A stretch of DNA of 64,000 nucleotides, taken from contig CAYXRK010000002.1 of NCBI GenBank assembly GCA_964467615.1, forward strand, positions 4,576 to 68,575, written 5' to 3'. The position numbers and the translations under genes were made by a program. Within the stretch, counting starts at the first letter, position 1, and every line of letters begins with the position of its first letter. Under the pieces are notes generated by a model. It did no database searches and was not told the DNA's origin. It saw only the letters and a list, made by a program, of their open reading frames with translations. This document shows, in pieces, positions 1-64,000 of the stretch. This stretch comes from an uncultured Nitrospirales bacterium. Lineage in GTDB: Bacteria; Hydrogenedentota; Hydrogenedentia; Hydrogenedentales; GCA-2746185.

Positions 1-1276
1 TGCCATTGATCGTCACCGGCGTTCCGCCATCCGCAGCACCTGATGGCGGCGTAACGCTCGTGATCGAGAACTGCGTTTGGAGCGGCGCAAAGATGGACAG
101 ATAGTCCACGTAGATTTCCAAGATGCTGTTGAAGGTGTCGAGCGTGCTGCCCGTGCGCTTACGCCAATCAGCACCCTGAGGTACGGTGAAGCTGGTGCTG
201 AAAGCATCTGTGTTGTCGAACGGGGCGGATGGATGCGACCAGACTCCCGCGCCGCTCCCAACCGATGGATCGAAGGTCTTGGCCAGCGTCAGGCCCTGCA
301 ACCGGATACCAATGGGGAGGGCGGCCGGAAGGCCGTCAAGTTGGATGGCGGTGGCCCCGCCGTCCGTGGAGTAGACGATGGCGATTTGAATGAAACCCAA
401 TCCGAAGGCGGAAGCCTTCGCGCTCGGGGGCAGAGCCGCAAGATCTCCGGGGTTCCCGAGACTAAGTTCGGCTAGCGTCGGCGCGTACTGCACGATAAGC
501 ACCGCGTCAGTGGCGGGAGCGTCATCGATAAATGGCGCGCCGTTGCCGTCGAGGGCCGTCTGGTAGTCCGCAAGACTCGCGGAAAGGACTGTGAGCGTCA
601 CGCCGCCCTGCTGAATCGGAATCGTCACTAGGCCGAGCGGGTCGCCGTAGATGGCCTTGGCGGCGCTTAGGACGGCAAGATCCTGGATGACCGTGGTACG
701 GTTGCCATCTTCCTCGAAGAAGTTCTCGCCGTCTCCTAGGTCGGTGAACGGATTGAAGGGGCCACCGCCGGGGACGGTCTGGATGTTGAGAGTGATGCGA
801 TCAAACAACTCGTATTGGAGCACCCCCTTGCCAAGCTGATCCACGGCCAGTGCGTAAAGCGAGTGGATGCCGGAAAGGCCTGCGACGTCGACCACCTGGA
901 CGCCTCCCACGGTTTCGTCGGTCAGCGTACCGTTCCAGAAATTGCCGCTCACATTGCCATCGACGCCGAAGCGAACGGTGGCACCGGCCGGAGTGACGTC
1001 GGCCGCGACGGGCACCAGCGCAGTGGCGGATCCCTCCAGGACGAGGACATTGGCGTTCGCGCCGTCGTTGGCGGGCGCAGTTATATTGACCGCCGAGACG
1101 ACTTTCGCGACGTTGTCTCCCGACATGATCCTATATAACTTGGACCAATCGAGGCTCGATCCGTCGGAGGCGGTTACGCCCAGCGTGTCTAACGTGGGCA
1201 GGAGGCCTATCGCGAACGCAAGCACCATCATAGTGCTTACGAGCGAAGCCAGCACCAATTTTTTACCGGTCCCCAT
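1..1276 (-). CDS. Secreted/surface protein (3' end beyond the window edge): N-terminal hydrophobic segment, Ig-like domain, unnamed domain, then the start of an IPT/TIG domain
   Basis: Not in the ORF track because there is no stop before base 1. Manual translation from ATG at 1276 (AAGGAG RBS upstream) is open to the edge: MGTGKKLVLASLVSTMMVLAFAIGLL...VDYLSIFAPLQTQFSITSVTPPSGAADGGTPVTING. The last 22 aa fit the IPT/TIG N-terminal pattern. Confidence 0.85.
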   Translation of the reverse strand, partial: MGTGKKLVLASLVSTMMVLAFAIGLLPTLDTLGVTASDGSSLDWSKLYRIMSGDNVAKVVSAVNITAPANDGANANVLVLEGSATALVPVAADVTPAGATVRFGVDGNVSGNFWNGTLTDETVGGVQVVDVAGLSGIHSLYALAVDQLGKGVLQYELFDRITLNIQTVPGGGPFNPFTDLGDGENFFEEDGNRTTVIQDLAVLSAAKAIYGDPLGLVTIPIQQGGVTLTVLSASLADYQTALDGNGAPFIDDAPATDAVLIVQYAPTLAELSLGNPGDLAALPPSAKASAFGLGFIQIAIVYSTDGGATAIQLDGLPAALPIGIRLQGLTLAKTFDPSVGSGAGVWSHPSAPFDNTDAFSTSFTVPQGADWRKRTGSTLDTFNSILEIYVDYLSIFAPLQTQFSITSVTPPSGAADGGTPVTING

Positions 1277-1879
1277 GTTACCCTTCTCCTTATTAGATTG
1301 CTTTACGCACCTAACTTAGTTCTCTAGTATGGCGATGATCCCAGTAGCGCGCAAACCGCCTTCAATATCCCATCGCGCGAGGTGTGAAAACCGGCGGAGT
1401 TCCTTCACAAACTCCATCGGTAGAACTGAGAATCAGTCACACCCCCCACAGCTTGTACGCGAACGGCAACCGCGCGCGCTCCCCAAAGTACCCCTTGCAA
1501 CTCGGCATTTCTGCCGGTACTAAACGCGGATTATAGGGTAGTCGGTACATCATGTCAACCCTTTTGTTTGTTTGGACTTCGCGCCTGTCCATTGTCCCCA
1601 ATCGACAACTGCTGCAACCGGAAAGATGCGACGCGGAGCCAATAAGGGGAACTTGGCGACTCTCGCCCTGAACCTTCCGCCAGTTTCGTCGAAGCCCTCG
1701 TCCTCAGCGCAAGTAACAGTCGGTTTGCCTGGAAGTATTGCCAATGACGCGGCGACCTGTTATAAGGAGCCGGGGCGCTGCGCACTATTGCTCAGTCGCC
1801 GGACGAACGGGGAGTCCGTCGTCGAATTAGTGCAACTCCAGTATTTAGAACATGTTATGCATCGAAACGGAGGTGTGTC

Positions 1880-3649
1880 ATGGCAATCGTCGAAAGTAAA
1901 AGCCCCGCAGTCGTGGCGGAATCAGATCCGATCGGACACCAACTTCAAATCGAACATGCGCGCCTCTTGCGAGAAGCTGGTATTGCGGAAGGCCCGGGCC
2001 GTCACTTCAAACGCCCGCGCGAGGCGGAATTCACCCGCGAGGAACGCGAAAACGTGACCATACTGTGCGGCGGGTTCTCGTTACGGCACGATCGGTTTGT
2101 GAAGGCGTCCTGCCAGGGGCTCGGCTACAACGTCGAACTTATCCCCACGCCGGTCAAGGCCGATTTCCAGGCGGGTAAGGAGTTCGGGAACAACGGCCAA
2201 TGCAATCCCACGTATTTTACGGTCGGATCGTTGGTGAATTACCTCATTCGGCTGCGGGAAGAAGGGGGGCTATCGTCGGAGGACGTCATCAAGCGATATT
2301 CGTTCATTACTACCGGCGCCTGCGGGCCCTGCCGATTCGGAATGTATGAAGCCGAGTACCGGCTCGCCTTGCGCAACAGCGGCTTCGATGGATTTCGCGT
2401 CCTCCTCTTCCAATATCAAGGCGGCTTGAACCAAAGCGCGAAGAAGGCCGGCCTTGAGGTCAACCTCGATTTCGCGCTCGCGTTGCTCAACGCCGTGCTC
2501 ATCGGCGATGTACTCAATGAACTCGCATACCAGATTCGGCCCTACGAGACCGTCTCCGGCAAAACGGATGAAGTGTTCGAGAAGGTCACGCAGCGCGTCT
2601 GCGATCACATGCGCGCGCGCGATTGGTCGCAGGTCCGCAAAGGTTGGGCAAGCCGATCGATCGCGAAGTTCGCGTCCGCGATGCTTTCGGAAAAGGAAGT
2701 CGCAGGCGTGATCGAGCAACTCACCGGCGACTACTACCTCAGCGTGCTGCGCGAATGCCGCGAGATGATCGAGCGAGAGATCGAAGTTGACTTCACGCGC
2801 GCCAAACCCATCGCGAAGATCACCGGCGAGTTCTGGGCGCAGACGACCGAGGGAGACGGCAACTTCCACATGTTCCGCTTCATCGAATCGCAAGGCGCGG
2901 AAGTATTGGTCGAGCCGATCATGACGTGGATCGCCTACTTGCTCACGCAAGCGCAAACGAAATTCGCCGACACGAAGGGGCTCGGCGCGGGCGACGATAT
3001 ATTCAGCAAAGTCAAAGCGGAATTCGATTTCAGGAAAAAAGATTTGTTGCTCGGCGCGGTGAAGCGCGTGCTCGTGCGCGAATATGATCGCATCCGCAAC
3101 GCCCTCGGCGGCACGGTGCACGAGCAGGTCTGCCAGATGGAACTGCAACGCATGGCGCATCCCTTTTACAACCGAAAGGGCGCCGGCGGCGAAGGCCACC
3201 TCGAAGTCGCAAAGAATATCTACTACGCGCACAAGGGCCTTGCGCACATGGTGCTGAGCCTCAAACCGTTCGGCTGCATGCCCTCGACGCAATCCGACGG
3301 CGCGCAAGCCGCGGTCGTCTCGCATTACCCGGACATGGTGTACCTGCCCGTCGAGACCTCCGGCGAAGGCGACGTCAACGCGCACAGCCGCGTGCAGATG
3401 GCGCTCGGCGAAGCGAAGTCGAAATGCCGCGAAGAGTTCAAGACCTGCCTTGCGCGGGCCGGTTATTCTCTCGAAGAAATCCGCGAGTTCGTCGGCGCTC
3501 ATCCCAAATTGCGCAATCCAATCCAACACGTGCCCCACCGCGAAGGCGTCACCGGCAAAGCGGCGAGCTTCGTGCTTCACGTCGCCGAGTTGATGACGCG
3601 CGAGGGGTACGTCGCGAACATTCCGGCGGACCAGGCAGCATTCGCGTGA
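1880..3649 (+). CDS. 2-hydroxyacyl-CoA dehydratase-like Fe-S reductase/dehydratase subunit (PlsR-like partner of the downstream activase)
   Basis: GGAGGT RBS; Cys motifs GQCNPTYFTVG, GACGPCRFGMY, LSLKPFGCMPS typical of the HAD/DUF2229-related family; stop overlaps the next start (GTGA). Confidence 0.85.
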   Translation: MAIVESKSPAVVAESDPIGHQLQIEHARLLREAGIAEGPGRHFKRPREAEFTREERENVTILCGGFSLRHDRFVKASCQGLGYNVELIPTPVKADFQAGKEFGNNGQCNPTYFTVGSLVNYLIRLREEGGLSSEDVIKRYSFITTGACGPCRFGMYEAEYRLALRNSGFDGFRVLLFQYQGGLNQSAKKAGLEVNLDFALALLNAVLIGDVLNELAYQIRPYETVSGKTDEVFEKVTQRVCDHMRARDWSQVRKGWASRSIAKFASAMLSEKEVAGVIEQLTGDYYLSVLRECREMIEREIEVDFTRAKPIAKITGEFWAQTTEGDGNFHMFRFIESQGAEVLVEPIMTWIAYLLTQAQTKFADTKGLGAGDDIFSKVKAEFDFRKKDLLLGAVKRVLVREYDRIRNALGGTVHEQVCQMELQRMAHPFYNRKGAGGEGHLEVAKNIYYAHKGLAHMVLSLKPFGCMPSTQSDGAQAAVVSHYPDMVYLPVETSGEGDVNAHSRVQMALGEAKSKCREEFKTCLARAGYSLEEIREFVGAHPKLRNPIQHVPHREGVTGKAASFVLHVAELMTREGYVANIPADQAAFA

Positions 3650-6600
3650 GCGAAGCGACCCTGACCTGTAAAGCCACGCACGGCGAGTGCGATTGCGCGG
3701 ACACGAACACCCGCGCCGCGCTCCCACTCCTTGTCGGCATGGATGTCGGCAGCACGACCGTCAAGGCGGTCGTCGTTGATCCGTCGAGCGACGCGATTCT
3801 CTGGAGCGACTATCAGCGGCACGAGACGAAGCAACCAGAGAAATGTCTCGAATTCCTGGACGTGATCGCCTCGCGTTTTCCCAACGTCGAGCATTCCAAC
3901 TTCCGCGTGTTCATGACGGGCTCAGGAGCTTCGCACATCGCGCGGCGAATCGGCGCGCAGTTCGTGCAGGAAGTGAACGCCGTCTCGCTCGCGGTAGAGA
4001 AGCTCTACCCGGACGTGCAAAGCGTCGTCGAACTCGGCGGCCAAGACGCGAAGATCATCGTGTTCAAGGAAGACGAAACGACCGGCCGCAAGAAAAAAAT
4101 CCCCTCGATGAACGACAAGTGCGCAGGCGGAACGGGTGCGGTCATCGACAAGATCAACGCGAAGCTGCGCATTCCCGCGTCGGAATTGTGCGACATGGGC
4201 TACGACGGAATCCGGCTGCATCCCGTCGCGGGCAAATGCGGCGTCTTCGCGGAGACGGACATCAACGGCCTGCAAAAACAGGGCGTGCCGCCGAAAGAAC
4301 TGATGGCGTCGCTATTCGAATCGATCGTGCTGCAGAACCTCTCGGTCTTGACGCGCGGCCACACGCTGCGCCCGGTCGTGTTGCTGCTCGGCGGGCCGAA
4401 CACGTACATCCGCGGCTTGCAGGAATGTTGGCGGCACAACGTCCCCCCGATTTGGCGCGAGCGCAACGTGCCCGTTCCCGACCGGCCCCTCGAGGAACTC
4501 ATCCGCGTGCCTGAGAACGCCCAATACTTCGCGGCGCTCGGCGCAATCGAGTACGGCAAACAGGAACTCGAGGACGACCCCACCGCCGGACGCTACCAAG
4601 GGCCGGACAACCTTCGCTGGTATCTCGAACAGGGACGCGCCGAGGAAAAGAAAGGCGCGGGCGGTCACGGTCTCGCGCGCGACGAAAACGAGCTCGCCGC
4701 GTTCCGTGAAGCGTACCGGAAAACGCCGTGGTGGCCCAAGGTATTTCGCGCCGGCACGACCGTCGAAGCATTTGTCGGCGTCGACGGCGGATCGACGAGC
4801 ACGAAGGCGGTACTGGTCGATCACGACAAGAACATCATCGCGAAGGCCTATCAACTGTCCAACGGCAATCCCATCGAGGATTGCAAGGAGATGTTTGCGA
4901 AGCTGGAAGCGGAAATCGCCGCGCAAGGCTGCACGCTGCGCGTCCTCGGTGTTGGCACGACCGGCTACGCGAAGGACATTCTCAAGGACGTGATCGGCGC
5001 GGACGTGGCGCTGGTCGAGACCGTCGCCCACACGCAAAGCGGCCTGCACTTCTATCCCGACGCGGACGTCATCTGCGACGTGGGCGGGCAAGACATCAAA
5101 GTCATCGTGCTGAAGAACGGCGCGGTGAAGGACTTCAAGCTCAACACGCAGTGCTCTGCCGGCAACGGCTATTTCCTGCAATCGACCGCGCAGGATTTCA
5201 AAGTGCCGGTCGAACAATACGCCGACGTCGCGTTCAAGGCCGAGGCCATGCCGGAGTTCGGCTACGGCTGCGCCGTGTTCATGCAGACCGACATCGTGGA
5301 CTTCCAGCGCCAAGGCTGGCAGCCGCATGAAATCATGGCCGGACTCGCGGCGGTGTTGCCGAAAAACATCTGGCTCTACGTCTCGCAAATTCCGAACTTG
5401 GCCAAACTGGGATCGACGTTTATCCTCCAAGGCGGCACGCAGCACAACCTCGCGGCGGTGAAGTCGCAGGCGGATTTCATACGCTCGCGCTTCCGCGGAA
5501 CGGGCATCGAGCCGCGCGTCATCGTGCACCAACATTGCGGCGAGTCCGGCGCGATCGGCTGCGCGTTCGAGGCGCACCGGCTCTACCACGACATAGGGCA
5601 TGCTACGACGTTCATCGGACTCGAAGCGGTCAAGAGCATCAGCTATCGCACGACACGCGACGAAAACACGCGCTGCTACTTCTGCAAGAACAATTGCCTA
5701 CGCACGTTCATCGACGTGAAAAGCGTCGCGCGCGCGGATACACCGATTGACGTCGACGCGCGCATCGTCAAGTTCGGCGGCGATACGCAGACCTCGCGCA
5801 TGAAGGCCGCGCCGACCGCCGAACAGAAGAAGTCCGCCGACTTCGAATCGAAAGTGCCGCTCGACGAGGGCGAACAGCGCCTCATCATCGCGACCTGCGA
5901 CAAGGGCACGGTCGAAGACGTCGAGGACATGAAGGGAATCAAGAAGGGCCTCGACGCGATCAAGAAAAAGTTCCCGAACCTCGTTGATGTGGCGTCGAAA
6001 AAAGTATTTCAATCGGTGCAGATCGGGTCTGTCGCCGACGCGCTCCCGGCAACTACAACGTTCATGTTGCCGAAGGCGCGCGCTGCCGTCCGGGCCCGGC
6101 GCTCACTGATGGAACGCCGCGGCGAACTGCGCATCGGCATGCCGCGCGTGCTGAACATGTATTCGCTCGCGCCTTTTTTCATGGCGTACTTCCAGTCCCT
6201 GGGCGTGAAGGACCGCAACCTCGTATGGTCGGACTACACGACCGAAGAGCTGTACAAGGAAGGCGCGAAACGTGGCAGCGTCGATCCGTGCTTTCCGAGC
6301 AAGGTCGGCATTCCGCACGTCCACAACCTTCTCTATCACAAGCACGACCCGGAGAAGGGCAAAGCGCTCGACGTCATCTTCTTCCCGATGATCGATTCGT
6401 TCCCGACGTTCCTCGATGGCGTGCAGGCATCGCGCGCGTGTCCCACGGTGTGCATCACGCCGGAAGCCGTCCACGCGGCATTCATTAAGGAAGGCGACCT
6501 TTTCGCCGAAAAGGGCATCGTCTTCAAGAAGACATTTGTGAACCTCGATAATCACCTGCTTTGCGCGCGGCAAATGTACGAAGACTGGGCGGAAGTTATC

Positions 6601-7287
6601 GGCGTGACCGAGGTCGAGTCGCAGCGCGCCACGCGCGCCGGGCTAGACGCGCTCGCCGTGTACGAGGCGGCGCGCAGGGCCGAGGCGCGGGCCATCATCG
6701 ATCAACTCGAAGCCGAAGATCGCCTGGGCATCGTGCTGCTCTCGCGGCCGTACCACAATGACCCCGGCATCAATCACGAAATCGCGGACGAGTTTCAGAA
6801 ACTCGGCTATCCCGTCATCGCGCAGGACGCGCTGCCGCTGGACGAGGACATGATGGAGCGGCTCTTCGGCGAGGAAGTGCGGGCGGGCGAGATCCGCAGC
6901 GCGTTCGATATCAAGGACGCCTGGAAGAACTCATACTCCGAGAACACCAACCGCAAAGTGTGGGCGGCGAAATTCGTCGCGCGCCACCCGAACCTCGTGG
7001 GCCTCGAGCTGTCCAACTTCAAATGCGGCCACGACGCGCCGATCTACACGGTGGTCGAGGAGATCATCGAGAATTCCGGCACGCCGTTCTTCTACTTCAA
7101 GGACATTGACGAGAACAAACCCACGGGATCAATCAAAATCCGCGTCGAAACCATCGCCTACTTCCTCAAACGCTACCGCGAAGACCTCGTCGCCAAGAAG
7201 AAAAAGCGCGCGCAAATCGATGAGGCGTTGCGCGCATATGAACTCGAACTTCGCGAAGCGGCGCGGGTGGAAATGGCCCCGGCGTAG
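3646..7287 (+). CDS. BadF/BadG/BcrA/BcrD-type CoA-substrate activase: two ASKHA ATPase domains plus DUF2229/HAD-like domain (PlsA/Ger-like)
   Basis: Two ASKHA motifs (GMDVGSTTVK, GVDGGSTSTK); Cys motifs NDKCAGGTG, CGVFAE, NTQCSAGNG, CAVFMQ, CYFCKNNC, PCFPSK, CPTV, FKCGHD. Start reassigned to GTG 3646 (GTGA overlap); the track's first 74 codons overlap the previous gene and read as non-coding. Confidence 0.9.
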   Translation: MSEATLTCKATHGECDCADTNTRAALPLLVGMDVGSTTVKAVVVDPSSDAILWSDYQRHETKQPEKCLEFLDVIASRFPNVEHSNFRVFMTGSGASHIARRIGAQFVQEVNAVSLAVEKLYPDVQSVVELGGQDAKIIVFKEDETTGRKKKIPSMNDKCAGGTGAVIDKINAKLRIPASELCDMGYDGIRLHPVAGKCGVFAETDINGLQKQGVPPKELMASLFESIVLQNLSVLTRGHTLRPVVLLLGGPNTYIRGLQECWRHNVPPIWRERNVPVPDRPLEELIRVPENAQYFAALGAIEYGKQELEDDPTAGRYQGPDNLRWYLEQGRAEEKKGAGGHGLARDENELAAFREAYRKTPWWPKVFRAGTTVEAFVGVDGGSTSTKAVLVDHDKNIIAKAYQLSNGNPIEDCKEMFAKLEAEIAAQGCTLRVLGVGTTGYAKDILKDVIGADVALVETVAHTQSGLHFYPDADVICDVGGQDIKVIVLKNGAVKDFKLNTQCSAGNGYFLQSTAQDFKVPVEQYADVAFKAEAMPEFGYGCAVFMQTDIVDFQRQGWQPHEIMAGLAAVLPKNIWLYVSQIPNLAKLGSTFILQGGTQHNLAAVKSQADFIRSRFRGTGIEPRVIVHQHCGESGAIGCAFEAHRLYHDIGHATTFIGLEAVKSISYRTTRDENTRCYFCKNNCLRTFIDVKSVARADTPIDVDARIVKFGGDTQTSRMKAAPTAEQKKSADFESKVPLDEGEQRLIIATCDKGTVEDVEDMKGIKKGLDAIKKKFPNLVDVASKKVFQSVQIGSVADALPATTTFMLPKARAAVRARRSLMERRGELRIGMPRVLNMYSLAPFFMAYFQSLGVKDRNLVWSDYTTEELYKEGAKRGSVDPCFPSKVGIPHVHNLLYHKHDPEKGKALDVIFFPMIDSFPTFLDGVQASRACPTVCITPEAVHAAFIKEGDLFAEKGIVFKKTFVNLDNHLLCARQMYEDWAEVIGVTEVESQRATRAGLDALAVYEAARRAEARAIIDQLEAEDRLGIVLLSRPYHNDPGINHEIADEFQKLGYPVIAQDALPLDEDMMERLFGEEVRAGEIRSAFDIKDAWKNSYSENTNRKVWAAKFVARHPNLVGLELSNFKCGHDAPIYTVVEEIIENSGTPFFYFKDIDENKPTGSIKIRVETIAYFLKRYREDLVAKKKKRAQIDEALRAYELELREAARVEMAPA

Positions 7288-7288
7288 A

Positions 7289-7319
7289 GCGGCGCGTTCG
7301 TACGAAGTAAACGCGCCGC
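7289..7319. terminator. Hairpin between convergent genes, probable terminator
   Basis: GCGGCGCGTT (7289-7298) / AACGCGCCGC (7310-7319), a perfect 10-bp stem right after the 7287 stop; no strong U-tract. Confidence 0.5.
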
Positions 7320-7375
7320 CCTGAAAACTATTCGAGCCGCGTAGTCTCTGTCGCTCTCTCGCCCGACTATCGCCG

Positions 7376-8293
7376 TCACGTCGTCTTGTTATCGACGAGC
7401 GTATTCGATACATCGGTATCGATCTGGAAACCTGAGTTGCCACGCGCGATACAACCTTGTATGAGACTACTTCCGGCATCGATGCCATCGCCGCTATTGT
7501 CAGTGCTGTTACACGACACGATGAGGCACGAACCACTGACAATGATCCCGTCGGAACCGTTGCCGCGCGCCGTGCATCCTCTTATCTGAGATGAGCCATT
7601 GCCGGAAATTCCATTTCCAACGTTGTCGTTCGCAACGCTGTCCTCAATTGTTCCGCCATTGCCGGTACTGATCCCCCCGCCACCGTTAGAACGAGAGTTA
7701 CACTTGGAGATAAGCGCTCCCGAGGCTGCGGCAATTCCCCATGACGCGTTGCCGTTGTCGAATGCAACGCATTCGATGATCTCGCAGCCAACTCCCTCAG
7801 CGAAGATGCCGCCAGTGCCGCCGTTATTTGAAACCATGCAACCAACAACCTTGCTTCCACTCGCAACGTGGATGCCCTCATTCGTATGGCCGCTCGATGT
7901 TATGTTTTCGACTGTTCCAAGCCCGGCTTCAAATCGAATCCCTTGCAAAGTACAGTTCCGGACGCTCCCGTTACGGATTTTTACTCGCTCGGCCTTGACG
8001 AGAACTCCATACTTGGCCACGCCTTTTCCATCAATCTTGAAACCATTCAAGTCCAGCGTGACGTCGGGCGCGGATATCCAGACGCCAACCGATGATGTGT
8101 AGACATTGTCGGGCAAAAAGTACGACCCGGGCTTGGTAATAACGTGCTTCGCCCAGGAATACCCCGGGGTATTCGTGGCATCGACCGGGATACTCTTGGG
8201 ACTTTCCGGGGTCAGCGCGAAGATGGTCGCGGAAGTGAACACAATCGAAGCCAAAACCACTCTAACAACACTGTTAAACTTTGTGCACAACAT
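7376..8293 (-). CDS. Secreted right-handed parallel beta-helix repeat protein
   Basis: Start reassigned to ATG 8293 (GGAGG RBS); signal-peptide-like N-terminus; repeated N(G/S)xxGI...(I/V)xxCxAxxN units. Confidence 0.8.
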   Translation of the reverse strand: MLCTKFNSVVRVVLASIVFTSATIFALTPESPKSIPVDATNTPGYSWAKHVITKPGSYFLPDNVYTSSVGVWISAPDVTLDLNGFKIDGKGVAKYGVLVKAERVKIRNGSVRNCTLQGIRFEAGLGTVENITSSGHTNEGIHVASGSKVVGCMVSNNGGTGGIFAEGVGCEIIECVAFDNGNASWGIAAASGALISKCNSRSNGGGGISTGNGGTIEDSVANDNVGNGISGNGSSQIRGCTARGNGSDGIIVSGSCLIVSCNSTDNSGDGIDAGSSLIQGCIARGNSGFQIDTDVSNTLVDNKTT

Positions 8294-8535
8294 CGCTCGC
8301 CCTCCCATGTTTTGTAAACGCAAAGCGCGTTTTAGCACATTTCGGGGGCGCAAATTTCTTGAGAATCGCCGTTGTTGTCTGATTGTCCTATGGATTTGTG
8401 CCCCGTATTTTCGGACGTTTTCACCCATTGCGGTGAGTGCGCCCCAGTTGATCCGCGCTTTTCCTGAGTTGATTCGGATCCACTTTCGGGTGCGGACCAG
8501 ATAAAATGTAGTTACCGAGTGGGAAGCGCTGAAGA

Positions 8536-9000
8536 ATGCTCCGAATGCAAATTCGTGAAGACGACCTTCGAGGCCCCGAGATTCAGAATCTGATTCGTGA
8601 ACATCTTCAGTCCATGTTTGAGCACTCGCCTCCTGAAAGCGTACACGCGCTGGACTTGGATGCCCTGCGTTCGCCGGATATCACGTTTTGGAGTGCGTGG
8701 CAGGATAGTGAGTTGCTTGGATGCGGCGCCTTGAAGGAATTGGACACGGCGCATGGCGAAATAAAATCCATGCGTACCGCCAGGGCCCATCTGAGAAAGG
8801 GCGTCGCCTCCGGCATTCTTCAGCACATCATCAATGAAGCGGAACGCCGCTCCTACAGCCGATTGAGTCTCGAGACAGGCTCAATGGTTACGTTCGAACC
8901 AGCTCGATCACTCTATGCGCGCTTCGGGTTCGATTACTGCGGGCCTTTCGCCGACTATACGAAATATCCGAATAGCGTGTTCATGACACGAGAATCGTGA
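8536..9000 (+). CDS. GNAT family N-acetyltransferase (YsnE/IAA acetyltransferase-like)
   Basis: PPESVHALDL, GEIKSMRT, RKGVA acetyl-CoA motif, LSLETG, PNSVFMT. Start could be 8545. Confidence 0.9.
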   Translation: MLRMQIREDDLRGPEIQNLIREHLQSMFEHSPPESVHALDLDALRSPDITFWSAWQDSELLGCGALKELDTAHGEIKSMRTARAHLRKGVASGILQHIINEAERRSYSRLSLETGSMVTFEPARSLYARFGFDYCGPFADYTKYPNSVFMTRES

Positions 9001-9078
9001 CGTACCATATCGCTTTTGCAACGATCAGGCGGCGATAACCCCGAAAATGTGGTATGCTACAAAGAGGGGTGTAACCCT

Positions 9079-9825
9079 ATGGTGATCGTCCCAAATAACG
9101 CGCTCGTATGCCGCCCGACGCGGGTTATTTCCGACTTGCATCTCTTTTGCACACGGTCGAACGCCGATGATCACATGGAGGCCATCTTCGATGCCGCCCG
9201 CGAGGCAGAGGTGTTCATCCTGAATGGCGATATCTTTGACTTCCGCTGGTCGAATGTCGGTAATGCGCATGCCACCGCGAGGGCGGCGGTAGAGTGGCTC
9301 CATGAACTCGTCCAATCCAACCCAGCGTGCGAGTTCCACTACATCCTCGGCAACCACGACAGCGTGCCGGAGCACGTCGAGGCGTTGACTCGATTTGCTC
9401 ATCGCACGTCGAACTTCTCTTGGTGTCCGTACTTCGTCCGGATGGGTGATGCCCTGTTTCTCCACGGTGACGTCGCGCACCGAAAAATGGATTCGCAAGA
9501 TCTCGCCCGCGCCCGCCGCCGCGCCACGCGTCACCGTCGAAAGGGAGAGGTGCTCAACAGGGTGTATGACAAGGCCTTCGAGATCGGCGTTCACAAAGCC
9601 ATTCTCAAGGCGGCCTCTCCCACCGAGGCCGTCGTGCGTCGCTTGCGCCACTACATCGATTCGATCGATCACGGGCCCGGCACCGGAACGCGCCGGATTT
9701 ATTTCGGGCACACGCACGTGGCGGTCGACGGCCACCATGACCGCGGGCTGACTTACTACAACTGCGGCGCTCCCCTAGCAGGCCTCAAATTCAACATTCT
9801 GGAAACCGACGTTTACTCCTGCTAG
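9079..9825 (+). CDS. Calcineurin-like metallophosphoesterase (LpxH/UDP-2,3-diacylglucosamine hydrolase-like)
   Basis: Motifs ISDLH, LNGDIFD, LGNHD, LHGD, FGHTH; start moved to ATG 9079 (AGAGGG RBS). Confidence 0.85.
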   Translation: MVIVPNNALVCRPTRVISDLHLFCTRSNADDHMEAIFDAAREAEVFILNGDIFDFRWSNVGNAHATARAAVEWLHELVQSNPACEFHYILGNHDSVPEHVEALTRFAHRTSNFSWCPYFVRMGDALFLHGDVAHRKMDSQDLARARRRATRHRRKGEVLNRVYDKAFEIGVHKAILKAASPTEAVVRRLRHYIDSIDHGPGTGTRRIYFGHTHVAVDGHHDRGLTYYNCGAPLAGLKFNILETDVYSC

Positions 9826-9977
9826 CCATCAGCGTTCACGTGGGGACCTTCGCAACCTGCCGCGATCCCCAGGGATCGCCCCCTCCGAATTGCGGCGCAA
9901 GTGCCTCGTCAAAGGGACAACCGTGTGATGGCCCCCAATCGGAATCTCGCGCCTCTTCGTAAGTGTTCGGTAATCTG

Positions 9978-10006
9978 TTGACACTGTTCGATAGACTTCT
10001 TACAAT
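9978..10006 (+). promoter_or_regulatory. Sigma70-type promoter
   Basis: TTGACA (9978-9983), 17-bp spacer, TACAAT (10001-10006). Confidence 0.8.
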
Positions 10007-10073
10007 CAAGTGTGATATTGGAGTGCTGGGCGCGACATGGCAGCGGGCGCGAAAATGGCTGAGGTCTTGACGC

Positions 10074-10241
10074 TTGAGCGATTCAGCGTATGTTGTTTTG
10101 ATGCTGGGTGTTATCGCTCTACTCGTGGTGATCATCGTTCCATCTCTCTTTTTCCGAAGATGTCCCGAGTGCGGCAAACGCGTGTTCCTCGACGCTGCGG
10201 TGTGCCGCTCCTGTGGGCGATCATTATTGGGCAACAAGTGA
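10074..10241 (+). CDS. Small (55 aa) single-TM zinc-ribbon protein, below the ORF-track cut-off
   Basis: TTG 10074 with GAGGT 8 nt upstream (alternative ATG 10101): MSDSAYVVLMLGVIALLVVIIVPSLFFRRCPECGKRVFLDAAVCRSCGRSLLGNK; TM segment followed by CxxC-x10-CxxC. Confidence 0.8.
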   Translation: MSDSAYVVLMLGVIALLVVIIVPSLFFRRCPECGKRVFLDAAVCRSCGRSLLGNK

Positions 10242-10284
10242 GGAATCGAATGCCGCGCGCGTCATCCGTGAAGGTGATAATCGC

Positions 10285-11826
10285 ATGCCGATGATAAATT
10301 GTCCGCACTGTGGTAATTTCGCGGATCCAAAACTGGACCGGTGTCCCCATTGCGGAGGCGGTCTACAGGCCCGCGCGAGCGCTGCCCCTGGCACAAAGTC
10401 TCGAAATCGCCAGACCTGCCCCAATTGCAAGGCGATGGTCCAAGAGGGAGACATCATCTGCGTCGTTTGCGGCACGAATCTTCTCACCGGCCAGAAGGTC
10501 TCCGAGGCGCGTAAGCCGTCGAAGAGCGGGACGAGCTATCGCGCGTGGGCTGCCGGCGGTGGCGCGGCGCTCTTGCTACTCGTTGCAGCTGTGGTCGCAT
10601 GGGTCTACATAACGACAAGGGACCCGGTGAGAATCGCGCTCGAGCTTGTCGAGCAAGGCGACCAGTTGAAGGCGCAAGACGTTTTGAGCGCTTACTTGGA
10701 GGGCCAGCCGGACGATACTCGCGCGCGCTACGTCCTCGGTCGTATCCAGTATTTGAACGGCGCCTTTGCGCCGGCGGCACAGTCGTTTGAACAGGTTGCG
10801 AATCGCGACGCGCGAAATACGGACGCCGCAATGTGGGCGGTCGCGAGTTATCAGTCCGCGGGTGGGGCGCCCATCCGGGCTAAACAAACAGCGCTGCTTG
10901 AAAAGGTAGTGACGGCCGATCCGAACAATTTGGACACCATGTACCTACTCGCGATGGCCCGAGGCGCGGTCGGCGATACCGAAGGCCAAATCGAGGTCCT
11001 CCGGCGTCTGCTCACGTTGCAGCCAGAAAACTTGCATGCGCTATGGGGACTGGGTTTGGGGATGGCGTTGGGCGCAAAATACCGAGACGCGAATCTTGAA
11101 CTATCCGATCTGTCGGCACGTGACCCTTCACCCGAGGTCCTTGCCGCGTCTGGACTTGTTCAAGCCTTGTCAGAACAACCTGAGGCAGCGAGCCAGCGCC
11201 TCGTGACAGTCCTGGAGTCGCCCGGACTTTCGATCCGTTGGCATGTTTTGACTGAATTGGGACGCCTTCTTATCCGACAGGGTCAATATCGCGAAGCGGA
11301 GCAGTATCTTCGAGAAGCGGCGGCTGAACGGGGCACCGGCGCCGAGGCCCGCTATCTCTTGGCGCTCTCTCTCGAAGCGCAAGGACTGCCTCAACAGGCG
11401 TTGGCGGAATCCGAAGCGCTGTCCCGCGAGAACGGCGAGTTCGCCGGTCGTTCCGCGATCCGCGCCGCCACGTTGCATCTCATTCTGGACAACCCTACGT
11501 CGGCGCAAGCCGCGCTCGAGCGGGCCGACGCCGCCGCGCGAGCGACGGCCCAGTATCTCACCGTCCAAGGCCGCGTCCTTGCGGCCAATGGGGACGGCAA
11601 CGGCGCGCAAAGTTCGTACAAGCGCGCCATCGATCTCGACGTGAACTACGCGCCGCCGCACTTGGAGAGCGCGTTAATCTACATTCGCTCGTCGGCCCTC
11701 GTCGAAGGGCTCGTTGAGCTCGAACTGTATGTCGCGCTCATGGGTCCCGACTTCCGGGGCCCGCAGGCTGACCAGATTCGCGAGCTGGTCAATCAATTGA
11801 AGCAAACAACCGGACGGGAAGCATAG
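10285..11826 (+). CDS. Double zinc-ribbon + transmembrane + TPR protein
   Basis: Start reassigned to ATG 10285; CPHC..CPHC and CPNC..CVVC pairs, one TM segment, then TPR-like repeats. Confidence 0.85.
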   Translation: MPMINCPHCGNFADPKLDRCPHCGGGLQARASAAPGTKSRNRQTCPNCKAMVQEGDIICVVCGTNLLTGQKVSEARKPSKSGTSYRAWAAGGGAALLLLVAAVVAWVYITTRDPVRIALELVEQGDQLKAQDVLSAYLEGQPDDTRARYVLGRIQYLNGAFAPAAQSFEQVANRDARNTDAAMWAVASYQSAGGAPIRAKQTALLEKVVTADPNNLDTMYLLAMARGAVGDTEGQIEVLRRLLTLQPENLHALWGLGLGMALGAKYRDANLELSDLSARDPSPEVLAASGLVQALSEQPEAASQRLVTVLESPGLSIRWHVLTELGRLLIRQGQYREAEQYLREAAAERGTGAEARYLLALSLEAQGLPQQALAESEALSRENGEFAGRSAIRAATLHLILDNPTSAQAALERADAAARATAQYLTVQGRVLAANGDGNGAQSSYKRAIDLDVNYAPPHLESALIYIRSSALVEGLVELELYVALMGPDFRGPQADQIRELVNQLKQTTGREA

Positions 11827-11848
11827 CTTCCGACCCGGGGGACACTCG

Positions 11849-13288
11849 ATGAGTTTCAAGCAACCAATTGCCGCTATCGCGCTGGTCGCGGGCGTCTCCG
11901 CCCACGCTTGGGGCCCCACCACGCACGTAGCAATCGTCACAACGGCGGTCCGTGTCGTGTCGGAGGACGGATCGATTCCGCTTTACAATCTCGCGCAGTA
12001 TGTGCGCGAAGGGGCGGGGGCGCCGACGGACGTAGTGGACCAGCTGTATCCGACGTTTGCGGCGGATCCGATCACTACCATCGCGCGAGAGATGTACCTG
12101 CTCCAGTCCGTGCGCGGCGATCGCGTGGATCCATACTTTGCCTTTCGCCTAGGGACTCTGGGCACGCTCGTCGCCGACATCACCTCACCGCTCGCGGGCG
12201 CGAGCGAAAGCGTTCGCCGCGAATACCATCGCGACGTGGATGCGGCCATCGCGAACGTCCAGATGGGACTATCTTCCCGCCGCGATGTGGATCCCGCATC
12301 GTATTTCGCGTTGATTCGCAGCCAAGCCTCTGCGCAAGACCTCACCATCGTCTTGGACTATCGCAGCGGTTTGGGTTTTAACGGGTTGGCCCGCGCGAGC
12401 CTATCGAAAGACGCCACTCGATCGGTTGACGCCGTCGCCGACGTTTTCCAGACCATCATTTCTAAGAGCGCCGCCATGGTAAATGTCTCGAGGGGCAATA
12501 CGCGTGACTTCACGCTCGCCGCGCTCGATTTCTATCTCGAACGCCGAAAACTTGCCGAGGCTGAGGAAGTCTATGGCCGCGTCAAATCGTCCGGGTTACT
12601 GTCCGCGGACGTGCAGAAAGACATCGGTGATATGTTTTTCGAGGCCGGGCTCTACGACCAAGCACTCGAAGAGTACGAAGGAGTCTTGGCGGAAAATCCG
12701 AACAATCGCGACGCCCTCAAGCGAGTGGCCGAATACTATGTCCGCGCAGGTGAGGACGCGCTCAAGACGAACCGACTCGAGGACGCCCGAGAAAACTTCA
12801 AGGCGGCCGTTGAGGCGGACAAGTTACACCCCGACGCACAACGTAAATTGTTCCAGACGGAATCACGCATCGGAGAACGAGATGCGCGACACGCCGACGC
12901 AAAGAAAGCACTTGAGACAGCCGAGGCCTTCGTGACCCAGGCCCAGTTGGCCGCGATGGAACAGAATTTCGGCGTTGCCATCGCACACCTGCGCAACGCC
13001 CAGGCCGAATACCAGAAAGTCACCGGCGAATTCGCGGACGAGGCCCAAGCGGCGAGTGCGGGCATGCGCGGCGCCGAGTCTACGCTTCTACAGTTGAATC
13101 AGGATTTCATCTCGAACGCACAACGATTGAGTGGCGCAGGCGCCGACATCGAGGCCCGGCGGCTCGCGGCGGACACCGACCCCGTTGCGTTCGACGCGTT
13201 TCGCATGTTGATCGAACGAGAACTCGACGCGGGCATCGATCGCCTTCGGCAGGATCTTGCCAAGTCGCCGCTCGATTCAGTCCGGTAA
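11849..13288 (+). CDS. Secreted TPR protein with a zinc-dependent phospholipase C / S1-P1 nuclease-like N-terminus
   Basis: Signal peptide ending AHA-WGPTTH (the mature N-terminal W..H motif of the PLC/P1 fold); TPR repeats in the second half. Confidence 0.7.
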   Translation: MSFKQPIAAIALVAGVSAHAWGPTTHVAIVTTAVRVVSEDGSIPLYNLAQYVREGAGAPTDVVDQLYPTFAADPITTIAREMYLLQSVRGDRVDPYFAFRLGTLGTLVADITSPLAGASESVRREYHRDVDAAIANVQMGLSSRRDVDPASYFALIRSQASAQDLTIVLDYRSGLGFNGLARASLSKDATRSVDAVADVFQTIISKSAAMVNVSRGNTRDFTLAALDFYLERRKLAEAEEVYGRVKSSGLLSADVQKDIGDMFFEAGLYDQALEEYEGVLAENPNNRDALKRVAEYYVRAGEDALKTNRLEDARENFKAAVEADKLHPDAQRKLFQTESRIGERDARHADAKKALETAEAFVTQAQLAAMEQNFGVAIAHLRNAQAEYQKVTGEFADEAQAASAGMRGAESTLLQLNQDFISNAQRLSGAGADIEARRLAADTDPVAFDAFRMLIERELDAGIDRLRQDLAKSPLDSVR

Positions 13289-13296
13289 TACGCTCT

Positions 13297-14301
13297 TCAT
13301 TCTAGGCGATGTACTTCTGCCGCCCCCTGGAACAACAGCCAGAAAATGTGTTCCAACCACGCGGACAGGCGATCAAACGTAACCACCCTCGCGGGCGCGA
13401 GGACGCTTTCCCATTGGCGCCGCAACGCTCCGGAATCGCAACCCGTGATGTACACGAACTGCAAATGCGGACCGGTGCCTTTCGGAGCCGCCTTTGTCGG
13501 ACGGATTTTGAGTTTGCGGGTGTAGAGCCCTTCTTCCGTACCGTGCGACAAGACAAACACGAACCGTCCATCGTGGAGAGCGTCAGCAAGCCCGTCCTTC
13601 GTCAAAGGTTTAACCACGACCGAACCGCGGCCCCACTTGGATGTGGCCTCGAGGGCGATTGGATAAAACCCCAGGTCGAAGACCCAATGCGGAATAAAGC
13701 CCATGTCGTCGTAGAGCATGTAGGCCGAACCGGGGACTTCGTCCGAGCGCGCTAGTGATCGGGCGTGCGCCGTCCCGCCAGCAACGGCCGATGCGGTGAC
13801 GAGCACGATGGCGTTCCAGACCAGCGCCGTCTTCCGGACCCAGGCCCGGTCGCCTAGCCCGCCAACGATGGGGACGTACCGCCACGAACCAGCGAGCCCC
13901 CAAGCGATGGCAAATGCCCAAAACACGATCCAGCAAAGGAAGGACCAACGGACCGCCGTAAGCAGCGTCGGCTCGAGCGCCGTGTCTTCGTACCAGGACC
14001 GTTTGAACACCAGTACGTACGAAAGGCAAAATGCGACGATGACGTAAAACAAGAATACGCAGAACAATCCAAACCAAAGGCCGAGGGCCTGCGCGTGGTG
14101 GAACGTCGTGAACGGGTCGTTTCGCCGCCGGATCGCCCGATGCACCAGCGGCGCGAACCCGGCGTAAGATACCGCCGCCAATAGTCGACCGCTTACTGAG
14201 GGCCGGGGCAAAGCAGCTGGTCCCGCGGGCTTGCTCGATTCGCGGGGACCGTCCGGGCCGGGGGTCGCTTCGTGGGCTTGTTCGGAGGTCAGCGGTCGCA
14301 T
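13297..14301 (-). CDS. Hypothetical membrane protein (4 TM, DUF4870-like) with a soluble C-terminal alpha/beta domain
   Basis: Hydrophobic segments, FTTFHHAQALGL pattern; C-terminal FVLSHG and YITGC motifs. Confidence 0.7.
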   Translation of the reverse strand: MRPLTSEQAHEATPGPDGPRESSKPAGPAALPRPSVSGRLLAAVSYAGFAPLVHRAIRRRNDPFTTFHHAQALGLWFGLFCVFLFYVIVAFCLSYVLVFKRSWYEDTALEPTLLTAVRWSFLCWIVFWAFAIAWGLAGSWRYVPIVGGLGDRAWVRKTALVWNAIVLVTASAVAGGTAHARSLARSDEVPGSAYMLYDDMGFIPHWVFDLGFYPIALEATSKWGRGSVVVKPLTKDGLADALHDGRFVFVLSHGTEEGLYTRKLKIRPTKAAPKGTGPHLQFVYITGCDSGALRRQWESVLAPARVVTFDRLSAWLEHIFWLLFQGAAEVHRLE

Positions 14302-14347
14302 AGGATAGTCAGATTGATCCTAACAGAAATTCGGGAGCTCGGAGGAA

Positions 14348-14851
14348 ATGACAATGGGTATGGGCCAAACATTCGCGCAAGAACTCGAGCACGAAGGCAC
14401 CGTCGCGCGGAAATTGCTCGAGCGAATTCCAGACGGCACGTTCGGCTGGAAGCCGCACGACAAGTCGATGAGCATGGGGAGGTTGGCGTACCACGTCGCG
14501 GAGGTGCCGGGTTGGATTGGGATGATCGTCGGCAAGGACGTGTTCGAGATGACGAGCGGCGAGGGCGGGCCGGGTGAAGCCAAGTCCGGTCCCGAGTTGC
14601 TGAGGTCTTTTGACGAAGGCCTCAAGAGCGCGTTATCGACGCTCAAGGGGGCGTCGGACGATTTACTCAACTCGAAGTGGATGATGAAGGTCAACGGTCA
14701 GGTGACGATCGAGATGCCCAAGGCCGCAGTAATTCGGGCATGGGTCCTGAACCACTTGATTCACCATCGCGGCCAACTATCAGTGTACTTGAGGCTAAAC
14801 AACATCGCCGTACCGGCGATCTACGGCCCCTCGGCGGACGAGCAGGGCTGA
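14348..14851 (+). CDS. DinB family protein
   Basis: GGAGG RBS; WKPHDKSMSMGRLAYH and NHLIHHRGQLSVYLR motifs. Confidence 0.92.
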   Translation: MTMGMGQTFAQELEHEGTVARKLLERIPDGTFGWKPHDKSMSMGRLAYHVAEVPGWIGMIVGKDVFEMTSGEGGPGEAKSGPELLRSFDEGLKSALSTLKGASDDLLNSKWMMKVNGQVTIEMPKAAVIRAWVLNHLIHHRGQLSVYLRLNNIAVPAIYGPSADEQG

Positions 14852-14913
14852 CAACTTCGGACGACGACGAAATATTGGCAGGGTGTGAACCAACTTTTTT
14901 CGGAGTGACGGTC

Positions 14914-16110
14914 ATGATTCGATGGGTGCTATCGGTAGTGGTTCCTGTGGCGGCGTTTGCGGCGGAGGGAGGCCTCGATGGCCGCGTGATCGAAGTCACC
15001 GGCGGGAAGCAAACGAGCGTGGACGCGCCGCTGGTGCTTTCCTACGACGGCCCGGACGTTTCCGGCGCGGTGTCTGTCGAGCAGTCCGACACGGGTAAAC
15101 AGTATCCCGCCGCGGCGCGCGCCAGGGAGTTTGTGTTCGTGCCGGAGGGCACGCTTCCCGGCAAGACCCACCGCTATACGATCAAAGTGAACGCGGCGAA
15201 ACGCTCACCCAACGTTGCGTTGACCAAGCACGAGGGCGAGGACGTGATCGACATAAACCTCGCCGGCGAGTTGTTCACCGCGTACCACTATTCAAACGAC
15301 AACAAGAAACCGTTCCTGTGGCCCGTTAACGCCGAAGGTGGACAAACAATCACCCGCGACTGGCCGATGGGCGAGAAAGACGTCACCGACGACCACAAAC
15401 ACCACGTGTCGCTGTGGACCTCCTACGGCGATGTCAACGGCGTTGATTGTTGGGCCGAGGAGGAAAACTCCGGCTACCAGCATTCAGGCGACGTGCAATT
15501 CGGCTCCGGTGACGCCTACGGATGGATCGCCGCCAAAAATGTTTGGCAAGACAAGGACCACAAACCCGTCGTGACCGAGGAGCGAGAGTATCGGTTCTAT
15601 TCGGGCGAGCCCAGCGCTCGCCTCATGGATGTGGCGGTAACATTCCGTGCCGACTACGGCGACGTTAAGTTCGGCGACACGAAGGAAGGCGGCCTCGTCA
15701 GCGTTCGCATGGCCGACGCGCTCCGCGAACAGACCGGGGGCGGCAAGGTCACGACCTCCGAGGGCGTCACCGGATCGCTCGCAGCGTGGGGAAAACCTGC
15801 CGCATGGTGCGACTACTCCGGAACGCTCGAGGGCCTCGGTGTGCGCGGGATAACCGTGTTCGACAATCCGTCAAATTTACGTTACCCCACCTCGTGGCAC
15901 GTTCGGAACTACGGGCTAATGGGCGCGAATTGTTTCGGGTATTCCCACTTCACGAACGGAAAACAGAACGGGGACTACCTTCTCGAAAACGGAAAGTCCG
16001 TCACGTTCCGATACCGCGTTTTCGTTCACTCGGGCGACACGACCGAAGCGAAAGTATCGGATCGATTCGCGGACTACGCCACGCCGCCTTCCGCGCGATG
16101 GGTCGAGTGA
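14914..16110 (+). CDS. Secreted 'PmoA family'/DUF6807-like protein of unknown function
   Basis: Start reassigned to ATG 14914 (GGAG RBS, signal peptide); KPFLWP, DHKHH, KEGGLVSVRM, WCDYSG, WHVRNYGL motifs. Confidence 0.8.
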   Translation: MIRWVLSVVVPVAAFAAEGGLDGRVIEVTGGKQTSVDAPLVLSYDGPDVSGAVSVEQSDTGKQYPAAARAREFVFVPEGTLPGKTHRYTIKVNAAKRSPNVALTKHEGEDVIDINLAGELFTAYHYSNDNKKPFLWPVNAEGGQTITRDWPMGEKDVTDDHKHHVSLWTSYGDVNGVDCWAEEENSGYQHSGDVQFGSGDAYGWIAAKNVWQDKDHKPVVTEEREYRFYSGEPSARLMDVAVTFRADYGDVKFGDTKEGGLVSVRMADALREQTGGGKVTTSEGVTGSLAAWGKPAAWCDYSGTLEGLGVRGITVFDNPSNLRYPTSWHVRNYGLMGANCFGYSHFTNGKQNGDYLLENGKSVTFRYRVFVHSGDTTEAKVSDRFADYATPPSARWVE

Positions 16111-16143
16111 CGACCGCAAGCCACGAGACACGCGAAAATGGAA

Positions 16144-16172
16144 GCGGCCCCGAGCCAGATGGCCGGGACCGC
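16144..16172 (-). terminator. Probable terminator of the cold-shock gene
   Basis: GC-rich imperfect hairpin (gcggtcccgg...ggggccgc on the minus strand) followed by TTCCATTTT, 21 nt after the csp stop. Confidence 0.45.
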
Positions 16173-16193
16173 AGGTCTAACGTATGATCGAAA

Positions 16194-16397
16194 TTACAGA
16201 GGGCGAACGTTTGTCGCCTCGGGACCTTTGCGCCCCGTGCCGGGTTCGTACTCCACGCGTTGTCCGTCCTTCAGCGATCGAAACCCTTGGGATTGGATGC
16301 TGCTGTGGTGGACGAATAGGTCGCGCCCGCCGTCATCCGGCGAAATGAACCCGTATCCTTTTTGATCGTTAAACCACTTGACTACACCAGTTGCCAT
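16194..16397 (-). CDS. Cold-shock protein (CspA family)
   Basis: [12 protein letters not shown] (RNP1) and LFVHHS (RNP2); 67 aa. Confidence 0.97.
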
Positions 16398-16579
16398 CTT
16401 GACTTCTCCCTAACCCGCTCTCGCAGGCCGTTGCATTGCCCTGTATTCAAAAACATGGAACCTGCCTGCTCAGGGCCGCAAGGCCGTCCCGCGCTACATA
16501 GTAAAGCAGAAAAATGCGCAGTAGTCAACAAACTTGCGGAATCCTCGTAAGACGCTCTACCGGGGCAATATCCGGCCAA

Positions 16580-18079
16580 TCACAACACCCGGCCCAACGC
16601 CTTTCCCGAGATTTCCCGGTGGGTATGGCCTGATTTCGCAAGACCTTGCACAAATTGACCGCGTTTCTCGTCGGAATCGAACTCGAATCCCATCAGCGCC
16701 CGCCCCACCTGTTCCCCTGAAAAAGCGTAGTTGAAGTAGCACAGGCTGGCTTGGCCCTGGACGCCGGCCAGGAAGTCGTGCAGCGCGCCGGCCCGCTCTG
16801 GAAACTCGAACTTGAAAAAGTAGGGCCGCGAAAACAGGTGCGGCTCGTAGTGAATGATGCGAAACTCGACGTCCTCCTCGGAGGTAACTTCCTCGTGCGG
16901 GATGCCCAACTCTTGCAGGCGTTGGTCGAACAGCCGCAGTTCGAGGGGCGACGCCTCGAACCCGATGACGGGCCACGCACGATCGGGATGTACCTTGCCG
17001 TACTGGAACTCGACGATGTTGAGCCCTGAAAGCGCCGTCTCAAGCAAAGCGAGCATGCTGCCGCTGCGTTCACTGATCTCGAACCGGAAATATTTGCGCC
17101 GTCCCCCGCCGATTCCGGCGTGCCGCGCGACCCAGGCCAACTGCGCGAAGTCGATGTTCGCGCCGGCCAAGATGCAGAGCGCGCGCATGCCGCGAATGGA
17201 GTCGCACTGCTTGAGCAACCCAGCGAGGCCCATAGCGCCCGAGGGTTCGGGAATGCAACGGCGCGATTCCCATACGTGTTGAATCGCGGCGCAGACTTCT
17301 TCGTTGGTGACGGTGATGAATTCGTCGAACAACGAAGCGCAGAGCGGGTACGTCAGATCGCCTGCCTGCTTGACCGCGGTGCCGTCGCAGAACACGTCGA
17401 CGTGATCCAGGCGCACGGGCCCGCCCGCCTTTATCGCCGCGCCCATGCTGGCTTGTTCGACCCCTTCCACGCCTACAATTCGAATGCTCGGATAGTACGA
17501 CTTTAGCCAACAGGCGGCGGCCGCGCCCATTCCGCCGCCGCCGATCTGGAGATACACGATGTCGAAGGGCCCATGACCCGACATCACGATCTCATCCGCG
17601 AGCGTGCCCTGGCCCCCCATTGTCAACAGGTCATCGTAGGGGTGAATATAGATAGTGCCCGACTTGGCGACGTCCTCTTTCGCCAGCGCCGCCGCCGCGT
17701 CGAAATTATCGCCGTGCATGAAGACTTCGACGCGGTGGCCGCCGTGATGGCGCACTGCGACTTGCTTCGTCTTCGGGGCGGACTCGGGCATATAGATGCG
17801 CGCGTTGATGCCAAGTTTTTGCGCTGCCAGAGCGACGCCCTGCGCGTGGTTTCCCGCCGACGCCGCGACCACCCCCCGCTCGCGTTCCTCCGGGGTCAGC
17901 ACGGCCATCCGGTTGTAGGCCCCGCGCCATTTGTAGGAGTGAATGGGCGAGAGGTCCTCGCGCTTGAGGTACACTTCGGCTTCGACCGGCAGGCTGATGC
18001 GCTCGAGCGGCGTGGGCTGCGCAATGGCGTAGACCCGTTGGCGCGCCATTAGGATTTCGTGGAAGAGCCGCTCGCGCAT
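16580..18079 (-). CDS. ilvA: Threonine ammonia-lyase, biosynthetic
   Basis: KREDL..SYKWRGA PLP lysine motif, ASAGNHAQG, two C-terminal ACT-like regulatory domains ([19 protein letters not shown]). Confidence 0.95.
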
Positions 18080-18114
18080 TTAGATTGGCCCCGCGTCCCC
18101 TGGTGTAGTCGACA

Positions 18115-19623
18115 TCAGTGGTGCTGCTTAATAGAATCCAGGCGCGGCACCGAGTAAGTGCCCATGCGGAGTTGGTCGAACATGCTGACTTCGGTCGAGA
18201 ATTCGCGCGCGGTTTCCAGATCGATTTCGCCCTTCTTCATGAGTTGAAACAGATAGGTCTCGAATAGAAATGAGTGGCTTATATTCTGCTGCATGCCGAT
18301 GCGAATGCCGTCGGTATCCCCCTCGAGAATCGCGTCGTTGATCGCCTTGATGTCGTTGAACATCACCTCGAGCGCAGGTACGCGGCCCCCGCCCTTGCGC
18401 GGTATCAAGCGTTGACAAATGATGCACTGGAGGCAATCGCGCAATTGAAGCTTCACGAGGTCGCGCTCGACCGGATCGAAGAAGGACACGACCCGGTTTA
18501 CGACTTCGCTCGCGCTGTTCGCGTGGAGCGTGCTCAGGACGAGGTGGCCCGTCGCGGCGGCGCCAATCGCCGAGCGGATCGTGTCGGGGTCGCGCATTTC
18601 ACCGATAACGATCACGTCGGGATCGTGTCGCAGGGCGGCGCGGACGCCTTCGTTGAACGAAAGTACGTCTGGCCCTAGGCCGCGCTGGCTAATCATGGCG
18701 CGTTTATTGTGATGGACGTACTCGACGGGGTTTTCGAGAGAAAGAATGTGGACGCTTTTGTGCGTATTAATCCAATCCACCAGCGCGGCCGCGGTAGTGG
18801 TTTTTCCGGACCCCGTCATGCCGGTGATCAGTAGGAGCCCCCGATGAAGCTTCGCCAGTTCCAACATCGTCTCGGAGGGAATGTTGAGATCCTCGAACGA
18901 CGGAATCTGTTCAGGCAGGAACCGCAACGTAACGTGCGGCGCGCCGGACTTTATGAAGGCGGACACGCGCGCATAGCCGATTACAACCTGGTGAAAGCTA
19001 AAGCTGCACTGCTTTGCCCGCTCGAATTCCCTCCATTCCGCTTCCGGCGCCATCGTCTCGATAAGCGTGCTGATTTGCGCGCCCGACATCGCCGGCATCA
19101 GATCCGAATGGCGTACCTGACCATCGACGCGAAACAACGGCCGCTCGCCGGCGGCGAGATGCACATCGCTCGCCTTGTATTGAAGCATCGCCTGAAACAG
19201 CGTCTCGATGCTGACCGGATCAGCGCGATATCGCGACCCCTCGGCCCGCCATACCTCGGGCAGCGACATCGCCTTGCTGAGCGTGTCCACGGCGATCTTT
19301 CCCGCCTCGTAGTCGTTCGACGCGCGAGGCGGGCAGAAGAACCGGTAGTGTTCCTCGTCCTCGGCCAATTCGCAGGTCTCGCCGAGTTCGCGCGCCCTGG
19401 CGAGCATCGCCTCCAATCGCTTCGTGTCAGATTTTTTGACCGCTATGGCGTACGTTCCGAATTCGCCTTCGTAGCCGCCACGCTTGGCGATAAATTCCAG
19501 CGACTCGGCCCAACCGGATATCTGCCTTGGCGCGCCCTCTATCCGCCGAAACTGGGCGTCAGCGGTCGCGACCACATCGCGCAGGCTCTCCTTTCGTCCC
19601 ACACCGATCACGATCTCGGGCAT
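18115..19623 (-). CDS. PilT/PilU family type IV pilus ATPase with an N-terminal extension
   Basis: ASDVHL, Walker A GMTGSGKTT, ENPVE Asp box, Walker B VIVIGEMRD, His box TGHLVLSTLHANS. Confidence 0.92.
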   Translation of the reverse strand: MPEIVIGVGRKESLRDVVATADAQFRRIEGAPRQISGWAESLEFIAKRGGYEGEFGTYAIAVKKSDTKRLEAMLARARELGETCELAEDEEHYRFFCPPRASNDYEAGKIAVDTLSKAMSLPEVWRAEGSRYRADPVSIETLFQAMLQYKASDVHLAAGERPLFRVDGQVRHSDLMPAMSGAQISTLIETMAPEAEWREFERAKQCSFSFHQVVIGYARVSAFIKSGAPHVTLRFLPEQIPSFEDLNIPSETMLELAKLHRGLLLITGMTGSGKTTTAAALVDWINTHKSVHILSLENPVEYVHHNKRAMISQRGLGPDVLSFNEGVRAALRHDPDVIVIGEMRDPDTIRSAIGAAATGHLVLSTLHANSASEVVNRVVSFFDPVERDLVKLQLRDCLQCIICQRLIPRKGGGRVPALEVMFNDIKAINDAILEGDTDGIRIGMQQNISHSFLFETYLFQLMKKGEIDLETAREFSTEVSMFDQLRMGTYSVPRLDSIKQHH

Positions 19624-19890
19624 AGTTGGTCTTCCTCCGCCAGAACGCGGTACGGGTTGAGTTGGATATCGAACCCACTATAGACGCCAATTTCGCCCGC
19701 GGTAAAGCGGCGCCCGGTGCAACGCGGCAGGATCCATCCATGCATAGCAGTCGGCGCACTTTCCGTCTACTCGATGTCGGGCAGCGCTCGCCGCCGGGCC
19801 GGAATGACCTCTGCGGATGAGATGTTACCTGCACGTATCGTAGAATGTGACTTCCCCGCCGGTAATAACACGAAACGAGTCTGCCCTTCC

Positions 19891-21240
19891 ATGTCGCTGT
19901 TCTCGCGCAAATCATCAGGCGACGGCCCCACCGAGGCGCAAGTCCTCGACTCGATGCGTCACATCATTGACCCGGACCTCGGCAAGGATATCGTCAGCCT
20001 CGGTTTCATCAAGGCCCTGAAAATCGACGGCGGCGACGTGTCGTTTACCGTCGAACTCACGACGCCCGCCTGCCCGGTCAAGGAACAGTTTCGCACGGAC
20101 TGCGAGAAGGCGGTGAAGAAACTTCCAGGAGTGAAGTCCGTCCACGTCGAAATGAGCGCGATGGAACGACAGAAACGTCCCGGCAGCGATATCAACACGC
20201 TCACGCGAGTTGATTCGGTGATTGCGGTATCGTCATGCAAGGGTGGCGTTGGCAAGTCGACCATCGCGGCGCAACTCGCCCGGCAGCTTCAGCGCGAGGG
20301 CCTGCGCGTCGGCCTGCTCGACACGGACATCTACGGGCCTAGCATCCCTACGCTGTTCAACCTTCATCGCCCGCAACTTATGATGCGCGAGAACATGCTC
20401 ATTCCAGCGGTGGCGGACGGCCTCAAACTGATGTCGCTGGGCTTCGTGATGGGCGACTCGCCCGCGGTCATGCGCGGCCCGATGGTTTCGGGGTACGTGC
20501 AACAAATCCTGCACCAAACGGACTGGGGCGACCTCGACTACCTAATTGTCGACATGCCTCCGGGCACCGGCGATATCCAACTCACACTGGTGCAACAGGC
20601 CGCGCTCGATGGGGCGATCATTGTCACGACGCCGCACTCGTTGTCGCTCGTTGACGTCTCTCGCGGGATACTCATGTTCGAGAAGGTCAACGTACCGGTG
20701 CTGGGCATCGTCGAGAACATGTCTTATTTCCTGTGTCCCAAGTGCGAAGACAAGCATTACATTTTCGGTCGGCCCGGAAAGGCGTTAAAGGACCGATTTG
20801 GTTTGAATACGTTGGCCGAATTTCCGATCGTCGATGGTATCTCGAGCCTGGAAGGCCGCAACGCCGGGGCCAATCTCGCGCCCGTGCGGGAACTCGCTGA
20901 CAATCTCCACCGCGCGGTTGGCAAGAGCCGGGTGGCCAAGTCTGCGTTGCCGATTGTGACGGCGAAACCGGGCGTCATCCACGTGAAATGGCCCGACGGG
21001 ACGCAGTCCTCGCTCCCCGCCCGCGACGTTCGGACGTCATGCCAATGCGCCCAATGCGTACACGAGTTTACCGGCGAACAAATTCTCGACCCGTCGCGCA
21101 TCTCGCCGGACATTCAGGCGAAGGCCATCGAGCCGCTCGGGAACTACGCGGTGTCTATCGTCTGGAACGACGGGCACTCGTCTGGGATATTCACCTGGGA
21201 CCACTTGAAGGAAGTCGCGGGCGCCGTTGCCGCCGTCTGA
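19891..21240 (+). CDS. Mrp/ApbC/NBP35 Fe-S cluster carrier with N-terminal DUF59 and C-terminal DUF971 (HCF101-like architecture)
   Basis: IIDPDLGKDIV and TTPACP (DUF59); SCKGGVGKS deviant Walker A; DMPPGTGD; CPKC; C-terminal CQCAQC and GNYAVSIVWNDGHSSGIF. Start moved to ATG 19891. Confidence 0.92.
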   Translation: MSLFSRKSSGDGPTEAQVLDSMRHIIDPDLGKDIVSLGFIKALKIDGGDVSFTVELTTPACPVKEQFRTDCEKAVKKLPGVKSVHVEMSAMERQKRPGSDINTLTRVDSVIAVSSCKGGVGKSTIAAQLARQLQREGLRVGLLDTDIYGPSIPTLFNLHRPQLMMRENMLIPAVADGLKLMSLGFVMGDSPAVMRGPMVSGYVQQILHQTDWGDLDYLIVDMPPGTGDIQLTLVQQAALDGAIIVTTPHSLSLVDVSRGILMFEKVNVPVLGIVENMSYFLCPKCEDKHYIFGRPGKALKDRFGLNTLAEFPIVDGISSLEGRNAGANLAPVRELADNLHRAVGKSRVAKSALPIVTAKPGVIHVKWPDGTQSSLPARDVRTSCQCAQCVHEFTGEQILDPSRISPDIQAKAIEPLGNYAVSIVWNDGHSSGIFTWDHLKEVAGAVAAV

Positions 21241-21329
21241 TGACGCCACACGCGAGACTGGTGTAAGATTTCACGATGTGCTTTCTGTATTGTTGGCTAT
21301 GACTATCCTGACCGGCGAGGAGAATTCGT

Positions 21330-22247
21330 ATGGGTCCGCAAACGCGCAGGGATTTTCTCAAGACTTCGGCGATGGGCGCCGCGGCAGCAGCGGCGGGCGG
21401 TAGCACCGTGGGCGCCGCGAAACGCGAGTTCGACATTTCCCTCGCGGGCTGGTCGCTTCACCGTAGCATCGGGAAGCAAGCCGGCAAGATTCCCATGCTC
21501 GACATGCCGCGGCTCGCGCGCGAGGAATTTGGCATCGGGGCCGTCGAGCTGGTCAGCACGATGCTGGCGTCGACGGAAAGCGACTACGTCAAGGATCTCA
21601 TCAAACGCGCCGAACAATACAAGGTCGCTATCAAGCTCATCATGATCGATGGTCAGGGTTCCATCGGCGCGGACAACGAGGACGCGCGCGAATCGGCCGT
21701 CAAGAACCATAAACAATGGATCGACATGGCGGCCGAAATGGGATGCCACTCGATTCGCATGAATTGGGTCGGTGGCCCGAAAGAGGTATCGGGCAACGAC
21801 GCCGAAATCGACTCGTTTATCAAGCGGTCCGTCGGCCCGTTCCGTGAGTTGTGCGACTACGGCGACTCGAAGAAACTCTACGTCATTATCGAGAACCACG
21901 GCGGGCCATCTTCGTACCCGGCTGTGATGGAAAAGTTGATGAAGGCCGTGGACCATCCGCGATTCGGCACGCTGCCGGACTTCGGCAACTTCCCCGCGGA
22001 AGTGGACATTTACGACGCGATAGACCGGCTGATGGTCTTCGCAAAGATGGCCGTGAGCGCGAAGTGTTACGACTTCGACGACAAGACTGGCGACGAGACG
22101 AAACTAGACTACCCGCGCCTGATCTCGAACGTTGTCGACAAGCACGGCTACCACGGATTCATAGGCATCGAATACGAAGGCAACCGGCTTAGCGAGTTCG
22201 ACGGCATCAAGGCCTGCAAGAAGTTGCTCGACAAACTGCGTGGATGA
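21330..22247 (+). CDS. Tat-exported sugar phosphate isomerase/epimerase (AP endonuclease 2 TIM barrel)
   Basis: RRDFLK twin-arginine signal; IENHGG, PDFGNF, SAK, GIEYEG metal-site motifs. Confidence 0.9.
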   Translation: MGPQTRRDFLKTSAMGAAAAAAGGSTVGAAKREFDISLAGWSLHRSIGKQAGKIPMLDMPRLAREEFGIGAVELVSTMLASTESDYVKDLIKRAEQYKVAIKLIMIDGQGSIGADNEDARESAVKNHKQWIDMAAEMGCHSIRMNWVGGPKEVSGNDAEIDSFIKRSVGPFRELCDYGDSKKLYVIIENHGGPSSYPAVMEKLMKAVDHPRFGTLPDFGNFPAEVDIYDAIDRLMVFAKMAVSAKCYDFDDKTGDETKLDYPRLISNVVDKHGYHGFIGIEYEGNRLSEFDGIKACKKLLDKLRG

Positions 22248-22271
22248 AGCTCGAAGCGGCGACTGCGACAG

Positions 22272-23519
22272 TCAACCTTTTTCGATGAAGTCGGCCGTCG
22301 CGCGTTGGAGCGTTTCGTAGTTTAGGTGCATGACGGTGGACAGTGCCGTCTCCGGCGCCGCGCCGTTTCCCAATTCGGCCAAATAGGCGGCTACGACCCG
22401 CATCCCGAAGCGCGACTGTAAGTAGGCGACCGTCGCGTGCGATTGCCGGTACGCCAATTGCAGCGTCTCGGGATCGAGTTTCTCGAGCTGGCCTTCCTCC
22501 ATATCTTTCAGCGCGAACAACTGCCGCTCAACCCGGGCCCGGCGCAGGAACTCGAAGAAGCCGCCGGTCATCTCACGTGACATCGTCTCCGCAATACCCT
22601 CGTTGAACCACCACGGCGCGTTGTTCTTAGCAACCTGGCGCACTACAACATGCACGTACTCGTGGGTCAACCGCTGCTCAAGTTCGTCCCGTTGGATCTT
22701 GTTGCCGTGCAAATCTTCGACCGGCACTCGGATTTTCGTGCCATCGTAGAGCGCGCCGACGTGTTCGCCCATGCGCGTCGCGTCAGAAAAGTCTGTCGCG
22801 CTGTACAGCGTTACCTGGATTGGGCCAGGCGGATACACCGCGCCTAGATCGCGGCCGATGTCACGCCGCGCGTGTTCCAACATCGTGAGGATCTCGCGGA
22901 CCTCCGCCCATTGCGTTCCTTGCGCGAACGTAATTTGGAAGTTTCGGGACCGGTCTTCCTGGAATTGATTTTCGATGGACTCCTGGCGCGTAGCCTGTTC
23001 GAGTCGATCCGCGAGGCCTTTTCGCTCTGGGTCGACCGCGTGCACCCACTCCCATTGATCGAGCGCACTGGCAGCGTCGTTGTCCTTGAAGTAGGCCTCG
23101 CCGAGCAGAAAATGGGCATCCGCGCTTTTCGGTTCCAGTTCAATCGCTTCTTCGAGCCGGAAGATCGCTTCGTGCACCAGACCTTCCTGGAGGTAATACG
23201 CGCCGACTTGAATGAGCGGTTGCGCGTTTCCGGGGTCAACTTGGACCGCCGCTTCGAGATATTCGATCGCGCCTACGAATTGGTTTCCTTTCGCCAATTC
23301 GTTCCCGGCCGCTTGATAGGCGTTCGCTAGGTTGCGCTTGACGGTCTCGTTGTCCGGCGCGAGCTTCATCGCTTGTTCAAACGCGACAATCGCGTCTTCA
23401 TAAAGGGCGGCGTTGTAGTATTCGATGCCGCGCGAATTGTAGTCTGCGGGCGTCTCCGCCGCTTCGGAAAACGGGCCCGCCAAAGCCAGTAGAACGACCA
23501 GTAAGCCTTGCCGCAACAT
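22272..23519 (-). CDS. Secreted TPR protein with a C-terminal peptidase MA-like (gluzincin) domain
   Basis: Signal peptide, TPR repeats, HEYVH and WFNEGIAE. Confidence 0.85.
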   Translation of the reverse strand: MLRQGLLVVLLALAGPFSEAAETPADYNSRGIEYYNAALYEDAIVAFEQAMKLAPDNETVKRNLANAYQAAGNELAKGNQFVGAIEYLEAAVQVDPGNAQPLIQVGAYYLQEGLVHEAIFRLEEAIELEPKSADAHFLLGEAYFKDNDAASALDQWEWVHAVDPERKGLADRLEQATRQESIENQFQEDRSRNFQITFAQGTQWAEVREILTMLEHARRDIGRDLGAVYPPGPIQVTLYSATDFSDATRMGEHVGALYDGTKIRVPVEDLHGNKIQRDELEQRLTHEYVHVVVRQVAKNNAPWWFNEGIAETMSREMTGGFFEFLRRARVERQLFALKDMEEGQLEKLDPETLQLAYRQSHATVAYLQSRFGMRVVAAYLAELGNGAAPETALSTVMHLNYETLQRATADFIEKG

Positions 23520-23538
23520 CGTATTCAGGGGCCTTGAT

Positions 23539-23925
23539 CTATCGCCGAGGAAGCACGGCCACGCATTCGACTTCGACTTGGAAGTCGAACGGCAAGCGGC
23601 CCGCTTGAATGCAACTTCGCGCGGGACGCTCTTCCATGAAGTACTCCTTGTATATCTCGTTAAACGCGCCGAACTTGTCCATGTCTGACAGGAACACCAA
23701 CACCTTTACGACATGCGGCAACCCGGATCCCGCGGCCTCGAGTACCGCCTTAACGTTGTCCAAGGCCTGACGCGCCTCGGCTTCGAAGTCCCCCTTCACC
23801 GCGGTACCATCGGGCTTCATCGGTACCTGTCCCGAGATAAACAACAAGTCCCCAGCGGCGACCGCCAACGAATAAGGCGACTTCGGTCCGCCAATTCCGG
23901 GCGTCGGCACAACTCTTTTTTCCAT
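23539..23925 (-). CDS. ridA: RidA family enamine/imine deaminase
   Basis: PYSLAV, LFISGQVP, conserved RPARS arginine, VEVE; start reassigned to ATG 23925 (GGGGAG RBS). Confidence 0.9.
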   Translation of the reverse strand: MEKRVVPTPGIGGPKSPYSLAVAAGDLLFISGQVPMKPDGTAVKGDFEAEARQALDNVKAVLEAAGSGLPHVVKVLVFLSDMDKFGAFNEIYKEYFMEERPARSCIQAGRLPFDFQVEVECVAVLPRR

Positions 23926-23999
23926 GAATGCTCCCCTTGGCGCGGCCGTGCGCGTGTCGACGAATTCTACCATATCGACGGCGCGCCCGGGCCAATGCA

Positions 24000-24031
24000 T
24001 TGTCATATATATAACATATATTATATGACAA
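24000..24031. promoter_or_regulatory. AT-rich inverted repeat, operator-like
   Basis: TTGTCATATA (24000-24009) / TATATGACAA (24022-24031), perfect 10-bp arms with a 12-bp AT-rich spacer, ~75 bp upstream of ridA. Confidence 0.55.
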
Positions 24032-24167
24032 GAGTTATTGCGTAAGCCATACGGATTGCATACCCTGGATTACAGCCCATGAACGGCCTCGCCCTCGGTT
24101 CACGACGTCGCTGTGCCCTCGCAACAACGCCAGCATATTCAGTCAGCCACCACAATATACTGTATAG

Positions 24168-24197
24168 TTGACAACCATATACACCGTATGTTCTAAT
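24168..24197 (+). promoter_or_regulatory. Sigma70-type promoter
   Basis: TTGACA (24168-24173), 18-bp spacer containing TG, TCTAAT (24192-24197). Confidence 0.6.
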
Positions 24198-24203
24198 TCG
24201 TAC

Positions 24204-24365
24204 CAGGAAGATTCGCCGGTGGTGGCCGGGTGGCGTTGCTGGGGGGACGTGAAGCTCAACGCCGCCTGGAAGCGTCTCGCGGGGATAACGAGACGGCCCG
24301 TTTTGGTCTTCCATGGGGGTTTCCATAGAGTTCTGAGCGGCCCTAGCGGCCGCTCATCGCTTTTT
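24204..24365 (+). ncRNA. Candidate structured non-coding RNA or leader (family unknown)
   Basis: Closing helix 24206-24213/24305-24312, 13-bp helix 24226-24238/24257-24269, 7-bp hairpin 24273-24279/24289-24295; bounded by a promoter and a terminator; no credible ORF. Confidence 0.5.
24334..24365 (+). terminator. Rho-independent terminator
   Basis: TGAGCGGCC / GGCCGCTCA 9-bp stem, 5-nt loop, then TCGCTTTTT. Confidence 0.7.
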
Positions 24366-24407
24366 GGGCCTGTGCGTTTCGAGCAGGTCGTCCGATAGAC
24401 TGCCAAC

Positions 24408-26153
24408 ATGCGTCACGCCGCCGCTTGCGTCCTGCTCCTGGCCCTCGTCATCTATGTATTCGTCGACGTGTTCGCGTTCAATTTTGTCGATTTCGATGAC
24501 AATGTTTACCTGACCGAGAACGCGCGGATTGCGGACGGCCTGACCTGGTCCAACATTCGCTGGGCGTTCGAGACGAACTACCATTCCAACTGGCACCCGC
24601 TCACCTGGCTCTCGTACCTCGCCGAGATTCAGCTGTTCGGCCTTGACCCCGGCGTCATGCACGTTACCAATGTGCTCATTCACGGGATGAACGCGGTACT
24701 CGCGTACGCGTTGCTCTATTGGCTCACGAGACACTTCGGCCCTAGTCTGCTCGTCGCCGCTCTTTTCGCGGTCCACCCGCTCCACGTGGAATCCGTCGCG
24801 TGGATTTCCGAGCGCAAGGATGTACTTTCCACTGGCTTCGGCTTGCTCTCAATACTGGCTTACACAGTATCCCGGGCAGAGGGTACGCGCCGCAGAACGG
24901 CGATTTACTGCGCGAGCGTCCTCCTGTACGCATGCAGCCTCGCGTCGAAACCGATGCTCGTTACCATGCCCGTACTCTTGCTCCTTCTCGATTACTGGCC
25001 GCTCGGCAGACTGCGGCGAACGGTGTTGGTCGAGAAAGTTCCGTACGCCGCGCTTGCGTTGGTGGCGGCATGGATAACACTGGCAGTGCAAGGTGCCGGC
25101 AGCAGCGTACAGAGTTTTGAAATCATTCCAATGCCGCAACGACTCACGAACGCCGTGCATGCATGCGGGATGTACCTTGGTCACACCGTCTGGCCCGCGG
25201 AGTTGGCGGTGTTCTACCCCCATCCCCGCGGCTCGCTCAACACCGGAACCGTCGTGGCGTGTGCCACCCTTCTCTTTGCGTTGACCGTTTTCGCATGGCG
25301 CATGCGTCGACGCGCGCCGTGGCTTTGGTCCGGCTGGCTTTGGTTCGCCGTGTCGCTGGCGCCGGTTATCGGCATCGTCCAAGTCGGCGGCCAGGCCTAC
25401 GCCGACCGCTACACCTATGTGCCGCTCATCGGCGTGTTCGCGGGCATCGCCTGGACTGTGCTCGGTGCCCGCCCGCTCATGCGCCAACTCGACCTCGCCG
25501 CGCTCGGTGCCGCGGCCGTCGTCGCGCTTGCCGTCACCGCGCGCGCACAAACAGCCCACTGGGAGAATACCGAAACACTGTTCGCGCATGCCGCTGCTGT
25601 CACTGAACGTAACGTTCTCGCATCGGACATCCTCGGCCGCTACTATTTTGACCACGACCGGCTCCGCGAATCCGAGGAAGCATTTCGCGCCGCTCTGGCG
25701 ATCAATACGGAGTACCCGAAAGGAAAGCGCGACCTCGGCCAGGTACTGCTTGCGCGAAACGAGACCCGCGAGGCCGTGCTCGTGTTGGAGGACGCGATCG
25801 AACTCTGGCCGGATGACGCCTCGGCGCATGCCTTACTCGCCCAAGGCTACAACCAAGCCGGTGACTCCTCAGCCGCCGCGCGCGAATACGGGCGCGCGAT
25901 AGAACTCAGCGCGGGCGGCGCTGCCCTGTTCACCGCATACGGCAACGTCCTCGCGCGCCTGGATCGTCTTGATGACGCGCTCGAACAATACGACGACGCC
26001 ATCGCGCAGGATCCCGCCTACGCCCTCGCCCACTTCAACCGTGGCAGCGCCCTGAAACTCTTGGGCCGAGATCCGGAGGCGGGCGAAGCATTTGGCCGCG
26101 CGAGCGCACTAGACCCGGAACTCGCCGACGCAGCGGATCTGCTTCGCCGTTAA
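24408..26153 (+). CDS. TMTC-like GT-C membrane glycosyltransferase with C-terminal TPRs
   Basis: FDDNVY in the first loop, WHPLTWLSY, HPLHVESVAWISERKD, ADRYTYVP; many TM helices, then TPRs. Confidence 0.85.
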   Translation: MRHAAACVLLLALVIYVFVDVFAFNFVDFDDNVYLTENARIADGLTWSNIRWAFETNYHSNWHPLTWLSYLAEIQLFGLDPGVMHVTNVLIHGMNAVLAYALLYWLTRHFGPSLLVAALFAVHPLHVESVAWISERKDVLSTGFGLLSILAYTVSRAEGTRRRTAIYCASVLLYACSLASKPMLVTMPVLLLLLDYWPLGRLRRTVLVEKVPYAALALVAAWITLAVQGAGSSVQSFEIIPMPQRLTNAVHACGMYLGHTVWPAELAVFYPHPRGSLNTGTVVACATLLFALTVFAWRMRRRAPWLWSGWLWFAVSLAPVIGIVQVGGQAYADRYTYVPLIGVFAGIAWTVLGARPLMRQLDLAALGAAAVVALAVTARAQTAHWENTETLFAHAAAVTERNVLASDILGRYYFDHDRLRESEEAFRAALAINTEYPKGKRDLGQVLLARNETREAVLVLEDAIELWPDDASAHALLAQGYNQAGDSSAAAREYGRAIELSAGGAALFTAYGNVLARLDRLDDALEQYDDAIAQDPAYALAHFNRGSALKLLGRDPEAGEAFGRASALDPELADAADLLRR

Positions 26154-26162
26154 TCGACACTG

Positions 26163-28235
26163 TTAGCCAACGCTATCCAGACCCGTCAGGCCTCTGCCGG
26201 AGGAACCCTGCCCACGTGCGCCACGCATCACCAAGAGCACACCGGCGACGAACAGGGCGGCCGCCCCGCCTAACAACCAGGTAGGAATGCCTTCCGTGTC
26301 GGCATCGCGGAGATAGGTCAGGATGAAGTCCGGCAGGTGTTGCGTGGCGACGAGGATGATGGTCCCGTTGAGGATGAGGTGCGCTATGGCGCTGGTAACG
26401 ATCGAGCGCGTCTGGAGCACGAGCCAAGTGAATACGAAACCCGTCATGGCCGTCGGAAACACTCGATAGATGCTGAGGTGAAAGACACCGAATGCGGCGC
26501 CCCCCCCGAAAACAATGAGCCAATTCGGAAGGCGCCCGCGAAATGCCGAGATGAGCGGGCCGCGAAACAGCGCCTCCTCGCAAATGGCCGGAGACAGGGC
26601 GATGACGAACAGCAGCCACAGCACGTTGGCGTCCGGATTTAGTCCAAGTGCTTTTTCCATCACTTCGGCGAACTCTTTGGGAAAAGGGAGGACTTCATTC
26701 CACCAGATGCCTAGTTGCAGACTGAGAATGACCCAGGCCGGAGCGATGAGCAGCGTCCCAACGAGCGAGAGAGTGTTCGGCATCGCGAGATGGAGCGCAG
26801 CGCGCAAATCTACGCGCGTGTACCAAAGCCAGACGGCGACCGGCACAAGGATCAGGCCATACTCCGTAATGATGAGGCCGCTGATGAGATCGCGGCCCTG
26901 GAAGTATGTGGCAAGGTAGAAGATGAGAAGCATGACAACGGTAAACATGCCGAGGGCCTGGCCGGGCGTCGGATGATCGCGCGGGATGAACTGCGACCGG
27001 CGTAGCGTAAGCGGTATGCCTCGTTCTTCGTTGAGGATGACTTCCTCGCGTTGGAAAACCCACGAAGCGATAACGAGAGCGAAAGCGGCGTACACGCAGG
27101 TGCACAGCAAGACGACGAAGAACTGGTCGAGTGTGGCGGCGCCGCTCATCATTTCGCGGAAGAGCAGGGAGACATTGCCGATGGGAAGAAATTGCGTGGC
27201 CGTGGTGAGCTCGAAATCCGGAAGCGTGGTGATGGACGCGGGCAAGACGATAAATAGGAACACCGGTGTTACGAAGTTCTGCGCCTCCTTGAAACTGCGG
27301 GCGAACAGCGCAACGGTCATCATCATCGCGCTGATAAAGAACGCAAGCGGAACGAGCAGCACCAGCGCGGCGACGATGGCGATTGGAGGAATACTCGAAA
27401 GATCGATGTTGAAGACTTGGCCCGCTTCCCGGGAGGTTCCCGCCAGTTGCCGAATTTGGAAAATCAGCGCGCCCGCCATGCTGGCGAGGTTGAGCAGTCC
27501 AGTAATCATTGCGAGAGAAAACACCGCAAGGAACTTCCCCCAAACGATTTCCAGTTTGCTGGTGGGAGTAGAAAGGAGCGTCTCGAAGGTGCCGCGTTCC
27601 TTTTCGCCGGCGGTGAGATCGACGGCGGGATAGAACGCGCCGATTCCGAGCGTGACGACGAGAAGCAACGGCAGTATCGAGCCGAGCAACGCGCCAGTGG
27701 ATTTTTCCGGCGGGGCGACATTGTCGCGTTTCCACTCGAGCGGCCTGCTGAACGTGGCCGGGAGGCCGTTACGTTCGAGGCGGCCCACGAGCAGCGAGTC
27801 GCGCTTTTTGGCGAGGACCCCTTCGACTCGGTCCGCGGCCTGGCGCGATTTCGACTCGGTAATGTCGAACGTGATGACGACGCTGGCGCTGTCGTTTGCC
27901 GCTTCCAGCGCGGCAAGCGGGCGATCTGCCGACACGATCGCGTCGATCTGGCCGGACTCGATGTCGATCCGGGCTTGTTGTGTCTCAACGAGTTCGATTC
28001 GATCATTGGACGACAACCATTCGCGAAGCACGGGCCCGCCCGGGCCTTCGATCGCGACCCGCGAAGCTGTTTTCTCGATGCGGGATTGTTGCACCATCGC
28101 AATCTGCGACGTGGCGATGATGAGGGTCGGATAAAGAACAATCGGCACGACGATCATCGCGATGACGGTCCGGCGATCGCGGACGGTATCCAACAATTCC
28201 TTGCCGAAGATGGTCCTGACTGTCCGCCAATTCAC
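26163..28235 (-). CDS. natB: NatB-like ABC permease fused to a CPBP (Abi/CAAX) intramembrane protease
   Basis: KELLDTVRDRR, AGEKERGTFETLL, ARSFKEAQ (NatB); EEALFRG, FGVFH, AHLILN (CPBP). Confidence 0.85.
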   Translation of the reverse strand: MNWRTVRTIFGKELLDTVRDRRTVIAMIVVPIVLYPTLIIATSQIAMVQQSRIEKTASRVAIEGPGGPVLREWLSSNDRIELVETQQARIDIESGQIDAIVSADRPLAALEAANDSASVVITFDITESKSRQAADRVEGVLAKKRDSLLVGRLERNGLPATFSRPLEWKRDNVAPPEKSTGALLGSILPLLLVVTLGIGAFYPAVDLTAGEKERGTFETLLSTPTSKLEIVWGKFLAVFSLAMITGLLNLASMAGALIFQIRQLAGTSREAGQVFNIDLSSIPPIAIVAALVLLVPLAFFISAMMMTVALFARSFKEAQNFVTPVFLFIVLPASITTLPDFELTTATQFLPIGNVSLLFREMMSGAATLDQFFVVLLCTCVYAAFALVIASWVFQREEVILNEERGIPLTLRRSQFIPRDHPTPGQALGMFTVVMLLIFYLATYFQGRDLISGLIITEYGLILVPVAVWLWYTRVDLRAALHLAMPNTLSLVGTLLIAPAWVILSLQLGIWWNEVLPFPKEFAEVMEKALGLNPDANVLWLLFVIALSPAICEEALFRGPLISAFRGRLPNWLIVFGGGAAFGVFHLSIYRVFPTAMTGFVFTWLVLQTRSIVTSAIAHLILNGTIILVATQHLPDFILTYLRDADTEGIPTWLLGGAAALFVAGVLLVMRGARGQGSSGRGLTGLDSVG

Positions 28236-28984
28236 GCCGCGCCGGCCTCCTCGCCGACGAGCGCTAGGAACGCGTTTTGCAGATCCCGCTGACCCGTCCG
28301 CGCGAGGAGTTCCGACGGCGCGCCGAGGGCCAGAATCCGGCCTTGATGCATCAGGGCGATGCGATCGCAGAGTGCCTCGGCTTCGGTCATGTAGTGCGTT
28401 GAAAAGATGATCGAGTGTCCGCGTTGTTTTGCGTCGCGGATGAAGTCGAGAATGGTGCGGCTGGACATGATGTCCAGGCCGAGCGTCGGTTCGTCCAAAA
28501 TAAGAATGAGCGGATCATGCAGGATGACGCGGGCTATGGACACGCGCTGCGTTTGGCCGGTCGAGAACGTATCGCAACGGCGATCAACAAATTCCTGCAT
28601 GCCGAGACGCGCGATCAGTTCTTGCGTGCGGGCGCCGATGGCGCCGTCATCCATTCCGTAAAGGCGGCCGAAGTAGCGAAGGAGCTCGCGGCCCGTGAGG
28701 CGGCCGTAGAGTTTTGTATTGCCGGAGAGAAAGCCTATCTTGCGGCGCGCATCGTCCGGGTTCGTAGAGGAGGGCCGGCCATCGATCACGATTTCGCCGC
28801 TGGTCGGCGTGATAATCGTGCCGAGCATGCGGAGGAGAGTCGTCTTGCCCGCGCCGTTGGGCCCGAGCAAGCCCAGGATTTCGCCCGCGGCAACTTCGAA
28901 CGACGCCTCGCGCACCGCCTCGACGGTCTTACCGCGGGACGTATGGTAAACTTTGGAAAGCAGATCGACCACAATTACGCGCAT
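28232..28984 (-). CDS. natA: ABC transporter ATP-binding protein (NatA-like)
   Basis: GPNGAGKTT, FSTGQTQR signature variant, ILDEPT, STHYM; 4-bp overlap with the permease. Confidence 0.88.
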   Translation of the reverse strand: MRVIVVDLLSKVYHTSRGKTVEAVREASFEVAAGEILGLLGPNGAGKTTLLRMLGTIITPTSGEIVIDGRPSSTNPDDARRKIGFLSGNTKLYGRLTGRELLRYFGRLYGMDDGAIGARTQELIARLGMQEFVDRRCDTFSTGQTQRVSIARVILHDPLILILDEPTLGLDIMSSRTILDFIRDAKQRGHSIIFSTHYMTEAEALCDRIALMHQGRILALGAPSELLARTGQRDLQNAFLALVGEEAGAA

Positions 28985-29120
28985 TGGGCTATTTAATCAC
29001 GTCTTGTGAACGATGTGCATGTTTTGGAAGTACAAACGGAACGATGCGGTATTCGCTCGACGAACTGGAAGGAACATTTCGAGAATAAACCGACGTGACC
29101 GCACGCACAGGAAAATAACA

Positions 29121-29375
29121 ATGATCAACTGGGAAGACTACATCGAACTGAATCCTGAAGTAATGGTCGGAAAGCCCGTAGTCAAGGGTACTCGGTTGAC
29201 CGTCGAGCATGTTGTGGGGCTGCTTGCGGCCGGTTGGCCCATAGAAGACATCCTTCAGGGCTTTCCCAGCCTGACCAGGGAAAGCATTCAAGCTTGCCTG
29301 GCTTATGCACTCGACCTTCTTGAATCAGAAGTATCGCTCGCTCCCGCTCACGCTCACGCTCACGCTCTGAAGTGA
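29121..29375 (+). CDS. DUF433 family antitoxin
   Basis: NPEVMVGKPVVKGTRLTVE..LLAAG..EDILQGFPSLTRESIQACLAYA; start moved to ATG 29121. Confidence 0.9.
   Translation: MINWEDYIELNPEVMVGKPVVKGTRLTVEHVVGLLAAGWPIEDILQGFPSLTRESIQACLAYALDLLESEVSLAPAHAHAHALK
29335..29367 (+). repeat. Short hexanucleotide tandem repeat (CGCTCA)x3 plus degenerate units
   Basis: cgctcg ctcc cgctca cgctca cgctca cgctc, encoding the LAPAHAHAHAL tail of DUF433. Confidence 0.7.
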
Positions 29376-29722
29376 AGATTCTCCTGGACGAAAACGTTGT
29401 GCTGGGCGTCGCGGACCGCATGCGGCAGTTGGGCCACGACGTTAAGCACGTCCTCACCGATTGCCCCGGCTCGCTAGACAAGCAAATACTCGATATCGCG
29501 GCAAAAGAAGGCCGCTTGCTCGTCACGTTCGACAAGGGTTTCGGAAGATTGGTTTTTCTGGAAGGGATCAAGCAAGTCGAAGGAATTATTCTATTCCGCG
29601 TCCTCTCCTCCGGCCTTTCAGAATCCGCGGAATACATCGCGAATATTTTGACGTCCCGCGACGACTGGAAGGGGCATTTCAGCACGGTGCGAACGAAGGG
29701 AATCCGGCAGGTCCCGCTTTGA
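29372..29722 (+). CDS. DUF5615 PIN-like toxin
   Basis: MKILLDENV, GHDV, LDKQIL, LLVTFDKGFG; GTGA overlap with DUF433. Confidence 0.9.
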   Translation: MKILLDENVVLGVADRMRQLGHDVKHVLTDCPGSLDKQILDIAAKEGRLLVTFDKGFGRLVFLEGIKQVEGIILFRVLSSGLSESAEYIANILTSRDDWKGHFSTVRTKGIRQVPL

Positions 29723-29861
29723 ATTGCCTTGCCCATTATCATATTCTGTTCTCAAGCGGCTAGAGCGTGCCTGCTCGGCCCCGAAATTTTGTATTATTCC
29801 GGCTTCGTTTGCCCCCTTTTTGCCGATGGCGGAAAGGGACCCTTTTTTTGGTTGAGCGAAT

Positions 29862-31169
29862 GTGGAGCGTCCCGTGAAAGACCTTGTGAGCTTGTGCGCG
29901 CGCCGTGGGTTCATCTTCCAATCGAGCGAAATTTACGGCGGGATCAACGGCTGCTGGGACTTCGGTCCGCTGGGCGTGGAACTCAAGCGCAACATCAAGA
30001 ACGACTGGTGGTACACGTTCGTCCAGCAGCGCGAAGACATCGTCGGGCTGGACGCGAGCATCATCATGCACCCGGAGGTTTGGGTCGCGAGCGGACACGT
30101 CGAACAGTTTCACGACATCGTGGTGGACTGCAAGGAGTGCAAGCACCGGTTCCGTCAGGACCACCTCGAAGGCGCGCGGTGCCCGGACTGCGGCGGCGAG
30201 CTGACGGAGCCGAAGGCGTTCAACAGCATGCTGCGCACCCGGCTCGGCGTGAGCGACGACACTGCGGTCGAAACGTATTTGCGGCCGGAGACGTGTCAGG
30301 CCATCTTCGTCGATTTCAAGGAGGTGTATTCCTCGTCGCGGATGAAAGTCCCCTTTGGCATCGCGCAAATCGGCAAGAGTTTTCGGAACGAAGTGAATCC
30401 GCGTAATTTCATTTTCCGCAGCCGCGAATTCGAACAAATGGAAATCGAATACTTCTGCAAGGAAGCCAACCAGGACGCCGCGTTCGAGCAGTGGAAGCAG
30501 GACATCTGGCAGTGGTTCGTCGACGTTGGGCTGAGCGCCTCGAGGATGCGCTGGTTCCGCCACGCGGACGAATCGCTCGCGCACTACTCGAGCCGGACGG
30601 AAGACATCGAGTACGAATTTCCGTTTGGCTGGGGCGAGTTACAAGGGCTGGCAAATCGCGGCACCTACGACTTGACGCAACACTCGAAGCATTCGGGCAA
30701 AGATCTGTCCTTCTTCGATCAAGAATCGAAAGAGCGTTTTGTGCCGACGGTCATCGAGCCGTCCTTCGGCGCGGACCGCACGGCGATGGCGTTGTTGTGC
30801 GACGCGTATCACGAGGACGAAGTCGAGGGCGAGAAGCGCATCGTGCTGCGCCTCGATCCGAAGATCGCGCCCATCAAAGCGGCGGTATTGCCGCTGGTAA
30901 AGAAGGACGGCCTGGCGGAGATCGCCGGAGTTCTGGAGCGCAAGCTACGCAAGAAATTCAACACCTTTTACGATCAATCCGGCGCGATCGGCCGCCGCTA
31001 CCGTCGCATGGACGAAGTGGGCACGCCGTTCTGCATCGCGGTAGATTACGAGACGAAAGAAAACGAGACCGTTACCATCCGCGATCGCGACTCGATGCAA
31101 CAGATCCGCTTGCCCATGGCGGACGTGACCGAGTACATCGGCAAGCGCGTCTCGCACGAGCGGGCATAG
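29862..31169 (+). CDS. glyQS: Glycine--tRNA ligase (alpha2, class II)
   Basis: RRGFIFQSSEIYGG, LRPETCQ, FRNE..FRSREFEQME, VIEPSFGADR, anticodon domain IGRRYRRMDEVGTP. Confidence 0.97.
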   Translation: MERPVKDLVSLCARRGFIFQSSEIYGGINGCWDFGPLGVELKRNIKNDWWYTFVQQREDIVGLDASIIMHPEVWVASGHVEQFHDIVVDCKECKHRFRQDHLEGARCPDCGGELTEPKAFNSMLRTRLGVSDDTAVETYLRPETCQAIFVDFKEVYSSSRMKVPFGIAQIGKSFRNEVNPRNFIFRSREFEQMEIEYFCKEANQDAAFEQWKQDIWQWFVDVGLSASRMRWFRHADESLAHYSSRTEDIEYEFPFGWGELQGLANRGTYDLTQHSKHSGKDLSFFDQESKERFVPTVIEPSFGADRTAMALLCDAYHEDEVEGEKRIVLRLDPKIAPIKAAVLPLVKKDGLAEIAGVLERKLRKKFNTFYDQSGAIGRRYRRMDEVGTPFCIAVDYETKENETVTIRDRDSMQQIRLPMADVTEYIGKRVSHERA

Positions 31170-31178
31170 GGCAGGGCT

Positions 31179-31937
31179 GTGGGCCGCGCGGCGCAATCGC
31201 TGACTTTCGATTACGAGCACGCCGCCTCAGCCTACGACACGCATCGCCGTTCCGGGGGGCCGTTCCTACGGCCAATCGTGGATCACGCGCGCGATCTGAA
31301 CGCGCGGACAGTTGTGGAAATCGGCTGTGGAACAGCGTCAAACACCCGGGCATTTCTCGAATCGCATCCGTGCTCGCTCATCGGCCTCGACGCGTCGCGC
31401 GGCATGCTGGAACGCGCACGCGCGAAAAGCGTGGCCGCGCGGTTCGTCCGAGGCAACGGCGCACAACTTCCTTTCGCGACGGCGAGTGTCGACTACGTCT
31501 TTGGGTTCATGGTCCTCCAACACGTAACACATATCGAGGCCCTCTTTGCCGAGTGCGCGCGCGTCGTGCGTCGTGGTGGCGTAGCGTTCGCAACGGCCTC
31601 TCACGATTTCATCCGCGCACATCCGCTGAACACATACTTTCCCAGTTTCGAATCCATTGACCTTGCGCGATTCCCGAGCAACGAACGGCTGCGTGTGGCG
31701 TTGGAAAGCGTTGGCTTCACTAAGGTGTCGTTCACCATCCTGCGCCGCGCGCCCGAGCGAATAGACGCGGCCTACGTCCAAAAGGTCGCCGACAAATTCA
31801 TCTCGACGTACGCGCTCATTCCTGCAGAGGAATTCGCGCGAGGCCTCGCGCGGTTGCACTCGGACCTGCAGCGAGACGGCGCGCTCGCCACGCCCATGGA
31901 ATGGGAATGCCTCATCGTCACGGCGGAGCGGCCATGA
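31179..31937 (+). CDS. Class I SAM-dependent methyltransferase
   Basis: VVEIGCGT, GLDASRGML, GAQLPF motifs. Confidence 0.88.
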   Translation: MGRAAQSLTFDYEHAASAYDTHRRSGGPFLRPIVDHARDLNARTVVEIGCGTASNTRAFLESHPCSLIGLDASRGMLERARAKSVAARFVRGNGAQLPFATASVDYVFGFMVLQHVTHIEALFAECARVVRRGGVAFATASHDFIRAHPLNTYFPSFESIDLARFPSNERLRVALESVGFTKVSFTILRRAPERIDAAYVQKVADKFISTYALIPAEEFARGLARLHSDLQRDGALATPMEWECLIVTAERP

Positions 31938-32989
31938 CCGAACGCCGCCGAAAGAAGCGCACCGTGCGCCGTCGCGATTGGGAGGGCGCGAAGGAAGCCG
32001 ACTTCTCGCGCGACTTGAGACGGCACATACGCACCGACACGACAATTCGGCGGGACGTGCAAGCGCCTCCCGTGCCGGAACAATTCGAGCCGAACGGCTT
32101 GGTGATAGCGCAGTCTAAAAAGTGGGCGTTCGTTGAGCATGAGGGCGAGGAGAAGCTGTGCCGCATCAGTGACCGGCTGTTCGAGGGCCCGTTCGTATTG
32201 CTCGCGCCAGGTGATCGGGTATTGGTCGAAATGGTCGAAGGCGATCCGATGGTGTTGGCATTTGCCCCCCGTCGATCGCGACTCGCGCGGCTCGCGGTCC
32301 ACGGCGAGACACTGCGCGAACAAATCATCGCCGCGAATGTCGACCAACTGGTCATCGTTGCGTCGGCCGCGCAGCCGGTGTTCAAGGCTAGCGTTGTCGA
32401 TCGGTATTTGATCATCGCGCAGGCGGCTGGAATCGACTGCGTGTTATGCGTCAATAAAACGGATCTTACGGTGGAGGGACCGTCGCAGGTGGCGGCCTAT
32501 CGCGAGCAAGGCGTGTCTGTGTTTCTGACGAGTTGCGAGACCGGCGCGGGCATCGGGGAATTGAGCGAGCAATTGCGGGAACGGGTGAGCGTCGTCGCGG
32601 GTCAGAGCGGCGTGGGGAAGTCGTCGCTTTTGAATCGGCTCGATCCCTCGCTCGAGATCGATACGCAGGAGGTGAGCGGCTACAACGACAAGGGAAAGCA
32701 CACGACCACCGGCGCGCGCCTGTACAGACTGGCGAACGGCATCATCGTCATCGATACGCCGGGCATTCGCCAGCTCGGTATCGCGAACGTGTCGATCAAC
32801 GAATTGCCCTTTTACTTTCCCGAGTTCGCGGCACGCGCGGGCGCGTGCCAGTTCAGCGACTGCACTCATACCCACGAACCGAACTGCGCCGTGCGCGAAG
32901 CCGTCGAATCGGGGGAAGTTTCGGCCCACCGGTACGGCTCCTACCTGCGAATACGCGAAGATATCACCGCCCGAGCGACGAAGTATTGA
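31934..32989 (+). CDS. rsgA: Ribosome small subunit-dependent GTPase A
   Basis: Circularly permuted NKTD, GQSGVGKSS, DTPG; GKHTTT; zinc finger CQFSDCTHTHEPNC; ATGA overlap gives start 31934. Confidence 0.96.
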   Translation: MTERRRKKRTVRRRDWEGAKEADFSRDLRRHIRTDTTIRRDVQAPPVPEQFEPNGLVIAQSKKWAFVEHEGEEKLCRISDRLFEGPFVLLAPGDRVLVEMVEGDPMVLAFAPRRSRLARLAVHGETLREQIIAANVDQLVIVASAAQPVFKASVVDRYLIIAQAAGIDCVLCVNKTDLTVEGPSQVAAYREQGVSVFLTSCETGAGIGELSEQLRERVSVVAGQSGVGKSSLLNRLDPSLEIDTQEVSGYNDKGKHTTTGARLYRLANGIIVIDTPGIRQLGIANVSINELPFYFPEFAARAGACQFSDCTHTHEPNCAVREAVESGEVSAHRYGSYLRIREDITARATKY

Positions 32990-33088
32990 TTACCCTGGCC
33001 GTGCCGGTGTCGATTGGGCGGCGTGGGCATTGAGTTATGATGGTGGGGCGATGCTCGAACACCCATTTGGGCGGAAGAAGGACCCTAT

Positions 33089-33253
33089 ATGGTGGCCTTA
33101 AGCGCCTTCATCGGCATGACAATCTTGAGCGGGGTCGGCTGGTGGCTCGGAGCGCAAGCGGGCTTGGGCACCGCAATCGTTCTGAGCGGCGTCGGCGCGG
33201 GCGTTGGGTTCTACTACGGCCGTAAAATCGCCAAGGACTTACTCGACGGTTAG
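33089..33253 (+). CDS. Small (54 aa) Gly-rich two-TM membrane protein, below the ORF-track cut-off
   Basis: AAGAAGGA RBS; MVALSAFIGMTILSGVGWWLGAQAGLGTAIVLSGVGAGVGFYYGRKIAKDLLDG; fills the gap between rsgA and the next gene. Confidence 0.7.
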   Translation: MVALSAFIGMTILSGVGWWLGAQAGLGTAIVLSGVGAGVGFYYGRKIAKDLLDG

Positions 33254-33262
33254 CCCGCTGAA

Positions 33263-34234
33263 CTATATTTCGTCGCCCGGCTTCCATTCGTAAATGAGCG
33301 CCGGATTGGCGATGTACTTGAGCATGTAGTCACCGAAGGGGAACGCTTCACCGGCATCGTAGGCGCGGTGGTCCATCGTGCAGCAAATCGTCATCACCGA
33401 GCGGACGACGATCTGACCATCCACGACGCGCGGTCCCAGGTGCAGGTCGCCCAAACCGAACATCATCACTTCCGGCGGGGCAAGCACGGTGACGGTCTGG
33501 TGTCCTGGCACCACCATGCCGATGTTGGCGATGCTGCATGTCGCACCGAGGATTTCCGTCGCGTCGAGTTTGTCTTCGGGTTTGACGGTGGCGTATTCGG
33601 GTTCGGGCCGGTAGGGGTGGAAGAGGAGTTCGCGGAGGAGCAGGAATCCTGGCCAGAGCGCGCGCACGTCGAGTTGGCGGATGGACGGCATAATGTAGTG
33701 GATCGCGGCGCGGCGATACAGTTCCTCCGGATCGGAGCGGCGGGCGCGGCGGCTTAGATCGCGCAGTTCGGCTGCGACGGTCTCGAGGGTCTTGACATGC
33801 GGATTTCGGACAATAGGCCGCACCACGCCCTTTTTCGTGTGGACGGTCACGCCCATGTTGATGTCTTCGGCGTGATACAGCGTGCCGCGCGTGGTCACTG
33901 GACTCCAATCGAGAAACGCGTTCATACAAGGAACGTGGCTGACCGCGTGGGCGATGGCCTTGACGAAAAACGCTGAGAAATTCTTGTGAATCGCGCGCCG
34001 AAAGAGAATCTCATTGGTCATCTTCACGGCGTTGCGCGCGATTTCCTTGTCCTTGTCGCGCGTGTACTCGACGAGCGGAGTTACGTCGAGTTCGGAGGTC
34101 ATCGACGCGTGTGGGATTCTCTTGGCTGCAATCGACAGCATGTACGCCACGCCCTGGCGCAGCATGCTAAACGGGACCGCCTGCTTGACCTTGACGTTCT
34201 CGCGCAGGTATGCGACTTTGTGGTCTTGAAACAT
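33263..34234 (-). CDS. Stand-alone 2-oxoacid dehydrogenase E2-type acyltransferase catalytic domain (no lipoyl or PSBD domain)
   Basis: IPHA, ELDVT, DINMGVTVHTKKGVVRPIVRN, SIANIG, C-terminal TMDHRAYDAG (HxxxD[G]). Confidence 0.85.
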   Translation of the reverse strand: MFQDHKVAYLRENVKVKQAVPFSMLRQGVAYMLSIAAKRIPHASMTSELDVTPLVEYTRDKDKEIARNAVKMTNEILFRRAIHKNFSAFFVKAIAHAVSHVPCMNAFLDWSPVTTRGTLYHAEDINMGVTVHTKKGVVRPIVRNPHVKTLETVAAELRDLSRRARRSDPEELYRRAAIHYIMPSIRQLDVRALWPGFLLLRELLFHPYRPEPEYATVKPEDKLDATEILGATCSIANIGMVVPGHQTVTVLAPPEVMMFGLGDLHLGPRVVDGQIVVRSVMTICCTMDHRAYDAGEAFPFGDYMLKYIANPALIYEWKPGDEI

Positions 34235-34246
34235 TCGAGGCGAACG

Positions 34247-35644
34247 CTACGCGGTGGCGGCCGGGAAGGACTCGGCCGGCTCGGTGTGTTTCGGCGTAAC
34301 GTGCGCTAGCCGCTCACGGGCGATCATCTTCATGCCGTACTTCGGGCGCAAGCTGAGTAACGGTTCGAGGGCGACGCGATGTCCCGGTTCGTGTTCCAAT
34401 CGCCAGCGCTGCGCAATGATAGCGAGCGCCATCGTCCCCTCCATCCGGGCGAAATGCTCGCCGATACACCCGCGCGGTCCCGCGCCGAAGGGCAGGTAGG
34501 CGAATTTTGGCCGCGCCGCTTCTTGCTCCGGCGTAAACCGATCGGGATCGAAGCGCTCGGGATCGTCCCAATACTTCGGATTGCGATGCATGACGTACGG
34601 ACTGAACACGACGGCCGTCCCTTTATGCGCCGTGTACTCCCGTAGCGGATAGTCCTCTAGCGCTTCCCGCGCGAGGATATAGATCGGCGGATACATGCGA
34701 AGGGACTCCGCGAAAACTCGGCGCGTGTAGTCCAAATTCATCACGTCCAGGGCGCGTGGGGAATTACCCTTCAGCACATGATCGATCTCGTGATACATCC
34801 TGTCTGCCGCCTCGGGGTTCTGCGAGAGTAAGTACCATGTCCACGTGAGCGACAGAGCCGTGGTTTCGTGGCCCCCGACGAAAAGCGTGATGACTTCGTC
34901 GAGCACCTGCTGATCGGTCATGTACGCGCCTGTGTCCTCATTTTGGGCGGCCAGGATAGTCGAAAGGAGATCGCCTCGGTCGTGGCCGTCCGCGCGGCGC
35001 TCGTCGATCATGCGGCGAACGGTCTCGTCGAGCCTGCGTTTGGCCTTTCGGAACGCGATGTTGCTGGGCAGCGGCAACTTCTCAAGGAATTCAGCCATGG
35101 GGTTCGCGCTACGCTCGAACAGTTTCATCGCGACGGTCAGGCACTCGCCGAGTTCGAGCGCTTCCCCATCGACGTCGCTGTGGAACAACGTTTTCGTCGC
35201 GATCCCCAGGCTGAGCTTCGTCATCTCCTGATAGATGTCGTAGGTTTGATCGGCCCGCCAACTATCGCGGCAGCGGATCGTGTCATCGATCATCACGCGC
35301 GCGTAGGCTTCGATGCGGTCGCGGCGGAAGGAAGGCTGCATCATTTTTTGTTGATCGCGGTGGAATTCGCCCTCGCTCGTGATAAGCCCGTTGCCCAGCA
35401 GCCGTTTCATCAGGCGCAATGCGCGGCTCTTGATGAACTTGCGATGGTCCGTGACCGTGACATCTCTGATAAGGTCTGGGTCGTTGATGAGAATGAGCGG
35501 CCGGCCGGCCATGTTGATATACGCGATATCGCCGTACTCGCGCGTCGTGTTCATCAACAGCCCGATCAAGTCATTCTTGAACGCAAACACCTGGCCCAGT
35601 GGATGCCAGGACTTCGGCCCTGGAGGGTACGCGAGCGTACTCAT
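34247..35644 (-). CDS. Cytochrome P450
   Basis: GGHETT I-helix, ESLR (ExxR), PERF, FGAGPRGCIG heme motif; start reassigned to ATG 35644 (AGGAGG RBS, ATGA overlap). Confidence 0.97.
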   Translation of the reverse strand: MSTLAYPPGPKSWHPLGQVFAFKNDLIGLLMNTTREYGDIAYINMAGRPLILINDPDLIRDVTVTDHRKFIKSRALRLMKRLLGNGLITSEGEFHRDQQKMMQPSFRRDRIEAYARVMIDDTIRCRDSWRADQTYDIYQEMTKLSLGIATKTLFHSDVDGEALELGECLTVAMKLFERSANPMAEFLEKLPLPSNIAFRKAKRRLDETVRRMIDERRADGHDRGDLLSTILAAQNEDTGAYMTDQQVLDEVITLFVGGHETTALSLTWTWYLLSQNPEAADRMYHEIDHVLKGNSPRALDVMNLDYTRRVFAESLRMYPPIYILAREALEDYPLREYTAHKGTAVVFSPYVMHRNPKYWDDPERFDPDRFTPEQEAARPKFAYLPFGAGPRGCIGEHFARMEGTMALAIIAQRWRLEHEPGHRVALEPLLSLRPKYGMKMIARERLAHVTPKHTEPAESFPAATA

Positions 35645-37602
35645 GAAGCAATTCCTCCTGCTTGCGGCGTGTTTTCGGCAAGGCACGCGACCGCGGCCGG
35701 CCCCCCAAGTATCGCCCGGGCCACCGACGCCAAGCTCACTCCCGCCGTAGACACGGACTCCCCAATGCCCGGAATTTTCCATGTCGCGTATTCGCCGTCG
35801 CGCCAAGTCACGAAACGATAACGCGGGTCGTCGAGCGGATGTTCGAATGAAAACACGACCGAGGTAGGCGCACCCTCGAGGGTTTCGAGTACGCGTGCCT
35901 CAATCCCGTTCCAAGAAACCGCGTCGCCAGAACTCATCGGGGCGGTGTCAGCGCGCCGAAATATATGCGACCACGGCCGGCGCAAAAATCCATCTTCCTG
36001 CTGGAGCAACAGTTCGTTCGCTGATGTCCTCTGTACGATGACTGGCATACGCGCTGCGGAGAGCCACGCCCACGCAAAGTCCCCAGGCGCGCCCTGCGCG
36101 GCGCGCGCCAGCGGGAAACTCGCGCCCAGCAGATCAAGCGGCGTGTTCACTGCGACGACTAGTTCGGTATCGCGATTCGCAAACTGTGCGACGCTGTTGT
36201 TGCTGTTCTGAAACCCGCGATCCATCACGGCAATAGCGACTGACATCCCAACGAGAAACAGCGGCGCGATGATCGCGTGCGCCCCAAGCCACACGCCCGC
36301 AAGCACCCGCGCTCGGACCGGTGACTCGCGGCGCGCGCGCGCCCAACGATCAAGAAACAAGCCAACGACGCCGAGCGCGCCAAGACTCGCGAACATGAGG
36401 TTGCGATCCTGAGGAATCGTGGCGCACATCGGGAGCGCCGCCAACAACGAACCCGTCAACAGGAAGCGGGCCTCGCGCGACTGGCTAAGCAATGGCCGAA
36501 GCACCAACAACATCCAAATTGCGAACGCGGCGCCAATCGCCGAAAACAATGCTTGCCACACGCCCGGTAACGCGGCCCAAACAATCGAGTCGGGCGCGGC
36601 GAACAGCCCCACGAGCAACGCCGGATAGCGTCCCAGCGCCTCCTTGATGAAGTACAAGGGCTCCGCGAGCGGATCGATATACAGCCAAGAGCCCCACGTG
36701 CCGTGACCGGCGGCGATATAGATCGCGCGCCATACGGCCGTCGCCGCGAGATAGGGGGCGAGACTTATCGCAGCGCGGGCGACCCGCCCGATCGGCTTAC
36801 GCGACGCCGCGCTCTCGTCAATAAAAAAAGCGTAGGCGGCTAGATAGGCGAGCGCGCCGATTGCGGCTTCACCAAAAAACAATGACACGAGGAACAGCGC
36901 GAGGGCCAGCGCCCGCCACGCCACCGACTTACTGAATTCAACGCCCGTGCGGCACGATCTATCGTGGGCGAGCAATGCTCCGATTCCAAACAGCGCTGTG
37001 TAGAGCGCGTGCCGGTTCGCAATCCATCCCGCGGCGACACCGTGGCCGCCGTCTATTGCAAACAGGAGGGCGGCGATGACCGCTGCCCGGCCCGCGCCGA
37101 TAGTCCGCCGAAACCACACGGCAGCAAGCGCCGCGAGCGCGCCGTAGAGTAGCCAACTGTGAACGTGGAACGGGAACGCCTGTTCCCCGAATAGTTGGTA
37201 GTCGATCCATAGCGACAGCGACGTCAGCGGGCGCCACATGTCGACTCGCCAACCCTCGACGGCCCACCACGGGAGCACTCCGGACTTGAGAAGCGCCTGA
37301 TTGCCGCTGGCCTGGCCATCAGCGAAGGTGTACGTATTCAATAGTTTACTATTGAATCCTTGAGCATCGTTGGCCTTGAAGATAGAGAGGAAATACCAAT
37401 CGTCTTGCGCGAATCCGATGAACAAGGCCGGCGAAGTCAGGAGAAGCCCAACCACAAACGCGAACAACGCGGGACGGCGACTGATCGCACCGATGAACGC
37501 GGACACGCTGAGCGGCGACGGCACGGCCACTCCGGCCTCAATACCGTCTAGACCTGCACCGCGCGCGAAGCTTCGGCTGTTTTCCACGATGGATTTCGAC
37601 AT
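35641..37602 (-). CDS. Polytopic membrane protein with a TMTC/GT-C-like N-terminal region (no TPRs)
   Basis: QDDWY, WRPLTSLSLWIDYQLFG..FH motifs parallel to the 24408 protein; ~12 TM segments. Start uncertain (37602 vs 37674). Confidence 0.75.
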   Translation of the reverse strand: MSKSIVENSRSFARGAGLDGIEAGVAVPSPLSVSAFIGAISRRPALFAFVVGLLLTSPALFIGFAQDDWYFLSIFKANDAQGFNSKLLNTYTFADGQASGNQALLKSGVLPWWAVEGWRVDMWRPLTSLSLWIDYQLFGEQAFPFHVHSWLLYGALAALAAVWFRRTIGAGRAAVIAALLFAIDGGHGVAAGWIANRHALYTALFGIGALLAHDRSCRTGVEFSKSVAWRALALALFLVSLFFGEAAIGALAYLAAYAFFIDESAASRKPIGRVARAAISLAPYLAATAVWRAIYIAAGHGTWGSWLYIDPLAEPLYFIKEALGRYPALLVGLFAAPDSIVWAALPGVWQALFSAIGAAFAIWMLLVLRPLLSQSREARFLLTGSLLAALPMCATIPQDRNLMFASLGALGVVGLFLDRWARARRESPVRARVLAGVWLGAHAIIAPLFLVGMSVAIAVMDRGFQNSNNSVAQFANRDTELVVAVNTPLDLLGASFPLARAAQGAPGDFAWAWLSAARMPVIVQRTSANELLLQQEDGFLRRPWSHIFRRADTAPMSSGDAVSWNGIEARVLETLEGAPTSVVFSFEHPLDDPRYRFVTWRDGEYATWKIPGIGESVSTAGVSLASVARAILGGPAAVACLAENTPQAGGIAS

Positions 37603-37819
37603 GAGTACGTAGAGCGGGGAGGTCCCGTTTCCCGGCAATTGCGGGTCCGCGAACGAACATGGAAATGCGGACACTACACCCTCGGCGGCGGTGCTCCCGT
37701 CAACGCTGCCTCTCTGCGTAAGTCCAATGATTTCAATATGTTAGCAAAAGTGCAACACTCCGAAATTGGGCCGCACCTCGCGTACAACACCAGTCGGATC
37801 GAAAAGTGTTACGGCTTCG

Positions 37820-40102
37820 TTAGCTGTGTTCTTTGGATTTGAGAAGGGGCCGGATGCGCCACTCGGCGTCCGGGCCAAAACGATAATGCGAGTGGCCGTC
37901 TCTGCCGCTATGACCCGCGAAAGCACCACGATACAGGAAGTGAGTACCAGCCGTCCCAATCGCGACAGTCGCCACGAACATGATTGCCACAGCCACACAG
38001 GCACGACCGACTGGAAGGCCACGCGTTGGCGGGGGGTAGAGCGCATTGCGATCTTCAGGCCGCGCGCAAAACGCCAATAGCGCGGTCGCGATCGCGGCGT
38101 TGACGAAAATCACGCCCTCCGTAATGAGCCGGCCTTCACTGAAGCCTGTGATCGCGCGTTCGAAATTGAATATGACACACACCCACAAAAACGCGAGATA
38201 CAGCAACATGCCTTTGCCCAGATTCGTCGCCGGGACAATCGGTATCGGCTTAGAGATATGGCGGGCGAGCAGGACAATGATCACGCCGCTTACGATCCAA
38301 AACACCGTCCCGAACCAGGCCTCGACGCTCATCTCGATCGACTGGAACCAGAACATCTTCATCCGCTCAGGCACATCCTGGTGCTCGACCCAGGTCCGGA
38401 TCGCCTTGGACCAGTTGACGTAGACCACGAACGTGAGCACGAACGCGACGGAGAACACTTCCGTCCATCGGTTCGTTCGTGGTTCTGGGAAGTGGCGTTT
38501 CACATGCCGCGCGAGCAGGGCCATCGCGATCGCGACGGCGATTCCGTTGATGAAGCCGTAAGTCTGTTCGAGGAAACTGTGCCAATTCGCGCTTTGATAG
38601 TAGCGCCAGACTTCGGGATTGTTGATCCACGCGTGAAGTTGCTCGCCCCAACGCCCGACCGCCACGCCTTGAAGCCAATCGGGCGCGATCCAAGCTTCCG
38701 GAGAAACGCTTGGATTGCCCGGACGCAGCATGACAAGTTTGATAAACGCCGTGCCCGAGAACCCGATGCCGCCGATGCCGCCGCATATGAGCGAGGCATA
38801 CGCGACCGGCATGAGGTTATATCTCGCGCAGTACATCGACAGCGCTACCGCGACGCCTAGTATCCCCGCCCAATCGTCGCCGCGCGGCGGCGTCATCCGA
38901 ATGCCGAGCGCTACCGGCAAGAGCAAAAATCCCCCGAACCAACCCAGCGCCATGTACAAGAAAAGTTTCGAGTGATTGGCAAATTTGCCGAACAACGCAA
39001 AATACAGGGCGATTCCAGCGATTCCACCCAGCACCGGACCTATCCAGACAATTGTTCCCGGAAAATCGTGCAAGAAGCCCGGCCAATTTGTCGCCAGGTC
39101 GTCCCTAAACTTGGCGATGTCGCCGCCGTGCAGATTCTGGAAGTCGCTAAGTATGTAGTTCCTCTGTTGTTCCGTGAACGACGGATCGTTGATTCCAAGT
39201 TCCTTGGCGCGTTCGACCAATCCGACGTCGCCCGCGTAACGGGTAAGCGATTCGCCAACCTTGGCTTCCAGACCCGCGCGGCGCAAAAGAGACTGCACCA
39301 AACACCCTGTCCCCGCGCCAACTAGCGCCAGCCCGCACATACCGGCGAGCGGCGCGAGACAGAATTGAATCACGTATGCGACGACCATCACGCCACCGAT
39401 CGCCACGACCAAGTATCCGACGAGGCCACCACCTACATGAGCGAGAAGCAGGCCCGCCAGCACTAGGATCAGGCCCGCGATTTCAATCGGGGTCGCGCGG
39501 CCAACACGTCGCTGCCAAATGTCGTAAAGGCAAACACCTACCAGAGCGGTCAGCGCCTTCGTCCAATCCGAGTCGAACCAGTAGAGCGGGGTATCGTGGC
39601 GGTTCCAAGTCGCGTCCGCGACTGGCCGCAGGCTGTCGAACCAAGGTTCCAGACTGATCGTCCAAACCCACCAGGCCGAAAATATGAAGACGAGCGGCGG
39701 GAACAGCGCGGTGAGTTGCTGTCGCGTGAGTACTGCCGGAAGCGCGGTCCCTGCACCCCCCAGCGCCGCCCAGAGAAACCCGATGAGAAACAGCGCGGCA
39801 AAGCCATAAGGCAACGTGTTATGGGTGATATCCCCAGAGTGCGTATACGCGATGACCTGCATATACGAAATACTGCCGCCAAACCCCCAGCCCAGCGCCC
39901 CGAAAAACGCAAAGTACGCGACGCGCTCGCGCCAGTCCTCGCGCCCCGAAAGCAGGCAGACCGCGATGGCCGTCAGACAGCCGGGGATCATCGCGCCGTA
40001 TTCGTGACCGAAATTGCCGCGAATACCCCAACCGATCGACAGGCTCAACGCGCACAGAAGAATCGTCGTCGGGCGAAAACCGGGTTCCACTTTAGTCCTC
40101 AT
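37820..40102 (-). CDS. Large polytopic membrane protein of unknown function
   Basis: 760-aa ORF, many Gly-rich TM helices; GWGIRGNFGHEYGAM, GFGGSISY, PPRGDDWAG, NWHSFLEQTYGF motifs. Confidence 0.85.
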   Translation of the reverse strand: MRTKVEPGFRPTTILLCALSLSIGWGIRGNFGHEYGAMIPGCLTAIAVCLLSGREDWRERVAYFAFFGALGWGFGGSISYMQVIAYTHSGDITHNTLPYGFAALFLIGFLWAALGGAGTALPAVLTRQQLTALFPPLVFIFSAWWVWTISLEPWFDSLRPVADATWNRHDTPLYWFDSDWTKALTALVGVCLYDIWQRRVGRATPIEIAGLILVLAGLLLAHVGGGLVGYLVVAIGGVMVVAYVIQFCLAPLAGMCGLALVGAGTGCLVQSLLRRAGLEAKVGESLTRYAGDVGLVERAKELGINDPSFTEQQRNYILSDFQNLHGGDIAKFRDDLATNWPGFLHDFPGTIVWIGPVLGGIAGIALYFALFGKFANHSKLFLYMALGWFGGFLLLPVALGIRMTPPRGDDWAGILGVAVALSMYCARYNLMPVAYASLICGGIGGIGFSGTAFIKLVMLRPGNPSVSPEAWIAPDWLQGVAVGRWGEQLHAWINNPEVWRYYQSANWHSFLEQTYGFINGIAVAIAMALLARHVKRHFPEPRTNRWTEVFSVAFVLTFVVYVNWSKAIRTWVEHQDVPERMKMFWFQSIEMSVEAWFGTVFWIVSGVIIVLLARHISKPIPIVPATNLGKGMLLYLAFLWVCVIFNFERAITGFSEGRLITEGVIFVNAAIATALLAFCARPEDRNALYPPPTRGLPVGRACVAVAIMFVATVAIGTAGTHFLYRGAFAGHSGRDGHSHYRFGPDAEWRIRPLLKSKEHS

Positions 40103-40558
40103 ATCTTGTCACCTTCCCACTGTGTTCAAAATGCTCAAACCGATGTTGCCGTATTTACGTGAAATACTTTTTACGTAGCGGAGCGCGGTCATGAGGAGAA
40201 TCTAGCTGTTTCTGGGACTCGGTTCGTTGATACCATTGGACTTAGCATCGTTTCGGGCCACTTTCTAGTCCCATTTTGGTCGTTCAAACTCCGCTCAAGT
40301 ACGTCATTTCGCCGTCCGAAGGCGTTCAAACTCCGTTCTTTTCCGTTTCGTGGACAAGAAGACCTCCTTTCGAGCACTCGACGAACATGCAGTTCAGCGC
40401 GAAGGGGATCGGATGCAACTCCCCCTATATATATGTCCAAGTTTGTTGACCTATTTTTTTCAAAATGGGCCGGAAAATGGGGCTGAAAGTAGGATTTTCG
40501 AAGGGTCCTTGGATACCACAGCGCGACGCAACCGCAACCAGATCAAGGGAGTGTCGAC

Positions 40559-40657
40559 GGCCCCTCACCCGTCCACCCCTTCGACACGCTCAGGACAGGC
40601 CTTCGACACCCTCAGGGCGAACCCTTCGACACGCTCAGGACAGGCGGGTGAGGGGCC
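40559..40657. repeat. REP/MITE-like composite: three 22-bp direct repeats inside a 13-bp perfect inverted repeat
   Basis: GGCCCCTCACCCG (40559-40571) / CGGGTGAGGGGCC (40645-40657); units CCTTCGACACGCTCAGGACAGG (40578-40599, 40623-40644) and CCTTCGACACCCTCAGGGCGAA (40600-40621). Confidence 0.85.
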
Positions 40658-40691
40658 TGCCGCGTGAGTATCGCGTTCTTCCGTGTCTCGT

Positions 40692-41873
40692 TCAACCAGC
40701 GACGATGGCGCGGTAGGCGGCGGGATCGGTGGCCCCTTCGGAATTGATGATAAGCACTTGCGCAGCCGGGCCGAATCGCAACGCGTCACGAACGGCTTGT
40801 GGCGCTTCGTCGCGAATCGCGAGCAATCCTCCCAGCCCGGCCGCCCCTGCTTCTCCTGCGACTATCGGCCCCGAGGCATCGGCCAAAAGCCGCATGGCGA
40901 GTCGCGTGTAGTCGTCGTCGATTGCAATAAAAACATCCACGGTGGCGCGAAGCACCGGCCACGCCAACAGCGATGGCGTGCCGCAATTCAAGCCCGCCAT
41001 GATGGAATCTTCGCGCCCATAGCTTGAGGCGAGAGCTCCGTCCGGCGACGCGATCGAAGCCAAGCAACAGGCGGCCGACATCGGCTCGACAATTGCCATG
41101 CGCGGCGCATGCGCGCCGTAGCGACGCACTAGCCATTGCGCACACGCCGCCGCCAGCCCGCCGCACCCCGCCTGAAGCATGACTAAATCGATCCGCGGGC
41201 GATCCGGCGGGAACAGGCCGTCCTCAAGTTCGCGCAAAATCGTCGTATAGCCCGCCATGATCCAACCGGGCACTTCTTCATATCCGGGCCACGACATATC
41301 CGAGACGATCCGCCAACCGCGCATTTCTGCATCACGCGCGCAGATGGTAACGGCGTCGTCGTAGTTTCCTTGCACGATTCGAACGTCGGCGTCCTCGCAA
41401 CGTATGGTTTCGACTCGCGCCAACGAAGCACTGGCCGGAACGTAAATCACCGCGCGTTGGCCGAGCATCCGCGCCGCATACGCGACAGCGCGGCCATGAT
41501 TGCCCGCCGTCGCGGCGCAAAGCGTCGTCACGCAAGGCGGAGTTGCCCCCGCCGCGAATAACGACTCCAGCGGACGATCCTCCCCCAACGCCGCGAATTG
41601 CGCGCGAACAACGCGTGCCGCTGCGTAGCATGCACCCAACGCCTTGAACGCGTTCAGGCCGAAGCGCTTCGACTCATCCTTGACCCACACTTCGCCCAGG
41701 CCCAACGATTCGGCGATGTCGGGCCGCGCGACGAGCGGAGTGGGCCAATACCCCGGCATCGTGCGATGAAACGCGAAGGCGTCGTCGTGGCCCCACGGGG
41801 CAAGGCCGTCGATGGCACCCGTGTCGGCCACCGCCTTGAACGGATTTATTTCAAACGTTGTTCCCGACATCAA
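40692..41873 (-). CDS. dpaL: Diaminopropionate ammonia-lyase
   Basis: YWPTPL, VKDESKRFGLNAFKALGA, ATAGNHGRAVA, SDMSWPGYE, SIMAGLNCG, INSEGATDP. Confidence 0.88.
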   Translation of the reverse strand: MMSGTTFEINPFKAVADTGAIDGLAPWGHDDAFAFHRTMPGYWPTPLVARPDIAESLGLGEVWVKDESKRFGLNAFKALGACYAAARVVRAQFAALGEDRPLESLFAAGATPPCVTTLCAATAGNHGRAVAYAARMLGQRAVIYVPASASLARVETIRCEDADVRIVQGNYDDAVTICARDAEMRGWRIVSDMSWPGYEEVPGWIMAGYTTILRELEDGLFPPDRPRIDLVMLQAGCGGLAAACAQWLVRRYGAHAPRMAIVEPMSAACCLASIASPDGALASSYGREDSIMAGLNCGTPSLLAWPVLRATVDVFIAIDDDYTRLAMRLLADASGPIVAGEAGAAGLGGLLAIRDEAPQAVRDALRFGPAAQVLIINSEGATDPAAYRAIVAG

Positions 41874-41977
41874 AGCGCGAGTGGATTCCAGCCGGTTCTT
41901 GACATGAACGAACAGCGGTGGGGATCATATAGGCGTGTTGCGACAGCGCGCTAGGAAGACCCAGGCGCGAGGGGACG

Positions 41978-42943
41978 ATGACCGTGTACGCCATAGAGAC
42001 GCGCGGCCTAACGAAAATCTACCGTAACTCCTGGGGCCGCAAAAAGGGCCCGTCGGTTGACGGGCTGGATCTGCGCGTCGCGCCGAACGAGATATTCGGT
42101 TTCCTTGGTAAGAACGGCGCAGGAAAGACGACGACCATCAAGTCCCTCTGCGGACTGATTCGCCCGACGTTCGGCAGTGCATCGATCTTCGGGGTTGACG
42201 TGCGTGATCGGCGATCACGACGACTCATCGGCTATCTGCCCGAGAGCCCGTATTTCTACGAATACCTCAATCCTCGTGAAACGCTCGACTTCTACGGCCG
42301 GCTCGAGGGACTGTCGTGCGCCGAACGCGCGCGCGAATGGGACACGCTATCGGAAATGCTCGACTTGCGAGACATCGCCGAGCAGCGGGTGCGCGGGTTC
42401 TCCAAAGGCATGCGCCAGCGGCTCGGGTTCGCGGTGGCGCTGGCCGGCGACCCGAAGCTCCTCGTCCTCGACGAGCCGATGAGCGGCCTCGATCCGTCAG
42501 GCAGGCGGACGATTCGCGAGCTGATACTTCGCATGCGAGACGCCGGCAAGACCGTCTTCTTCAGTTCGCACATACTGGGCGACGTGGAACAGATTTGCGA
42601 TCGCGTCGCCATTATTCGCGATGGACGATTGACCGTCGAAGGGCGCGTGGATGTTCTGCTGACTAGCGAAATCAAACAGGTCGAAGTCATCGCCGACGGA
42701 ATCGGCGATGCGTTGATGGAGACGCTTCAGCGGCGCGCCCTGTCGGCGCGGCGGTCCGAGGCGGGCCGGCATTTCGTGTTCGCGGATGCGGCATCGGCGA
42801 ACGACGCGGTCCGTCAAATCTTGCAAGCCGACGGGCGGCTGATCGAATTCCTGCCGTTGAAGGAATCGCTCGAGGATTACTTCATGCGCGAGCTGGATCG
42901 GAGCACGTCGGCCACCCAGATTTCGAGGAGCGCCGCCTCATGA
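41978..42943 (+). CDS. ABC transporter ATP-binding protein (PilH/XapD-like)
   Basis: GKNGAGKTT, YLPESPYFYEYL, FSKGMRQR, LDEPMSGLDP, SSH. Confidence 0.9.
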   Translation: MTVYAIETRGLTKIYRNSWGRKKGPSVDGLDLRVAPNEIFGFLGKNGAGKTTTIKSLCGLIRPTFGSASIFGVDVRDRRSRRLIGYLPESPYFYEYLNPRETLDFYGRLEGLSCAERAREWDTLSEMLDLRDIAEQRVRGFSKGMRQRLGFAVALAGDPKLLVLDEPMSGLDPSGRRTIRELILRMRDAGKTVFFSSHILGDVEQICDRVAIIRDGRLTVEGRVDVLLTSEIKQVEVIADGIGDALMETLQRRALSARRSEAGRHFVFADAASANDAVRQILQADGRLIEFLPLKESLEDYFMRELDRSTSATQISRSAAS

Positions 42944-43701
42944 GAATTTTGGCCGTCGCCATGAACACGTACCGCGAAGCCGTTCGCGACAAGGTGCTCT
43001 ACGTGTTGCTCTTCTTCGCGGCGGCGACGATTCTTGGCTCAAAGGCCCTCGGCTGGATCAGCGTCGGCCAGGACTCAAAAATAGTTATCGATATTTCGCT
43101 CGCGGCCATATCCGTATTCGGAGCGCTAATCGCCATCTTCGTCGGGACGAGCCTCGTCTTTAAGGAAATCGACAAGCGCACGATCTACACAATTCTGTGC
43201 CGGCCCATGCACCGCTTCGAGTTTGTGCTCGGCAAGTTCCTTGGGTTGGCCATGCTGATCGGGACCGTTACCATAATCATGACTGCGGTCGCGGCGGTCT
43301 ACGCGAAGCTGTTCGGCGGCGACATCACGCTCACGTACTTTTGGGCCGTCCTGCTCATCTATTGGCAGTTGCTGCTGATTACCGCGTTGTCCGTTCTATT
43401 GTCGTCCCTCACTTCGCCGATTCTCGGCGCGATCATCGTCTTCTCGACCTATGTGCTCGGACACGCGACGGGCATCCTCGTCGATTTGCCCGCGCATTTC
43501 GAGGGGACCCTGCTCGAATCGATCATGAAGGCAATGTACTACGTATTGCCGAACCTCACGAATTTTGATATTCGATCCGAAGCGGCGAACGGTGTGGCCG
43601 TGACCACCGGCTACGTAGTGTGGGCGCTCGTCTATGGAACGTTGTATGCCTCCATGCTCCTGGCATTGGCGGCTATCACGTTCCAAGACAAAGACGTCTG
43701 A
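42940..43701 (+). CDS. ABC-2 type permease (PilI/XapB-like)
   Basis: NTYREAVRDK, KEIDKRTIYTILCRP, FVLGKFLG, LPNL; ATGA overlap with the ATPase. Confidence 0.88.
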   Translation: MRILAVAMNTYREAVRDKVLYVLLFFAAATILGSKALGWISVGQDSKIVIDISLAAISVFGALIAIFVGTSLVFKEIDKRTIYTILCRPMHRFEFVLGKFLGLAMLIGTVTIIMTAVAAVYAKLFGGDITLTYFWAVLLIYWQLLLITALSVLLSSLTSPILGAIIVFSTYVLGHATGILVDLPAHFEGTLLESIMKAMYYVLPNLTNFDIRSEAANGVAVTTGYVVWALVYGTLYASMLLALAAITFQDKDV

Positions 43702-44732
43702 TGCTCAAGAAACTGATCATGGTGGCCGTGCTGCTCGGCGCAGGGTCTGCATCTCTCGTCGCGTCGCAACGAAAAATCGACGCCATTCGGTCGGACGCCG
43801 GTGATGAACTCCTCTACCTCCCGAACGAAAAGCTCTTGACCCATTTTACCGCCGGGCTTAGCAGCGTTGTCGCCGACCTGCTCTGGCTAAAAACGATCGA
43901 GTACACCGTCGGCGAATTTCACAATGACGACAGAAACTTCGCGTGGCTCGAAAGCATGTGCCGGACCGTCACCCGGCTCGACCCGCGTTTCGAAGGCGCC
44001 TACCGGTACGGTGGAATGCTCATGGCGGCGATCGGCGCGGACGACAAGGCGCTCGATTTCTTGAACGAGGGATGTATCAACAATCCCTTTTCTGAACAAA
44101 TTCCGTTCGAGATTGTGCAAGTCTATCTGCTGAATCGATGGAAGGACCCCGACACCTCGATGATGGCCACAAAATACCTGCGTATCGTGGCCGAACGCAG
44201 CGATCACCCGGAGTTCTACTTCAATTGGATTCAACGCATCCAGCAACATGAAGATTTCGGGACAATGGCCATCGACCTCTGGCAGGAAGTCTTGGAGACT
44301 TCCGACGATGAGTTCATCCGGGAAGTGGCGAAGGACAAACTCGAACAACAAAAGATTCTGCAAAACGTCCGCACGCTCGACCAGGCCATTAAACAATACG
44401 AGAAGGACTTCGGCAAGAATCCCGCAAGCTTCGACGAAATGACCGCCGCGGGATTTCTCGCCGATCTCCCGCAAGAAGCCGGTAACGGGACCTACTTCAT
44501 CGACGCAAACGGCGCTGCTCAGAATACCGTGATAGTGGACGCCGAAACCGACCGATTGCTCAACGCCCTCAATAGCGAGACGCAACGATACAAAAAGGCG
44601 AACGGGGCGTTTCCCCTCACGCTGGAGGAATGGGCGAAGTGGAACGGGCTGGACGAGGTCCCTGCGCACCCGTATTCCGACGGCGAATGGCTGTACGATC
44701 CGGCGACGGGGAAGGTCACGTCCTCACGCTAG
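43701..44732 (+). CDS. Membrane-anchored periplasmic protein (PilG/XapA-like) with two pseudopilin-like C-terminal repeats
   Basis: TGATG overlap gives start 43701; ADLLWLKTIEY, LDPRFEGAYRYG; repeats YEKDFGKNPASFDEM and YKKANGAFPLTLEEW..PAHPY. Confidence 0.75.
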   Translation: MLKKLIMVAVLLGAGSASLVASQRKIDAIRSDAGDELLYLPNEKLLTHFTAGLSSVVADLLWLKTIEYTVGEFHNDDRNFAWLESMCRTVTRLDPRFEGAYRYGGMLMAAIGADDKALDFLNEGCINNPFSEQIPFEIVQVYLLNRWKDPDTSMMATKYLRIVAERSDHPEFYFNWIQRIQQHEDFGTMAIDLWQEVLETSDDEFIREVAKDKLEQQKILQNVRTLDQAIKQYEKDFGKNPASFDEMTAAGFLADLPQEAGNGTYFIDANGAAQNTVIVDAETDRLLNALNSETQRYKKANGAFPLTLEEWAKWNGLDEVPAHPYSDGEWLYDPATGKVTSSR

Positions 44733-44823
44733 TTTTCTCCCAGCGGCGGTGGATTGCCCGCGCACAGTTCGCTACGATAACTCGCTTGTATAGCTTTTCG
44801 TCCAACCGTGAGGCGCAGTTGCC

Positions 44824-46332
44824 GTGAAAAAACACACTGTCCGCGTTTACCCCTCCAAGAAAAATCTCGCGAAAGAGAACCAACTCGCGTGGAAGATCGC
44901 CGCGATGGCGACGGACAACGCGCCGATCGACGAGGCCTGCTGCGAGATGGTGATCAACCGTATCATCGACAACGCATCGGTGGCGCTCGCGGCGATCAAT
45001 CGCGAGCCTGTGGCAAACGCCCGGAGCCAGGCGCTCGCCCACCCGCGCAAGAAGGGCGCGACACTTTTCGGCGTGCATGCGGACGAGCGTTTCGACGCCG
45101 AGTGGGCGGCGTGGGCCAACGGGACCGCGGTACGCGAGTTGGATTTCCACGACACCTTCCTGGCAGCGGACTACTCGCATCCTGGAGACAACATTCCGCC
45201 GATTCTAGCGGTGGCCCAGCAAGTGGGGAAATCGGGCGCGGATCTTATTCGCGGCGCGCTCGTGGGTTACGAGACGCAGGTGAATTTGGTCAAGGCGATT
45301 TGTCTCCACAAACACAAGATCGATCACATCGCGCATCTCTGCCCCGCGCAAGCCGCCGGAATTGGCGCGCTGCTTGGGCTCGACACGGACACCGTGTATC
45401 AGGCGGTACAGCAGGCGGTGCATGTTTCCTTTACGACGCGCCAATCGCGCAAGGGAGAGATTTCGTCGTGGAAGGCCAATGCCCCCGCCCACGCCGGAAA
45501 GCTGGCGGTGGAGGCGGCGGATCGGACTATGCGGGGCGAAAAGGCGCCCTCGCCCATTTACGAGGGCGAGGACAGCGTTATCGCGTGGATGCTGGATGGT
45601 CCCGAGGCGGAGTATACGGTGCCGCTACCCGGACCGGGCGAACCAAAGCGGGCGATCTTGGAGACGTATACGAAAGAGCACTCGGCGGAATATCAGGCCC
45701 AGGCGCTGATCGATCTCGGCTTTCGGATGAAGACGAAAATCACAGACTTCGCCGGCATCGACAAAATCATATTGCACACCTCGCATCACACGCACTACGT
45801 GATTGGCACCGGCGCAAACGATCCGCAAAAGATGGATCCGAAGGCAAGCCGCGAGACGCTCGATCATTCGATCATGTATATCTTCGCGGTCGCGTTGCAG
45901 GACGGGCGCTGGCACCACGTGGACAGTTACGCACCCGAACGCGCCGGACGGCCGGACACCGTGGAACTATGGCGCAAGATCGAGACACGCGAGGACCCCG
46001 AGTGGACCGCGCGGTATCACGATACCGACCCGGCGCGAAAAGCCTTCGGCGCGCGCGTCGAGATTACATTCAAGAACGGCCAGAAGCTTGTGGACGAGAT
46101 GGCGGTCGCGAACGCACATTCGCTCGGCGCGAAGCCCTTCCAACGCGACGACTACATTCGAAAATTTCGCACGCTCACTTCCGACGTGATTTCCGAGGGC
46201 GAGTCCGAAAGATTTCTGGGTCTCGTGCAAAGTTTGCCTCATTTGAGCGCCGACGAGCTTGCGGGCTTGAACCCCGTCGCGCCCCCAGGAAACCTCAAGC
46301 GTTCGACGCGGGACACGCGGGGGATCTTTTAA
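44824..46332 (+). CDS. prpD: 2-methylcitrate dehydratase (MmgE/PrpD family)
   Basis: [50 protein letters not shown]. Confidence 0.92.
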
Positions 46333-46485
46333 CGCGGCGTCCCGGGCATTGACGCAGTCACTACGGCGGAATAAGCTAGGAGCGAACATGACGCCCTGAC
46401 ACCGATGCGCTTTCCCCCGCCCCCGATTCTTCTAACGCGCCGACGCCAAACGCCGGCCGATCTGTTACGCCAGGGCCCCTCGTGG

Positions 46486-47166
46486 ATGAAGCCGGCACTA
46501 CGTATCGCGGCGTTGTGCGTCGTCGCGTGCCTCCCCAACTGTTCGCCCGCGCCCAAAGCCGCTCCCGCGGAACGGCCCGACGTTCACGGCATGACTGCGG
46601 TCCACAAGGCGGCCCGCGCCAACGACGCCGCCGAGCTCAAGCGACTCCTCTACGAGGAAAAGGCGGACCCAAACCTGCTGGACGGCGACGGGGTGGCGCC
46701 GTTGCACCGAGCGGCGCGCGACGGATTCATGGACATCGTACTGCTGCTGCTGGCTTACGGCGCGCGGCCGGATCTCAAGACCAATACCGGCTGGACACCC
46801 GTCCAACTCGCGGCGCGGCAAGGGCGGACCGATATCGTCCGCCTATTGATTGACAAGGGAGCGGACATTAAGGGCCACGCCCCGAACTCGATGACGCTGT
46901 CTCAGTTGGCGATCAAGCGTGGCAATACGGACGTGCTTAACCTGCTGCTTTTGAACGGCGCCGACGTAAACGAACGTCTTTCCGGCGGCGACACGTATAT
47001 GCACACTGCGGTGCGAGGGAACGATTTCGAGTTGGTGAACACCTTATTGGCGCATCAGGCCGATCTGACACTCACGAACGACGAAGGCGAAACGCCGTAC
47101 GCGCTTGCGTACAAACTGGGTCACGAGGCCATTGTGAACGCGCTTTGGAGGGCCGGCGGAAAATGA
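46486..47166 (+). CDS. Ankyrin repeat protein, probable lipoprotein
   Basis: TAVHKAA, APLHRAA, TPVQLAA, TYMHTAV, TPYALA repeats; N-terminal hydrophobic stretch ending LPNC; start moved to ATG 46486. Confidence 0.85.
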   Translation: MKPALRIAALCVVACLPNCSPAPKAAPAERPDVHGMTAVHKAARANDAAELKRLLYEEKADPNLLDGDGVAPLHRAARDGFMDIVLLLLAYGARPDLKTNTGWTPVQLAARQGRTDIVRLLIDKGADIKGHAPNSMTLSQLAIKRGNTDVLNLLLLNGADVNERLSGGDTYMHTAVRGNDFELVNTLLAHQADLTLTNDEGETPYALAYKLGHEAIVNALWRAGGK

Positions 47167-47903
47167 GGGCGCTTGAGGGAAAGACCGCGCTCGTGACCGG
47201 GGCCGCGAAACGGCTGGGCCGCGCGACCGCCCTAGTGCTCGCGGAACATGGCGCAAACGTCGTCGTCCACTACAACCGGTCGGTCGAAGAAGCCGATTCG
47301 ACAGCCAACGGAATTCGCGAGCACGGCGTTTTGTCGTGGACCCTGCCTGCGGACCTCGGCCAACCCGCGGAAGCGGCGCGCTTAATGCAGCGGGCCGCCG
47401 AAGAGACCGGGGGCGTGGATATCCTGATCAACAGCGCATCAATTTTTCCGGCGGACCGGCTGATCGACGTATCGCTCGAAAGCTTCGAAAAGAACTTCAG
47501 ACTGAATACGTTCTCCCCCCTGGAAATGTGCCGTGAATTCGCTAAACAGGGACGAGGCGGCGCCATCGTGAATTTCCTGGACACGCGAATCTTGGACTAC
47601 GACCGCGAACACATGTCGTATCACTTGAGCAAACGGGCCCTATTTACCTTGACCCGCGCGATGGCCCAGGAATTTGCCCCATCCATCCGCGTAAATGCGG
47701 TCGCGCCCGGACTCGTGCTCCCGCCCGCCGGTAAGGACCAGTCCTATCTGGATGCCTTGGCGCACACAAACCCGCTTCAGTCGCATGGCTCGGCTGAAGA
47801 CGTGGCCGCAGCGGTATTATTTCTGGTGACGAACCCCTTCGTCACCGGACAGGTCATCTACGTCGACGGTGGCCGACACATGCTGGGCGGGGTGTATCAC
47901 TAA
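47163..47903 (+). CDS. SDR family oxidoreductase (FolM/pteridine reductase-like)
   Basis: TGAAKRLG, VHYNRS, LINSAS, YHLSK (YxxxK), VNAVAPG; ATGA overlap. Confidence 0.9.
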   Translation: MRALEGKTALVTGAAKRLGRATALVLAEHGANVVVHYNRSVEEADSTANGIREHGVLSWTLPADLGQPAEAARLMQRAAEETGGVDILINSASIFPADRLIDVSLESFEKNFRLNTFSPLEMCREFAKQGRGGAIVNFLDTRILDYDREHMSYHLSKRALFTLTRAMAQEFAPSIRVNAVAPGLVLPPAGKDQSYLDALAHTNPLQSHGSAEDVAAAVLFLVTNPFVTGQVIYVDGGRHMLGGVYH

Positions 47904-47917
47904 ACCCGGGACCGACG

Positions 47918-47953
47918 AAAAGAGGCGCGCCCAGGCGTAAACCTGGACGCGCC
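47918..47953 (-). terminator. Rho-independent terminator of the giant surface-protein gene
   Basis: Minus strand GGCGCGTCCAGG-TTTACG-CCTGGGCGCGCC followed by TCTTTT, 22 nt after the stop. Confidence 0.7.
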
Positions 47954-47974
47954 GCCAAGTCCCAAGTCTGGTTG

Positions 47975-50900
47975 CTAAACCCTGCGTTGCCGCCGCCGGA
48001 GCAGGCACAATGCCGCGGCCGCAGCCAACGCCAGCGCAATATCGCCGGGATGCGAAGATCCACCCGCGACGCCAGAGGCCGCACAGCCTGTTGTCGTGCT
48101 CAACGCCGTGCCTGTGACGGTGATGTTCGCGCCGCCGCCGCCGGTCAGAGTCAATACACGGTTGAAATCTCCGGCGGCACCCGGCGCGAAACGAACCACG
48201 ACTTCGTGCGCAGGACCGCCCGGAGCAATGCTATAGCTGCCGCCCGATACGATGCTGAACGGCGCCGAAACACCGGCGACGCCTTCGAGCAGCGCGTCAC
48301 CTACGTTCGACACGCTAAGGGTCAATTCGCCGTCGCTGCCCACGGGGACCTCGCCGAAGGCAAGCCCGTTCGGCGTCGCTTGCAGTACCGCCCCCAACGG
48401 ACGGTTGAACGGCGCCACTAACGACAAGGCGACCAAGTCAGCCTCCACCACACTGGCAGATACGCCCGCGTTGGCGACCTTGTCGGTGGTCCATTCCCCG
48501 GCTTCGCCGGCAATCTGCACACCGCTCGAATCGGTCGTAACATTGGACGGATGCGTAAACACTTGCTCAGTGCCGCCAGCCGACACGCCAACGCCGGAAA
48601 TCATGTAATGGACGGGGTTGGCCTCGACTCGCGCGTCGTCTACTTCCGCAAACGTCGCGCCGCCGTCATTGCTTATCAACACGGTGACCTCGGCATACTG
48701 ACCGTCGACGATCAGCCCGCTTGACGGCTGCTCGCCTAGCAGCGCAGCCTGATCGACGCCTAACAACGTATCGAGATCATCCGCCACCAACAAGATGAGG
48801 ATCGCGTCTTCGCCGTCTTCGACGAGGGCCCGCGGCGCTTCCACCGTCACGACAACTCCTTCAATCGTCGGACTTTCGACCGACATCGTGACCGATCCCT
48901 CATCCGTTTGTTTCTTATTCCTATTAAACTTGGTCGCACCCACGGCCTTGCCCTTGCCGGTGCTCGTTTCCGTGACGGTCGTGGTCCAAGTATCGCCCGT
49001 GGTCGGTAGCGCCGCAAACGGATCGTCCGGAATACCGTTCAAGTCGGTATCCGTAGTGGCGGCCGCAACGGTGACCGTGAACGCGATCTGCGCTTGGAAC
49101 GATAGCGCCGGAGCGCTCAGACTTTCCGCGGTGGCCACGACCACGTGGGTGCCTGCGCCCGCGATAGCGAGAAGATCACTAATGGTGACCGCGTAAGGAG
49201 GAGCATCGGCCATACCGACGCCTGCGCCGTCAAGCGTATACGAAACCAGAAGCGTGTCCTCCGGGCAATCGACTTCCGACAGGATGGTAAGCGTCTGCGC
49301 CGGGGCGTTCGCGTCGATGAAAATGGTCGCGCCGTCCGGCGGTCCCGTTATCGCCACAGAGCCAAGTACGCAACCGCTGGACTGCAATGTCACCGCCCCA
49401 TCGGTACTAGTCGAAACGGAATTGCGGTTACCCGCGGCGTCCTCTGCCGCGTTGGCGCGAACGGCGACGCCAATCACACCCTCGGTTTCCGCCTGGACGA
49501 CTGAGATTGTGTACGTGTCCCCGGAGCCGGAAATCGAAAGGACGACTCCTGTCACGGAGCCTCCGACGACGACGTCCGACGCGTCGAATCCTGTAACAGG
49601 TTCGCTAAACGAGACCCGGAAATTGATCGGCAGGGCGACCGCCGGATCCTGTTGGTCGGCCGCTTGATTTACTACTACGGAGGGCGCCTCGTTATCGACG
49701 ACGACAACTGCGCTCGGTGCCGACGCGGGTGCGCCATTACCGGCGGTGTCCGTCGCCGTGCCTGCCAGCACGCTCACGCCCAGCGTGCCACTTCCGCTAA
49801 TGTTCGTCAGCGTCACCGTGCGCTCGGTCAGGCCGCTGCCAGAGACAAGCACCGTAGCATCTGCAGAGCCCGTCTTGTCCACCACAACATCGCCGGTGCC
49901 TAGCGTGATCACGGTGGCGTCCGTGTATGTCACTGTGTACGTGACAGGAAGATTTGTTGTGGCTGGCAGCGACGGCCCGCTAATCGAAACCTGTGGCGCG
50001 CTGGCGTCCACGATGAACGTCGCGCTCGTGGCCCCAGGTGCTTGTTCGCCGACGAGATCGGTGGCCGTTCCCTCAGCGATCGTAATGCCCAGAGAACCTT
50101 GACCGCTAATATTGGAAACCGTCACGGTACGAGTGTTCTTGCCCGAACCACTCACCGCGATTTCGCCCGACGCCGTGCCGGTGGCGTTAAGCGTAATGTC
50201 GGCTGGCGACAGCGTAATCGTCTCCGCCCCGACGTAGCTGACGGTAAACGATACCGGCCCCGTCTGCGTGACCCCCGTCGATGGAGGAGACACCTGCATG
50301 CTCAACGGTGAGTTGTCGACGACAAAGGTCGCGCTCGCCGTCGCGGCAACCGCCGGGTTTCCAACAAGGTCGGTGGCCGTGTTCGCGGCTATCGCAACCG
50401 CAAGCGTCCCATCGCCGATAATGTTGCTAATCGTAACGATCCGCTGCATCGAGCCGGAACCGGACACGCCAATTTCGCCGAATGCGTCGCCCGTCGCTAT
50501 CAACTGTATGTCGCTTGGCGAAAGTGTGATGCTGTTCGCCTCAATGTAGGAGACAACAAACTCGACAGGGCCGTTTTCGGTCCCCGATAGACTTGGCGGA
50601 CCGATACCGAACGATGGCGGCGTGTTGTCAATCGTGTACTCGGCGCTCGACAGATTACTCACTTCCAATTGGTTTCCCACCACATCAAACACGTTGGTCC
50701 CGATCGTAATGCCCAGCGTCCCGTCGGCATCCTCGTCTAACGGCGTGATCGCTACCGTGTACGTATCGCCCGACCCGGTGAGAGAAATCGGATCAATCGC
50801 GTTGGAAAGTGTGCCTGTCACCGTAATGTCGGCCGTGGTAAACGAGTCGACTATCGCTTCGGTAAATTTCACACCGTACGAAACCGATTCCGCGTTCGTC

Positions 50901-53900
50901 CGCGCGGAATTGTTGGACGTAATACCGCTGACCAGCGGCGCCGCGTTGTCTACACGCAATATAGCCTCATGGTTCGTCGCTTCCGCCGACAGGTTCCCCA
51001 ACGCGTCCCGCGCGGTGCCCGCGGCGATGAACAACGTAATCGGCCCATTGCCAGTTAGGTTGGTCAGCACAATGGTCCGTTCCTGCGGACCGGTCTCCTC
51101 GATTCGAAAATCAGCCGTGGGAACGTCCGGATTGTTGTCGAACGGCGGAAACGCTTGAACGCCCTTCGCATCACCGGAATCGGTCGTATCCGTGGTATTC
51201 GAAACCGGATCGATCGGGCGGCCCTGGAAATCGTCGATGGACTCAGCGACGATCCGAACCTCTTCCTCGCTGAGCGTAATCTCGTCGCTCCCAGGGTACT
51301 GGATGACAAAACGTACTTCCGTATCGAATTTTGCTATCGATGGATCGGGTGACGCGATGATTACTTCCGGAGCTTCTCGGTCGATGTCAAAGTGCTCTCC
51401 CTCCGTAAAGTCGCCGTTGTTTGCGCCGGGACCGCCGAGCGGGTTCCCGACAGAGTCCACGATTGAATCGTCGTCGACCACCGTCAGGAGGAGCGTCCCG
51501 TCGCCTGCGCCTGCGTCGACCGTCACATCGTAGACCGCGCCGCTTCCGCTGACCATAGTCACTACGGAGGAAGAAACCAATTTCCCATCGTCGGACTCGA
51601 CGGCGAAGTCAGCAAAGGGCGGTCCGATATCCACGCCAGAAACCGATTCGGTGAAGGTCACGCGGAAGTGGACTTCCGTAGCGGCAGTAGGCGTCAGATC
51701 CAGAATGGCGATTGATTCCACCAACGGGTCTAGCGTGTCGACCTCGCGATCAAACACTTCAGACGCGCTGTTCTGATTTCCGGCCAAGTCGACAACCGAA
51801 TTGGCGGCGACCTGTGCGGACACCGCACCCTGCCCGGCAGGATTCAGGAAGAAGGAAAAACTAGATGGTGTGAGCGGGATCAACGAACTCGCTGTCGCGT
51901 TCGTTGTGATGATATCGGCCAGCGTGAAGTCGGCGACGGCTTCATTGAATGTCACCGCCACAGGAATGGTAGACGCGCCGGTGAGCTGAGGTTCGGTCGA
52001 CGAGAGAACCACCGTTGGACCAGTCACGTCGTAAGCACGGCTGAATTGCGGGGCCGCCAAGTTCCCGTTTCCGATCGTGTCCAAGGCCGCGTCGGCGGGA
52101 ACATCGACCGTCACGGGCCCTTCGGCGGAAGGCGCCAAATCGAAAGTGTATTCCATCGCGCTGACAGGCGTGAAATTCGATGCCGTGCCGTTCGATATGA
52201 ACATATCGGCCTGCGTAAATCCGGTAACGGCTTCGTTGAACGTGACGGTAATATCGAAAGTCGAATCGCTCGTCGGGTCAGCTACACTCGAAGAAATGAC
52301 GACTTCGGGCGAAGCGCCCACAAAGGTGCGCAGGAACTGATCCGCGGCCCCATTCGCATTGCCCGCGGTATCGTTCGCGGCACCCGCGGGCAAATCGATC
52401 GTCATAACGGTGGGCTCGCTTAGCGGAACGAGTTCCAATGTGTAGACGTCGCCTGATTGCACCGCGAAATTCGCGATCGTCGCGCCACTAATCACAAGGT
52501 CGCTCTGATCGAAGCCCGTGACGTTTTCGCTGAACGTCACGGTCACATCGGTCGTCGGATTTCCCGTCGGTTCGGGCTGTGTGCTCGATATAAGGACATC
52601 CGGCGCCACGGAGTCGTAAACGCGTGTAAATACGGCCGAATCGACATTGCCATTGTTCGCGGCATCTAACGAACGGTTCGCGGCTATGACCGCGGAGACC
52701 GTTCCTTCGCCCTGAGGAACGAGATCGAACGTGTAAACGGCGCCCGATCCCGCAAAGTTAGAAACTGTGGCGTTCGAAGACGTAATGTCGATCGCCGTAA
52801 AGCCGGTCACGGATTCAGAATAGGTCACCGTAACAGGGACGCTGGCCGCGTTCGTGGGATCGGATACGCCGGAACTCAGCGTGACGTTCGGGGCGACGCT
52901 GTCAAAGGTCCTGCTCAACGCTGCCGCCGCAGTACTCGCGTTGCCTGCGTTGTCGAGCGCGGCCCCGCCCGCTACATCCGCGGAAACCACACCTTGGCCT
53001 GAAGGCACGAGGCTGAACGTATAGACCGCGCCGGACCCCTCAAACCCGGTCACAGCCGCGTTCGTCGGCGCGACGTCAGTCGACAGGAAGTCAGTCACGG
53101 GCTCGCTAAACGTCGCCGTGACCGTGATCGGGGAAATATTCGTCGGGCTGCCCAGCGCGGATGAGAGCACGAGTGAAGGCGCCTGACTGTCGTACGTGCG
53201 GCTAAACGTCGCGGCAGCCGTATTGGCGTTCGCCGCCGCATCGATCGCCACGCCGCCCGTAATGTCCGCCGTAATGTCTCCGTCGGAGGTTGGCGTCAAA
53301 TCAAACGTGTACGTCGAACCGGCGCCCGCGAAGTTAGACACGGTCGCGTTACCTGCTGTGATCTCGCCCGCCGTGAAACCGGTCACGCTCTCGCTGAACG
53401 ACACGGCCACCTCAATCGGGGCCGTATTCGTGATGGCCGGGGCCGAACTCGTCATCGTTACTTCGGGGCCGCCGCTATCGAATGTAACTTCGATGCGATT
53501 GGACAGCGTATTACCATTGCCCGCGGAGTCCTGGGCCGATGCGGCTGAAGCCTCGACCGTTACGACACCGTCGCCCGAAGGCGTTGCGTTAAACGTGTAA
53601 ACCGTCGCGCTCTGGGGGACGAAGTTTCCGATTGCGGCATTTGTAACGGCGATTTCGCCCGCGGTCAATCCGGTGACGGCCTCGCTAAAGGTGGCGGTGA
53701 CCGCGATGGGCTGAGTATTCGTCGGATCGGAAGAGCTGGTGCTCAATACCACGGTGGGGGGTGAAAGATCCACGGTACGGATAAGCGCCGCGCCCGCCGC
53801 CGCGTTCAAGTTGCCCGCGATGTCCTGCGCTACACTGCCCGCCACGTTGACCGTTATCGCTACGTTGTTGCCGGAAGGCGTTACGCCGAAGGAAAACTCC

Positions 53901-56900
53901 GAACTACTTTCGCTCGTAAACCCAGTCAATGTTCCGTTGGTTACGGACACATCACTCGACGTGAAACCCGTCACGGGTTCCGTAAACATCACGGTTACGG
54001 GAACGGGATTCGCGCTCGTCGGGTCCCCGGCCGGGGAAGTGATCGTCACGCCCGGATTGGTGCTATCGAAAGTACGGCTCAACGTTCCCGACTCGGAGTT
54101 GCCATTGGCCGCGCTGTCCTGCGCCGCGTTTGGTCCGACCTCGGCGGTAACTGGGCCCTGTCCAACCGGCGCCAGATTGACACTGTAACTTGCGCCTGAC
54201 CCGCTGAATCCGCTCTTTGTCGCGTTCGTGACGATAATATCCCCAATTGCGAATCCGGTAACGGGTTCGCTGAACGTAATCGTCAACGGTATCGGATTCG
54301 TGTTAGCCGGCGAATTCGCCGATACCGCCGAAGTCAACGCTACTGTAGGCGCAGTGTCGTCGAACGTGCGCGAAAGCTGGGCCGCGGCCGTATTCGTGTT
54401 ACCCGCCGCGTCTACCGCTCGCCCTCCAGCCACGTTCACAGTCACCTCGCCATCGGTCGCGGGCACTACGTGGAACGAATAGTTCGCGCCGGATCCCGCG
54501 AAATTGCTCAGCGATCCATTGCCAATTACGACATCGCTCGATACGAATTCGGTGACGATTTGGCTAAACGTTACGGTCACCGGAATGGGTGAGGTCTTGG
54601 TCGGATTGCCGGCCGTGGACGCGAGCACCGTCCCTGGGCGTGTACCGTCGAATGTGTTCGCCGCGGTGTTGGACGCAGTGTTTCCGTTTCCGGCGTCATC
54701 CGTCACTACGCCGCCCGCGAGAGAGACGCTTACGACACCGTCGGCCGCGGGCGTGATTTGCATGCTCCATTTGTCCGGCGTCAACTGAGTAAACCCGAAG
54801 ACGCTTCCATTGCCGACCGTCACGTCACCTTGCGCGAACCCGCTGACGCTTTCGCTGTATTGAATATCGAACGTCAAGGGATTCTCGTTCGTTGGGTTTG
54901 AATCGATTGGGGTCACTGTGACCGACGGAGCACTTCCGTCAAAAACGCGGCTGAATTGGCTGCTCGCGGCGTTCCCGTTGGCCGCGCTGTCCGTCGCGGC
55001 GCCGGCGGAAATGACTGCCGTTGCCGCGCCGTCCGCGGTGGGCAACAAGTTATAGGAGTAGTTCGCGCCGCTGCCGCTGAATCCTCCCACGGTCGCGTTC
55101 GACGTTTGGATGTCGCCGCTCGTGAAACCCGTGACGGACTCGCTGAAGGTGACCGTCACCGCGATCGAGGTAGAGCTTGTCGGATCGCCTTCTGCTGAAG
55201 TCATCGTTACGGTCGGGGCCTGACTATCAAACGCCCGGCTCAACTGACTAGCGGCCGAATTACCGTTTGCGGCGCTGTCCAGCGCAACACCTCCCGCTAC
55301 GTTGACCGTGACCGTACCAACCGCCACGGTGGGAGTGGCGCTGAAGGTATATACGGTCGAGCTCTGCGTTTGGAAGTTCGAAAAAGTCGCGTTACCCGCC
55401 GTGATGTCGCCGATCGCGAAACCTGTCACTGCTTCGTTGAACGTCGCCGTTACCGGGATCGGAGAATTCTTGGTCGGATTAGAAGCGGTCGTCGTCAACG
55501 TAATGGTCGGCAGCGTGTTGTCGAACGTCCGGCTGAATTGCGCCGCCGCCACGTTCCCGTTCGTCGCGGTGTCCACCACAACACCCGCCGCGATATTTGC
55601 GGTGACCGCTCCCGGGGCAGTCGGCGCGATGTTGAAAGTAAAGCTGCTCCCGGTACCGCCAGCCGGAGACAGTGCCGACGCCGTCCCGTTTCCAACCACG
55701 ATATCGACCAACGCGAAGCCGGAAATGCTTTCGCTGAACGTGACCGTGACGGCGATCGGATTGCTGTTCGTCGGGTTTGCGGCCGCGGAAGACATCGAGA
55801 CCGTCGGAGCGGTGGCGTCAAATGTCCGGCTGAGCGCCGTCGCGGCGTTGTTCGTGTTGCCCGCCGAATCCTGCGCAACCCCGCCGGAAATGTTCACGGT
55901 AACTAACCCGTCGGCCGACGGAATAACGTTGAACACATACTGCGTGCCGCTGTTCGGCGTAAAATTCGTGACGTTGCCATTAGTGACGCTAATGTCCCCC
56001 GCCACAAATCCAGTCACCGACTCGGTGAAATTGGCGGTCACGGAGATTGGCGAGGTCTTTGTCGGGTTGGACGAGGCCGAGGTCATCGAAACGCTCGGCT
56101 TCGTGCCGTCGAATACGCGCGAGAATTGCGCCGCTGCAGTGTTGTTGTTTCCGGCCGCGTCTTGTGCTACGCCGCCTGCCACATCAACGGTAACTGTTCC
56201 CGCAGCCAAGTTCGTCAATTGAATTGAGTAGCTCGCGCCCGAACCGCTCAAACTGCCGACCGTCGCGCCCGACGCAACAATCTCGCCCAGTGTAAGTCCG
56301 GTCACTGCTTCGCTAAAAGTCAACAATACGGTAAGCGGACTGGAATTCGTCGGATTGGACGCGACAGACGACAGCGTCGCGGCAGGGCCCGTGCCGTCGG
56401 ATGTAATCGCGAATTGGCTGGCGGCCTGGTTTCCGTTCGCGGCCAAATCCTGCGCTACGCCGCCCGGGATGTCGACGGTCACTGTCCCGTCGACCGTAGG
56501 CGATACCGTAAACGTGTACGTCGACGCGTTGGTCACGGCGAAGGTGCCCACGGTCCCGTTCGAGGCCGTGATATCGCCTTGAGCGAATCCTGTCACCGCT
56601 TCACTGAACGTCGCCGTGAACGGTATCGGGGCCGTGCTCGTCGGGCTTGTTGCGCTCGATGTGATCGCGACCGTCGGCGCGGCGCTGTCGAACACAATGC
56701 TGAACTGTGACGCGGCGGTGTTGTTGTTCCCAGCAGTGTCCTGCGCGATGGATCCCGCGATGTTCGCCGTTACGGTCCCTTGGCCAGTCGGCGTTAAATT
56801 GAAACTGTACGATGCGCCCGATCCGCTGAATCCCCCAGCGGTGGCGTTGCCTGCCGCGATATCGCCGACGGCAAACCCTGTCACCGATTCGTTGAACGTA

Positions 56901-59900
56901 ACCGTCACCGGTATCGGGGTGGTTTTCGTCGGTCCGGGAGATGCAGTTGATGCCATAGACACTGTCGGCGCGGCCGTATCGAACGTGCGGCTGAACTGTG
57001 GAGCGGGATCGTTCGGATTCGTCCCGGCGTCCTGCGCGATGCCACCGGCGATATTCGCCGTAACGGCGCCCTGGCCCGTCGGCGTCAAATTGAAGCTGTA
57101 CGACGCGCCCGATCCGCTAAACCCGCCGACAGTCCCGTTACTCGGCGTGATGTCCCCGGACGTAAATCCTGTAACCGTCTCGCTGAACGTGACCGTGACT
57201 GGAATGGGCGTCGTATTGGTGACTACGGCCGTCGCGGACGTCATCACGACCGTCGGGTTCGTGCTATTGAAATCAATCGAGAACTGCGTCGCCGCCGTGT
57301 TGTTGTTGCCCGCGCCGTCCTGCGCCACGCTCGCCGCGATGCTCGCCGTAACGGTCCCGTTCGCGGTCGTCGGCACCAGACCAAACGAATACGAAGCGCC
57401 GGAGCCGGCGAACCCCGAAATCGTGGCGTTGGTTGCCGTCACATCAGCTTGCACGAACCCCGTAACGCTTTCTGTAAACGTGACCGTCACCGGAATCGGA
57501 GAAACGTTCGTCGGCCCCGGAGAAGCGGTCGACGCCATCGACACGCCAGGCTGCGTGGTGTCAAAGGTCCTGTTAATCACGTTGCCCGCGGTATTGTTGT
57601 TACCCGCCGAATCCTGCGCCGCGCTGCCGTTAACTGTTACCGTCACTGCGCCTTGTCCGCTCGGCACCACGTTGACGGAGTAGCTCGCTCCAGATCCCGC
57701 GAATCCGGATTTCGTAGCATTGGTTACAACAACATCTCCGATCACAAATCCCGTTACCGATTCGCTGAACGTTATCGTCAAGGGAATCGGCGATGCGTTT
57801 GTCGGGTTGGCCGCGCTCGTCGTTAGTGCGACCGTCGGTTGCGTCGAATCAAATGTCCGGCTGAATATCGTGGACGCGTTGTTCGTGTTACCGGATGCAT
57901 CCGTCGCCGATCCCGCCGGGATACTCGCCGTGACGGCCCCCTGTCCTATCGGAGTCAAATCGAAGGTATACGTAGACGCGCTCCCGGCAAAATTGCCCTT
58001 CGTCGCGTTGGTGACTTCCACGGCGCTAAGCCCAAATCCGCTAACGCTCTCGCCAAATTCCACCGTAACCGGTATCGGTGTAGTGTTCGTCACCGTCGGC
58101 GCCGCTGAACTCAATACCGGAGTCGGCGCGCTGCCGTCGAACGTGATTGAAAATTGCGTAGCCGCAGTGTTCGTGTTGAGTGCCACGTCTTGCGCCAACC
58201 CCGCACCAACGTTGACCGTCACAAGCCCCTCGGCCGTGGGCGTTACGGTGACCGAATACGATGCGCCGGATCCCGCAAATCCCGTTTTTGTACCATTTGT
58301 AACTGTCACGTCGGAATTCGCAAATCCCGAGACCGACTCACTAAACGTGAACGTAATAGGAACCGGGCTTGTGCTCGTCGGGCTGGTAAGCGAGGAAGAA
58401 ATCGCAACGCTCGGCTGCACATTGTCGAACGTTCGGCTAAATTGCACCGCCGCCGTATTCGTGTTCCCCGCGCCGTCCTGGGCGAGACCCGCCCCGATGC
58501 TCGCCGTGACCAGTCCCTGGCCCGACGGCGTCAGATTAAACGAATAGCTCGCGCCGCTTCCGGCAAACCCGCCCAACACGGCGTTCGTTACAACAACGTC
58601 GCCGCTCGTAAAACCCGTTACCGATTCGGTAAACGCCACGCTCACCGAAATCGGCGTCGCATTCGCCGGATCCGTTGCCGCAGACGACATACTGACGCCG
58701 GGTTGCACGCTATCGAACGTAACGCTGAATTGCGTCGACGCGCTGTTATTGTTGCTTGCTGTATCTAGCGCGGTCGCCCCCGCGACGTTCACCGTTACCA
58801 CACCCTGGGCCGTCGGTGTCACCGTCAGTGAATACGACGCGCCCGATCCAGTGAATCCGCTCTTCGTTCCATTTGTTACCGCTACGTCTCCCACGACAAA
58901 TTCTGTCACCGACTCGCTGAACGTCACCGATATCGGAATCGATCCGTTCATCGTCGGACTCGCTTGCGTCGACGAAATACTTGCCGTCGGCGCGACTGAA
59001 TCGAAGATCCGCGCAAAAGCGGACGACACCGTGTTCGTGTTCCCCGCGCTGTCGGCCGCGCCATTCGCCACGACGGTCGCCGAAACGCTTCCCTGTCCCG
59101 TAGGCGTAAGACTGAATGTGTAACTCGCGCCGGATCCGGTCAATGCGCCGGCAGTCCCACCCGTCGTCGAGACGTCCACCAGCGCAAACCCGGTCACCGC
59201 CTCGCTGAACGTAACCGTTACCGGAACGGGCGATGCGTTCGCGGGATTACCGGCGGCGCTACTCAGGCTGACCGTCGGTTTGACGTTGTCGAACGTGATC
59301 GAAAACAACAACGACTGCGCGCTGCTGTTGCCCGTCAGATCCGTTGCCGCCGCGGCCGCCACCTGCGCGCTCACCGCACCCTGTCCGCTTGGAATCAAGC
59401 TAAAGGTGTATACGGCGTCCCCGTCCAGACCTGTAAAATTGTTCACTGCGGCGTTTACCGGATCGATGTCCGCAGCCGTAAACCCGTTCACGGGCTCGCT
59501 CAAGGTCGCCGTCATCGGAATGGGAGAGGTGCTCGTCGGACCGGGAGAAGCGGAAGAGGTCAACGTCAGGGTGGGCGACGAGTTGTCAAAGGTCCGGGAA
59601 AACTGCGCTGCTGCCGCATTGCCGTTGTTCCCGCCGTCCAACGCGGTCGAGCCGGCAACGTCCACCGTCACTAGTCCCGGAGCGGTCGGCGTAATGTTCA
59701 CCGAATAACTCGCACCGGACCCCGCGAACCCGCTCTTCGAACCGTTGACGACCGCGATATCGGCGTTGACAAATCCGGTAACCGGCTCAGTAAAGTCGAT
59801 GCTCACTGCGAATGGCGTAGCGCTCGTCGGATTCGGTTCGGCCGAACTCGTCGTGAGCCCCGGCGCGACGCTATCGAACGTTCGGCTGAACTGCGGCGCG

Positions 59901-62900
59901 GCCAGATTGTTATTACCCGCTCCATCGGTGGCCGTGTTCGCTGCAATATCCGCCGTGACTAGACCTTGGCCGGATGGCGTCAGCGTCACAGAGTAGTTCG
60001 CGCCGGAGCCGCTGAACCCGCTCTTCGTCGCATTCGAGACGACGATGTCGCCGTTCACGAATCCGCTCACCGATTCGTTAAATGCAATCGTTACTGCAAT
60101 CGGAGAACTTGACGTAGTGCTCGCCGCCGCCGAAGACATCGTGACGGTCGGGGCCTGATCGTCGAATGTCACGTTCAGCGCGTTGGAAGCCGTATTTTGA
60201 TTGCCCGCGCCGTCTTGTGATGTCGAAGCGCCCACCGACGCAGTGACGCTGCCCTGCGCCGACGGCGTCAGATTAAACGTATAGACCTTCGCGGTGACTG
60301 CCACAAGATTGCCCTTCGTCGCGTTGGTCACCGCAACGTCCGCCAACGCGAATCCCGTGACATCCTCGTTGAATGTTGCTGTCACCGGTATCGGAGAAAT
60401 GCCCGTCGGGTTCGTCGCGGTCGTACTCAACACGACCGATGGCGCCGCGCTGTCGAACATGCGGCTGAACTGCGTGGCGGCCGTGTTTCCGTTGGACGCG
60501 CCGTCCTGTGCTACGCCGCCGGCAATGCTGGCCGTCACGGCCCCTTGGCCCGTTGGAGTCAGATTCACACTATAGTTCGCGCCCGAACCGCTGAACCCGC
60601 TCGAGGTCGCGCCGGTGACGGAAATATCTCCAACCACGAAACCGGTCACGGCTTCGGTGAACGCAATCGTCAACGCTATGGGGGACGTACTGGTCGGATC
60701 GCTCGAAACCGATGCCATCGAAACGCCCGGCTGCGTGGCGTCGTACGTCCTGTTCAGCACGTTCGACGCTTGGTTGTTGTTCGCGGATGCGTCTTGGGCC
60801 GCGCCGGCTGGCACGCTGACCGTCACGGTCCCTTCCGCTGTCGGCGTCACTTCGAACGTGTACACCAAGTCGCCGCCGGTACCGATGAAGCCTGACACCG
60901 ATGCGTTCGTGAACGTCACGTCCCCCGCCGTAAATCCGAACACCGCCTTGCTAAACGTTGCCGTAACCGGTATCGGAGAATTATTTGTGTTCGCGCCAGT
61001 ACCCGACGACAACGTCACGGTCGGTACGGCATCATCGAAATTGATAGAGAACTGCGTAGCGGCGGTGTTCTGATTTCCCGCGCCGTCCTGCGCGCCGTTC
61101 GCCGGGACGTCGACGGTGACAGCGCCAGGCGCTGTGGGTGTCACATTCATCGAATAGCTAGCGCCGCTGCCGGTCAGCGCCCCCTTCGCGCCGTTCCCAA
61201 CCGAAATGTCGGTCGCGGTGAAACCAGTCACGCTTTCACTGAACGTAAAGGAAACAGGTATCGGTGAGGTGCTGGTCGGATTGGCCGCGCTCGACGTAAT
61301 CGTGACGCCCGGCTGAGAATTGTCGAAGCTGATCGAGAACGGCGCCGCCGCCGTATTCTGATTACCCGCTGGATCCGTCAACTTGGCGGCCGCGATGTTG
61401 GCCGTCACGGTCCCTTCGCCCGTAGGAGTGAGAATGAGAGAAAACGCCGCGTCACTGCCCGAAAACGTCCCCTTCGTGGCGCCGGCGACGACGACGTCGC
61501 CCGTGGCAAACCCCGTTGCGTTCTCCGCGAAATTGATGTTGAGCGTGATGGGTGTCGTGCTTGTCGGACTAGAAGAGACGGAACTCATCACCGGTATCGG
61601 CGCGACCGTGTCGAATGTCCGTGTCAATGTGCTGGAAGCGTTGTTACCGTTCGCCGCGCTGTCCTGCGCCGAATTCGCCGTTACGCTGGCGGTCACGGGC
61701 CCCTGGCCCGACGGGGTCAAACTAACGGAATAGCTCGTACCGGAGCCCGAGAACCCGGAAGCCGTCGCGTTGCCAAGTGTAATGTCACCAACGGCGAATC
61801 CAGTCACGCTTTCGCTAAACGTAAACGTCACCGGAATGGGCGATACATTCGTGTTCGTTGGCGCGGTTGAAGCCAGCGCAGCCGTGGGTTTGACGCCGTC
61901 GAATGTCCGGCCGAATTGCGTCGCCGCGGAATTTGCGTTGCCGGCAAGGTCCGTGGCGACGCCACCCGCGATGCTCGCGGTCACTAGACCATTGACCGGG
62001 CTGCTCAGATTGAACGTATACGTGGATGCGCTGACTGTCGTGAAGTTCGCGACCGTCGCGCTGGTCGCGATAACGTCAGTAGACGTAAAGCCCGTCATGT
62101 TCTCGCTAAACGTGACCGTCACCGGAATCGGCGAACTGCCGGTAGGATCGGACGCGTTCGACCCCATCGTGGCCGTCGGGGCCGTCGAGTCGAACGTACG
62201 CGAGAAAACACTCGACGCGACGCTCTGATTGTTCCCCGCGTCCGTGGCCGCCGATGCAGCTATTTGCGCGGTAACTTGACCTTCGGACGTAGGAGTGAGG
62301 CTGAAAGTGTACGTCGCACCGTCGACACTCACGAAGTTACTCTTCGTCGCGTTAGCGCTGATACTGACGTCGGTCAGGTCGAAGCCCACGACGGGAACAC
62401 TAAAGGTCACGGTCACCGGGATAGGAGTGACGTTTGTCGGGCCGCCCGCTACACCCGCGATCGATGCGAGTGTCGGCGTCGGAAGTGCGGTGTTACCAGT
62501 GAACGGCGTTGTATTCGACGCGGGATTGACGTGGTTTCCCGCCAAATCGGTCGGCGATGCGGTCGATACGAAAGCGGAATACGTCGCGCCGGCCGTCATT
62601 ACATTCGTCGTAACGTCTACTTGCGTCGAGTTCACGCGCGCGACGCTTATCGCGTTGATCGAGACGCCGCCCCCGCTGACGCTAAATGTGTAGAACGTCG
62701 GGTTTATCAGATCTGCGTTGTCCGCCATCGGCTCGCTGAACGTGATGCGAATCGTCGTCGGATTGAGTGCCGTCGCGCTCGCGACCGTCGGCGGCGCGGT
62801 GTCCCCCGTCCCGCCGCCAATGCGGCCCCACCACGTGCCCCAGTTCCCCCCACCCGTCTTCGCGTATTCCTGGAGCGTCCACATCGTCAGACCATCCGAC

Positions 62901-64000
62901 GGATCGGTGACGGTCATCGTATAGTCGCCCCAGCGCCTTGTAGCTTGCGTCCACGCGCCTTCGCCCGCCTTGATCACCGCGGGGGCCTCCATCGTGTTTA
63001 CCGGAGTGGTCGGCCCGCGGTATGCGAACATCGCGCTGATGAACGTGCTCGCCGACGATCCCGAGAAGCCCAACATCACTTCGTTGTTCGCGTTGACCGT
63101 GATGGACGGGAAATAGTAGTAGAACGTGTTCGTCGTGTCCTGAACCAGTCCAGTCTGCGTCGTCACCAACGTCGTGGAATTGATTTGCCACCAACGGATC
63201 GCGGTGCGGGCAGGTGTCGTCGTAGTCCCGGAAGGCATTCCCACGCACGCCGCAGTCCACAAGCTTCCATTGCGCAATACGACATTTCCTAACCTGTCGT
63301 CGTTCGTCAGCACCTTGTTCGCCGTGCCCGATTGCGGGGCGGCCGGATTGAGCGTGTTCCACGGCAACGAACTCGGTTTTGGCGACAGCGGCGTCAATAC
63401 CGGCGCAAAGGGGGATCCCGTTATCGAGAACACCTGGAGAAGGCCCACCCCCCCGAAATCGCCGAAAAAGCGCTGAACGATGAATTGGGTATTCGTATTG
63501 TCGTACGTGATCGCCGGGGCCATGCCTGCTACGTTCGTTTGCGAAAACTGGTTTGTCGTTATCGCCCCGCCGTCTAACGCCGTCGACTTGTCGAACACGA
63601 ACACTTCGTTACCCGTGAACGCGTTGTTCGAAATCGAAAACATGTTCGAACTCGCGGTGATCTTATCGTTCGAAAATCCCAAGTACGGATAGTCCGCCCA
63701 TTCGTTGATGGTCCCGTCCTGGTCGGCGATGAAGTGCCACTTATGCCACGGGCCGAGCGGATTGTTCGTCGCGCTTACCGCCAATACGATGCCCGACTTC
63801 GTTGATATCCTCTGCACGCAAGCCGCTATGTAGAACCGATCGACCGTGTGATCGTAAACGCAACGCGGATCGAAAACGTCGGTGATTCCTGGCAACCCGT
63901 TGAAGAACGAGACCAACGAGAACTTGGACAACTGCGTCCCTACTTTGTCCTGAATCGTGATGTCGTCGTTAAGAGTCGTCAGTAGATGGTTCGGGCCAAC
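47975..64000 (-). CDS. Giant cell-surface protein (>5340 aa, 5' end beyond the window): unnamed N-terminal domain, ~45 bacterial Ig-like (Big_12-type) repeats, unnamed domain, ASH/choice-of-anchor-D-like domain, C-terminal sorting signal
   Basis: The frame stays open from the track's TTG 63931 to base 64000 (VGPNHLLTTLNDDITIQDKVGTQL...). I counted ~37 near-consensus ~100-aa units (PTVxxxS..NPT..PIPVTVTFSExVTGF..DGAGN) plus ~8 divergent ones. Confidence 0.95.
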   Translation of the reverse strand, partial: VGPNHLLTTLNDDITIQDKVGTQLSKFSLVSFFNGLPGITDVFDPRCVYDHTVDRFYIAACVQRISTKSGIVLAVSATNNPLGPWHKWHFIADQDGTINEWADYPYLGFSNDKITASSNMFSISNNAFTGNEVFVFDKSTALDGGAITTNQFSQTNVAGMAPAITYDNTNTQFIVQRFFGDFGGVGLLQVFSITGSPFAPVLTPLSPKPSSLPWNTLNPAAPQSGTANKVLTNDDRLGNVVLRNGSLWTAACVGMPSGTTTTPARTAIRWWQINSTTLVTTQTGLVQDTTNTFYYYFPSITVNANNEVMLGFSGSSASTFISAMFAYRGPTTPVNTMEAPAVIKAGEGAWTQATRRWGDYTMTVTDPSDGLTMWTLQEYAKTGGGNWGTWWGRIGGGTGDTAPPTVASATALNPTTIRITFSEPMADNADLINPTFYTFSVSGGGVSINAISVARVNSTQVDVTTNVMTAGATYSAFVSTASPTDLAGNHVNPASNTTPFTGNTALPTPTLASIAGVAGGPTNVTPIPVTVTFSVPVVGFDLTDVSISANATKSNFVSVDGATYTFSLTPTSEGQVTAQIAASAATDAGNNQSVASSVFSRTFDSTAPTATMGSNASDPTGSSPIPVTVTFSENMTGFTSTDVIATSATVANFTTVSASTYTFNLSSPVNGLVTASIAGGVATDLAGNANSAATQFGRTFDGVKPTAALASTAPTNTNVSPIPVTFTFSESVTGFAVGDITLGNATASGFSGSGTSYSVSLTPSGQGPVTASVTANSAQDSAANGNNASSTLTRTFDTVAPIPVMSSVSSSPTSTTPITLNINFAENATGFATGDVVVAGATKGTFSGSDAAFSLILTPTGEGTVTANIAAAKLTDPAGNQNTAAAPFSISFDNSQPGVTITSSAANPTSTSPIPVSFTFSESVTGFTATDISVGNGAKGALTGSGASYSMNVTPTAPGAVTVDVPANGAQDGAGNQNTAATQFSINFDDAVPTVTLSSGTGANTNNSPIPVTATFSKAVFGFTAGDVTFTNASVSGFIGTGGDLVYTFEVTPTAEGTVTVSVPAGAAQDASANNNQASNVLNRTYDATQPGVSMASVSSDPTSTSPIALTIAFTEAVTGFVVGDISVTGATSSGFSGSGANYSVNLTPTGQGAVTASIAGGVAQDGASNGNTAATQFSRMFDSAAPSVVLSTTATNPTGISPIPVTATFNEDVTGFALADVAVTNATKGNLVAVTAKVYTFNLTPSAQGSVTASVGASTSQDGAGNQNTASNALNVTFDDQAPTVTMSSAAASTTSSSPIAVTIAFNESVSGFVNGDIVVSNATKSGFSGSGANYSVTLTPSGQGLVTADIAANTATDGAGNNNLAAPQFSRTFDSVAPGLTTSSAEPNPTSATPFAVSIDFTEPVTGFVNADIAVVNGSKSGFAGSGASYSVNITPTAPGLVTVDVAGSTALDGGNNGNAAAAQFSRTFDNSSPTLTLTSSASPGPTSTSPIPMTATLSEPVNGFTAADIDPVNAAVNNFTGLDGDAVYTFSLIPSGQGAVSAQVAAAAATDLTGNSSAQSLLFSITFDNVKPTVSLSSAAGNPANASPVPVTVTFSEAVTGFALVDVSTTGGTAGALTGSGASYTFSLTPTGQGSVSATVVANGAADSAGNTNTVSSAFARIFDSVAPTASISSTQASPTMNGSIPISVTFSESVTEFVVGDVAVTNGTKSGFTGSGASYSLTVTPTAQGVVTVNVAGATALDTASNNNSASTQFSVTFDSVQPGVSMSSAATDPANATPISVSVAFTESVTGFTSGDVVVTNAVLGGFAGSGASYSFNLTPSGQGLVTASIGAGLAQDGAGNTNTAAVQFSRTFDNVQPSVAISSSLTSPTSTSPVPITFTFSESVSGFANSDVTVTNGTKTGFAGSGASYSVTVTPTAEGLVTVNVGAGLAQDVALNTNTAATQFSITFDGSAPTPVLSSAAPTVTNTTPIPVTVEFGESVSGFGLSAVEVTNATKGNFAGSASTYTFDLTPIGQGAVTASIPAGSATDASGNTNNASTIFSRTFDSTQPTVALTTSAANPTNASPIPLTITFSESVTGFVIGDVVVTNATKSGFAGSGASYSVNVVPSGQGAVTVTVNGSAAQDSAGNNNTAGNVINRTFDTTQPGVSMASTASPGPTNVSPIPVTVTFTESVTGFVQADVTATNATISGFAGSGASYSFGLVPTTANGTVTASIAASVAQDGAGNNNTAATQFSIDFNSTNPTVVMTSATAVVTNTTPIPVTVTFSETVTGFTSGDITPSNGTVGGFSGSGASYSFNLTPTGQGAVTANIAGGIAQDAGTNPNDPAPQFSRTFDTAAPTVSMASTASPGPTKTTPIPVTVTFNESVTGFAVGDIAAGNATAGGFSGSGASYSFNLTPTGQGTVTANIAGSIAQDTAGNNNTAASQFSIVFDSAAPTVAITSSATSPTSTAPIPFTATFSEAVTGFAQGDITASNGTVGTFAVTNASTYTFTVSPTVDGTVTVDIPGGVAQDLAANGNQAASQFAITSDGTGPAATLSSVASNPTNSSPLTVLLTFSEAVTGLTLGEIVASGATVGSLSGSGASYSIQLTNLAAGTVTVDVAGGVAQDAAGNNNTAAAQFSRVFDGTKPSVSMTSASSNPTKTSPISVTANFTESVTGFVAGDISVTNGNVTNFTPNSGTQYVFNVIPSADGLVTVNISGGVAQDSAGNTNNAATALSRTFDATAPTVSMSSAAANPTNSNPIAVTVTFSESISGFALVDIVVGNGTASALSPAGGTGSSFTFNIAPTAPGAVTANIAAGVVVDTATNGNVAAAQFSRTFDNTLPTITLTTTASNPTKNSPIPVTATFNEAVTGFAIGDITAGNATFSNFQTQSSTVYTFSATPTVAVGTVTVNVAGGVALDSAANGNSAASQLSRAFDSQAPTVTMTSAEGDPTSSTSIAVTVTFSESVTGFTSGDIQTSNATVGGFSGSGANYSYNLLPTADGAATAVISAGAATDSAANGNAASSQFSRVFDGSAPSVTVTPIDSNPTNENPLTFDIQYSESVSGFAQGDVTVGNGSVFGFTQLTPDKWSMQITPAADGVVSVSLAGGVVTDDAGNGNTASNTAANTFDGTRPGTVLASTAGNPTKTSPIPVTVTFSQIVTEFVSSDVVIGNGSLSNFAGSGANYSFHVVPATDGEVTVNVAGGRAVDAAGNTNTAAAQLSRTFDDTAPTVALTSAVSANSPANTNPIPLTITFSEPVTGFAIGDIIVTNATKSGFSGSGASYSVNLAPVGQGPVTAEVGPNAAQDSAANGNSESGTLSRTFDSTNPGVTITSPAGDPTSANPVPVTVMFTEPVTGFTSSDVSVTNGTLTGFTSESSSEFSFGVTPSGNNVAITVNVAGSVAQDIAGNLNAAAGAALIRTVDLSPPTVVLSTSSSDPTNTQPIAVTATFSEAVTGLTAGEIAVTNAAIGNFVPQSATVYTFNATPSGDGVVTVEASAASAQDSAGNGNTLSNRIEVTFDSGGPEVTMTSSAPAITNTAPIEVAVSFSESVTGFTAGEITAGNATVSNFAGAGSTYTFDLTPTSDGDITADITGGVAIDAAANANTAAATFSRTYDSQAPSLVLSSALGSPTNISPITVTATFSEPVTDFLSTDVAPTNAAVTGFEGSGAVYTFSLVPSGQGVVSADVAGGAALDNAGNASTAAAALSRTFDSVAPNVTLSSGVSDPTNAASVPVTVTYSESVTGFTAIDITSSNATVSNFAGSGAVYTFDLVPQGEGTVSAVIAANRSLDAANNGNVDSAVFTRVYDSVAPDVLISSTQPEPTGNPTTDVTVTFSENVTGFDQSDLVISGATIANFAVQSGDVYTLELVPLSEPTVMTIDLPAGAANDTAGNANGAADQFLRTFVGASPEVVISSSVADPTSDSTFDITVTFNEAVTGFTQADMFISNGTASNFTPVSAMEYTFDLAPSAEGPVTVDVPADAALDTIGNGNLAAPQFSRAYDVTGPTVVLSSTEPQLTGASTIPVAVTFNEAVADFTLADIITTNATASSLIPLTPSSFSFFLNPAGQGAVSAQVAANSVVDLAGNQNSASEVFDREVDTLDPLVESIAILDLTPTAATEVHFRVTFTESVSGVDIGPPFADFAVESDDGKLVSSSVVTMVSGSGAVYDVTVDAGAGDGTLLLTVVDDDSIVDSVGNPLGGPGANNGDFTEGEHFDIDREAPEVIIASPDPSIAKFDTEVRFVIQYPGSDEITLSEEEVRIVAESIDDFQGRPIDPVSNTTDTTDSGDAKGVQAFPPFDNNPDVPTADFRIEETGPQERTIVLTNLTGNGPITLFIAAGTARDALGNLSAEATNHEAILRVDNAAPLVSGITSNNSARTNAESVSYGVKFTEAIVDSFTTADITVTGTLSNAIDPISLTGSGDTYTVAITPLDEDADGTLGITIGTNVFDVVGNQLEVSNLSSAEYTIDNTPPSFGIGPPSLSGTENGPVEFVVSYIEANSITLSPSDIQLIATGDAFGEIGVSGSGSMQRIVTISNIIGDGTLAVAIAANTATDLVGNPAVAATASATFVVDNSPLSMQVSPPSTGVTQTGPVSFTVSYVGAETITLSPADITLNATGTASGEIAVSGSGKNTRTVTVSNISGQGSLGITIAEGTATDLVGEQAPGATSATFIVDASAPQVSISGPSLPATTNLPVTYTVTYTDATVITLGTGDVVVDKTGSADATVLVSGSGLTERTVTLTNISGSGTLGVSVLAGTATDTAGNGAPASAPSAVVVVDNEAPSVVVNQAADQQDPAVALPINFRVSFSEPVTGFDASDVVVGGSVTGVVLSISGSGDTYTISVVQAETEGVIGVAVRANAAEDAAGNRNSVSTSTDGAVTLQSSGCVLGSVAITGPPDGATIFIDANAPAQTLTILSEVDCPEDTLLVSYTLDGAGVGMADAPPYAVTISDLLAIAGAGTHVVVATAESLSAPALSFQAQIAFTVTVAAATTDTDLNGIPDDPFAALPTTGDTWTTTVTETSTGKGKAVGATKFNRNKKQTDEGSVTMSVESPTIEGVVVTVEAPRALVEDGEDAILILLVADDLDTLLGVDQAALLGEQPSSGLIVDGQYAEVTVLISNDGGATFAEVDDARVEANPVHYMISGVGVSAGGTEQVFTHPSNVTTDSSGVQIAGEAGEWTTDKVANAGVSASVVEADLVALSLVAPFNRPLGAVLQATPNGLAFGEVPVGSDGELTLSVSNVGDALLEGVAGVSAPFSIVSGGSYSIAPGGPAHEVVVRFAPGAAGDFNRVLTLTGGGGANITVTGTALSTTTGCAASGVAGGSSHPGDIALALAAAAALCLLRRRQRRV

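Follow-up and report, generated by a model that had tools for sequence, protein, structure and literature searches.

The two genes at positions 1880 to 7287 of the window, i.e., the whole 64-kb stretch of DNA analyzed here, probably encode an ATP-dependent, low-potential Fe-S lipid ester reductase of the PlsA/PlsR-Ger type. Sequence comparison assigns the pair to a deep branch of this family, here named clade II. Because the pair falls into a separate deep clade for which no characterized member was found in the literature, ether-lipid synthesis by clade II is a reasonable inference rather than an established function.

Gene structure and domains

Gene 1 (1880..3649, forward strand; ATG at 1880, TGA at 3649) is an ORF of 589 amino acids for the PlsR-like second reductase subunit (R, or Red2), and a Shine-Dalgarno-like GGAGG (1869..1873, forward strand) can be read from the sequence 6 nt 5' of its ATG. 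Gene 2 (3646..7287, forward strand; 1213 aa) encodes the PlsA-like subunit (A) in the order Act1-Act2-Cys linker-Red1; its GTG start at 3646 is supported by the alignment with a relative from Hydrogenedentota, L006, which begins at residue 3. Both ORFs are intact and are joined, as the earlier note had read from the sequence, by a GTGA overlap (3646..3649, forward strand) of the gene 2 start codon with the gene 1 stop codon, implying translational coupling. Both are also full length as compared to their relatives, with an R family median of 601 aa, which rules out a degraded or truncated gene 1. Upstream, an intergenic region of about 600 bp (1277..1879) lies between gene 1 and a divergent minus-strand gene with its ATG at 1276 and presumably contains the operon promoter, none being identified there with confidence. 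The region 1-1880, non-coding according to the ORF list, was found to carry this minus-strand gene, which runs off the window. Rfam and tRNA scans of the 64-kb window returned no matches, and an exact-sequence look-up of gene 1 gave no record.

Pfam recognized two BcrAD_BadFG domains (PF01869; E 4e-69) and DUF2229 (PF09989; E 5e-45) in gene 2, in accordance with the two ASKHA activase domains and the second reductase-type domain noted earlier. Act1 (3727..4680, forward strand; about aa 28-345, with approximate boundaries, Pfam reporting two stretches) is matched over aa 23-237 by the NCBIfam model bzdQ, and Act2 (4774..5559, forward strand; Pfam aa 377-638) matched MbdQ (E 1e-21) and HgdC (E 1e-20) among PDB sequences. 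The same type of search also detected a relationship between the DCCP-R activase and the activase domains of gene 2 (E 3e-11). In HgdC-type activators, two Cys hold a bridging [4Fe-4S] cluster, and the cluster-type residues Cys159 and Cys198 of Act1 as well as Cys503 and Cys542 of Act2 were universal in the comparison. The Cys linker (5674..5898, forward strand) carries four Cys in a universal motif, C677-x2-C680-x3-C684 ... C751, which may constitute an additional Fe-S or Zn site, together with a clade II-specific insertion (aa 694-742). The reductase domain Red1 (6130..7215, forward strand) corresponds to DUF2229 (PF09989), which Pfam places at aa 829-1062 and which is taken here to reach about aa 1190, and contains the likewise universal Cys882, Cys932 and Cys1127.

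The assignment of gene 1 followed another route. No Pfam or NCBIfam model matched even at E<=10, PF06050 (HGD-D) among the Pfam models included, no match to PDB sequences was obtained, and profile searches with Red1 and with the family of gene 1 retrieved only chance matches from the PDB. However, gene 1 aligned with aa 987-1402 of a fused Listeria PlsA-type protein (21% identity, E 3e-19) as well as with Fusobacterium and Subdoligranulum PlsR-type ORFs, its structural model resembled the HadB/C, BzdNO and DCCP folds (Foldseek E 3e-4 to 1e-2, TM 0.3-0.43), and its Cys108, Cys151 and Cys466 are kept in all PlsR-type proteins compared. The Fe-S dehydratase/reductase-type domain that the earlier note had ascribed to gene 1 is thus supported by the Listeria PlsR-like homology, by the HAD/BCR/DCCP fold and by the three universal Cys, but not by Pfam or NCBIfam. 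Cys148, the partner of Cys151 in a CxxC, is found only in clade II, and the segments 126-133, 255-285 and 577-589 are missing from every classical PlsR compared; Cys148 and the insertions could reflect a different cluster chemistry. Comparison of the R family with Red1 by hhalign was not significant (E 0.18), with the first two Cys aligning in register, and the sequences therefore do not demonstrate that the two reductase domains are paralogs.

Relationship to known PlsA/PlsR and Ger enzymes

Homology of the gene pair to the PlsA/PlsR-Ger class runs end to end: besides the alignment of gene 1 described above, gene 2 aligns with residues 1-996 of the fused Listeria protein. The A subunit shows the tandem BcrAD_BadFG domains followed by DUF2229, and the PlsR-type domain is found in the adjoining, coupled gene 1, but upstream instead of downstream. 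All 14 Cys common to the compared PlsA/PlsR-type proteins (two per activase domain, four in the linker, three in Red1 and three in Red2) are present in the window pair and, without exception, in the clade members compared (57/57 for A, 62/62 for R) as well as in five outgroup proteins. The assignment to PlsA/PlsR-Ger made in the earlier note holds as regards end-to-end homology and shared Cys, but the pair lies outside the classical PlsA/PlsR group compared, in a separate deep clade. In the identity matrix, clade II shares about 31% (A) and 19-24% (R) with classical proteins from Fusobacterium, Subdoligranulum, Listeria and Collinsella, which are proxies from mislabelled chromosomes in PLSDB and stand in for classical PlsA/PlsR such as the characterized enzymes of C. 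perfringens, E. faecalis, L. cremoris and B. longum. This low identity speaks against an ether-lipid role, whereas the Listeria homology, the 14 Cys and the full-length ORFs speak for it.

Inside clade II, identity amounts to 46-72% (A) and 39-61% (R) over many phyla, and the clade is carried by at least 567 species-representative genomes; fused forms of the family turned up in a search of 1.84-billion representative sequences. The reductase gene comes first in 80/80 related genome loci, and the reversed order is therefore real but a fixed trait of the clade and no peculiarity of this genome; a local rearrangement or assembly artefact is ruled out. A relative in Brevibacillus laterosporus has the order A-then-R.

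With C. perfringens plasmalogen synthase, consisting of PlsA (CPE1195, 1004 aa) and PlsR (CPE1194, 420 aa), the window pair has in common the Act1-Act2-Red1 plus Red2 composition, the self-contained two-gene module and all shared Cys. By contrast, the two genes stand in inverted order, R exceeds PlsR by about 170 aa and has the additional Cys of the CxxC, A exceeds PlsA by about 200 aa, with additions in the linker and at the N and C termini, and clade II carriers are mostly found outside Bacillota. The genes are separate here, whereas fused PlsA is known in Enterococcus, Lactococcus, Bifidobacterium and Listeria. Ger (T. maritima Tmari_0479/AGL49404; D. alkenivorans SHJ90043) shares with gene 2 the BBD core (2 x PF01869 + PF09989), which is kept in all alkyl-ether producers. 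However, Ger is one fused polypeptide of about 159 kDa, in whose C-terminal part weak PF06050 and PF09989 fragments were reported, in contrast to the separate, upstream R without Pfam match found here, and its size, by which rather than by sequence this was judged, suggests that Ger resembles the classical clade and not clade II.

The closest published parallel is Acid_0921/Acid_0922 (UniProt Q02AJ6/Q02AJ5) of the Acidobacteriota member Solibacter usitatus Ellin6076, with 589 and 1188 aa as compared to 589 and 1213 aa in the window organism, which is probably a member of Hydrogenedentota. By locus number the pair has the same R-then-A order, and it lies at the same distance from C. perfringens PlsR and PlsA (20.9% and 30.2% identity, 96% coverage; PMC10087280). 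Our sequence comparison used related MAG loci instead of the Ellin6076 sequences: Bryobacterales and Solibacter MAG loci share 53-57% (R) and 63-66% (A) identity with the window pair. S. usitatus produces iso-C15 mono- and diethers and brGDGTs, lacks ElbD and forms ethers at 21% O2, and the saturated alkyl ethers that are the Ger-type product are those found in this organism. Its pair was put forward in 2022 for the ester-to-ether step in brGDGT synthesis (Halamka et al. 2022, PMC10087280 Table S5), a hypothesis for which no experimental test was found in the literature, and 'Ger homologues' were reported for Planctomycetota, Myxococcota and other phyla (PMC11868695). The ether-lipid idea, which the earlier note did not know for this lineage, had thus already been raised for this clade. 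The parallels to S. usitatus are in line with an ether-lipid role of the window pair.

The O2-independent route assumed earlier is doubtful for clade II, since many carriers belong to lineages regarded as aerobic and S. usitatus makes its ethers at 21% O2. Bryobacterales and Gemmatimonadaceae, for instance, are generally held to be aerobic. Most characterized enzymes of the PlsA/PlsR-Ger type function only anaerobically, and together with the many carriers held to be aerobic this counts against the ether-lipid reading.

Proposed reaction and alternative substrates

Based on these comparisons, we propose the following for the types of cluster, the assembly of the subunits, the substrate and the product. 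Act1 and Act2, each of which keeps the two HgdC-type cluster Cys, would form an intramolecular pseudo-dimer, in which ATP hydrolysis would push an electron, possibly via the four-Cys linker site, into a catalytic module. This module would be a heterodimer-like arrangement of the DUF2229 domain Red1 from gene 2 and Red2 from gene 1; like the subunits of 2-hydroxyacyl-CoA dehydratases, each of the two has three conserved Cys. As the substrate, an acyl ester at sn-1 (possibly also at sn-2) of a membrane glycerophospholipid is most likely. Reduced and dehydrated, it would yield a vinyl ether and then, probably, a saturated alkyl ether, although the alkyl and vinyl products cannot be told apart by sequence. 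The outcome would be ether lipids formed without O2-dependent chemistry in an organism that is probably a member of Hydrogenedentota.

A lipid role, which we consider probable, is supported by the gene neighborhood in part of the related loci. A homolog of the tetraether synthase Tes (Tes/GDGT-MAS; E 7e-112 to PDB 7tol) adjoins the pair in seven of the 80 loci, in three phyla and at least four independent arrangements, with a rough binomial P of about 1e-4 to 2e-2. No Tes homolog and no other lipid-related genes were found in the 64-kb window, a point against the ether-lipid reading. Across the related loci, there were no universally conserved neighbors beyond the pair itself, which, like plsA-plsR, is a self-contained two-gene module, a feature also favoring that reading. 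An apparent third conserved neighbor family turned out to consist of antisense ORFs.

The same ATP-driven Fe-S machinery might instead act on a substrate other than glycerolipids, for example a CoA ester, a different carbonyl compound or some small molecule, clade II then being a functionally distinct paralog family. We regard this as possible, if rather unlikely. It would fit the depth at which clade II is separated from classical PlsA/PlsR, the clade-specific CxxC in R and the extra segments, and the high conservation (50-72% identity) over many phyla including lineages regarded as aerobic suggests a distinct and strongly constrained role. Moreover, most loci, like the window, lack lipid-synthesis neighbors, Bacillota genomes contain several PlsA-like homologs of unknown role, and the close Ger paralog Ger2 of D. 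alkenivorans, called highly similar to Ger by its authors, did not give ether lipids when expressed; homology by itself can thus be misleading, and the inactivity of Ger2 weighs against the ether-lipid reading as well. Contrarily, all characterized DUF2229-type enzymes found in the literature act on glycerolipid esters, Tes homologs adjoin the pair in several phyla, S. usitatus has the pair and makes ethers without ElbD, and the pair has no acyl-CoA-metabolism context nearby, unlike the HAD and BCR systems with their CoA-ester gene context.

The HadBC/HgdAB plus HgdC, BzdNO/MbdON plus PQ and DCCP/DCCP-R systems follow the same ATP-driven 'archerase' logic as the window pair and have in common with it the HgdC-type activase domains (E ~1e-21) as well as the catalytic subunit fold. 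No sequence likeness to HgdAB, HadBC or BcrBC was found in the PDB by single-sequence or profile search, the resemblance being at the level of the fold, and neither type of search matched the DCCP catalytic chains (6eno, 7yyl) to the pair. At the sequence level, the pair does not group with HgdC/BcrAD-type or DCCP proteins, the outcome against which the earlier note had set its proposal, since it is far closer to PlsA/PlsR and HAD, BCR and DCCP were undetected by sequence. The fact that PlsR-type proteins are detectable in this way and HAD/BCR/DCCP are not is a further point for the ether-lipid reading. A DCCP-like double-cubane system reducing small unsaturated molecules (acetylene, azide, hydrazine-type), the alternative named in the earlier note, is very improbable. 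In its favor, the gene 1 model matched DCCP in Foldseek (7yyl_B, E 4e-3; 6eno, E 6e-3) about as well as it matched HAD subunits, four Cys of gene 1 are invariant, its C293 is a Cys in 39/62 family members and the DCCP-R activase is detectably related to those of gene 2. Against it, neither gene 1 nor Red1 has a sequence-level DCCP match even in profile searches at E<=10, the wider family conserves only three Cys in each reductase domain as compared to the six ligands of the DCCP double cubane, and the tandem activase fused to DUF2229 with a separate R is the PlsA/PlsR architecture, whereas DCCP is accompanied by a separate, single-domain DCCP-R.

Implications for ether-lipid producers

Bacterial ether and tetraether lipids (brGDGTs) are the basis of widely used palaeotemperature and pH proxies, and to our knowledge the ether-bond enzyme of the main soil and lake brGDGT producers has not been established. 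Tentatively, the glycerolipid ester reductase favored here might be extended to the whole of clade II, with its long R containing the CxxC and its R-then-A order, as the missing ester-to-ether enzyme of brGDGT and alkyl-ether synthesis outside Bacillota, in producers among Acidobacteriota, Planctomycetota, Hydrogenedentota, Gemmatimonadota, Ignavibacteria and others, many of them oxygen-exposed. The clade-specific features might then confer oxygen tolerance or activity on both sn-1 and sn-2. If this is true, the gene pair would be a genomic marker for environmental producers of brGDGTs and ether lipids. Confirmed activity would provide a practical marker gene set and add Hydrogenedentota to the ether-lipid producers, whereas a refutation would mean that many published 'Ger homologue' counts need revision.

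Since Pfam has no model that matches the R subunit, screens based on domains can overlook it. The 'BBD-only' Ger matches of a sponge-symbiont preprint, which concluded that the PlsR part was absent, may be a case of such a missed R subunit, should those matches belong to clade II. The S. usitatus candidate pair is now placed in a clade that is large, strongly conserved and spread over many taxa, with a fixed reductase-first order.

Organization and domain content of the gene pair

Gene 1, coding for the PlsR-like second reductase subunit R of 589 aa, extends on the forward strand from its ATG at 1880 to the TGA ending at 3649 and is preceded by GGAGG (1869-1873), 6 nt 5' of the start codon. 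Gene 2 (3646-7287, forward strand) codes for the PlsA-like subunit A of 1213 aa and starts with a GTG at 3646 overlapping the TGA of gene 1, which confirms the GTGA junction (3646-3649) described in the earlier note. Two observations favour this start: it is coupled to the stop codon of gene 1, and the alignment with the closest Hydrogenedentota relative begins at residue 3. Position 3424, listed as an ORF start, only marks where the earliest in-frame ATG occurs. Upstream lies a minus-strand gene (2-1276, start at 1276) which continues beyond the window's left end, has a signal-peptide-like N-terminus and is without a Pfam match, with about 600 bp of intergenic DNA between it and the divergently oriented gene 1, and downstream of gene 2 follows a convergent beta-helix gene (7376-8428); therefore, the unit consists of exactly two genes. 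A perfect sigma-70 consensus, TTGACA-17-TATAAT, is present on the minus strand at 1530-1558, some 250 nt 5' of the start codon of this minus-strand gene. The DNA probably stems from a Hydrogenedentota lineage: the gene 1 product shows 100% identity to a partial protein of a Hydrogenedentota MAG, and among 80 related genome loci the highest identities were found to two Hydrogenedentota loci, L006 and L019, for gene 2 and to L019 for gene 1.

Pfam analysis recognized two BcrAD_BadFG activase domains (Act1 and Act2) and a DUF2229 reductase domain (Red1) in gene 2, as had been claimed from the sequence. The Fe-S reductase-type domain likewise claimed for gene 1 holds at the level of fold, whereas domain databases show no match: no Pfam or NCBIfam model was detected even at E ≤ 10, and neither the single sequence nor an 18-sequence profile matched a PDB sequence. 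The fold assignment is based on Foldseek comparison of an AlphaFold2 model (mean pLDDT 72.8), for which each of the top 13 matches, including HadB/C (3o3m), BzdNO (8s02) and MbdON, was a catalytic subunit from the HAD/BCR/DCCP superfamily, with E-values of 3e-4 to 9e-2 and low TM-scores of 0.25-0.43.

A branch distinct from classical PlsA/PlsR

Orthologs of plsA/plsR are present in Listeria and active anaerobically (PMC9702350). A tblastn search of PLSDB, which includes some mislabelled chromosomes, identified a single homolog in Listeria monocytogenes, a fused protein of 1475 aa, to which gene 2 aligned over residues 1-996 (identity 32% for the activase part and 27% for Red1) and gene 1 over residues 987-1402 (21% identity, E 3e-19). 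Other classical forms recovered were A followed by R in Fusobacterium (993 and 404 aa) and Subdoligranulum (973 and 458 aa), and a fused protein of 1479 aa with a TetR gene downstream in Collinsella. Brevibacillus laterosporus also encodes A before R (1168 and 545 aa), and these proteins are 46% (A) and 38% (R) identical to those of the window (tblastn). In joint alignments, the classical proteins share 38-52% (A) and 28-49% (R) identity across phyla, and a second group, made up of the window pair, Brevibacillus and 60-odd relatives, shares 46-72% (A) and 39-61% (R), whereas identity between the two groups is about 31% (A) and 19-24% (R). The latter group, here termed clade II, is furthermore distinguished by insertions of 31 residues in R (aa 255-285) and 49 residues in the A linker (aa 694-742) and by additions at the N- and C-termini.

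Three cysteines per reductase domain is the pattern of 2-hydroxyacyl-CoA dehydratases. Universal in both clades are C882, C932 and C1127 in Red1 and C108, C151 and C466 in R, as well as C159 and C198 in Act1 and C503 and C542 in Act2. Additionally, C677, C680, C684 and C751 form a CxxCxxxC...C motif between Act2 and DUF2229 (gene 2 aa 677-751, window 5674-5898), from which none of the compared PlsA-type proteins in either clade deviates; no description of it was found in the literature surveyed. In R, C148 forms a CxxC with C151 and is invariant in clade II (62/62 and Brevibacillus), whereas classical proteins carry Gly or Ile at this position; this fourth cysteine may alter ligation of the R cluster.

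Distribution, gene order and neighbouring genes

At E ≤ 1e-3, gene 1 is related to over 8000 database proteins, with identities of about 56-64% for the best 120 listed; in a 50%-identity library, 1762 representatives matched at E ≤ 1e-3, 278 of them even at E ≤ 1e-30. When one genome per species was scanned, at least 567 proved to carry the pair; among the best 80 are Phycisphaerae and other Planctomycetota, Hydrogenedentota, Gemmatimonadaceae, many Bryobacterales and Terriglobia, Ignavibacteria, Latescibacterota, Marinimicrobia, Zixibacteria, Dadabacteria, Spirochaetia and Gammaproteobacteria. R precedes A on the same strand in 80/80 loci, and single-chain fusions occur in the representative library with the R part N-terminal (P0139, 1623 aa) or C-terminal (P0169, 1579 aa). 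Thus, the reductase gene does come first, but the reversed order noticed earlier is no local peculiarity: it is an old, fixed trait of clade II. The two genes abut or almost so in 40 of 64 measurable loci, while the gap exceeds 300 bp in 15, several with unrelated inserted genes.

No other gene family was common to most of the 80 loci. Seven loci contain a radical-SAM protein matching the archaeal tetraether synthase (Tes) GDGT-MAS (E 7e-112 to PDB 7tol): L007 (14518-16650), L009 (about 14803-16881), L011 (14002-16143), L015 (8450-10687), L026, L060 and L073. Its gene directly follows the pair in the four loci from Planctomycetota; in those from Bryobacterales, Acidobacteria subdivision 13 and Latescibacterota it is at most 8 kb away. 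If the Planctomycetota loci are taken together as a single event, the independent arrangements number four, with P of about 1e-4 to 2e-2 under rough assumptions. Ignavibacteria loci carry, just upstream of the pair, a flavin amine oxidase gene together with two genes for squalene/phytoene synthases, an arrangement resembling hpnC/D/E (L023 1132-4500; also L036, L053, L067, L071, L079 and L081), and eight Bryobacterales loci carry a gene for an LMF1-family membrane protein.

Putative function and remaining features of the window

The window pair matches Acid_0921 and Acid_0922 of S. usitatus in sizes, order and distances to PlsR/PlsA. Acid_0921 (589 aa; 20.9% identity and 96% coverage to PlsR) and Acid_0922 (1188 aa; 30.2% identity to PlsA) were proposed to turn esters into ethers ahead of Tes in the synthesis of brGDGTs (Halamka et al., PMC10087280), and S. 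usitatus, which lacks ElbD, forms brGDGTs as well as iso-C15 mono- and diethers at 1-21% O2 (PMC10087280). According to a later paper that cites Chen et al. (2025), S. usitatus, in which Tes co-occurs with a Ger (glycerol ester reductase) homolog, synthesizes brGDGTs, whereas K. versatilis, with Tes only, forms tetraesters. Our literature search found no mention of Acid_0921 or Acid_0922 by name and no experimental test of clade II. Published counts of Ger homologues cover several phyla, among them Planctomycetota, Myxococcota and Marinisomatota (PMC11868695). In the field, Ger and PlsA are regarded as indistinguishable by sequence.

We consider it moderately probable that the window pair is an ATP-driven Fe-S lipid ester reductase, for which, by analogy to the S. 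usitatus lipids, saturated alkyl ethers would be the likelier product. Weighing against this reading, the close Ger paralog Ger2 of D. alkenivorans was inactive, and the 64-kb window contains no Tes homolog and no lipid genes. The main rival, that the same machinery acts on another substrate, is less probable. A DCCP-like role is very unlikely, although double-cubane proteins (DCCP, 7yyl and 6eno) are among the Foldseek matches of gene 1, and the activase parts of gene 2 match, besides MbdQ, HgdC and HadI, more weakly also DCCP-R in the PDB. With the window pair, a clade proposed earlier for the ester-to-ether role gains a Hydrogenedentota member; new here are the delineation of clade II, its reductase subunit without a Pfam match, the fixed gene order, the clade-specific cysteine and the Tes linkage. 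A sponge-symbiont preprint reported matches to the core of two activase domains and DUF2229 only and inferred absence of the second reductase domain; these matches may belong to clade II, since its second reductase is a separate upstream gene without a Pfam match, and in that case this subunit would escape domain screens.

Elsewhere in the window, at a distance of 12 kb from the operon, a forward-strand gene (19717-21240) codes for an Fe-S cluster carrier ATPase of the Mrp/NUBPL type that has FeS_assembly_P and GBBH-like N domains. Two adjacent large ORFs on the minus strand (35641-37674 and 37820-40102; 677 and 760 aa) are without a Pfam family. A 514-aa ORF (44808-46352, forward strand) without a Pfam match has a third-position GC of 0.44 as compared to about 0.7-0.8 in its neighbours and is either foreign DNA or no real gene. 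Finally, a single minus-strand ORF of 5318 aa (47975-63931) contains at least 38 Ig-like repeats of the Big_12 family (PF19078) and probably encodes a giant surface or adhesin-type protein.

What the first reader, a model, noticed from the sequence alone, without database searches (positions are those of the whole stretch)
24168..24365. Self-contained structured RNA candidate with promoter and terminator
Seen: TTGACA-18-TCTAAT placing +1 near 24204, where an 8-bp closing helix starts (GGAAGATT/GGTCTTCC); inside are a 13-bp helix with a G6-containing loop and a 7-bp hairpin; an alternative helix (24224-24228/24294-24298) competes with both. A 9-bp terminator with a U-tract follows 43 nt before the TMTC-like gene. 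It does not match riboswitch, SRP, 6S, tmRNA or RNase P consensus as I know them. Inference: a novel sRNA, or an attenuating leader for the glycosyltransferase.
Basis: partly seen in the sequence, partly recalled or inferred. Interest (0 to 1): 0.7.

Follow-up and report, generated by a model that had tools for sequence, protein, structure and literature searches.

The report
Conserved unclassified small RNA before glycosyltransferase-like gene
A roughly 160-base non-coding RNA, with its own promoter and terminator, lies just upstream of a membrane TPR (TMTC-like) gene in an uncultivated groundwater bacterium; it is clearly under selection and matches no known RNA family, but it is seen only in a few very close relatives and its job (free small RNA or leader of the gene) is unresolved.

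Summary
All the described sequence features are at the stated coordinates. Rfam 15 has no family for it, and ARAGORN finds no tRNA.

The strongest evidence is comparative. In the one full-length orthologous locus (L082, neighbouring proteins about 83% identical), the block 24147-24380 is far better kept than neutral sequence. The RNA is 92.6% identical, against 61% for the rest of the intergenic region and 62-72% at third codon positions. Single-base indels rule out a protein.

Partial variants from three other metagenome runs carry changes that almost all keep the predicted helices. These changes run only through G·U intermediates, so covariation is not statistically demonstrable. Thermodynamic z-scores are weak.

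No homologue was found outside this narrow clade, and no RNA-seq run holds the sequence.

Most likely reading (about 0.45): a discrete terminator-ended small RNA whose three hairpins expose G-runs. Main rival (about 0.3): a transcription-attenuating leader of the TMTC-like gene.

Verdict: a real, new, lineage-restricted RNA of a known general kind, of moderate interest.

The parts
24147..24167 (+). Conserved block just upstream of the -35 box. It contains the 11-nt palindrome TATACTGTATA (24156-24166) and may be a regulator or UP site.
   Evidence: Similarity to L082, and to the X3 contig, begins abruptly at about 24147-24149 after about 150 nt of roughly 50-60% identity. The 18-mer with the -35 box is unique in the window. 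Function is inferred.
24168..24197 (+). Sigma-70-type promoter: -35 TTGACA (24168-73), 18-nt spacer, TG (24189-90), -10 TCTAAT (24192-97).
   Evidence: Read from the sequence. Both hexamers and the TG are identical in L082, while the spacer varies at 24177, 24178 and 24180. X3 has TTTAAT and spacer changes. The consensus scan does not call it because the -10 lacks A at position 2.
24204..24365 (+). Predicted transcript of about 160 nt, from the inferred start (7 nt after the -10) to the end of the U-tract.
   Evidence: 92.6% identical to L082, against 61% for the neighbouring intergenic DNA and 62-72% at third codon positions. Indels at 24269/70, 24312/13 and 24360/65 in relatives exclude coding. 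The RNA ends are inferred and not measured.
24206..24213 (+). P1, 5' strand (GGAAGAUU). It pairs with 24305-24312.
   Evidence: Ensemble probability about 0.57. Pair 24212/24306 is U·G in the window, C-G in X3 and U-A in L082. In L082 the helix is 9 Watson-Crick pairs, extended to 24204 by C24204U plus an inserted U. RNAalifold does not keep it.
24214..24225 (+). Junction J1/2 (CGCCGGUGGUGG), identical in all five variants that cover it.
   Evidence: Alignment A2.
24226..24269 (+). P2 long hairpin (12-13 pairs plus 3 inner pairs). Its apical loop carries G6 (24241-46) followed by A.
   Evidence: Ensemble probability 0.87. RNAalifold keeps it. The one-sided changes U·G to C-G (24231), C-G to U·G (24234), G·U to G-C (24267) and G-C to G·U (24255) keep pairing. 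One variant has G·G at 24228/24267.
24274..24294 (+). P3 hairpin (6 pairs in the window, 7 in the relatives) with loop GGGGAUA.
   Evidence: The changes C24278U and C24289U give G·U pairs. A24288G creates the seventh pair in all five relatives.
24305..24312 (+). P1, 3' strand (GGUCUUCC).
   Evidence: See the P1 5' strand. CUUCC can alternatively pair with a second GGAAG at 24268-72. That alternative is weakened by an A insertion in X4.
24313..24326 (+). P4 small hairpin (AUGGG/UCCAU) carrying a G5 run (24315-19).
   Evidence: Ensemble probability about 0.5. A24313G in X4 and X5 gives a G·U pair.
24334..24365 (+). Intrinsic terminator: 9-pair stem (7 G-C), loop CUAGC, then UCGCUUUUU.
   Evidence: Called by the scan and top-ranked in 20 kb. 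Ensemble probability 0.97-1.0. The stem is invariant. The only changes are one loop base and a lengthened U-run in L082 and X5.
24366..24407 (+). Post-terminator spacer: conserved 24366-78, variable 24379-90, conserved 24391-24407. The last block includes TAGACT (TACACT in L082) ending 7 nt before the ATG.
   Evidence: Reading it as a separate promoter for a leaderless mRNA is my inference. No consensus promoter is found there.
24408..26153 (+). Downstream gene: a 581-aa membrane protein with C-terminal TPR repeats (TMTC / protein O-mannosyltransferase-like by its homologues).
   Evidence: Pfam finds only TPR at residues 408-575. Homologues are named protein O-mannosyl-transferase or TPR protein, and some hit PF13231. 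The gene is linked to the RNA in every variant seen.
23539..23925 (-). Divergent upstream gene, a RidA-family protein. It bounds the 482-nt intergenic region.
   Evidence: Pfam PF01042 and TIGR00004.

Best explanation
**What it is.** A real non-coding RNA gene on the plus strand. A strong sigma-70-type promoter is preceded by a conserved 20-nt block that may bind a regulator. The promoter has a perfect -35 and an extended -10, and starts transcription near 24204. A stable intrinsic terminator ends most transcripts near 24365, which releases an RNA of about 160 nt.

**Predicted fold.** The RNA folds into a P1-closed three-way junction (P1, a long P2 and P3), followed by a small hairpin (P4) and the terminator hairpin. 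Each of the three hairpins carries a run of 4-6 G at or in its apical loop. P2 and P3 show GGGGA, which is GGA-containing and Shine-Dalgarno-like.

**Proposed mechanism.**
- The G-run loops are the working surface. They would pair with C/U-rich stretches of target mRNAs, or titrate a GGA-binding protein of the CsrA type.
- Some read-through into the TMTC-like gene is possible, so the RNA could also act as a leader.

**Shown versus inferred.**
- Shown: the sequence features, purifying selection on the promoter, RNA and terminator, the absence of coding potential, and the absence from Rfam.
- Inferred: transcription itself, the RNA ends, the fold, and action in trans.
For: **Promoter, RNA and terminator conserved as a unit**
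- Identity to L082 jumps from about 0.5-0.6 to 0.92 at 24150 and stays at 0.84-0.94 up to the gene start at 24408.
- The RNA has 12 differences in 162 nt, against a neutral rate of 28-39% (p below 1e-10).
- The promoter hexamers and the TG are kept while the spacer varies.
- The terminator stem is invariant and the U-run is only ever lengthened.

**Non-coding, plus strand**
- Indels exclude a protein.
- 98.4% of pair cells are standard pairs. 39 of 254 cells are G·U, which would be mismatches on the minus strand.

**Terminator behaviour**
- The terminator has ensemble probability about 1.0 and contributes about -15 kcal/mol. No stable antiterminator is predicted.
- The region after the terminator shows a conserved, variable, conserved footprint. 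TAnAnT ends 7 nt before the ATG, which is compatible with the gene having its own promoter.

**G-runs**
- G4-6 runs fall in all three hairpin tops. Only 183 of 200,000 composition-matched shuffles do this (post hoc).
- The runs are kept in all variants.

**Single copy, not a repeat**
- It occurs once in the window.
Against: - No RNA-seq run holds the sequence, so no discrete transcript has been shown.
- Covariation is not significant.
- The thermodynamic z-score is weak on the plus strand (-0.94 for the core). It is actually better on the minus strand (-3.39).
- RNAalifold does not recover P1.
- The -10 lacks the canonical A at position 2, so the consensus scan does not call the promoter.
- No consensus promoter for the downstream gene lies between the terminator and the ATG.
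- The RNA is linked to that gene in every variant. This fits a leader equally well.
- GGA motifs are not enriched: 4 observed, shuffle p = 0.38.
- No CsrA gene lies in the window.
Confidence: 0.45

Rival explanations
1. Cis-acting leader (riboswitch-like or protein-dependent attenuator). The promoter at 24168 is the promoter of the TMTC-like gene. The P1-closed three-way junction senses a ligand or protein, and this decides whether the terminator at 24334-24356 forms. The gene is expressed only by read-through.
For: - The element lies on the same strand, with only 42 nt between the U-tract and the ATG.
- No consensus promoter lies in between.
- The RNA and the gene are linked in all variants seen: window, L082, X3, X4 and X5.
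- In L110, one of the two next-closest RidA loci (L109, L110), the RNA and the TMTC-like gene are both missing upstream of RidA. L109 shows no RNA homologue, but it ends 319 nt upstream of RidA, so the gene cannot be judged there.
- The architecture is a three-way junction closed by P1, followed by a terminator. Junction J1/2 is invariant.
- A weak alternative pairing exists between the G-run at 24316-21 and 24339-44 in the 5' half of the terminator.
Against: - No stable antiterminator is predicted. Without its 3' arm the RNA loses about 15 kcal/mol, and the alternative is six weak pairs.
- More distant homologues of the gene (30-47% identical, 83 loci) carry no such element, by nhmmer and by a covariance model.
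- The apical loops are conserved rather than free to vary.
- The footprint after the terminator is compatible with a separate promoter.
Confidence: 0.3
2. CsrA/Rsm-type protein sponge, a special case of the free sRNA reading. The GGA motifs in the P2 and P3 loops and in two further places (24206, 24268) would bind and titrate a CsrA-family translational repressor, as RsmY and RsmZ do.
For: - There are four GGA motifs, at 24206, 24245, 24268 and 24283. Two sit in hairpin loops.
- Every variant that covers a given GGA site keeps it.
- The size, the RNA's own promoter with a conserved upstream palindrome, and the strong terminator all resemble Rsm RNAs. That resemblance is from my own knowledge of the family.
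Against: - The GGA count is at chance level (p = 0.38).
- No Rfam CsrB, RsmY or RsmZ model matches, even at E up to 10.
- No CsrA-like ORF lies in the 64 kb.
- No paper in the held library mentions both Hydrogenedentes and CsrA.
- The upstream palindrome TATACTGTATA is not the GacA box.
Confidence: 0.08
3. DNA-level regulatory region only. The conserved block would be promoter and operator DNA for the TMTC-like gene, and the hairpins would be incidental.
For: - The conserved block reaches the ATG with only a 12-nt variable gap.
- The folding z-score of the core is not significant.
Against: - About 220 nt at 93% identity is far more than operators need.
- Substitutions in stems preserve pairing in 98.4% of cells through G·U intermediates on the plus strand.
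- A textbook terminator with an invariant stem sits inside the block.
Confidence: 0.1
4. Leader-peptide attenuation. The 7-codon ORF AUG GGG GUU UCC AUA GAG UUC UGA (24313-24336) would be translated, and a ribosome reaching its stop codon would melt the 5' arm of the terminator.
For: - The stop codon UGA (24334-36) forms the first three bases of the terminator stem.
- The ORF is intact in all variants. Its start codon is AUG or GUG.
Against: - No Shine-Dalgarno sequence precedes it, and the start codon lies inside the P4 stem.
- The ORF is 'conserved' only because the whole RNA is conserved. There are no diagnostic repeated codons.
Confidence: 0.04

Closest known systems
Terminator-ended bacterial small RNAs that expose short motifs in hairpin loops, in particular the CsrA-titrating RsmY/RsmZ/CsrB RNAs (Rfam RF00018, RF00166, RF00195; family features from my own knowledge)
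   Same: - Length of 110-160 nt.
- Its own sigma-70 promoter, preceded by a conserved palindromic block.
- Several hairpins with G-rich, GGA-containing loops.
- A strong intrinsic terminator as the 3' end.
   Different: - Only four GGA motifs, which is chance level.
- No covariance-model match.
- Whether the genome has CsrA is unknown.
- The upstream palindrome is not a GacA box.
- The loops carry G4-6 runs rather than the ANGGA consensus.
Transcription-terminating riboswitches and leaders with a P1-closed three-way junction (for example the purine or TPP architecture; general knowledge)
   Same: - Same strand, immediately upstream of a gene.
- A multi-stem junction closed by P1, followed by an intrinsic terminator.
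- Conserved junction nucleotides.
   Different: - No mutually exclusive antiterminator.
- No match to any Rfam riboswitch.
- No spread across lineages or across homologues of the gene.
- No covariation.
Riboswitch-derived dual-function RNAs, where the terminated leader acts in trans (for example SreA/SreB of Listeria; from my own knowledge)
   Same: A short terminated transcript and a read-through mRNA could both arise from one promoter. This would reconcile the two main readings.
   Different: Nothing here shows either activity, and there is no sequence relationship.
mmgR/suhB sRNA (RF00519), the best Rfam near-miss
   Same: Weak alignment of 24301-24371 (12.9 bits, E = 7.2).
   Different: The score is far below the gathering score of 41. 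The alignment covers essentially only the generic terminator hairpin.
Bacterial tRNA-Sec (an 8-9 bp GGAAGAU... acceptor stem; a resemblance I recalled from memory)
   Same: P1 begins GGAAGAU and ends AUCUUCC-like, with 8-9 pairs.
   Different: - ARAGORN finds no tRNA in the window.
- There is no Rfam tRNA or tRNA-Sec hit at E up to 10.
- It has no anticodon loop, no T-loop and no CCA-type 3' end.

Membership tests
Any Rfam 15 family (4227 models) | Covariance-model score at or above the family's gathering score | tested here: not met
   There are 0 matches in the whole window. A permissive scan of 23900-24500 gives only mir-44 (14.7 bits) and suhB (12.9 bits), both at E above 2. L082 also has none.
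Independent terminator-ended sRNA gene (generic kind) | Own promoter directly upstream of the RNA | tested here: met
   TTGACA, 18-nt spacer, TGtTCTAAT. The hexamers are conserved while the spacer varies. Activity was not measured, and the consensus scan does not call it.
Independent terminator-ended sRNA gene (generic kind) | Intrinsic terminator forming the 3' end | tested here: met
   Nine-pair G+C-rich stem plus a U-run. Ensemble probability about 1.0. The stem is invariant in relatives.
Independent terminator-ended sRNA gene (generic kind) | A discrete transcript of the predicted size | not testable with these tools
   No RNA run holds the sequence.
Independent terminator-ended sRNA gene (generic kind) | Non-coding | tested here: met
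   Single-base indels between relatives at 24269/70, 24312/13 and the U-run break every ORF across the block.
Terminator/antiterminator riboswitch or attenuator | Mutually exclusive antiterminator involving the 5' arm of the terminator | tested here: not met
The best alternative is six weak pairs (24316-21 with 24339-44).
Terminator/antiterminator riboswitch or attenuator | Aptamer helices supported by covariation | tested here: inconclusive
   Six shallow sequences give 10 extra pair types and 0 double-sided changes. 378 of 500 shuffles do as well.
Terminator/antiterminator riboswitch or attenuator | Recurrent association with the same gene class in different lineages | tested here: not met
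   The element is absent upstream of 83 more distant homologues of the gene. It is present only with orthologues at 83% identity or more.
Terminator/antiterminator riboswitch or attenuator | Co-transcription with the downstream gene | not testable with these tools
   No transcript data are available.
CsrA-sponge RNAs (CsrB/RsmY/RsmZ) | Many GGA motifs, enriched and mostly in loops or single-stranded regions | tested here: not met
   Four GGA motifs, two of them in loops. The count is reached by 38% of shuffles.
CsrA-sponge RNAs (CsrB/RsmY/RsmZ) | A CsrA-family protein in the same genome | not testable with these tools
   There is none in the 64-kb window by motif scan. The rest of the genome is not available.
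tRNA / tRNA-Sec | Cloverleaf with anticodon and T arms | tested here: not met
   ARAGORN finds 0 genes, and there is no Rfam tRNA hit.
6S RNA | Long rod with a central bubble, 5' and 3' ends paired, and a match to the 6S models | tested here: not met
   The predicted fold is a three-way junction plus two 3' hairpins. There is no Rfam 6S hit.

The most novel reading that the evidence does not exclude
The element is the founding member of a new cis-regulatory RNA class: a ligand- or protein-sensing three-way junction with G-run loops. It would control a GT-C/TMTC-like protein O-glycosyltransferase in a candidate phylum (Hydrogenedentota-like). That would be the first RNA switch tied to bacterial protein O-mannosylation.
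Probability: 0.12. Interest if true: 0.65.

Novelty: new member of a known kind. Interest (0 to 1): 0.35.

Why it matters
**If it is transcribed as predicted**
- It would be one of the first regulatory RNAs described for this uncultivated groundwater lineage. The best named relatives of its neighbouring genes are Candidatus Hydrogenedentes.
- It sits next to a TMTC/PMT-like membrane protein, and nothing is known about how bacteria regulate such proteins.

**Why it is easy to test**
- The element is compact, with a clear promoter and terminator.
- In vitro termination, reporter fusions and in-line probing would all be straightforward.

**What limits its wider value**
- It is seen only in a handful of near-identical genomes.
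- There are no functional clues beyond its anatomy.

Tried and rejected
1. **Known families.** Rfam at gathering score and at permissive thresholds, and ARAGORN. Nothing was found.
2. **Repeat or mobile element.** blastn of the intergenic region against the window, and distant blastn against the plasmid and phage collections. No copies or matches.
3. **Homologues through the downstream protein.** The genome-contig scan returned 80 loci, all paralogues at 43% identity or less, and none carries the RNA. The full-length protein search gave only two orthologues, at 99% and 83%. An N-terminal fragment search gave nothing closer than 52%.
4. **Homologues through the upstream RidA gene.** The next relatives are 65-68% identical. 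They keep the RidA plus TPR-peptidase pair but have no RNA beside it. One further cluster member has no DNA available.
5. **Metagenome pattern scan.** The invariant 22-mer gave 25 hits, all chance or coding matches. L094 shares 25 nt in a non-coding context, but the covariance model does not recognise it.
6. **Covariance model R1.** It was searched over 88 sources (626 kb). Only the window and L082 scored.
7. **'Different upstream context' in run X3.** I first read this as an independent genomic location. I rejected that reading, because L082 loses similarity at the same point. It is simply diverged intergenic DNA.
8. **Hairpin around the start codon** (24381-90 with 24428-37). One compensatory flip is seen in L082, but the helix is broken in X3 and X4, so I dropped it.
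9. **tRNA-Sec-like acceptor stem.** Rejected.
10. **Missing Shine-Dalgarno sequence before the gene.** This is not informative, because many genes in the window lack one.

Full report
**Setting**

The finding lies in a 482-nt intergenic region between two divergent genes. On the minus strand is a RidA-family gene (23539-23925; PF01042, TIGR00004). On the plus strand is a 581-aa gene (24408-26153), whose product has an N-terminal membrane part and C-terminal TPR repeats.

Pfam finds only the TPR part in this protein. The 'TMTC / O-mannosyltransferase-like' label comes from the names and PF13231 hits of its homologues.

The sequence comes from a groundwater metagenome. The best named relatives of the RidA protein, at 59-66% identity, are labelled Candidatus Hydrogenedentes. 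The organism is therefore probably from that phylum or near it. This is an inference.

**Check of the observation**

- **Promoter.** TTGACA lies at 24168-73, followed by an 18-nt spacer and TCTAAT at 24192-97. I add that a TG at 24189-90 makes it an extended -10. The consensus scanner does not report this promoter, because the -10 lacks A at position 2.
- **Helices.**
  - P1 is 24206-13 with 24305-12.
  - P2 is 24226-38 with 24257-69. The minimum-free-energy fold draws 12 plus 3 pairs, with G6 in the loop.
  - P3 is 24274-79 with 24289-94. Its seventh pair is a C·A mismatch here.
  - P4 is 24313-26.
- **Terminator.** The stem is 24334-56 and the U-run ends at 24365. It is the best terminator-like site in the surrounding 20 kb, although the overall number of weak sites there is at chance level.
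The 24224-28/24294-98 pairing is complementary but has a predicted occupancy of 0.00.
- **Folding energy.**
  - The z-score is -1.88 for the whole RNA and -0.94 for the core.
  - It is -2.62 for the L082 copy.
  - The minus strand scores better (-3.39), because shuffles of the C-rich strand fold poorly.
  - Thermodynamics alone therefore does not prove anything.

**Known families**

- Rfam 15 gives no match at gathering score anywhere in the window. A permissive scan gives only two noise hits.
- ARAGORN finds no tRNA or tmRNA.
- There is no second copy in the window, and no similarity to plasmid or phage records.

**Comparative evidence**

Only one full-length orthologous locus could be fetched: L082, from a Logan assembly. 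Its downstream protein is 83% identical.

Aligned to the window, the 5' part of the intergenic region is about 50-60% identical. At 24147-24149 the identity jumps, and it stays high through the promoter, the RNA and the terminator.

| Region | Identity to L082 |
|---|---|
| RNA, 24204-24365 | 0.926 |
| Promoter block, 24147-24203 | 0.84 |
| Rest of the intergenic region | 0.61 |
| Third codon positions of the four flanking genes | 0.62-0.72 |

- Twelve differences in 162 nt, against a neutral rate of 28-39%, gives p between 5e-11 and 4e-20.
- Within the promoter, the two hexamers and the TG are unchanged, while three spacer positions differ.
- One-base indels at 24312/13 and in the U-run, plus an A insertion after 24269 in another variant, rule out any protein-coding reading of the block.

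**Further variants**

Laying Logan contigs of four other metagenome runs on the region gave partial variants.

- I rebuilt these variants from the listed differences. Differences near the ends of contig pieces are hidden, so the sequences are approximate. In particular, I cannot say whether the -35 box is unchanged in X3.
- All variants that extend 3' of the RNA run into the start of the same downstream gene.
- The X3 contig appears to have a different upstream context. This is just the same loss of similarity at 24147 that is seen in L082.

**Structure test**

On the six-sequence alignment, 98.4% of pair cells are standard pairs, against 37-45% when the partners are slid by one to three columns. 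There are ten additional pair types.

- **P1.**
  - Pair 24212/24306 is U·G in the window, C-G in X3 and U-A in L082.
  - In L082, P1 becomes nine Watson-Crick pairs through C24204U plus an inserted U. It loses one pair at the top.
- **P3.** A24288G creates the seventh pair in all five relatives.
- **Limits.**
  - No pair shows a change on both sides, and 378 of 500 shuffles do as well. Covariation is therefore not demonstrable at this depth.
  - One variant has a G·G mismatch in P2.
  - RNAalifold keeps P2, P3 and the terminator, but not P1.
- **Strand.** The G·U pairs (39 of 254 cells), together with the orientation of the promoter and terminator, point to the plus strand.

**How far it reaches**

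I found no homologue outside this tight group. The following searches all failed:

- 80 loci around more distant homologues of the gene;
- three loci of the next-closest homologues, at 46-47% identity;
- two loci of the next-closest RidA orthologues, which keep the RidA plus TPR-peptidase pair but lack the RNA;
- a metagenome-wide exact-pattern scan, which returned 25 chance hits;
- a covariance model searched over 626 kb, which scored only the window at 155 bits and L082 at 150 bits.

Only a few groundwater or sediment runs contain the sequence, and no RNA run does.

**Mechanism**

*Points for a free small RNA:*
- The terminator is strong, with an invariant stem. It has no credible antiterminator. 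The only alternative is six weak pairs between the P4 G-run and 24339-44.
- The 42 nt after the U-run show a conserved (24366-78), variable (24379-90), conserved (24391-24407) pattern. TAGACT (TACACT in L082) ends 7 nt before the ATG. This would suit a separate promoter for a leaderless mRNA. That reading is my inference.
- Many genes in this window lack a Shine-Dalgarno sequence, so its absence here says little.

*Points for a leader:*
- The position and strand fit.
- No consensus promoter lies between the terminator and the ATG.
- The RNA is linked to the gene in every variant.
- The architecture is a junction followed by a terminator.

*The G-runs:*
- The three hairpins each carry a G4-6 run at their tip. 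This is seen in 183 of 200,000 composition-matched shuffles, though the test is post hoc.
- Two of the runs read GGGGA.
- The motif recalls CsrA-binding RNAs, but the four GGA motifs are at chance level and no CsrA gene is in the window.

*My estimates:*

| Reading | Probability |
|---|---|
| Free terminated small RNA (the CsrA-sponge reading, listed separately below, is a special case of this) | about 0.45 |
| Attenuating leader | about 0.30 |
| DNA-level control region only | about 0.10 |
| CsrA sponge | about 0.08 |
| Leader-peptide attenuation through the 7-codon ORF at 24313 | about 0.04 |

The free-RNA and leader readings are not exclusive.

**Verdict**

This is a real, selected, non-coding element that no curated family covers. 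It is best filed as a new, lineage-restricted member of the general kind 'terminator-ended bacterial regulatory RNA'. Its interest is moderate, because the anatomy is clean and easy to test. However, there is no expression evidence, no covariation, no breadth and no functional handle.

Noticed in passing
window 24000-24031: A perfect AT-rich inverted repeat, TTGTCATATA-N12-TATATGACAA, lies about 75 nt upstream of the RidA start codon at 23925 on the minus strand. It looks like an operator or promoter element and is only partly kept in L082.
   Followed up: partly
window 29814-29848: An 11-pair hairpin followed by a T6 run lies 14 nt before the glycyl-tRNA synthetase start at 29862. It ends a gene-poor stretch of about 880 nt (28985-29861). 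It may be a leader or attenuator, or the terminator of an unannotated RNA. Rfam has no hit.
   Followed up: no
window 47975-64000 (minus strand): One open reading frame of more than 16 kb (over 5,300 codons) runs off the end of the window. This would be a giant protein gene.
   Followed up: no
L094 373-500: An unrelated metagenome contig carries a small structured non-coding element plus a terminator, in an AT-rich spacer. It shares 25 identical bases (ATTCGCCGGTGGTGGCCGGGCGGCG) with the J1/2-P2 part of the RNA. It has no Rfam hit and the covariance model does not recognise it, so the match is probably chance.
   Followed up: partly
window 24313-24336: A 7-codon ORF (MGVSIEF) lies inside the RNA, and its UGA stop forms the first bases of the terminator stem. 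Its start codon is AUG or GUG in the variants, and it has no Shine-Dalgarno sequence.
   Followed up: partly
window 24381-24390 with 24428-24437: A 10-nt inverted repeat brackets the start codon of the downstream gene. L082 shows one C-G to G-C flip, but X3 and X4 have mismatches, so it is probably not a conserved structure.
   Followed up: yes

Follow-up and report, generated by a model that had tools for sequence, protein, structure and literature searches.

In an uncultured groundwater bacterium of the Hydrogenedentota, three closely spaced genes encode a polytopic membrane protein (MEM653), a cytochrome P450, and an acyltransferase (AT323). Do they serve one pathway, and if so, on what molecule do the products act? 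The first-pass annotation had suggested hydroxylation, acylation, and glycosylation of a membrane lipid or an imported hydrophobic compound. Here, we examine the genes within a stretch of 64,000 nucleotides, referred to as the window, together with related loci; the sequence is found in DNA metagenomes only. Since the trio recurs, often beside fatty-acid-activating and peptide-synthetase genes, it probably decorates a lipid.

The trio is encoded on the minus strand. MEM653 (35641..37602) is 653 aa long from an ATG at 37602, or 677 aa from an in-frame GTG at 37674 that is preceded by GAGG. The P450 gene (34247..35644) encodes 465 aa, and the AT323 gene (33263..34234) encodes 323 aa from an ATG at 34234. 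Direct reading of the sequence confirms the packing noted earlier. The TGA of MEM653 (35643..35641) overlaps the ATG of the P450 gene (35644..35642) as an ATGA at 35641..35644 on the minus strand, AGGAGG lies 8 nt 5' of that ATG, and a 12-nt spacer (34235..34246) separates the P450 TAG from the ATG of AT323. The overlap is predicted to couple the translation of the MEM653 and P450 genes.

The intergenic region 5' of MEM653 (37603..37819; 145–217 nt depending on the start codon) is likely the promoter region of the three-gene unit; a consensus scan of its minus strand gave no sigma-70-like site, the consensus being uninformative for this phylum. Further upstream and co-directional lies MEM760 (37820..40102, minus strand), a 760-aa polytopic membrane protein of unassigned family with no Pfam match and one weak LptF-like match. 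It is kept 5' of the trio in a near-identical relative only (L039) and is absent from L040, L128, L042, L043, and L132; that it belongs to the unit is doubtful. At the downstream end, a convergent ORF for a small Gly-rich membrane protein of 54 aa (33089..33253, plus strand) is 93% conserved in L039.

MEM653 has no sequence match in Pfam, NCBIfam, or PDB, and it is the predicted fold that relates it to GT-C glycosyltransferases. The AlphaFold model (pLDDT 86.4, pTM 0.85) shows some 13 TM helices, with a beta-rich domain at the C-terminus (residues ~480–620). The best 17 Foldseek matches in PDB are all GT-C enzymes, with E values of 1.7e-5 to 1e-2, and include AftA, AglB, STT3, ArnT, PglB, DPY19, and Pmt4. 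In the alignment, conservation is 90% or higher for D67, which lies in the loop that follows TM1, and W112, W113, R124, D134, E245, R379, and R400 are invariant. The conserved Asp is placed in the first extracytoplasmic loop. The model thus supports a GT-C-like protein by fold only, as the assignment rests on moderate TM-scores (0.30–0.43) and one conserved Asp, without a sequence match to a GT-C family.

The P450 matches PF00067 (E 3.7e-84) with all signature motifs intact: GGHETT in the I-helix, ESLR (ExxR), PERF, and FGAGPRGCIG with the heme Cys. Among solved structures it comes nearest to CYP170A1 (3dbg, E 1e-65), followed by CYP97A3, CYP102, and CYP46A1, and its NCBIfam relatives are albaflavenone monooxygenase and pentalenene oxygenase. 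Judged by these similarities, it belongs to a CYP102/CYP170/CYP97-like group whose members act on lipophilic substrates. No TM segments are predicted in the P450 or in AT323, so both appear to be soluble.

AT323 matches the E2 catalytic domain PF00198 in two stretches (E 5.9e-39), and Pfam finds no lipoyl or E3-binding domain in it. The best 50 Foldseek matches of its model (pLDDT 86.5) are all E2 cores. H289 and D293 belong to an invariant DHRxxDG motif, Ala236 stands where canonical E2 has the catalytic Ser/Thr, and a helical insert of about 55 aa occupies residues ~166–220. Scores against NCBIfam E2 models are all far under the cut-offs (82 bits vs 722), and the family length is fixed at ~323 aa across phyla. 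These features support a stand-alone, lipoyl-less E2-fold acyltransferase with an intact catalytic His, its activity being predicted. Both fold assignments of the first-pass annotation, GT-C-like and lipoyl-less E2, are therefore borne out.

Gene content of the window was assessed by Pfam scans of 40 ORFs. Among these are no E1/E3, PKS/NRPS, FAAL, or terpene cyclase genes, and no terpene synthase, phytoene synthase/desaturase, or polyprenyl synthase; tblastn with FAAL, ACP, PKS, and NRPS queries gave no match in the window. GT-C systems normally need a polyprenyl-phosphate GT2 or a flippase, and neither is found among the 40 ORFs. A scan for ferredoxin Cys motifs returned one match in the window, to the loosest (2Fe-2S-type) pattern only, in a 64-codon stretch inside a BcrAD/BadFG gene (6215..6325, minus strand), which is taken for chance. 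Hence the earlier statements that E1/E3 and terpene cyclase are absent hold, as does that on ferredoxin apart from this loose match. The statement that no PKS/NRPS is nearby is true for the window but misleading, since the nearest relatives outside the genus carry FAAL–ACP/PKS–NRPS-TE genes directly 3' of the trio or of AT alone.

The first-pass idea would be refuted if the three genes were never linked elsewhere; they are linked, in four further contigs. The full trio is present in the same order on the independent contigs L039, L040, and L128, and L129 retains P450 and AT at a contig end. Flanking genes differ among the four. L039, probably from the same genus as the window source, has the identical 4-nt MEM/P450 overlap and the identical 12-nt P450/AT gap. 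In L040, MEM (44% identity), P450 (70%), and AT (71%) are followed by FAAL, ACP, and NRPS (C-A-T-TE) genes amid unrelated flanks. L128 has MEM, P450, AT, FAAL, and then a PKS that ends at the contig edge, and L129 reads P450, AT, FAAL. Each of the four other P450 orthologues, all 67% or more identical, has an AT323 homologue next to it, and together they represent at least three genomic contexts; the next P450 tier has at most 54% identity, and the one member inspected (L130) is unlinked to AT. A gene order shared by independent contigs that differ in their flanks makes the trio more than a chance adjacency: it is a genuine, conserved, tightly coupled unit.

It is not a universal one. MEM–AT pairs without P450 occur in L002, L042, L043/44, and L132/133, with 17-nt overlaps or a 10-nt gap, and are spread over four or more lineages whose flanks differ. 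In a neighbour-joining tree, MEM-, P450-, and FAAL-linked acyltransferases all fall in one clade. It appears that the MEM–AT pair is ancestral and defines one Hydrogenedentota clade, and that the P450 was inserted between MEM and AT in one subclade only, with the coupling kept. The view of the trio as one pathway unit thus stands as to its conserved coupling, but the unit looks modular and lineage-specific. In the P450-bearing subclade the trio is mostly followed by FAAL–ACP/PKS–NRPS-TE genes, which the window lacks. FAAL orthologues (58–78% identical) lie 3' of the acyltransferase in four lineages, and L045/46 have AT–FAAL–PKS–NRPS without MEM or P450. Beside the pair, an NAD_binding_4 acyl-thioester reductase is located 3' in L002 and L132, and a co-directional HMG-CoA reductase is directly 5' in L042 and L132/133.

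The wider families of the parts are mostly found apart. The AT323 family occurs in at least five phyla without MEM or P450, and partner genes are absent at 37 of 38 species-representative acyltransferase loci. The wider membrane-protein family is very large (E<=1e-30, at least 3,542 clusters), and of its 80 metagenomic loci none has the partner genes. MEM and AT functions are therefore not intrinsically tied. Neighbours of the wider AT323 family in Thermodesulfobacteriota and other MAGs labelled "delta proteobacterium" are GT1, sulfotransferase, KAS, and the NAD_binding_4 reductase (cluster c1), the last at 10/38 loci in all. At 11/80 wider membrane-protein loci a CrtC-lipocalin + polyprenyl synthase fusion recurs, mostly directly 5' on the same strand.

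Our favoured reading, to which we give a probability of about 0.42, is a translationally coupled Hydrogenedentota module that would tailor a fatty-acyl-derived envelope lipid or lipoamino acid. The position of the trio or AT directly 5' of FAAL–ACP/PKS–NRPS-TE genes in relatives suggests that the substrate is of a FAAL-primed lipoamino-acid or lipopeptide type, instead of the generic membrane lipid or imported compound first proposed. The genes of the relatives would build the lipid scaffold. The soluble P450 could then hydroxylate the hydrophobic chain in the cytoplasm, and the soluble AT323 could esterify the lipid hydroxyl from acyl-CoA or an acyl carrier, by likeness to the O-acetylation of an alcohol by Agg4/QmnD3. 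With the lipid in the outer leaflet, MEM653 may add a sugar on the periplasmic side from a polyprenyl-phosphate donor, using its conserved Asp66/Asp67 loop. This order, hydroxylation, O-acylation, and glycosylation, is a conjecture, and cytoplasmic and periplasmic steps on one molecule would require a flipping step. Coupling, conservation of the trio, the older MEM–AT pair, the single clade of linked acyltransferases, FAAL and NAD_binding_4 reductase linkage, the GT-C and E2 folds, the solubility of P450 and AT323, and the Agg4/QmnD3 precedent speak for this reading. Against it, FAAL, carrier protein, NRPS, polyprenyl-phosphate GT2, and flippase genes are all missing from the window; the scaffold genes would have to be encoded at another genomic site, unless an ordinary membrane lipid is what the module now modifies. 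The replacement of the catalytic Ser/Thr by Ala236, the moderate TM-scores behind the GT-C assignment, and the frequent separation of the families also count against it.

The substrate could instead be an isoprenoid lipid (polyprenol, carotenoid-like, or other terpenoid) that is hydroxylated by the P450, glycosylated by the GT-C protein or used by it as a carrier, and esterified by AT on the hydroxyl or sugar, as in carotenoid glycoside esters. The best-characterised P450 relatives, the two NCBIfam oxygenases, CYP170A1, and CYP97A3, are terpenoid oxygenases, and both the HMG-CoA reductase and the polyprenyl synthase fusion fit. We nevertheless regard it as unlikely, given that the window has none of the isoprenoid genes sought, that the HMG-CoA reductase adjacency is confined to one sub-lineage, and that FAAL, PKS, and NRPS rather than isoprenoid genes recur in the P450-bearing subclade; a neighbouring polyprenyl synthase would be no less expected were polyprenyl phosphate just the carrier of the sugar. 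Nor do we put much weight on co-expression of activities on separate molecules, with the GT-C protein glycosylating a protein or glycan in the periplasm (in the manner of PglB, PMT, or ArnT-type enzymes) and P450 and AT acting on a cytoplasmic metabolite, or with MEM exporting or scaffolding the acylated product and being no glycosyltransferase at all. In its favour, the predicted active sites are on opposite sides of the membrane, the wider membrane-protein family is almost always without AT or P450, and L045/46 dispense with both MEM and P450. The reading is at odds with the close MEM–AT junctions kept in at least four lineages, with insertion of the P450 exactly between the two, and with MEM-linked ATs forming a single specialised clade, one MAG having a MEM-linked copy (L002) and a second, unlinked paralogue (L005).

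Two further alternatives concern AT323 itself. Acetylation of the P450-made hydroxyl as a leaving group, giving an alkene with loss of the acyl group as with Agg4/Agg5, is the mode of the only biochemically characterised stand-alone E2-like acyltransferases (PMC5819245), and a tetramate- or tetronate-like ring is conceivable beside PKS–NRPS-TE genes. It seems quite improbable here: none of the trio or pair loci has an Agg5-type alpha/beta-hydrolase, an FkbH-like glyceryl-ACP synthase, or a FabH-like gene beside it, and AT323 is longer (323 aa vs ~280, with the insert; Agg4 was compared by description). Finally, AT323 could serve a 2-oxoacid or acetoin dehydrogenase complex as its true E2 core, with a lipoyl domain in trans and an incidental P450/MEM neighbourhood. 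The PF00198 domain, DHRxxDG motif, and fold agree with this, but domain content, neighbours (no E1/E3 gene in the window or any Pfam-annotated related locus), scores, Ala236, the family-specific insert, and the fixed length bring it close to refuted.

Canonical pyruvate, 2-oxoglutarate, and branched-chain E2 enzymes share the catalytic-domain fold and His/Asp motif with AT323 and differ from it in domain content, neighbours, scores, Ala236, and the insert. Analogous, too, are the stand-alone E2-like O-acyltransferases of tetronate biosynthesis, Agg4, QmnD3, AbyA4 (AbmA4), and ChlD3, which carry out acyl-CoA-dependent O-acylation of a hydroxyl on a PKS-derived molecule (PMC5819245); acetylation–elimination by Agg4/Agg5 is credited to Kanchanabanca 2013 and Wu 2014 (cited in PMC5819245). 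Like AT323, they appear as lipoyl-less, free-standing E2 catalytic domains in a secondary-metabolite-type cluster, and the FAAL, PKS, and NRPS neighbours of AT323 relatives recall their PKS clusters. AT323 is set apart from them, by descriptions, in length and in its 55-aa helical insert. Its loci lack the Agg5-type hydrolase and the FkbH/FabH cassette, it is coupled to a GT-C-fold membrane protein, and its hosts are Hydrogenedentota and other Gram-negative phyla, whereas Agg4-type enzymes are found in actinomycetes.

MEM653 resembles the GT-C enzymes that act on lipids or glycans at the periplasmic face (ArnT, AftA/EmbB, PglB/AglB/STT3, PMT, and DPY19) in predicted fold, ~13 TM helices, a C-terminal extracytoplasmic domain, and a near-invariant acidic residue in the first extracytoplasmic loop just after TM1; the polyprenyl synthase genes beside its wider family are a GT-C-type link. 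It differs from known GT-C enzymes in having no family sequence match, only moderate TM-scores, no GT2 or flippase nearby, and other partners (P450, E2-like AT, FAAL–NRPS). In GtrA/GtrB/GtrC-type systems, according to PMC11127046, a GT-C-fold enzyme is the final periplasmic transferase; the window and related loci lack the polyprenyl-phosphate glycosyltransferase and small flippase that define such systems. FAAL-primed NRPS/PKS lipopeptide and lipoamino-acid clusters with tailoring P450s and acyltransferases are approached by L040, L128, L129, and L045, in which AT is contiguous with FAAL–ACP/PKS–NRPS(C-A-T-TE), with or without MEM and P450. The window differs in having three tailoring genes only, and as the glycosylating enzyme of a cluster of this kind, a GT-C-fold enzyme in place of a soluble GT1/GT2 would be unusual. 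In line with the first-pass annotation, the literature searches brought up no description of a cluster with these three genes. Stand-alone E2-like acyltransferases are already known from secondary metabolism (Agg4/QmnD3 in tetronates).

In the window sequence, the three genes of the trio all read in the same direction, on the minus strand. The gene for the membrane protein MEM653 (653 aa) spans 37602..35641, the cytochrome P450 gene (465 aa) 35644..34247, and the gene for the E2-fold acyltransferase AT323 (323 aa) 34234..33263. The TGA of the MEM653 gene shares an ATGA with the ATG of the P450 gene (35644..35641), with an AGGAGG 8 nt upstream, and the AT323 gene begins 12 nt past the P450 TAG. 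The coordinates and spacings that the first-pass annotation gave for these genes are exact on re-reading of the sequence. MEM653 could also start at an in-frame GTG (37674) that follows a GAGG, and the called start codon varies between its homologues. MEM760, a gene for a polytopic membrane protein of 760 aa (37820..40102, minus strand), lies 145–217 nt upstream of MEM653 and is co-directional with it; it has no Pfam match, and its sole NCBIfam match is weak and LptF-like. MEM760 was considered as a fourth member of the unit and rejected, since L039, a near-identical relative, is the only other locus that keeps it beside the trio. The downstream end of the trio is marked by a convergent ORF for a Gly-rich small membrane protein of 54 aa (33089..33253, plus strand) and the housekeeping gene rsgA. 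This ORF is 93% conserved in L039 and has a weak MyrrCad-domain match. Scans of the window for sigma-70 promoters and terminators did no better than chance and say nothing on co-transcription, no sequencing run of RNA type contained the window sequence, and an Rfam scan of the window found no RNA families.

A search for conserved co-localisation, which the first-pass annotation had called for, found the order of the trio again in L039, L040 and L128, and partly in L129. In L039 the three genes are 83–94% identical to those of the window and have the same flanks. In L040 the membrane protein (44% identity), P450 (70%) and acyltransferase (71%) genes are followed by genes for FAAL, ACP and an NRPS that has a single module and a TE. 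L128 carries the membrane protein, P450 and acyltransferase genes, then FAAL and a PKS that the contig end truncates, and L129 carries a P450 gene cut by the contig start, an acyltransferase gene and FAAL. All four P450 homologues of at least 67% identity are found in a trio-type arrangement; below them, P450 identity falls to 54% or less in a very large family, of which the examined member (L130) is unlinked. Chance adjacency of the three genes was rejected because their order recurs amid different flanks. The trio is a conserved, translationally coupled module.

The module also occurs in reduced forms. Without the P450, the membrane protein and acyltransferase genes are directly coupled, with a 17-nt overlap or a 10-nt gap, in L002, L042, L043/44 and L132/133; an HMG-CoA reductase gene lies upstream of the pair in two of these four, and a NAD_binding_4 acyl-thioester reductase gene downstream in two. 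In L045/46 the order AT-FAAL-PKS-NRPS-TE is kept without the membrane protein or the P450. The acyltransferases linked to the membrane protein, the P450 or FAAL form one clade in a neighbour-joining tree (no bootstrap), and one MAG has both a clade-type copy (L002) and a second, unlinked paralogue (L005). Outside the linked clade, the MEM653 and AT323 families are independent of each other. Among 38 species-representative loci of the AT323 family from five phyla, the P450 is found in none and the membrane protein only in L002, and neither partner gene is present in 37 of them. Likewise, none of 80 metagenomic MEM653-family loci contains the acyltransferase or the P450. The further copies of the trio were found via near relatives, not via species-representative genomes.

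MEM653 and 24 homologues have no meaningful match in Pfam (scanned to E ≤ 1 for the homologues) or NCBIfam, and a profile of 24 sequences matched no PDB chain at a significant E-value. The AlphaFold model of MEM653 (pLDDT 86.4, pTM 0.85) shows ~13 TM helices, with a beta-rich domain at the C-terminus; topology was taken from the model helices, as Kyte-Doolittle prediction is too crude for this protein. When the model was searched against PDB folds, the top 17 matches were all GT-C enzymes (probability 1.00, TM 0.30–0.43), among them AftA, AglB, STT3, ArnT, PglB, DPY19 and Pmt4. Therefore, the earlier label of a GT-C-like membrane protein holds at the fold level only, whereas membership in a GT-C family of Pfam or NCBIfam was not borne out by sequence searches. 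GT-C enzymes carry a catalytic acid just past TM1. In MEM653, D66/D67 (in QDDWYF) lie 5–6 residues past TM1 (helix 44–61), in the first extracytoplasmic loop, with D67 conserved to at least 90% across the 24 homologues. Judged by position in the model, not by superposition, D66/D67 may be equivalent to the catalytic Asp of ArnT and PglB. The family is unannotated, lacks a Pfam model and is very large: at least 3,542 clusters (defined at 50% identity) fall within E ≤ 1e-30, and 10,046 within E ≤ 1e-10, out of 1.84 billion representatives.

The P450 matches PF00067 over residues 7–424 (E 3.7e-84; 283.6 bits, cut-off 22.8), and its motifs are intact in the translation: FGAGPRGCIG with the heme Cys, ESLR (ExxR), PERF, and GGHETT of the I-helix. 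Kyte-Doolittle prediction gave no TM segment. Among solved structures, CYP170A1 (3dbg, 226 bits) comes first, followed by CYP97A3, CYP102 and CYP46A1, all of which act on lipophilic substrates. Among NCBIfam equivalogs, no cut-off was reached (289 bits vs 700). Relatives at 50–54% identity, which have no CYP name, number in the thousands in Acidobacteriota and KSB1.

AT323 matches only the E2 catalytic domain PF00198 (134 bits), and a fold search with its model (pLDDT 86.5) matched E2 cores only. D288, H289, R290, D293 and G295 of the DHRxxDG motif are invariant in 28 aligned sequences. AT323 has no biotin_lipoyl or E3_binding Pfam match; its catalytic domain begins at the N-terminal MFQD, a start position shared by all 28 aligned family members. 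In canonical E2 enzymes, a catalytic Ser/Thr preceding the N-x-G motif assists catalysis. HMMER aligned SIANIG of AT323 to TLSNIG of E2b, which puts Ala236 in the place of this Ser/Thr, and Ala236 is at least 90% conserved across the family. The domain is also interrupted by a helical insert of ~55 residues (166–220). E1/E3 genes were found neither in the window nor in the Pfam-annotated loci (L039–L046, L128, L129 and L132). A role as a genuine E2 of a dehydrogenase complex was rejected for want of a lipoyl domain, E1/E3 and the catalytic Ser, and is essentially excluded. Sequence and model together make AT323 a plausible soluble, catalytically competent E2-fold acyltransferase. The family has a fixed length of ~323 aa and spans at least five phyla, namely Hydrogenedentota, Thermodesulfobacteriota, Nitrospirota, Acidobacteriota and Planctomycetota.

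The recurrent neighbours of the AT323 and MEM653 families outside the linked clade are lipid-related. For example, a NAD_binding_4 reductase (cluster c1) neighbours the AT323 family in 10 of the 38 species-representative loci; this fatty acyl/thioester reductase was seen in L016, L017, L019, L028, L032 and L034, as well as in L035, L037, L038, L002 and L132. GT1, sulfotransferase and KAS genes lie near family members in Thermodesulfobacteriota and in MAGs labelled "delta proteobacterium". These surroundings hint at an ester-lipid (wax-ester-like) role for the AT323 family as a whole. In 11 of the 80 metagenomic loci of the MEM653 family (L048–L127), the neighbour is a fusion of CrtC-lipocalin and polyprenyl synthase, in most cases directly upstream on the same strand, and a PlsC-like acyltransferase is the neighbour in a few further loci. 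The polyprenyl synthase is no more than an indirect hint that MEM653-type proteins use a polyprenyl-phosphate sugar donor. Compact biosynthetic clusters were also observed next to the acyltransferase in relatives from Hydrogenedentota: FAAL-(ACP-KS-AT-ACP)-NRPS(C-A-T-TE) in L045/L046/L001 (5137..12341) and FAAL-ACP-NRPS-TE in L040 (11008..17407). The specificity code of the L040 NRPS A-domain is DLTKVGHVG, which we take to resemble the Asp code. As a lead only, this would suggest an N-acyl-aspartate-like lipoamino acid as the L040 scaffold.

The window derives from a Candidatus Hydrogenedentota MAG of groundwater origin, and its remaining genes are housekeeping or unrelated, including ABC transporters, a class II aminoacyl-tRNA synthetase, a methyltransferase, a diaminopropionate ammonia-lyase, TPR proteins and a PrpD-like gene. 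Within the window, searches for genes of E1/E3, FAAL, a carrier protein, PKS/NRPS, a terpene synthase or GT2 came up empty; the absence of E1/E3, PKS/NRPS and terpene cyclase near the trio, remarked on in the first-pass annotation, extends across it. The absence of a ferredoxin was also claimed; nothing convincing was found, but a Cys-motif scan of the window gave one match, to the loosest pattern and inside another gene. Elsewhere, a single minus-strand ORF of at least 5,341 codons (47975..64000) runs past the window end; it probably encodes a giant surface or adhesin-like protein because Big_12 bacterial Ig-like repeats are found in its C-terminal 1,500 aa. Two plus-strand ORFs of ~500 codons, 44808..46352 and 44824..46332, overlap in different frames. 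The latter looks like a real MmgE/PrpD-like protein; the former is probably a spurious shadow ORF, since it is Arg-rich and its GC3 is 0.44 vs ~0.75 elsewhere. A 1,287-aa fusion of BcrAD/BadFG-type ATPase domains and DUF2229 (CoA-enzyme activase-like; 3424..7287, plus strand) is unrelated to the trio.

On the likeliest reading, the trio may tailor a fatty-acyl-derived lipid. The P450 would install a hydroxyl, AT323 would esterify a hydroxyl with acyl-CoA as the donor, and MEM653, by its GT-C fold, would add a sugar on the periplasmic face. Such a use is reported from tetronate pathways, where alcohols are O-acetylated by stand-alone E2-like enzymes (PMC5819245). In the relatives, the scaffold lipid would be made by FAAL-ACP/PKS-NRPS-TE; for the window trio, the scaffold genes would lie elsewhere in the genome, or the trio would act on an ordinary membrane lipid. 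In its most specific form, MEM653 would be the first functionally assignable member of a GT-C-fold family, glycosylating a P450-hydroxylated, AT323-O-acylated FAAL/NRPS lipoamino acid in Hydrogenedentota. Envelope glycolipids would then be made by a pathway of a new type, with a GT-C enzyme as a natural-product tailoring enzyme. We regard this as unlikely, at a probability of about 0.2.

One weak point of the lipid-tailoring mechanism is that the active sites of the trio are on opposite sides of the membrane. The three proteins could instead be co-expressed without a shared substrate, or the membrane protein could be something other than a glycosyltransferase. Further weak points are that a polyprenyl-phosphate GT2 or flippase to serve MEM653 was found neither in the window nor in the trio or pair loci, that the GT-C assignment is by fold only, and that AT323 has no canonical catalytic Ser. 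Another rival concerns the nature of the substrate, which could be an isoprenoid lipid: the relatives of the P450 are terpenoid-type, HMG-CoA reductase is adjacent in some loci, and polyprenyl synthase neighbours the wider MEM653 family. An acylation-elimination of the Agg4/Agg5 type was also weighed, but no Agg5 partner is present.

If lipid tailoring by the trio is true, the widespread MEM653 family would become a candidate new GT-C family and so gain a first clue to its function. A broadly distributed family of stand-alone E2-fold acyltransferases would be tied to lipid metabolism; the few E2-like enzymes known to work outside a complex would then no longer be confined to tetronate biosynthesis. 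To our knowledge, the envelope lipids of Hydrogenedentota are essentially unknown; the trio would therefore point to a new lipid or lipoamino-acid class. The modular relatives provide a series for expression work: the pair alone, the pair with the P450, and the set with FAAL-NRPS. If untrue, the trio is no more than one uncharacterised accessory operon of an uncultured organism.

AT323 was likened to Agg4, QmnD3 and ChlD3 by domain layout and gene context. Like the tetronate acyltransferases Agg4 and QmnD3, it is a stand-alone E2 catalytic domain in a biosynthetic setting, as its relatives adjoin FAAL/PKS/NRPS genes. However, the partners of Agg4 and QmnD3 are an Agg5-type alpha/beta-hydrolase and an FkbH/ACP/FabH cassette, and no such Pfam families are found in the window or related loci. 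Dehydrogenase E2 enzymes share the catalytic domain, the DHRxxDG motif and the fold with AT323, but differ in their lipoyl and peripheral-subunit-binding domains, E1/E3 neighbours and Ser/Thr. Recognised GT-C families share the multi-pass TM architecture and an acidic residue just past TM1 with MEM653, which matches none of them by sequence. The three-component Gtr system has an adjacent polyprenyl-phosphate GT2 and a GtrA-like flippase, in contrast to the window and the trio and pair loci, which have neither. The first-pass annotation knew of no described cluster with this trio, and a search of the literature on the trio, on PF00198 in gene clusters and on Hydrogenedentes P450s likewise found no described system. 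Its description of a lipoyl-less acyltransferase is right as to the missing lipoyl domain, but the implied novelty is overstated because stand-alone E2-like acyltransferases are already known, and each enzyme of the trio belongs to a known superfamily. What appears undescribed is that a GT-C-fold protein and an E2-fold acyltransferase are coupled in a conserved manner, that a P450 is inserted between their genes, and that they are attached to FAAL-NRPS/PKS genes. As a lead from an uncultured phylum the trio is good and testable, but it is not a system of a categorically new type.
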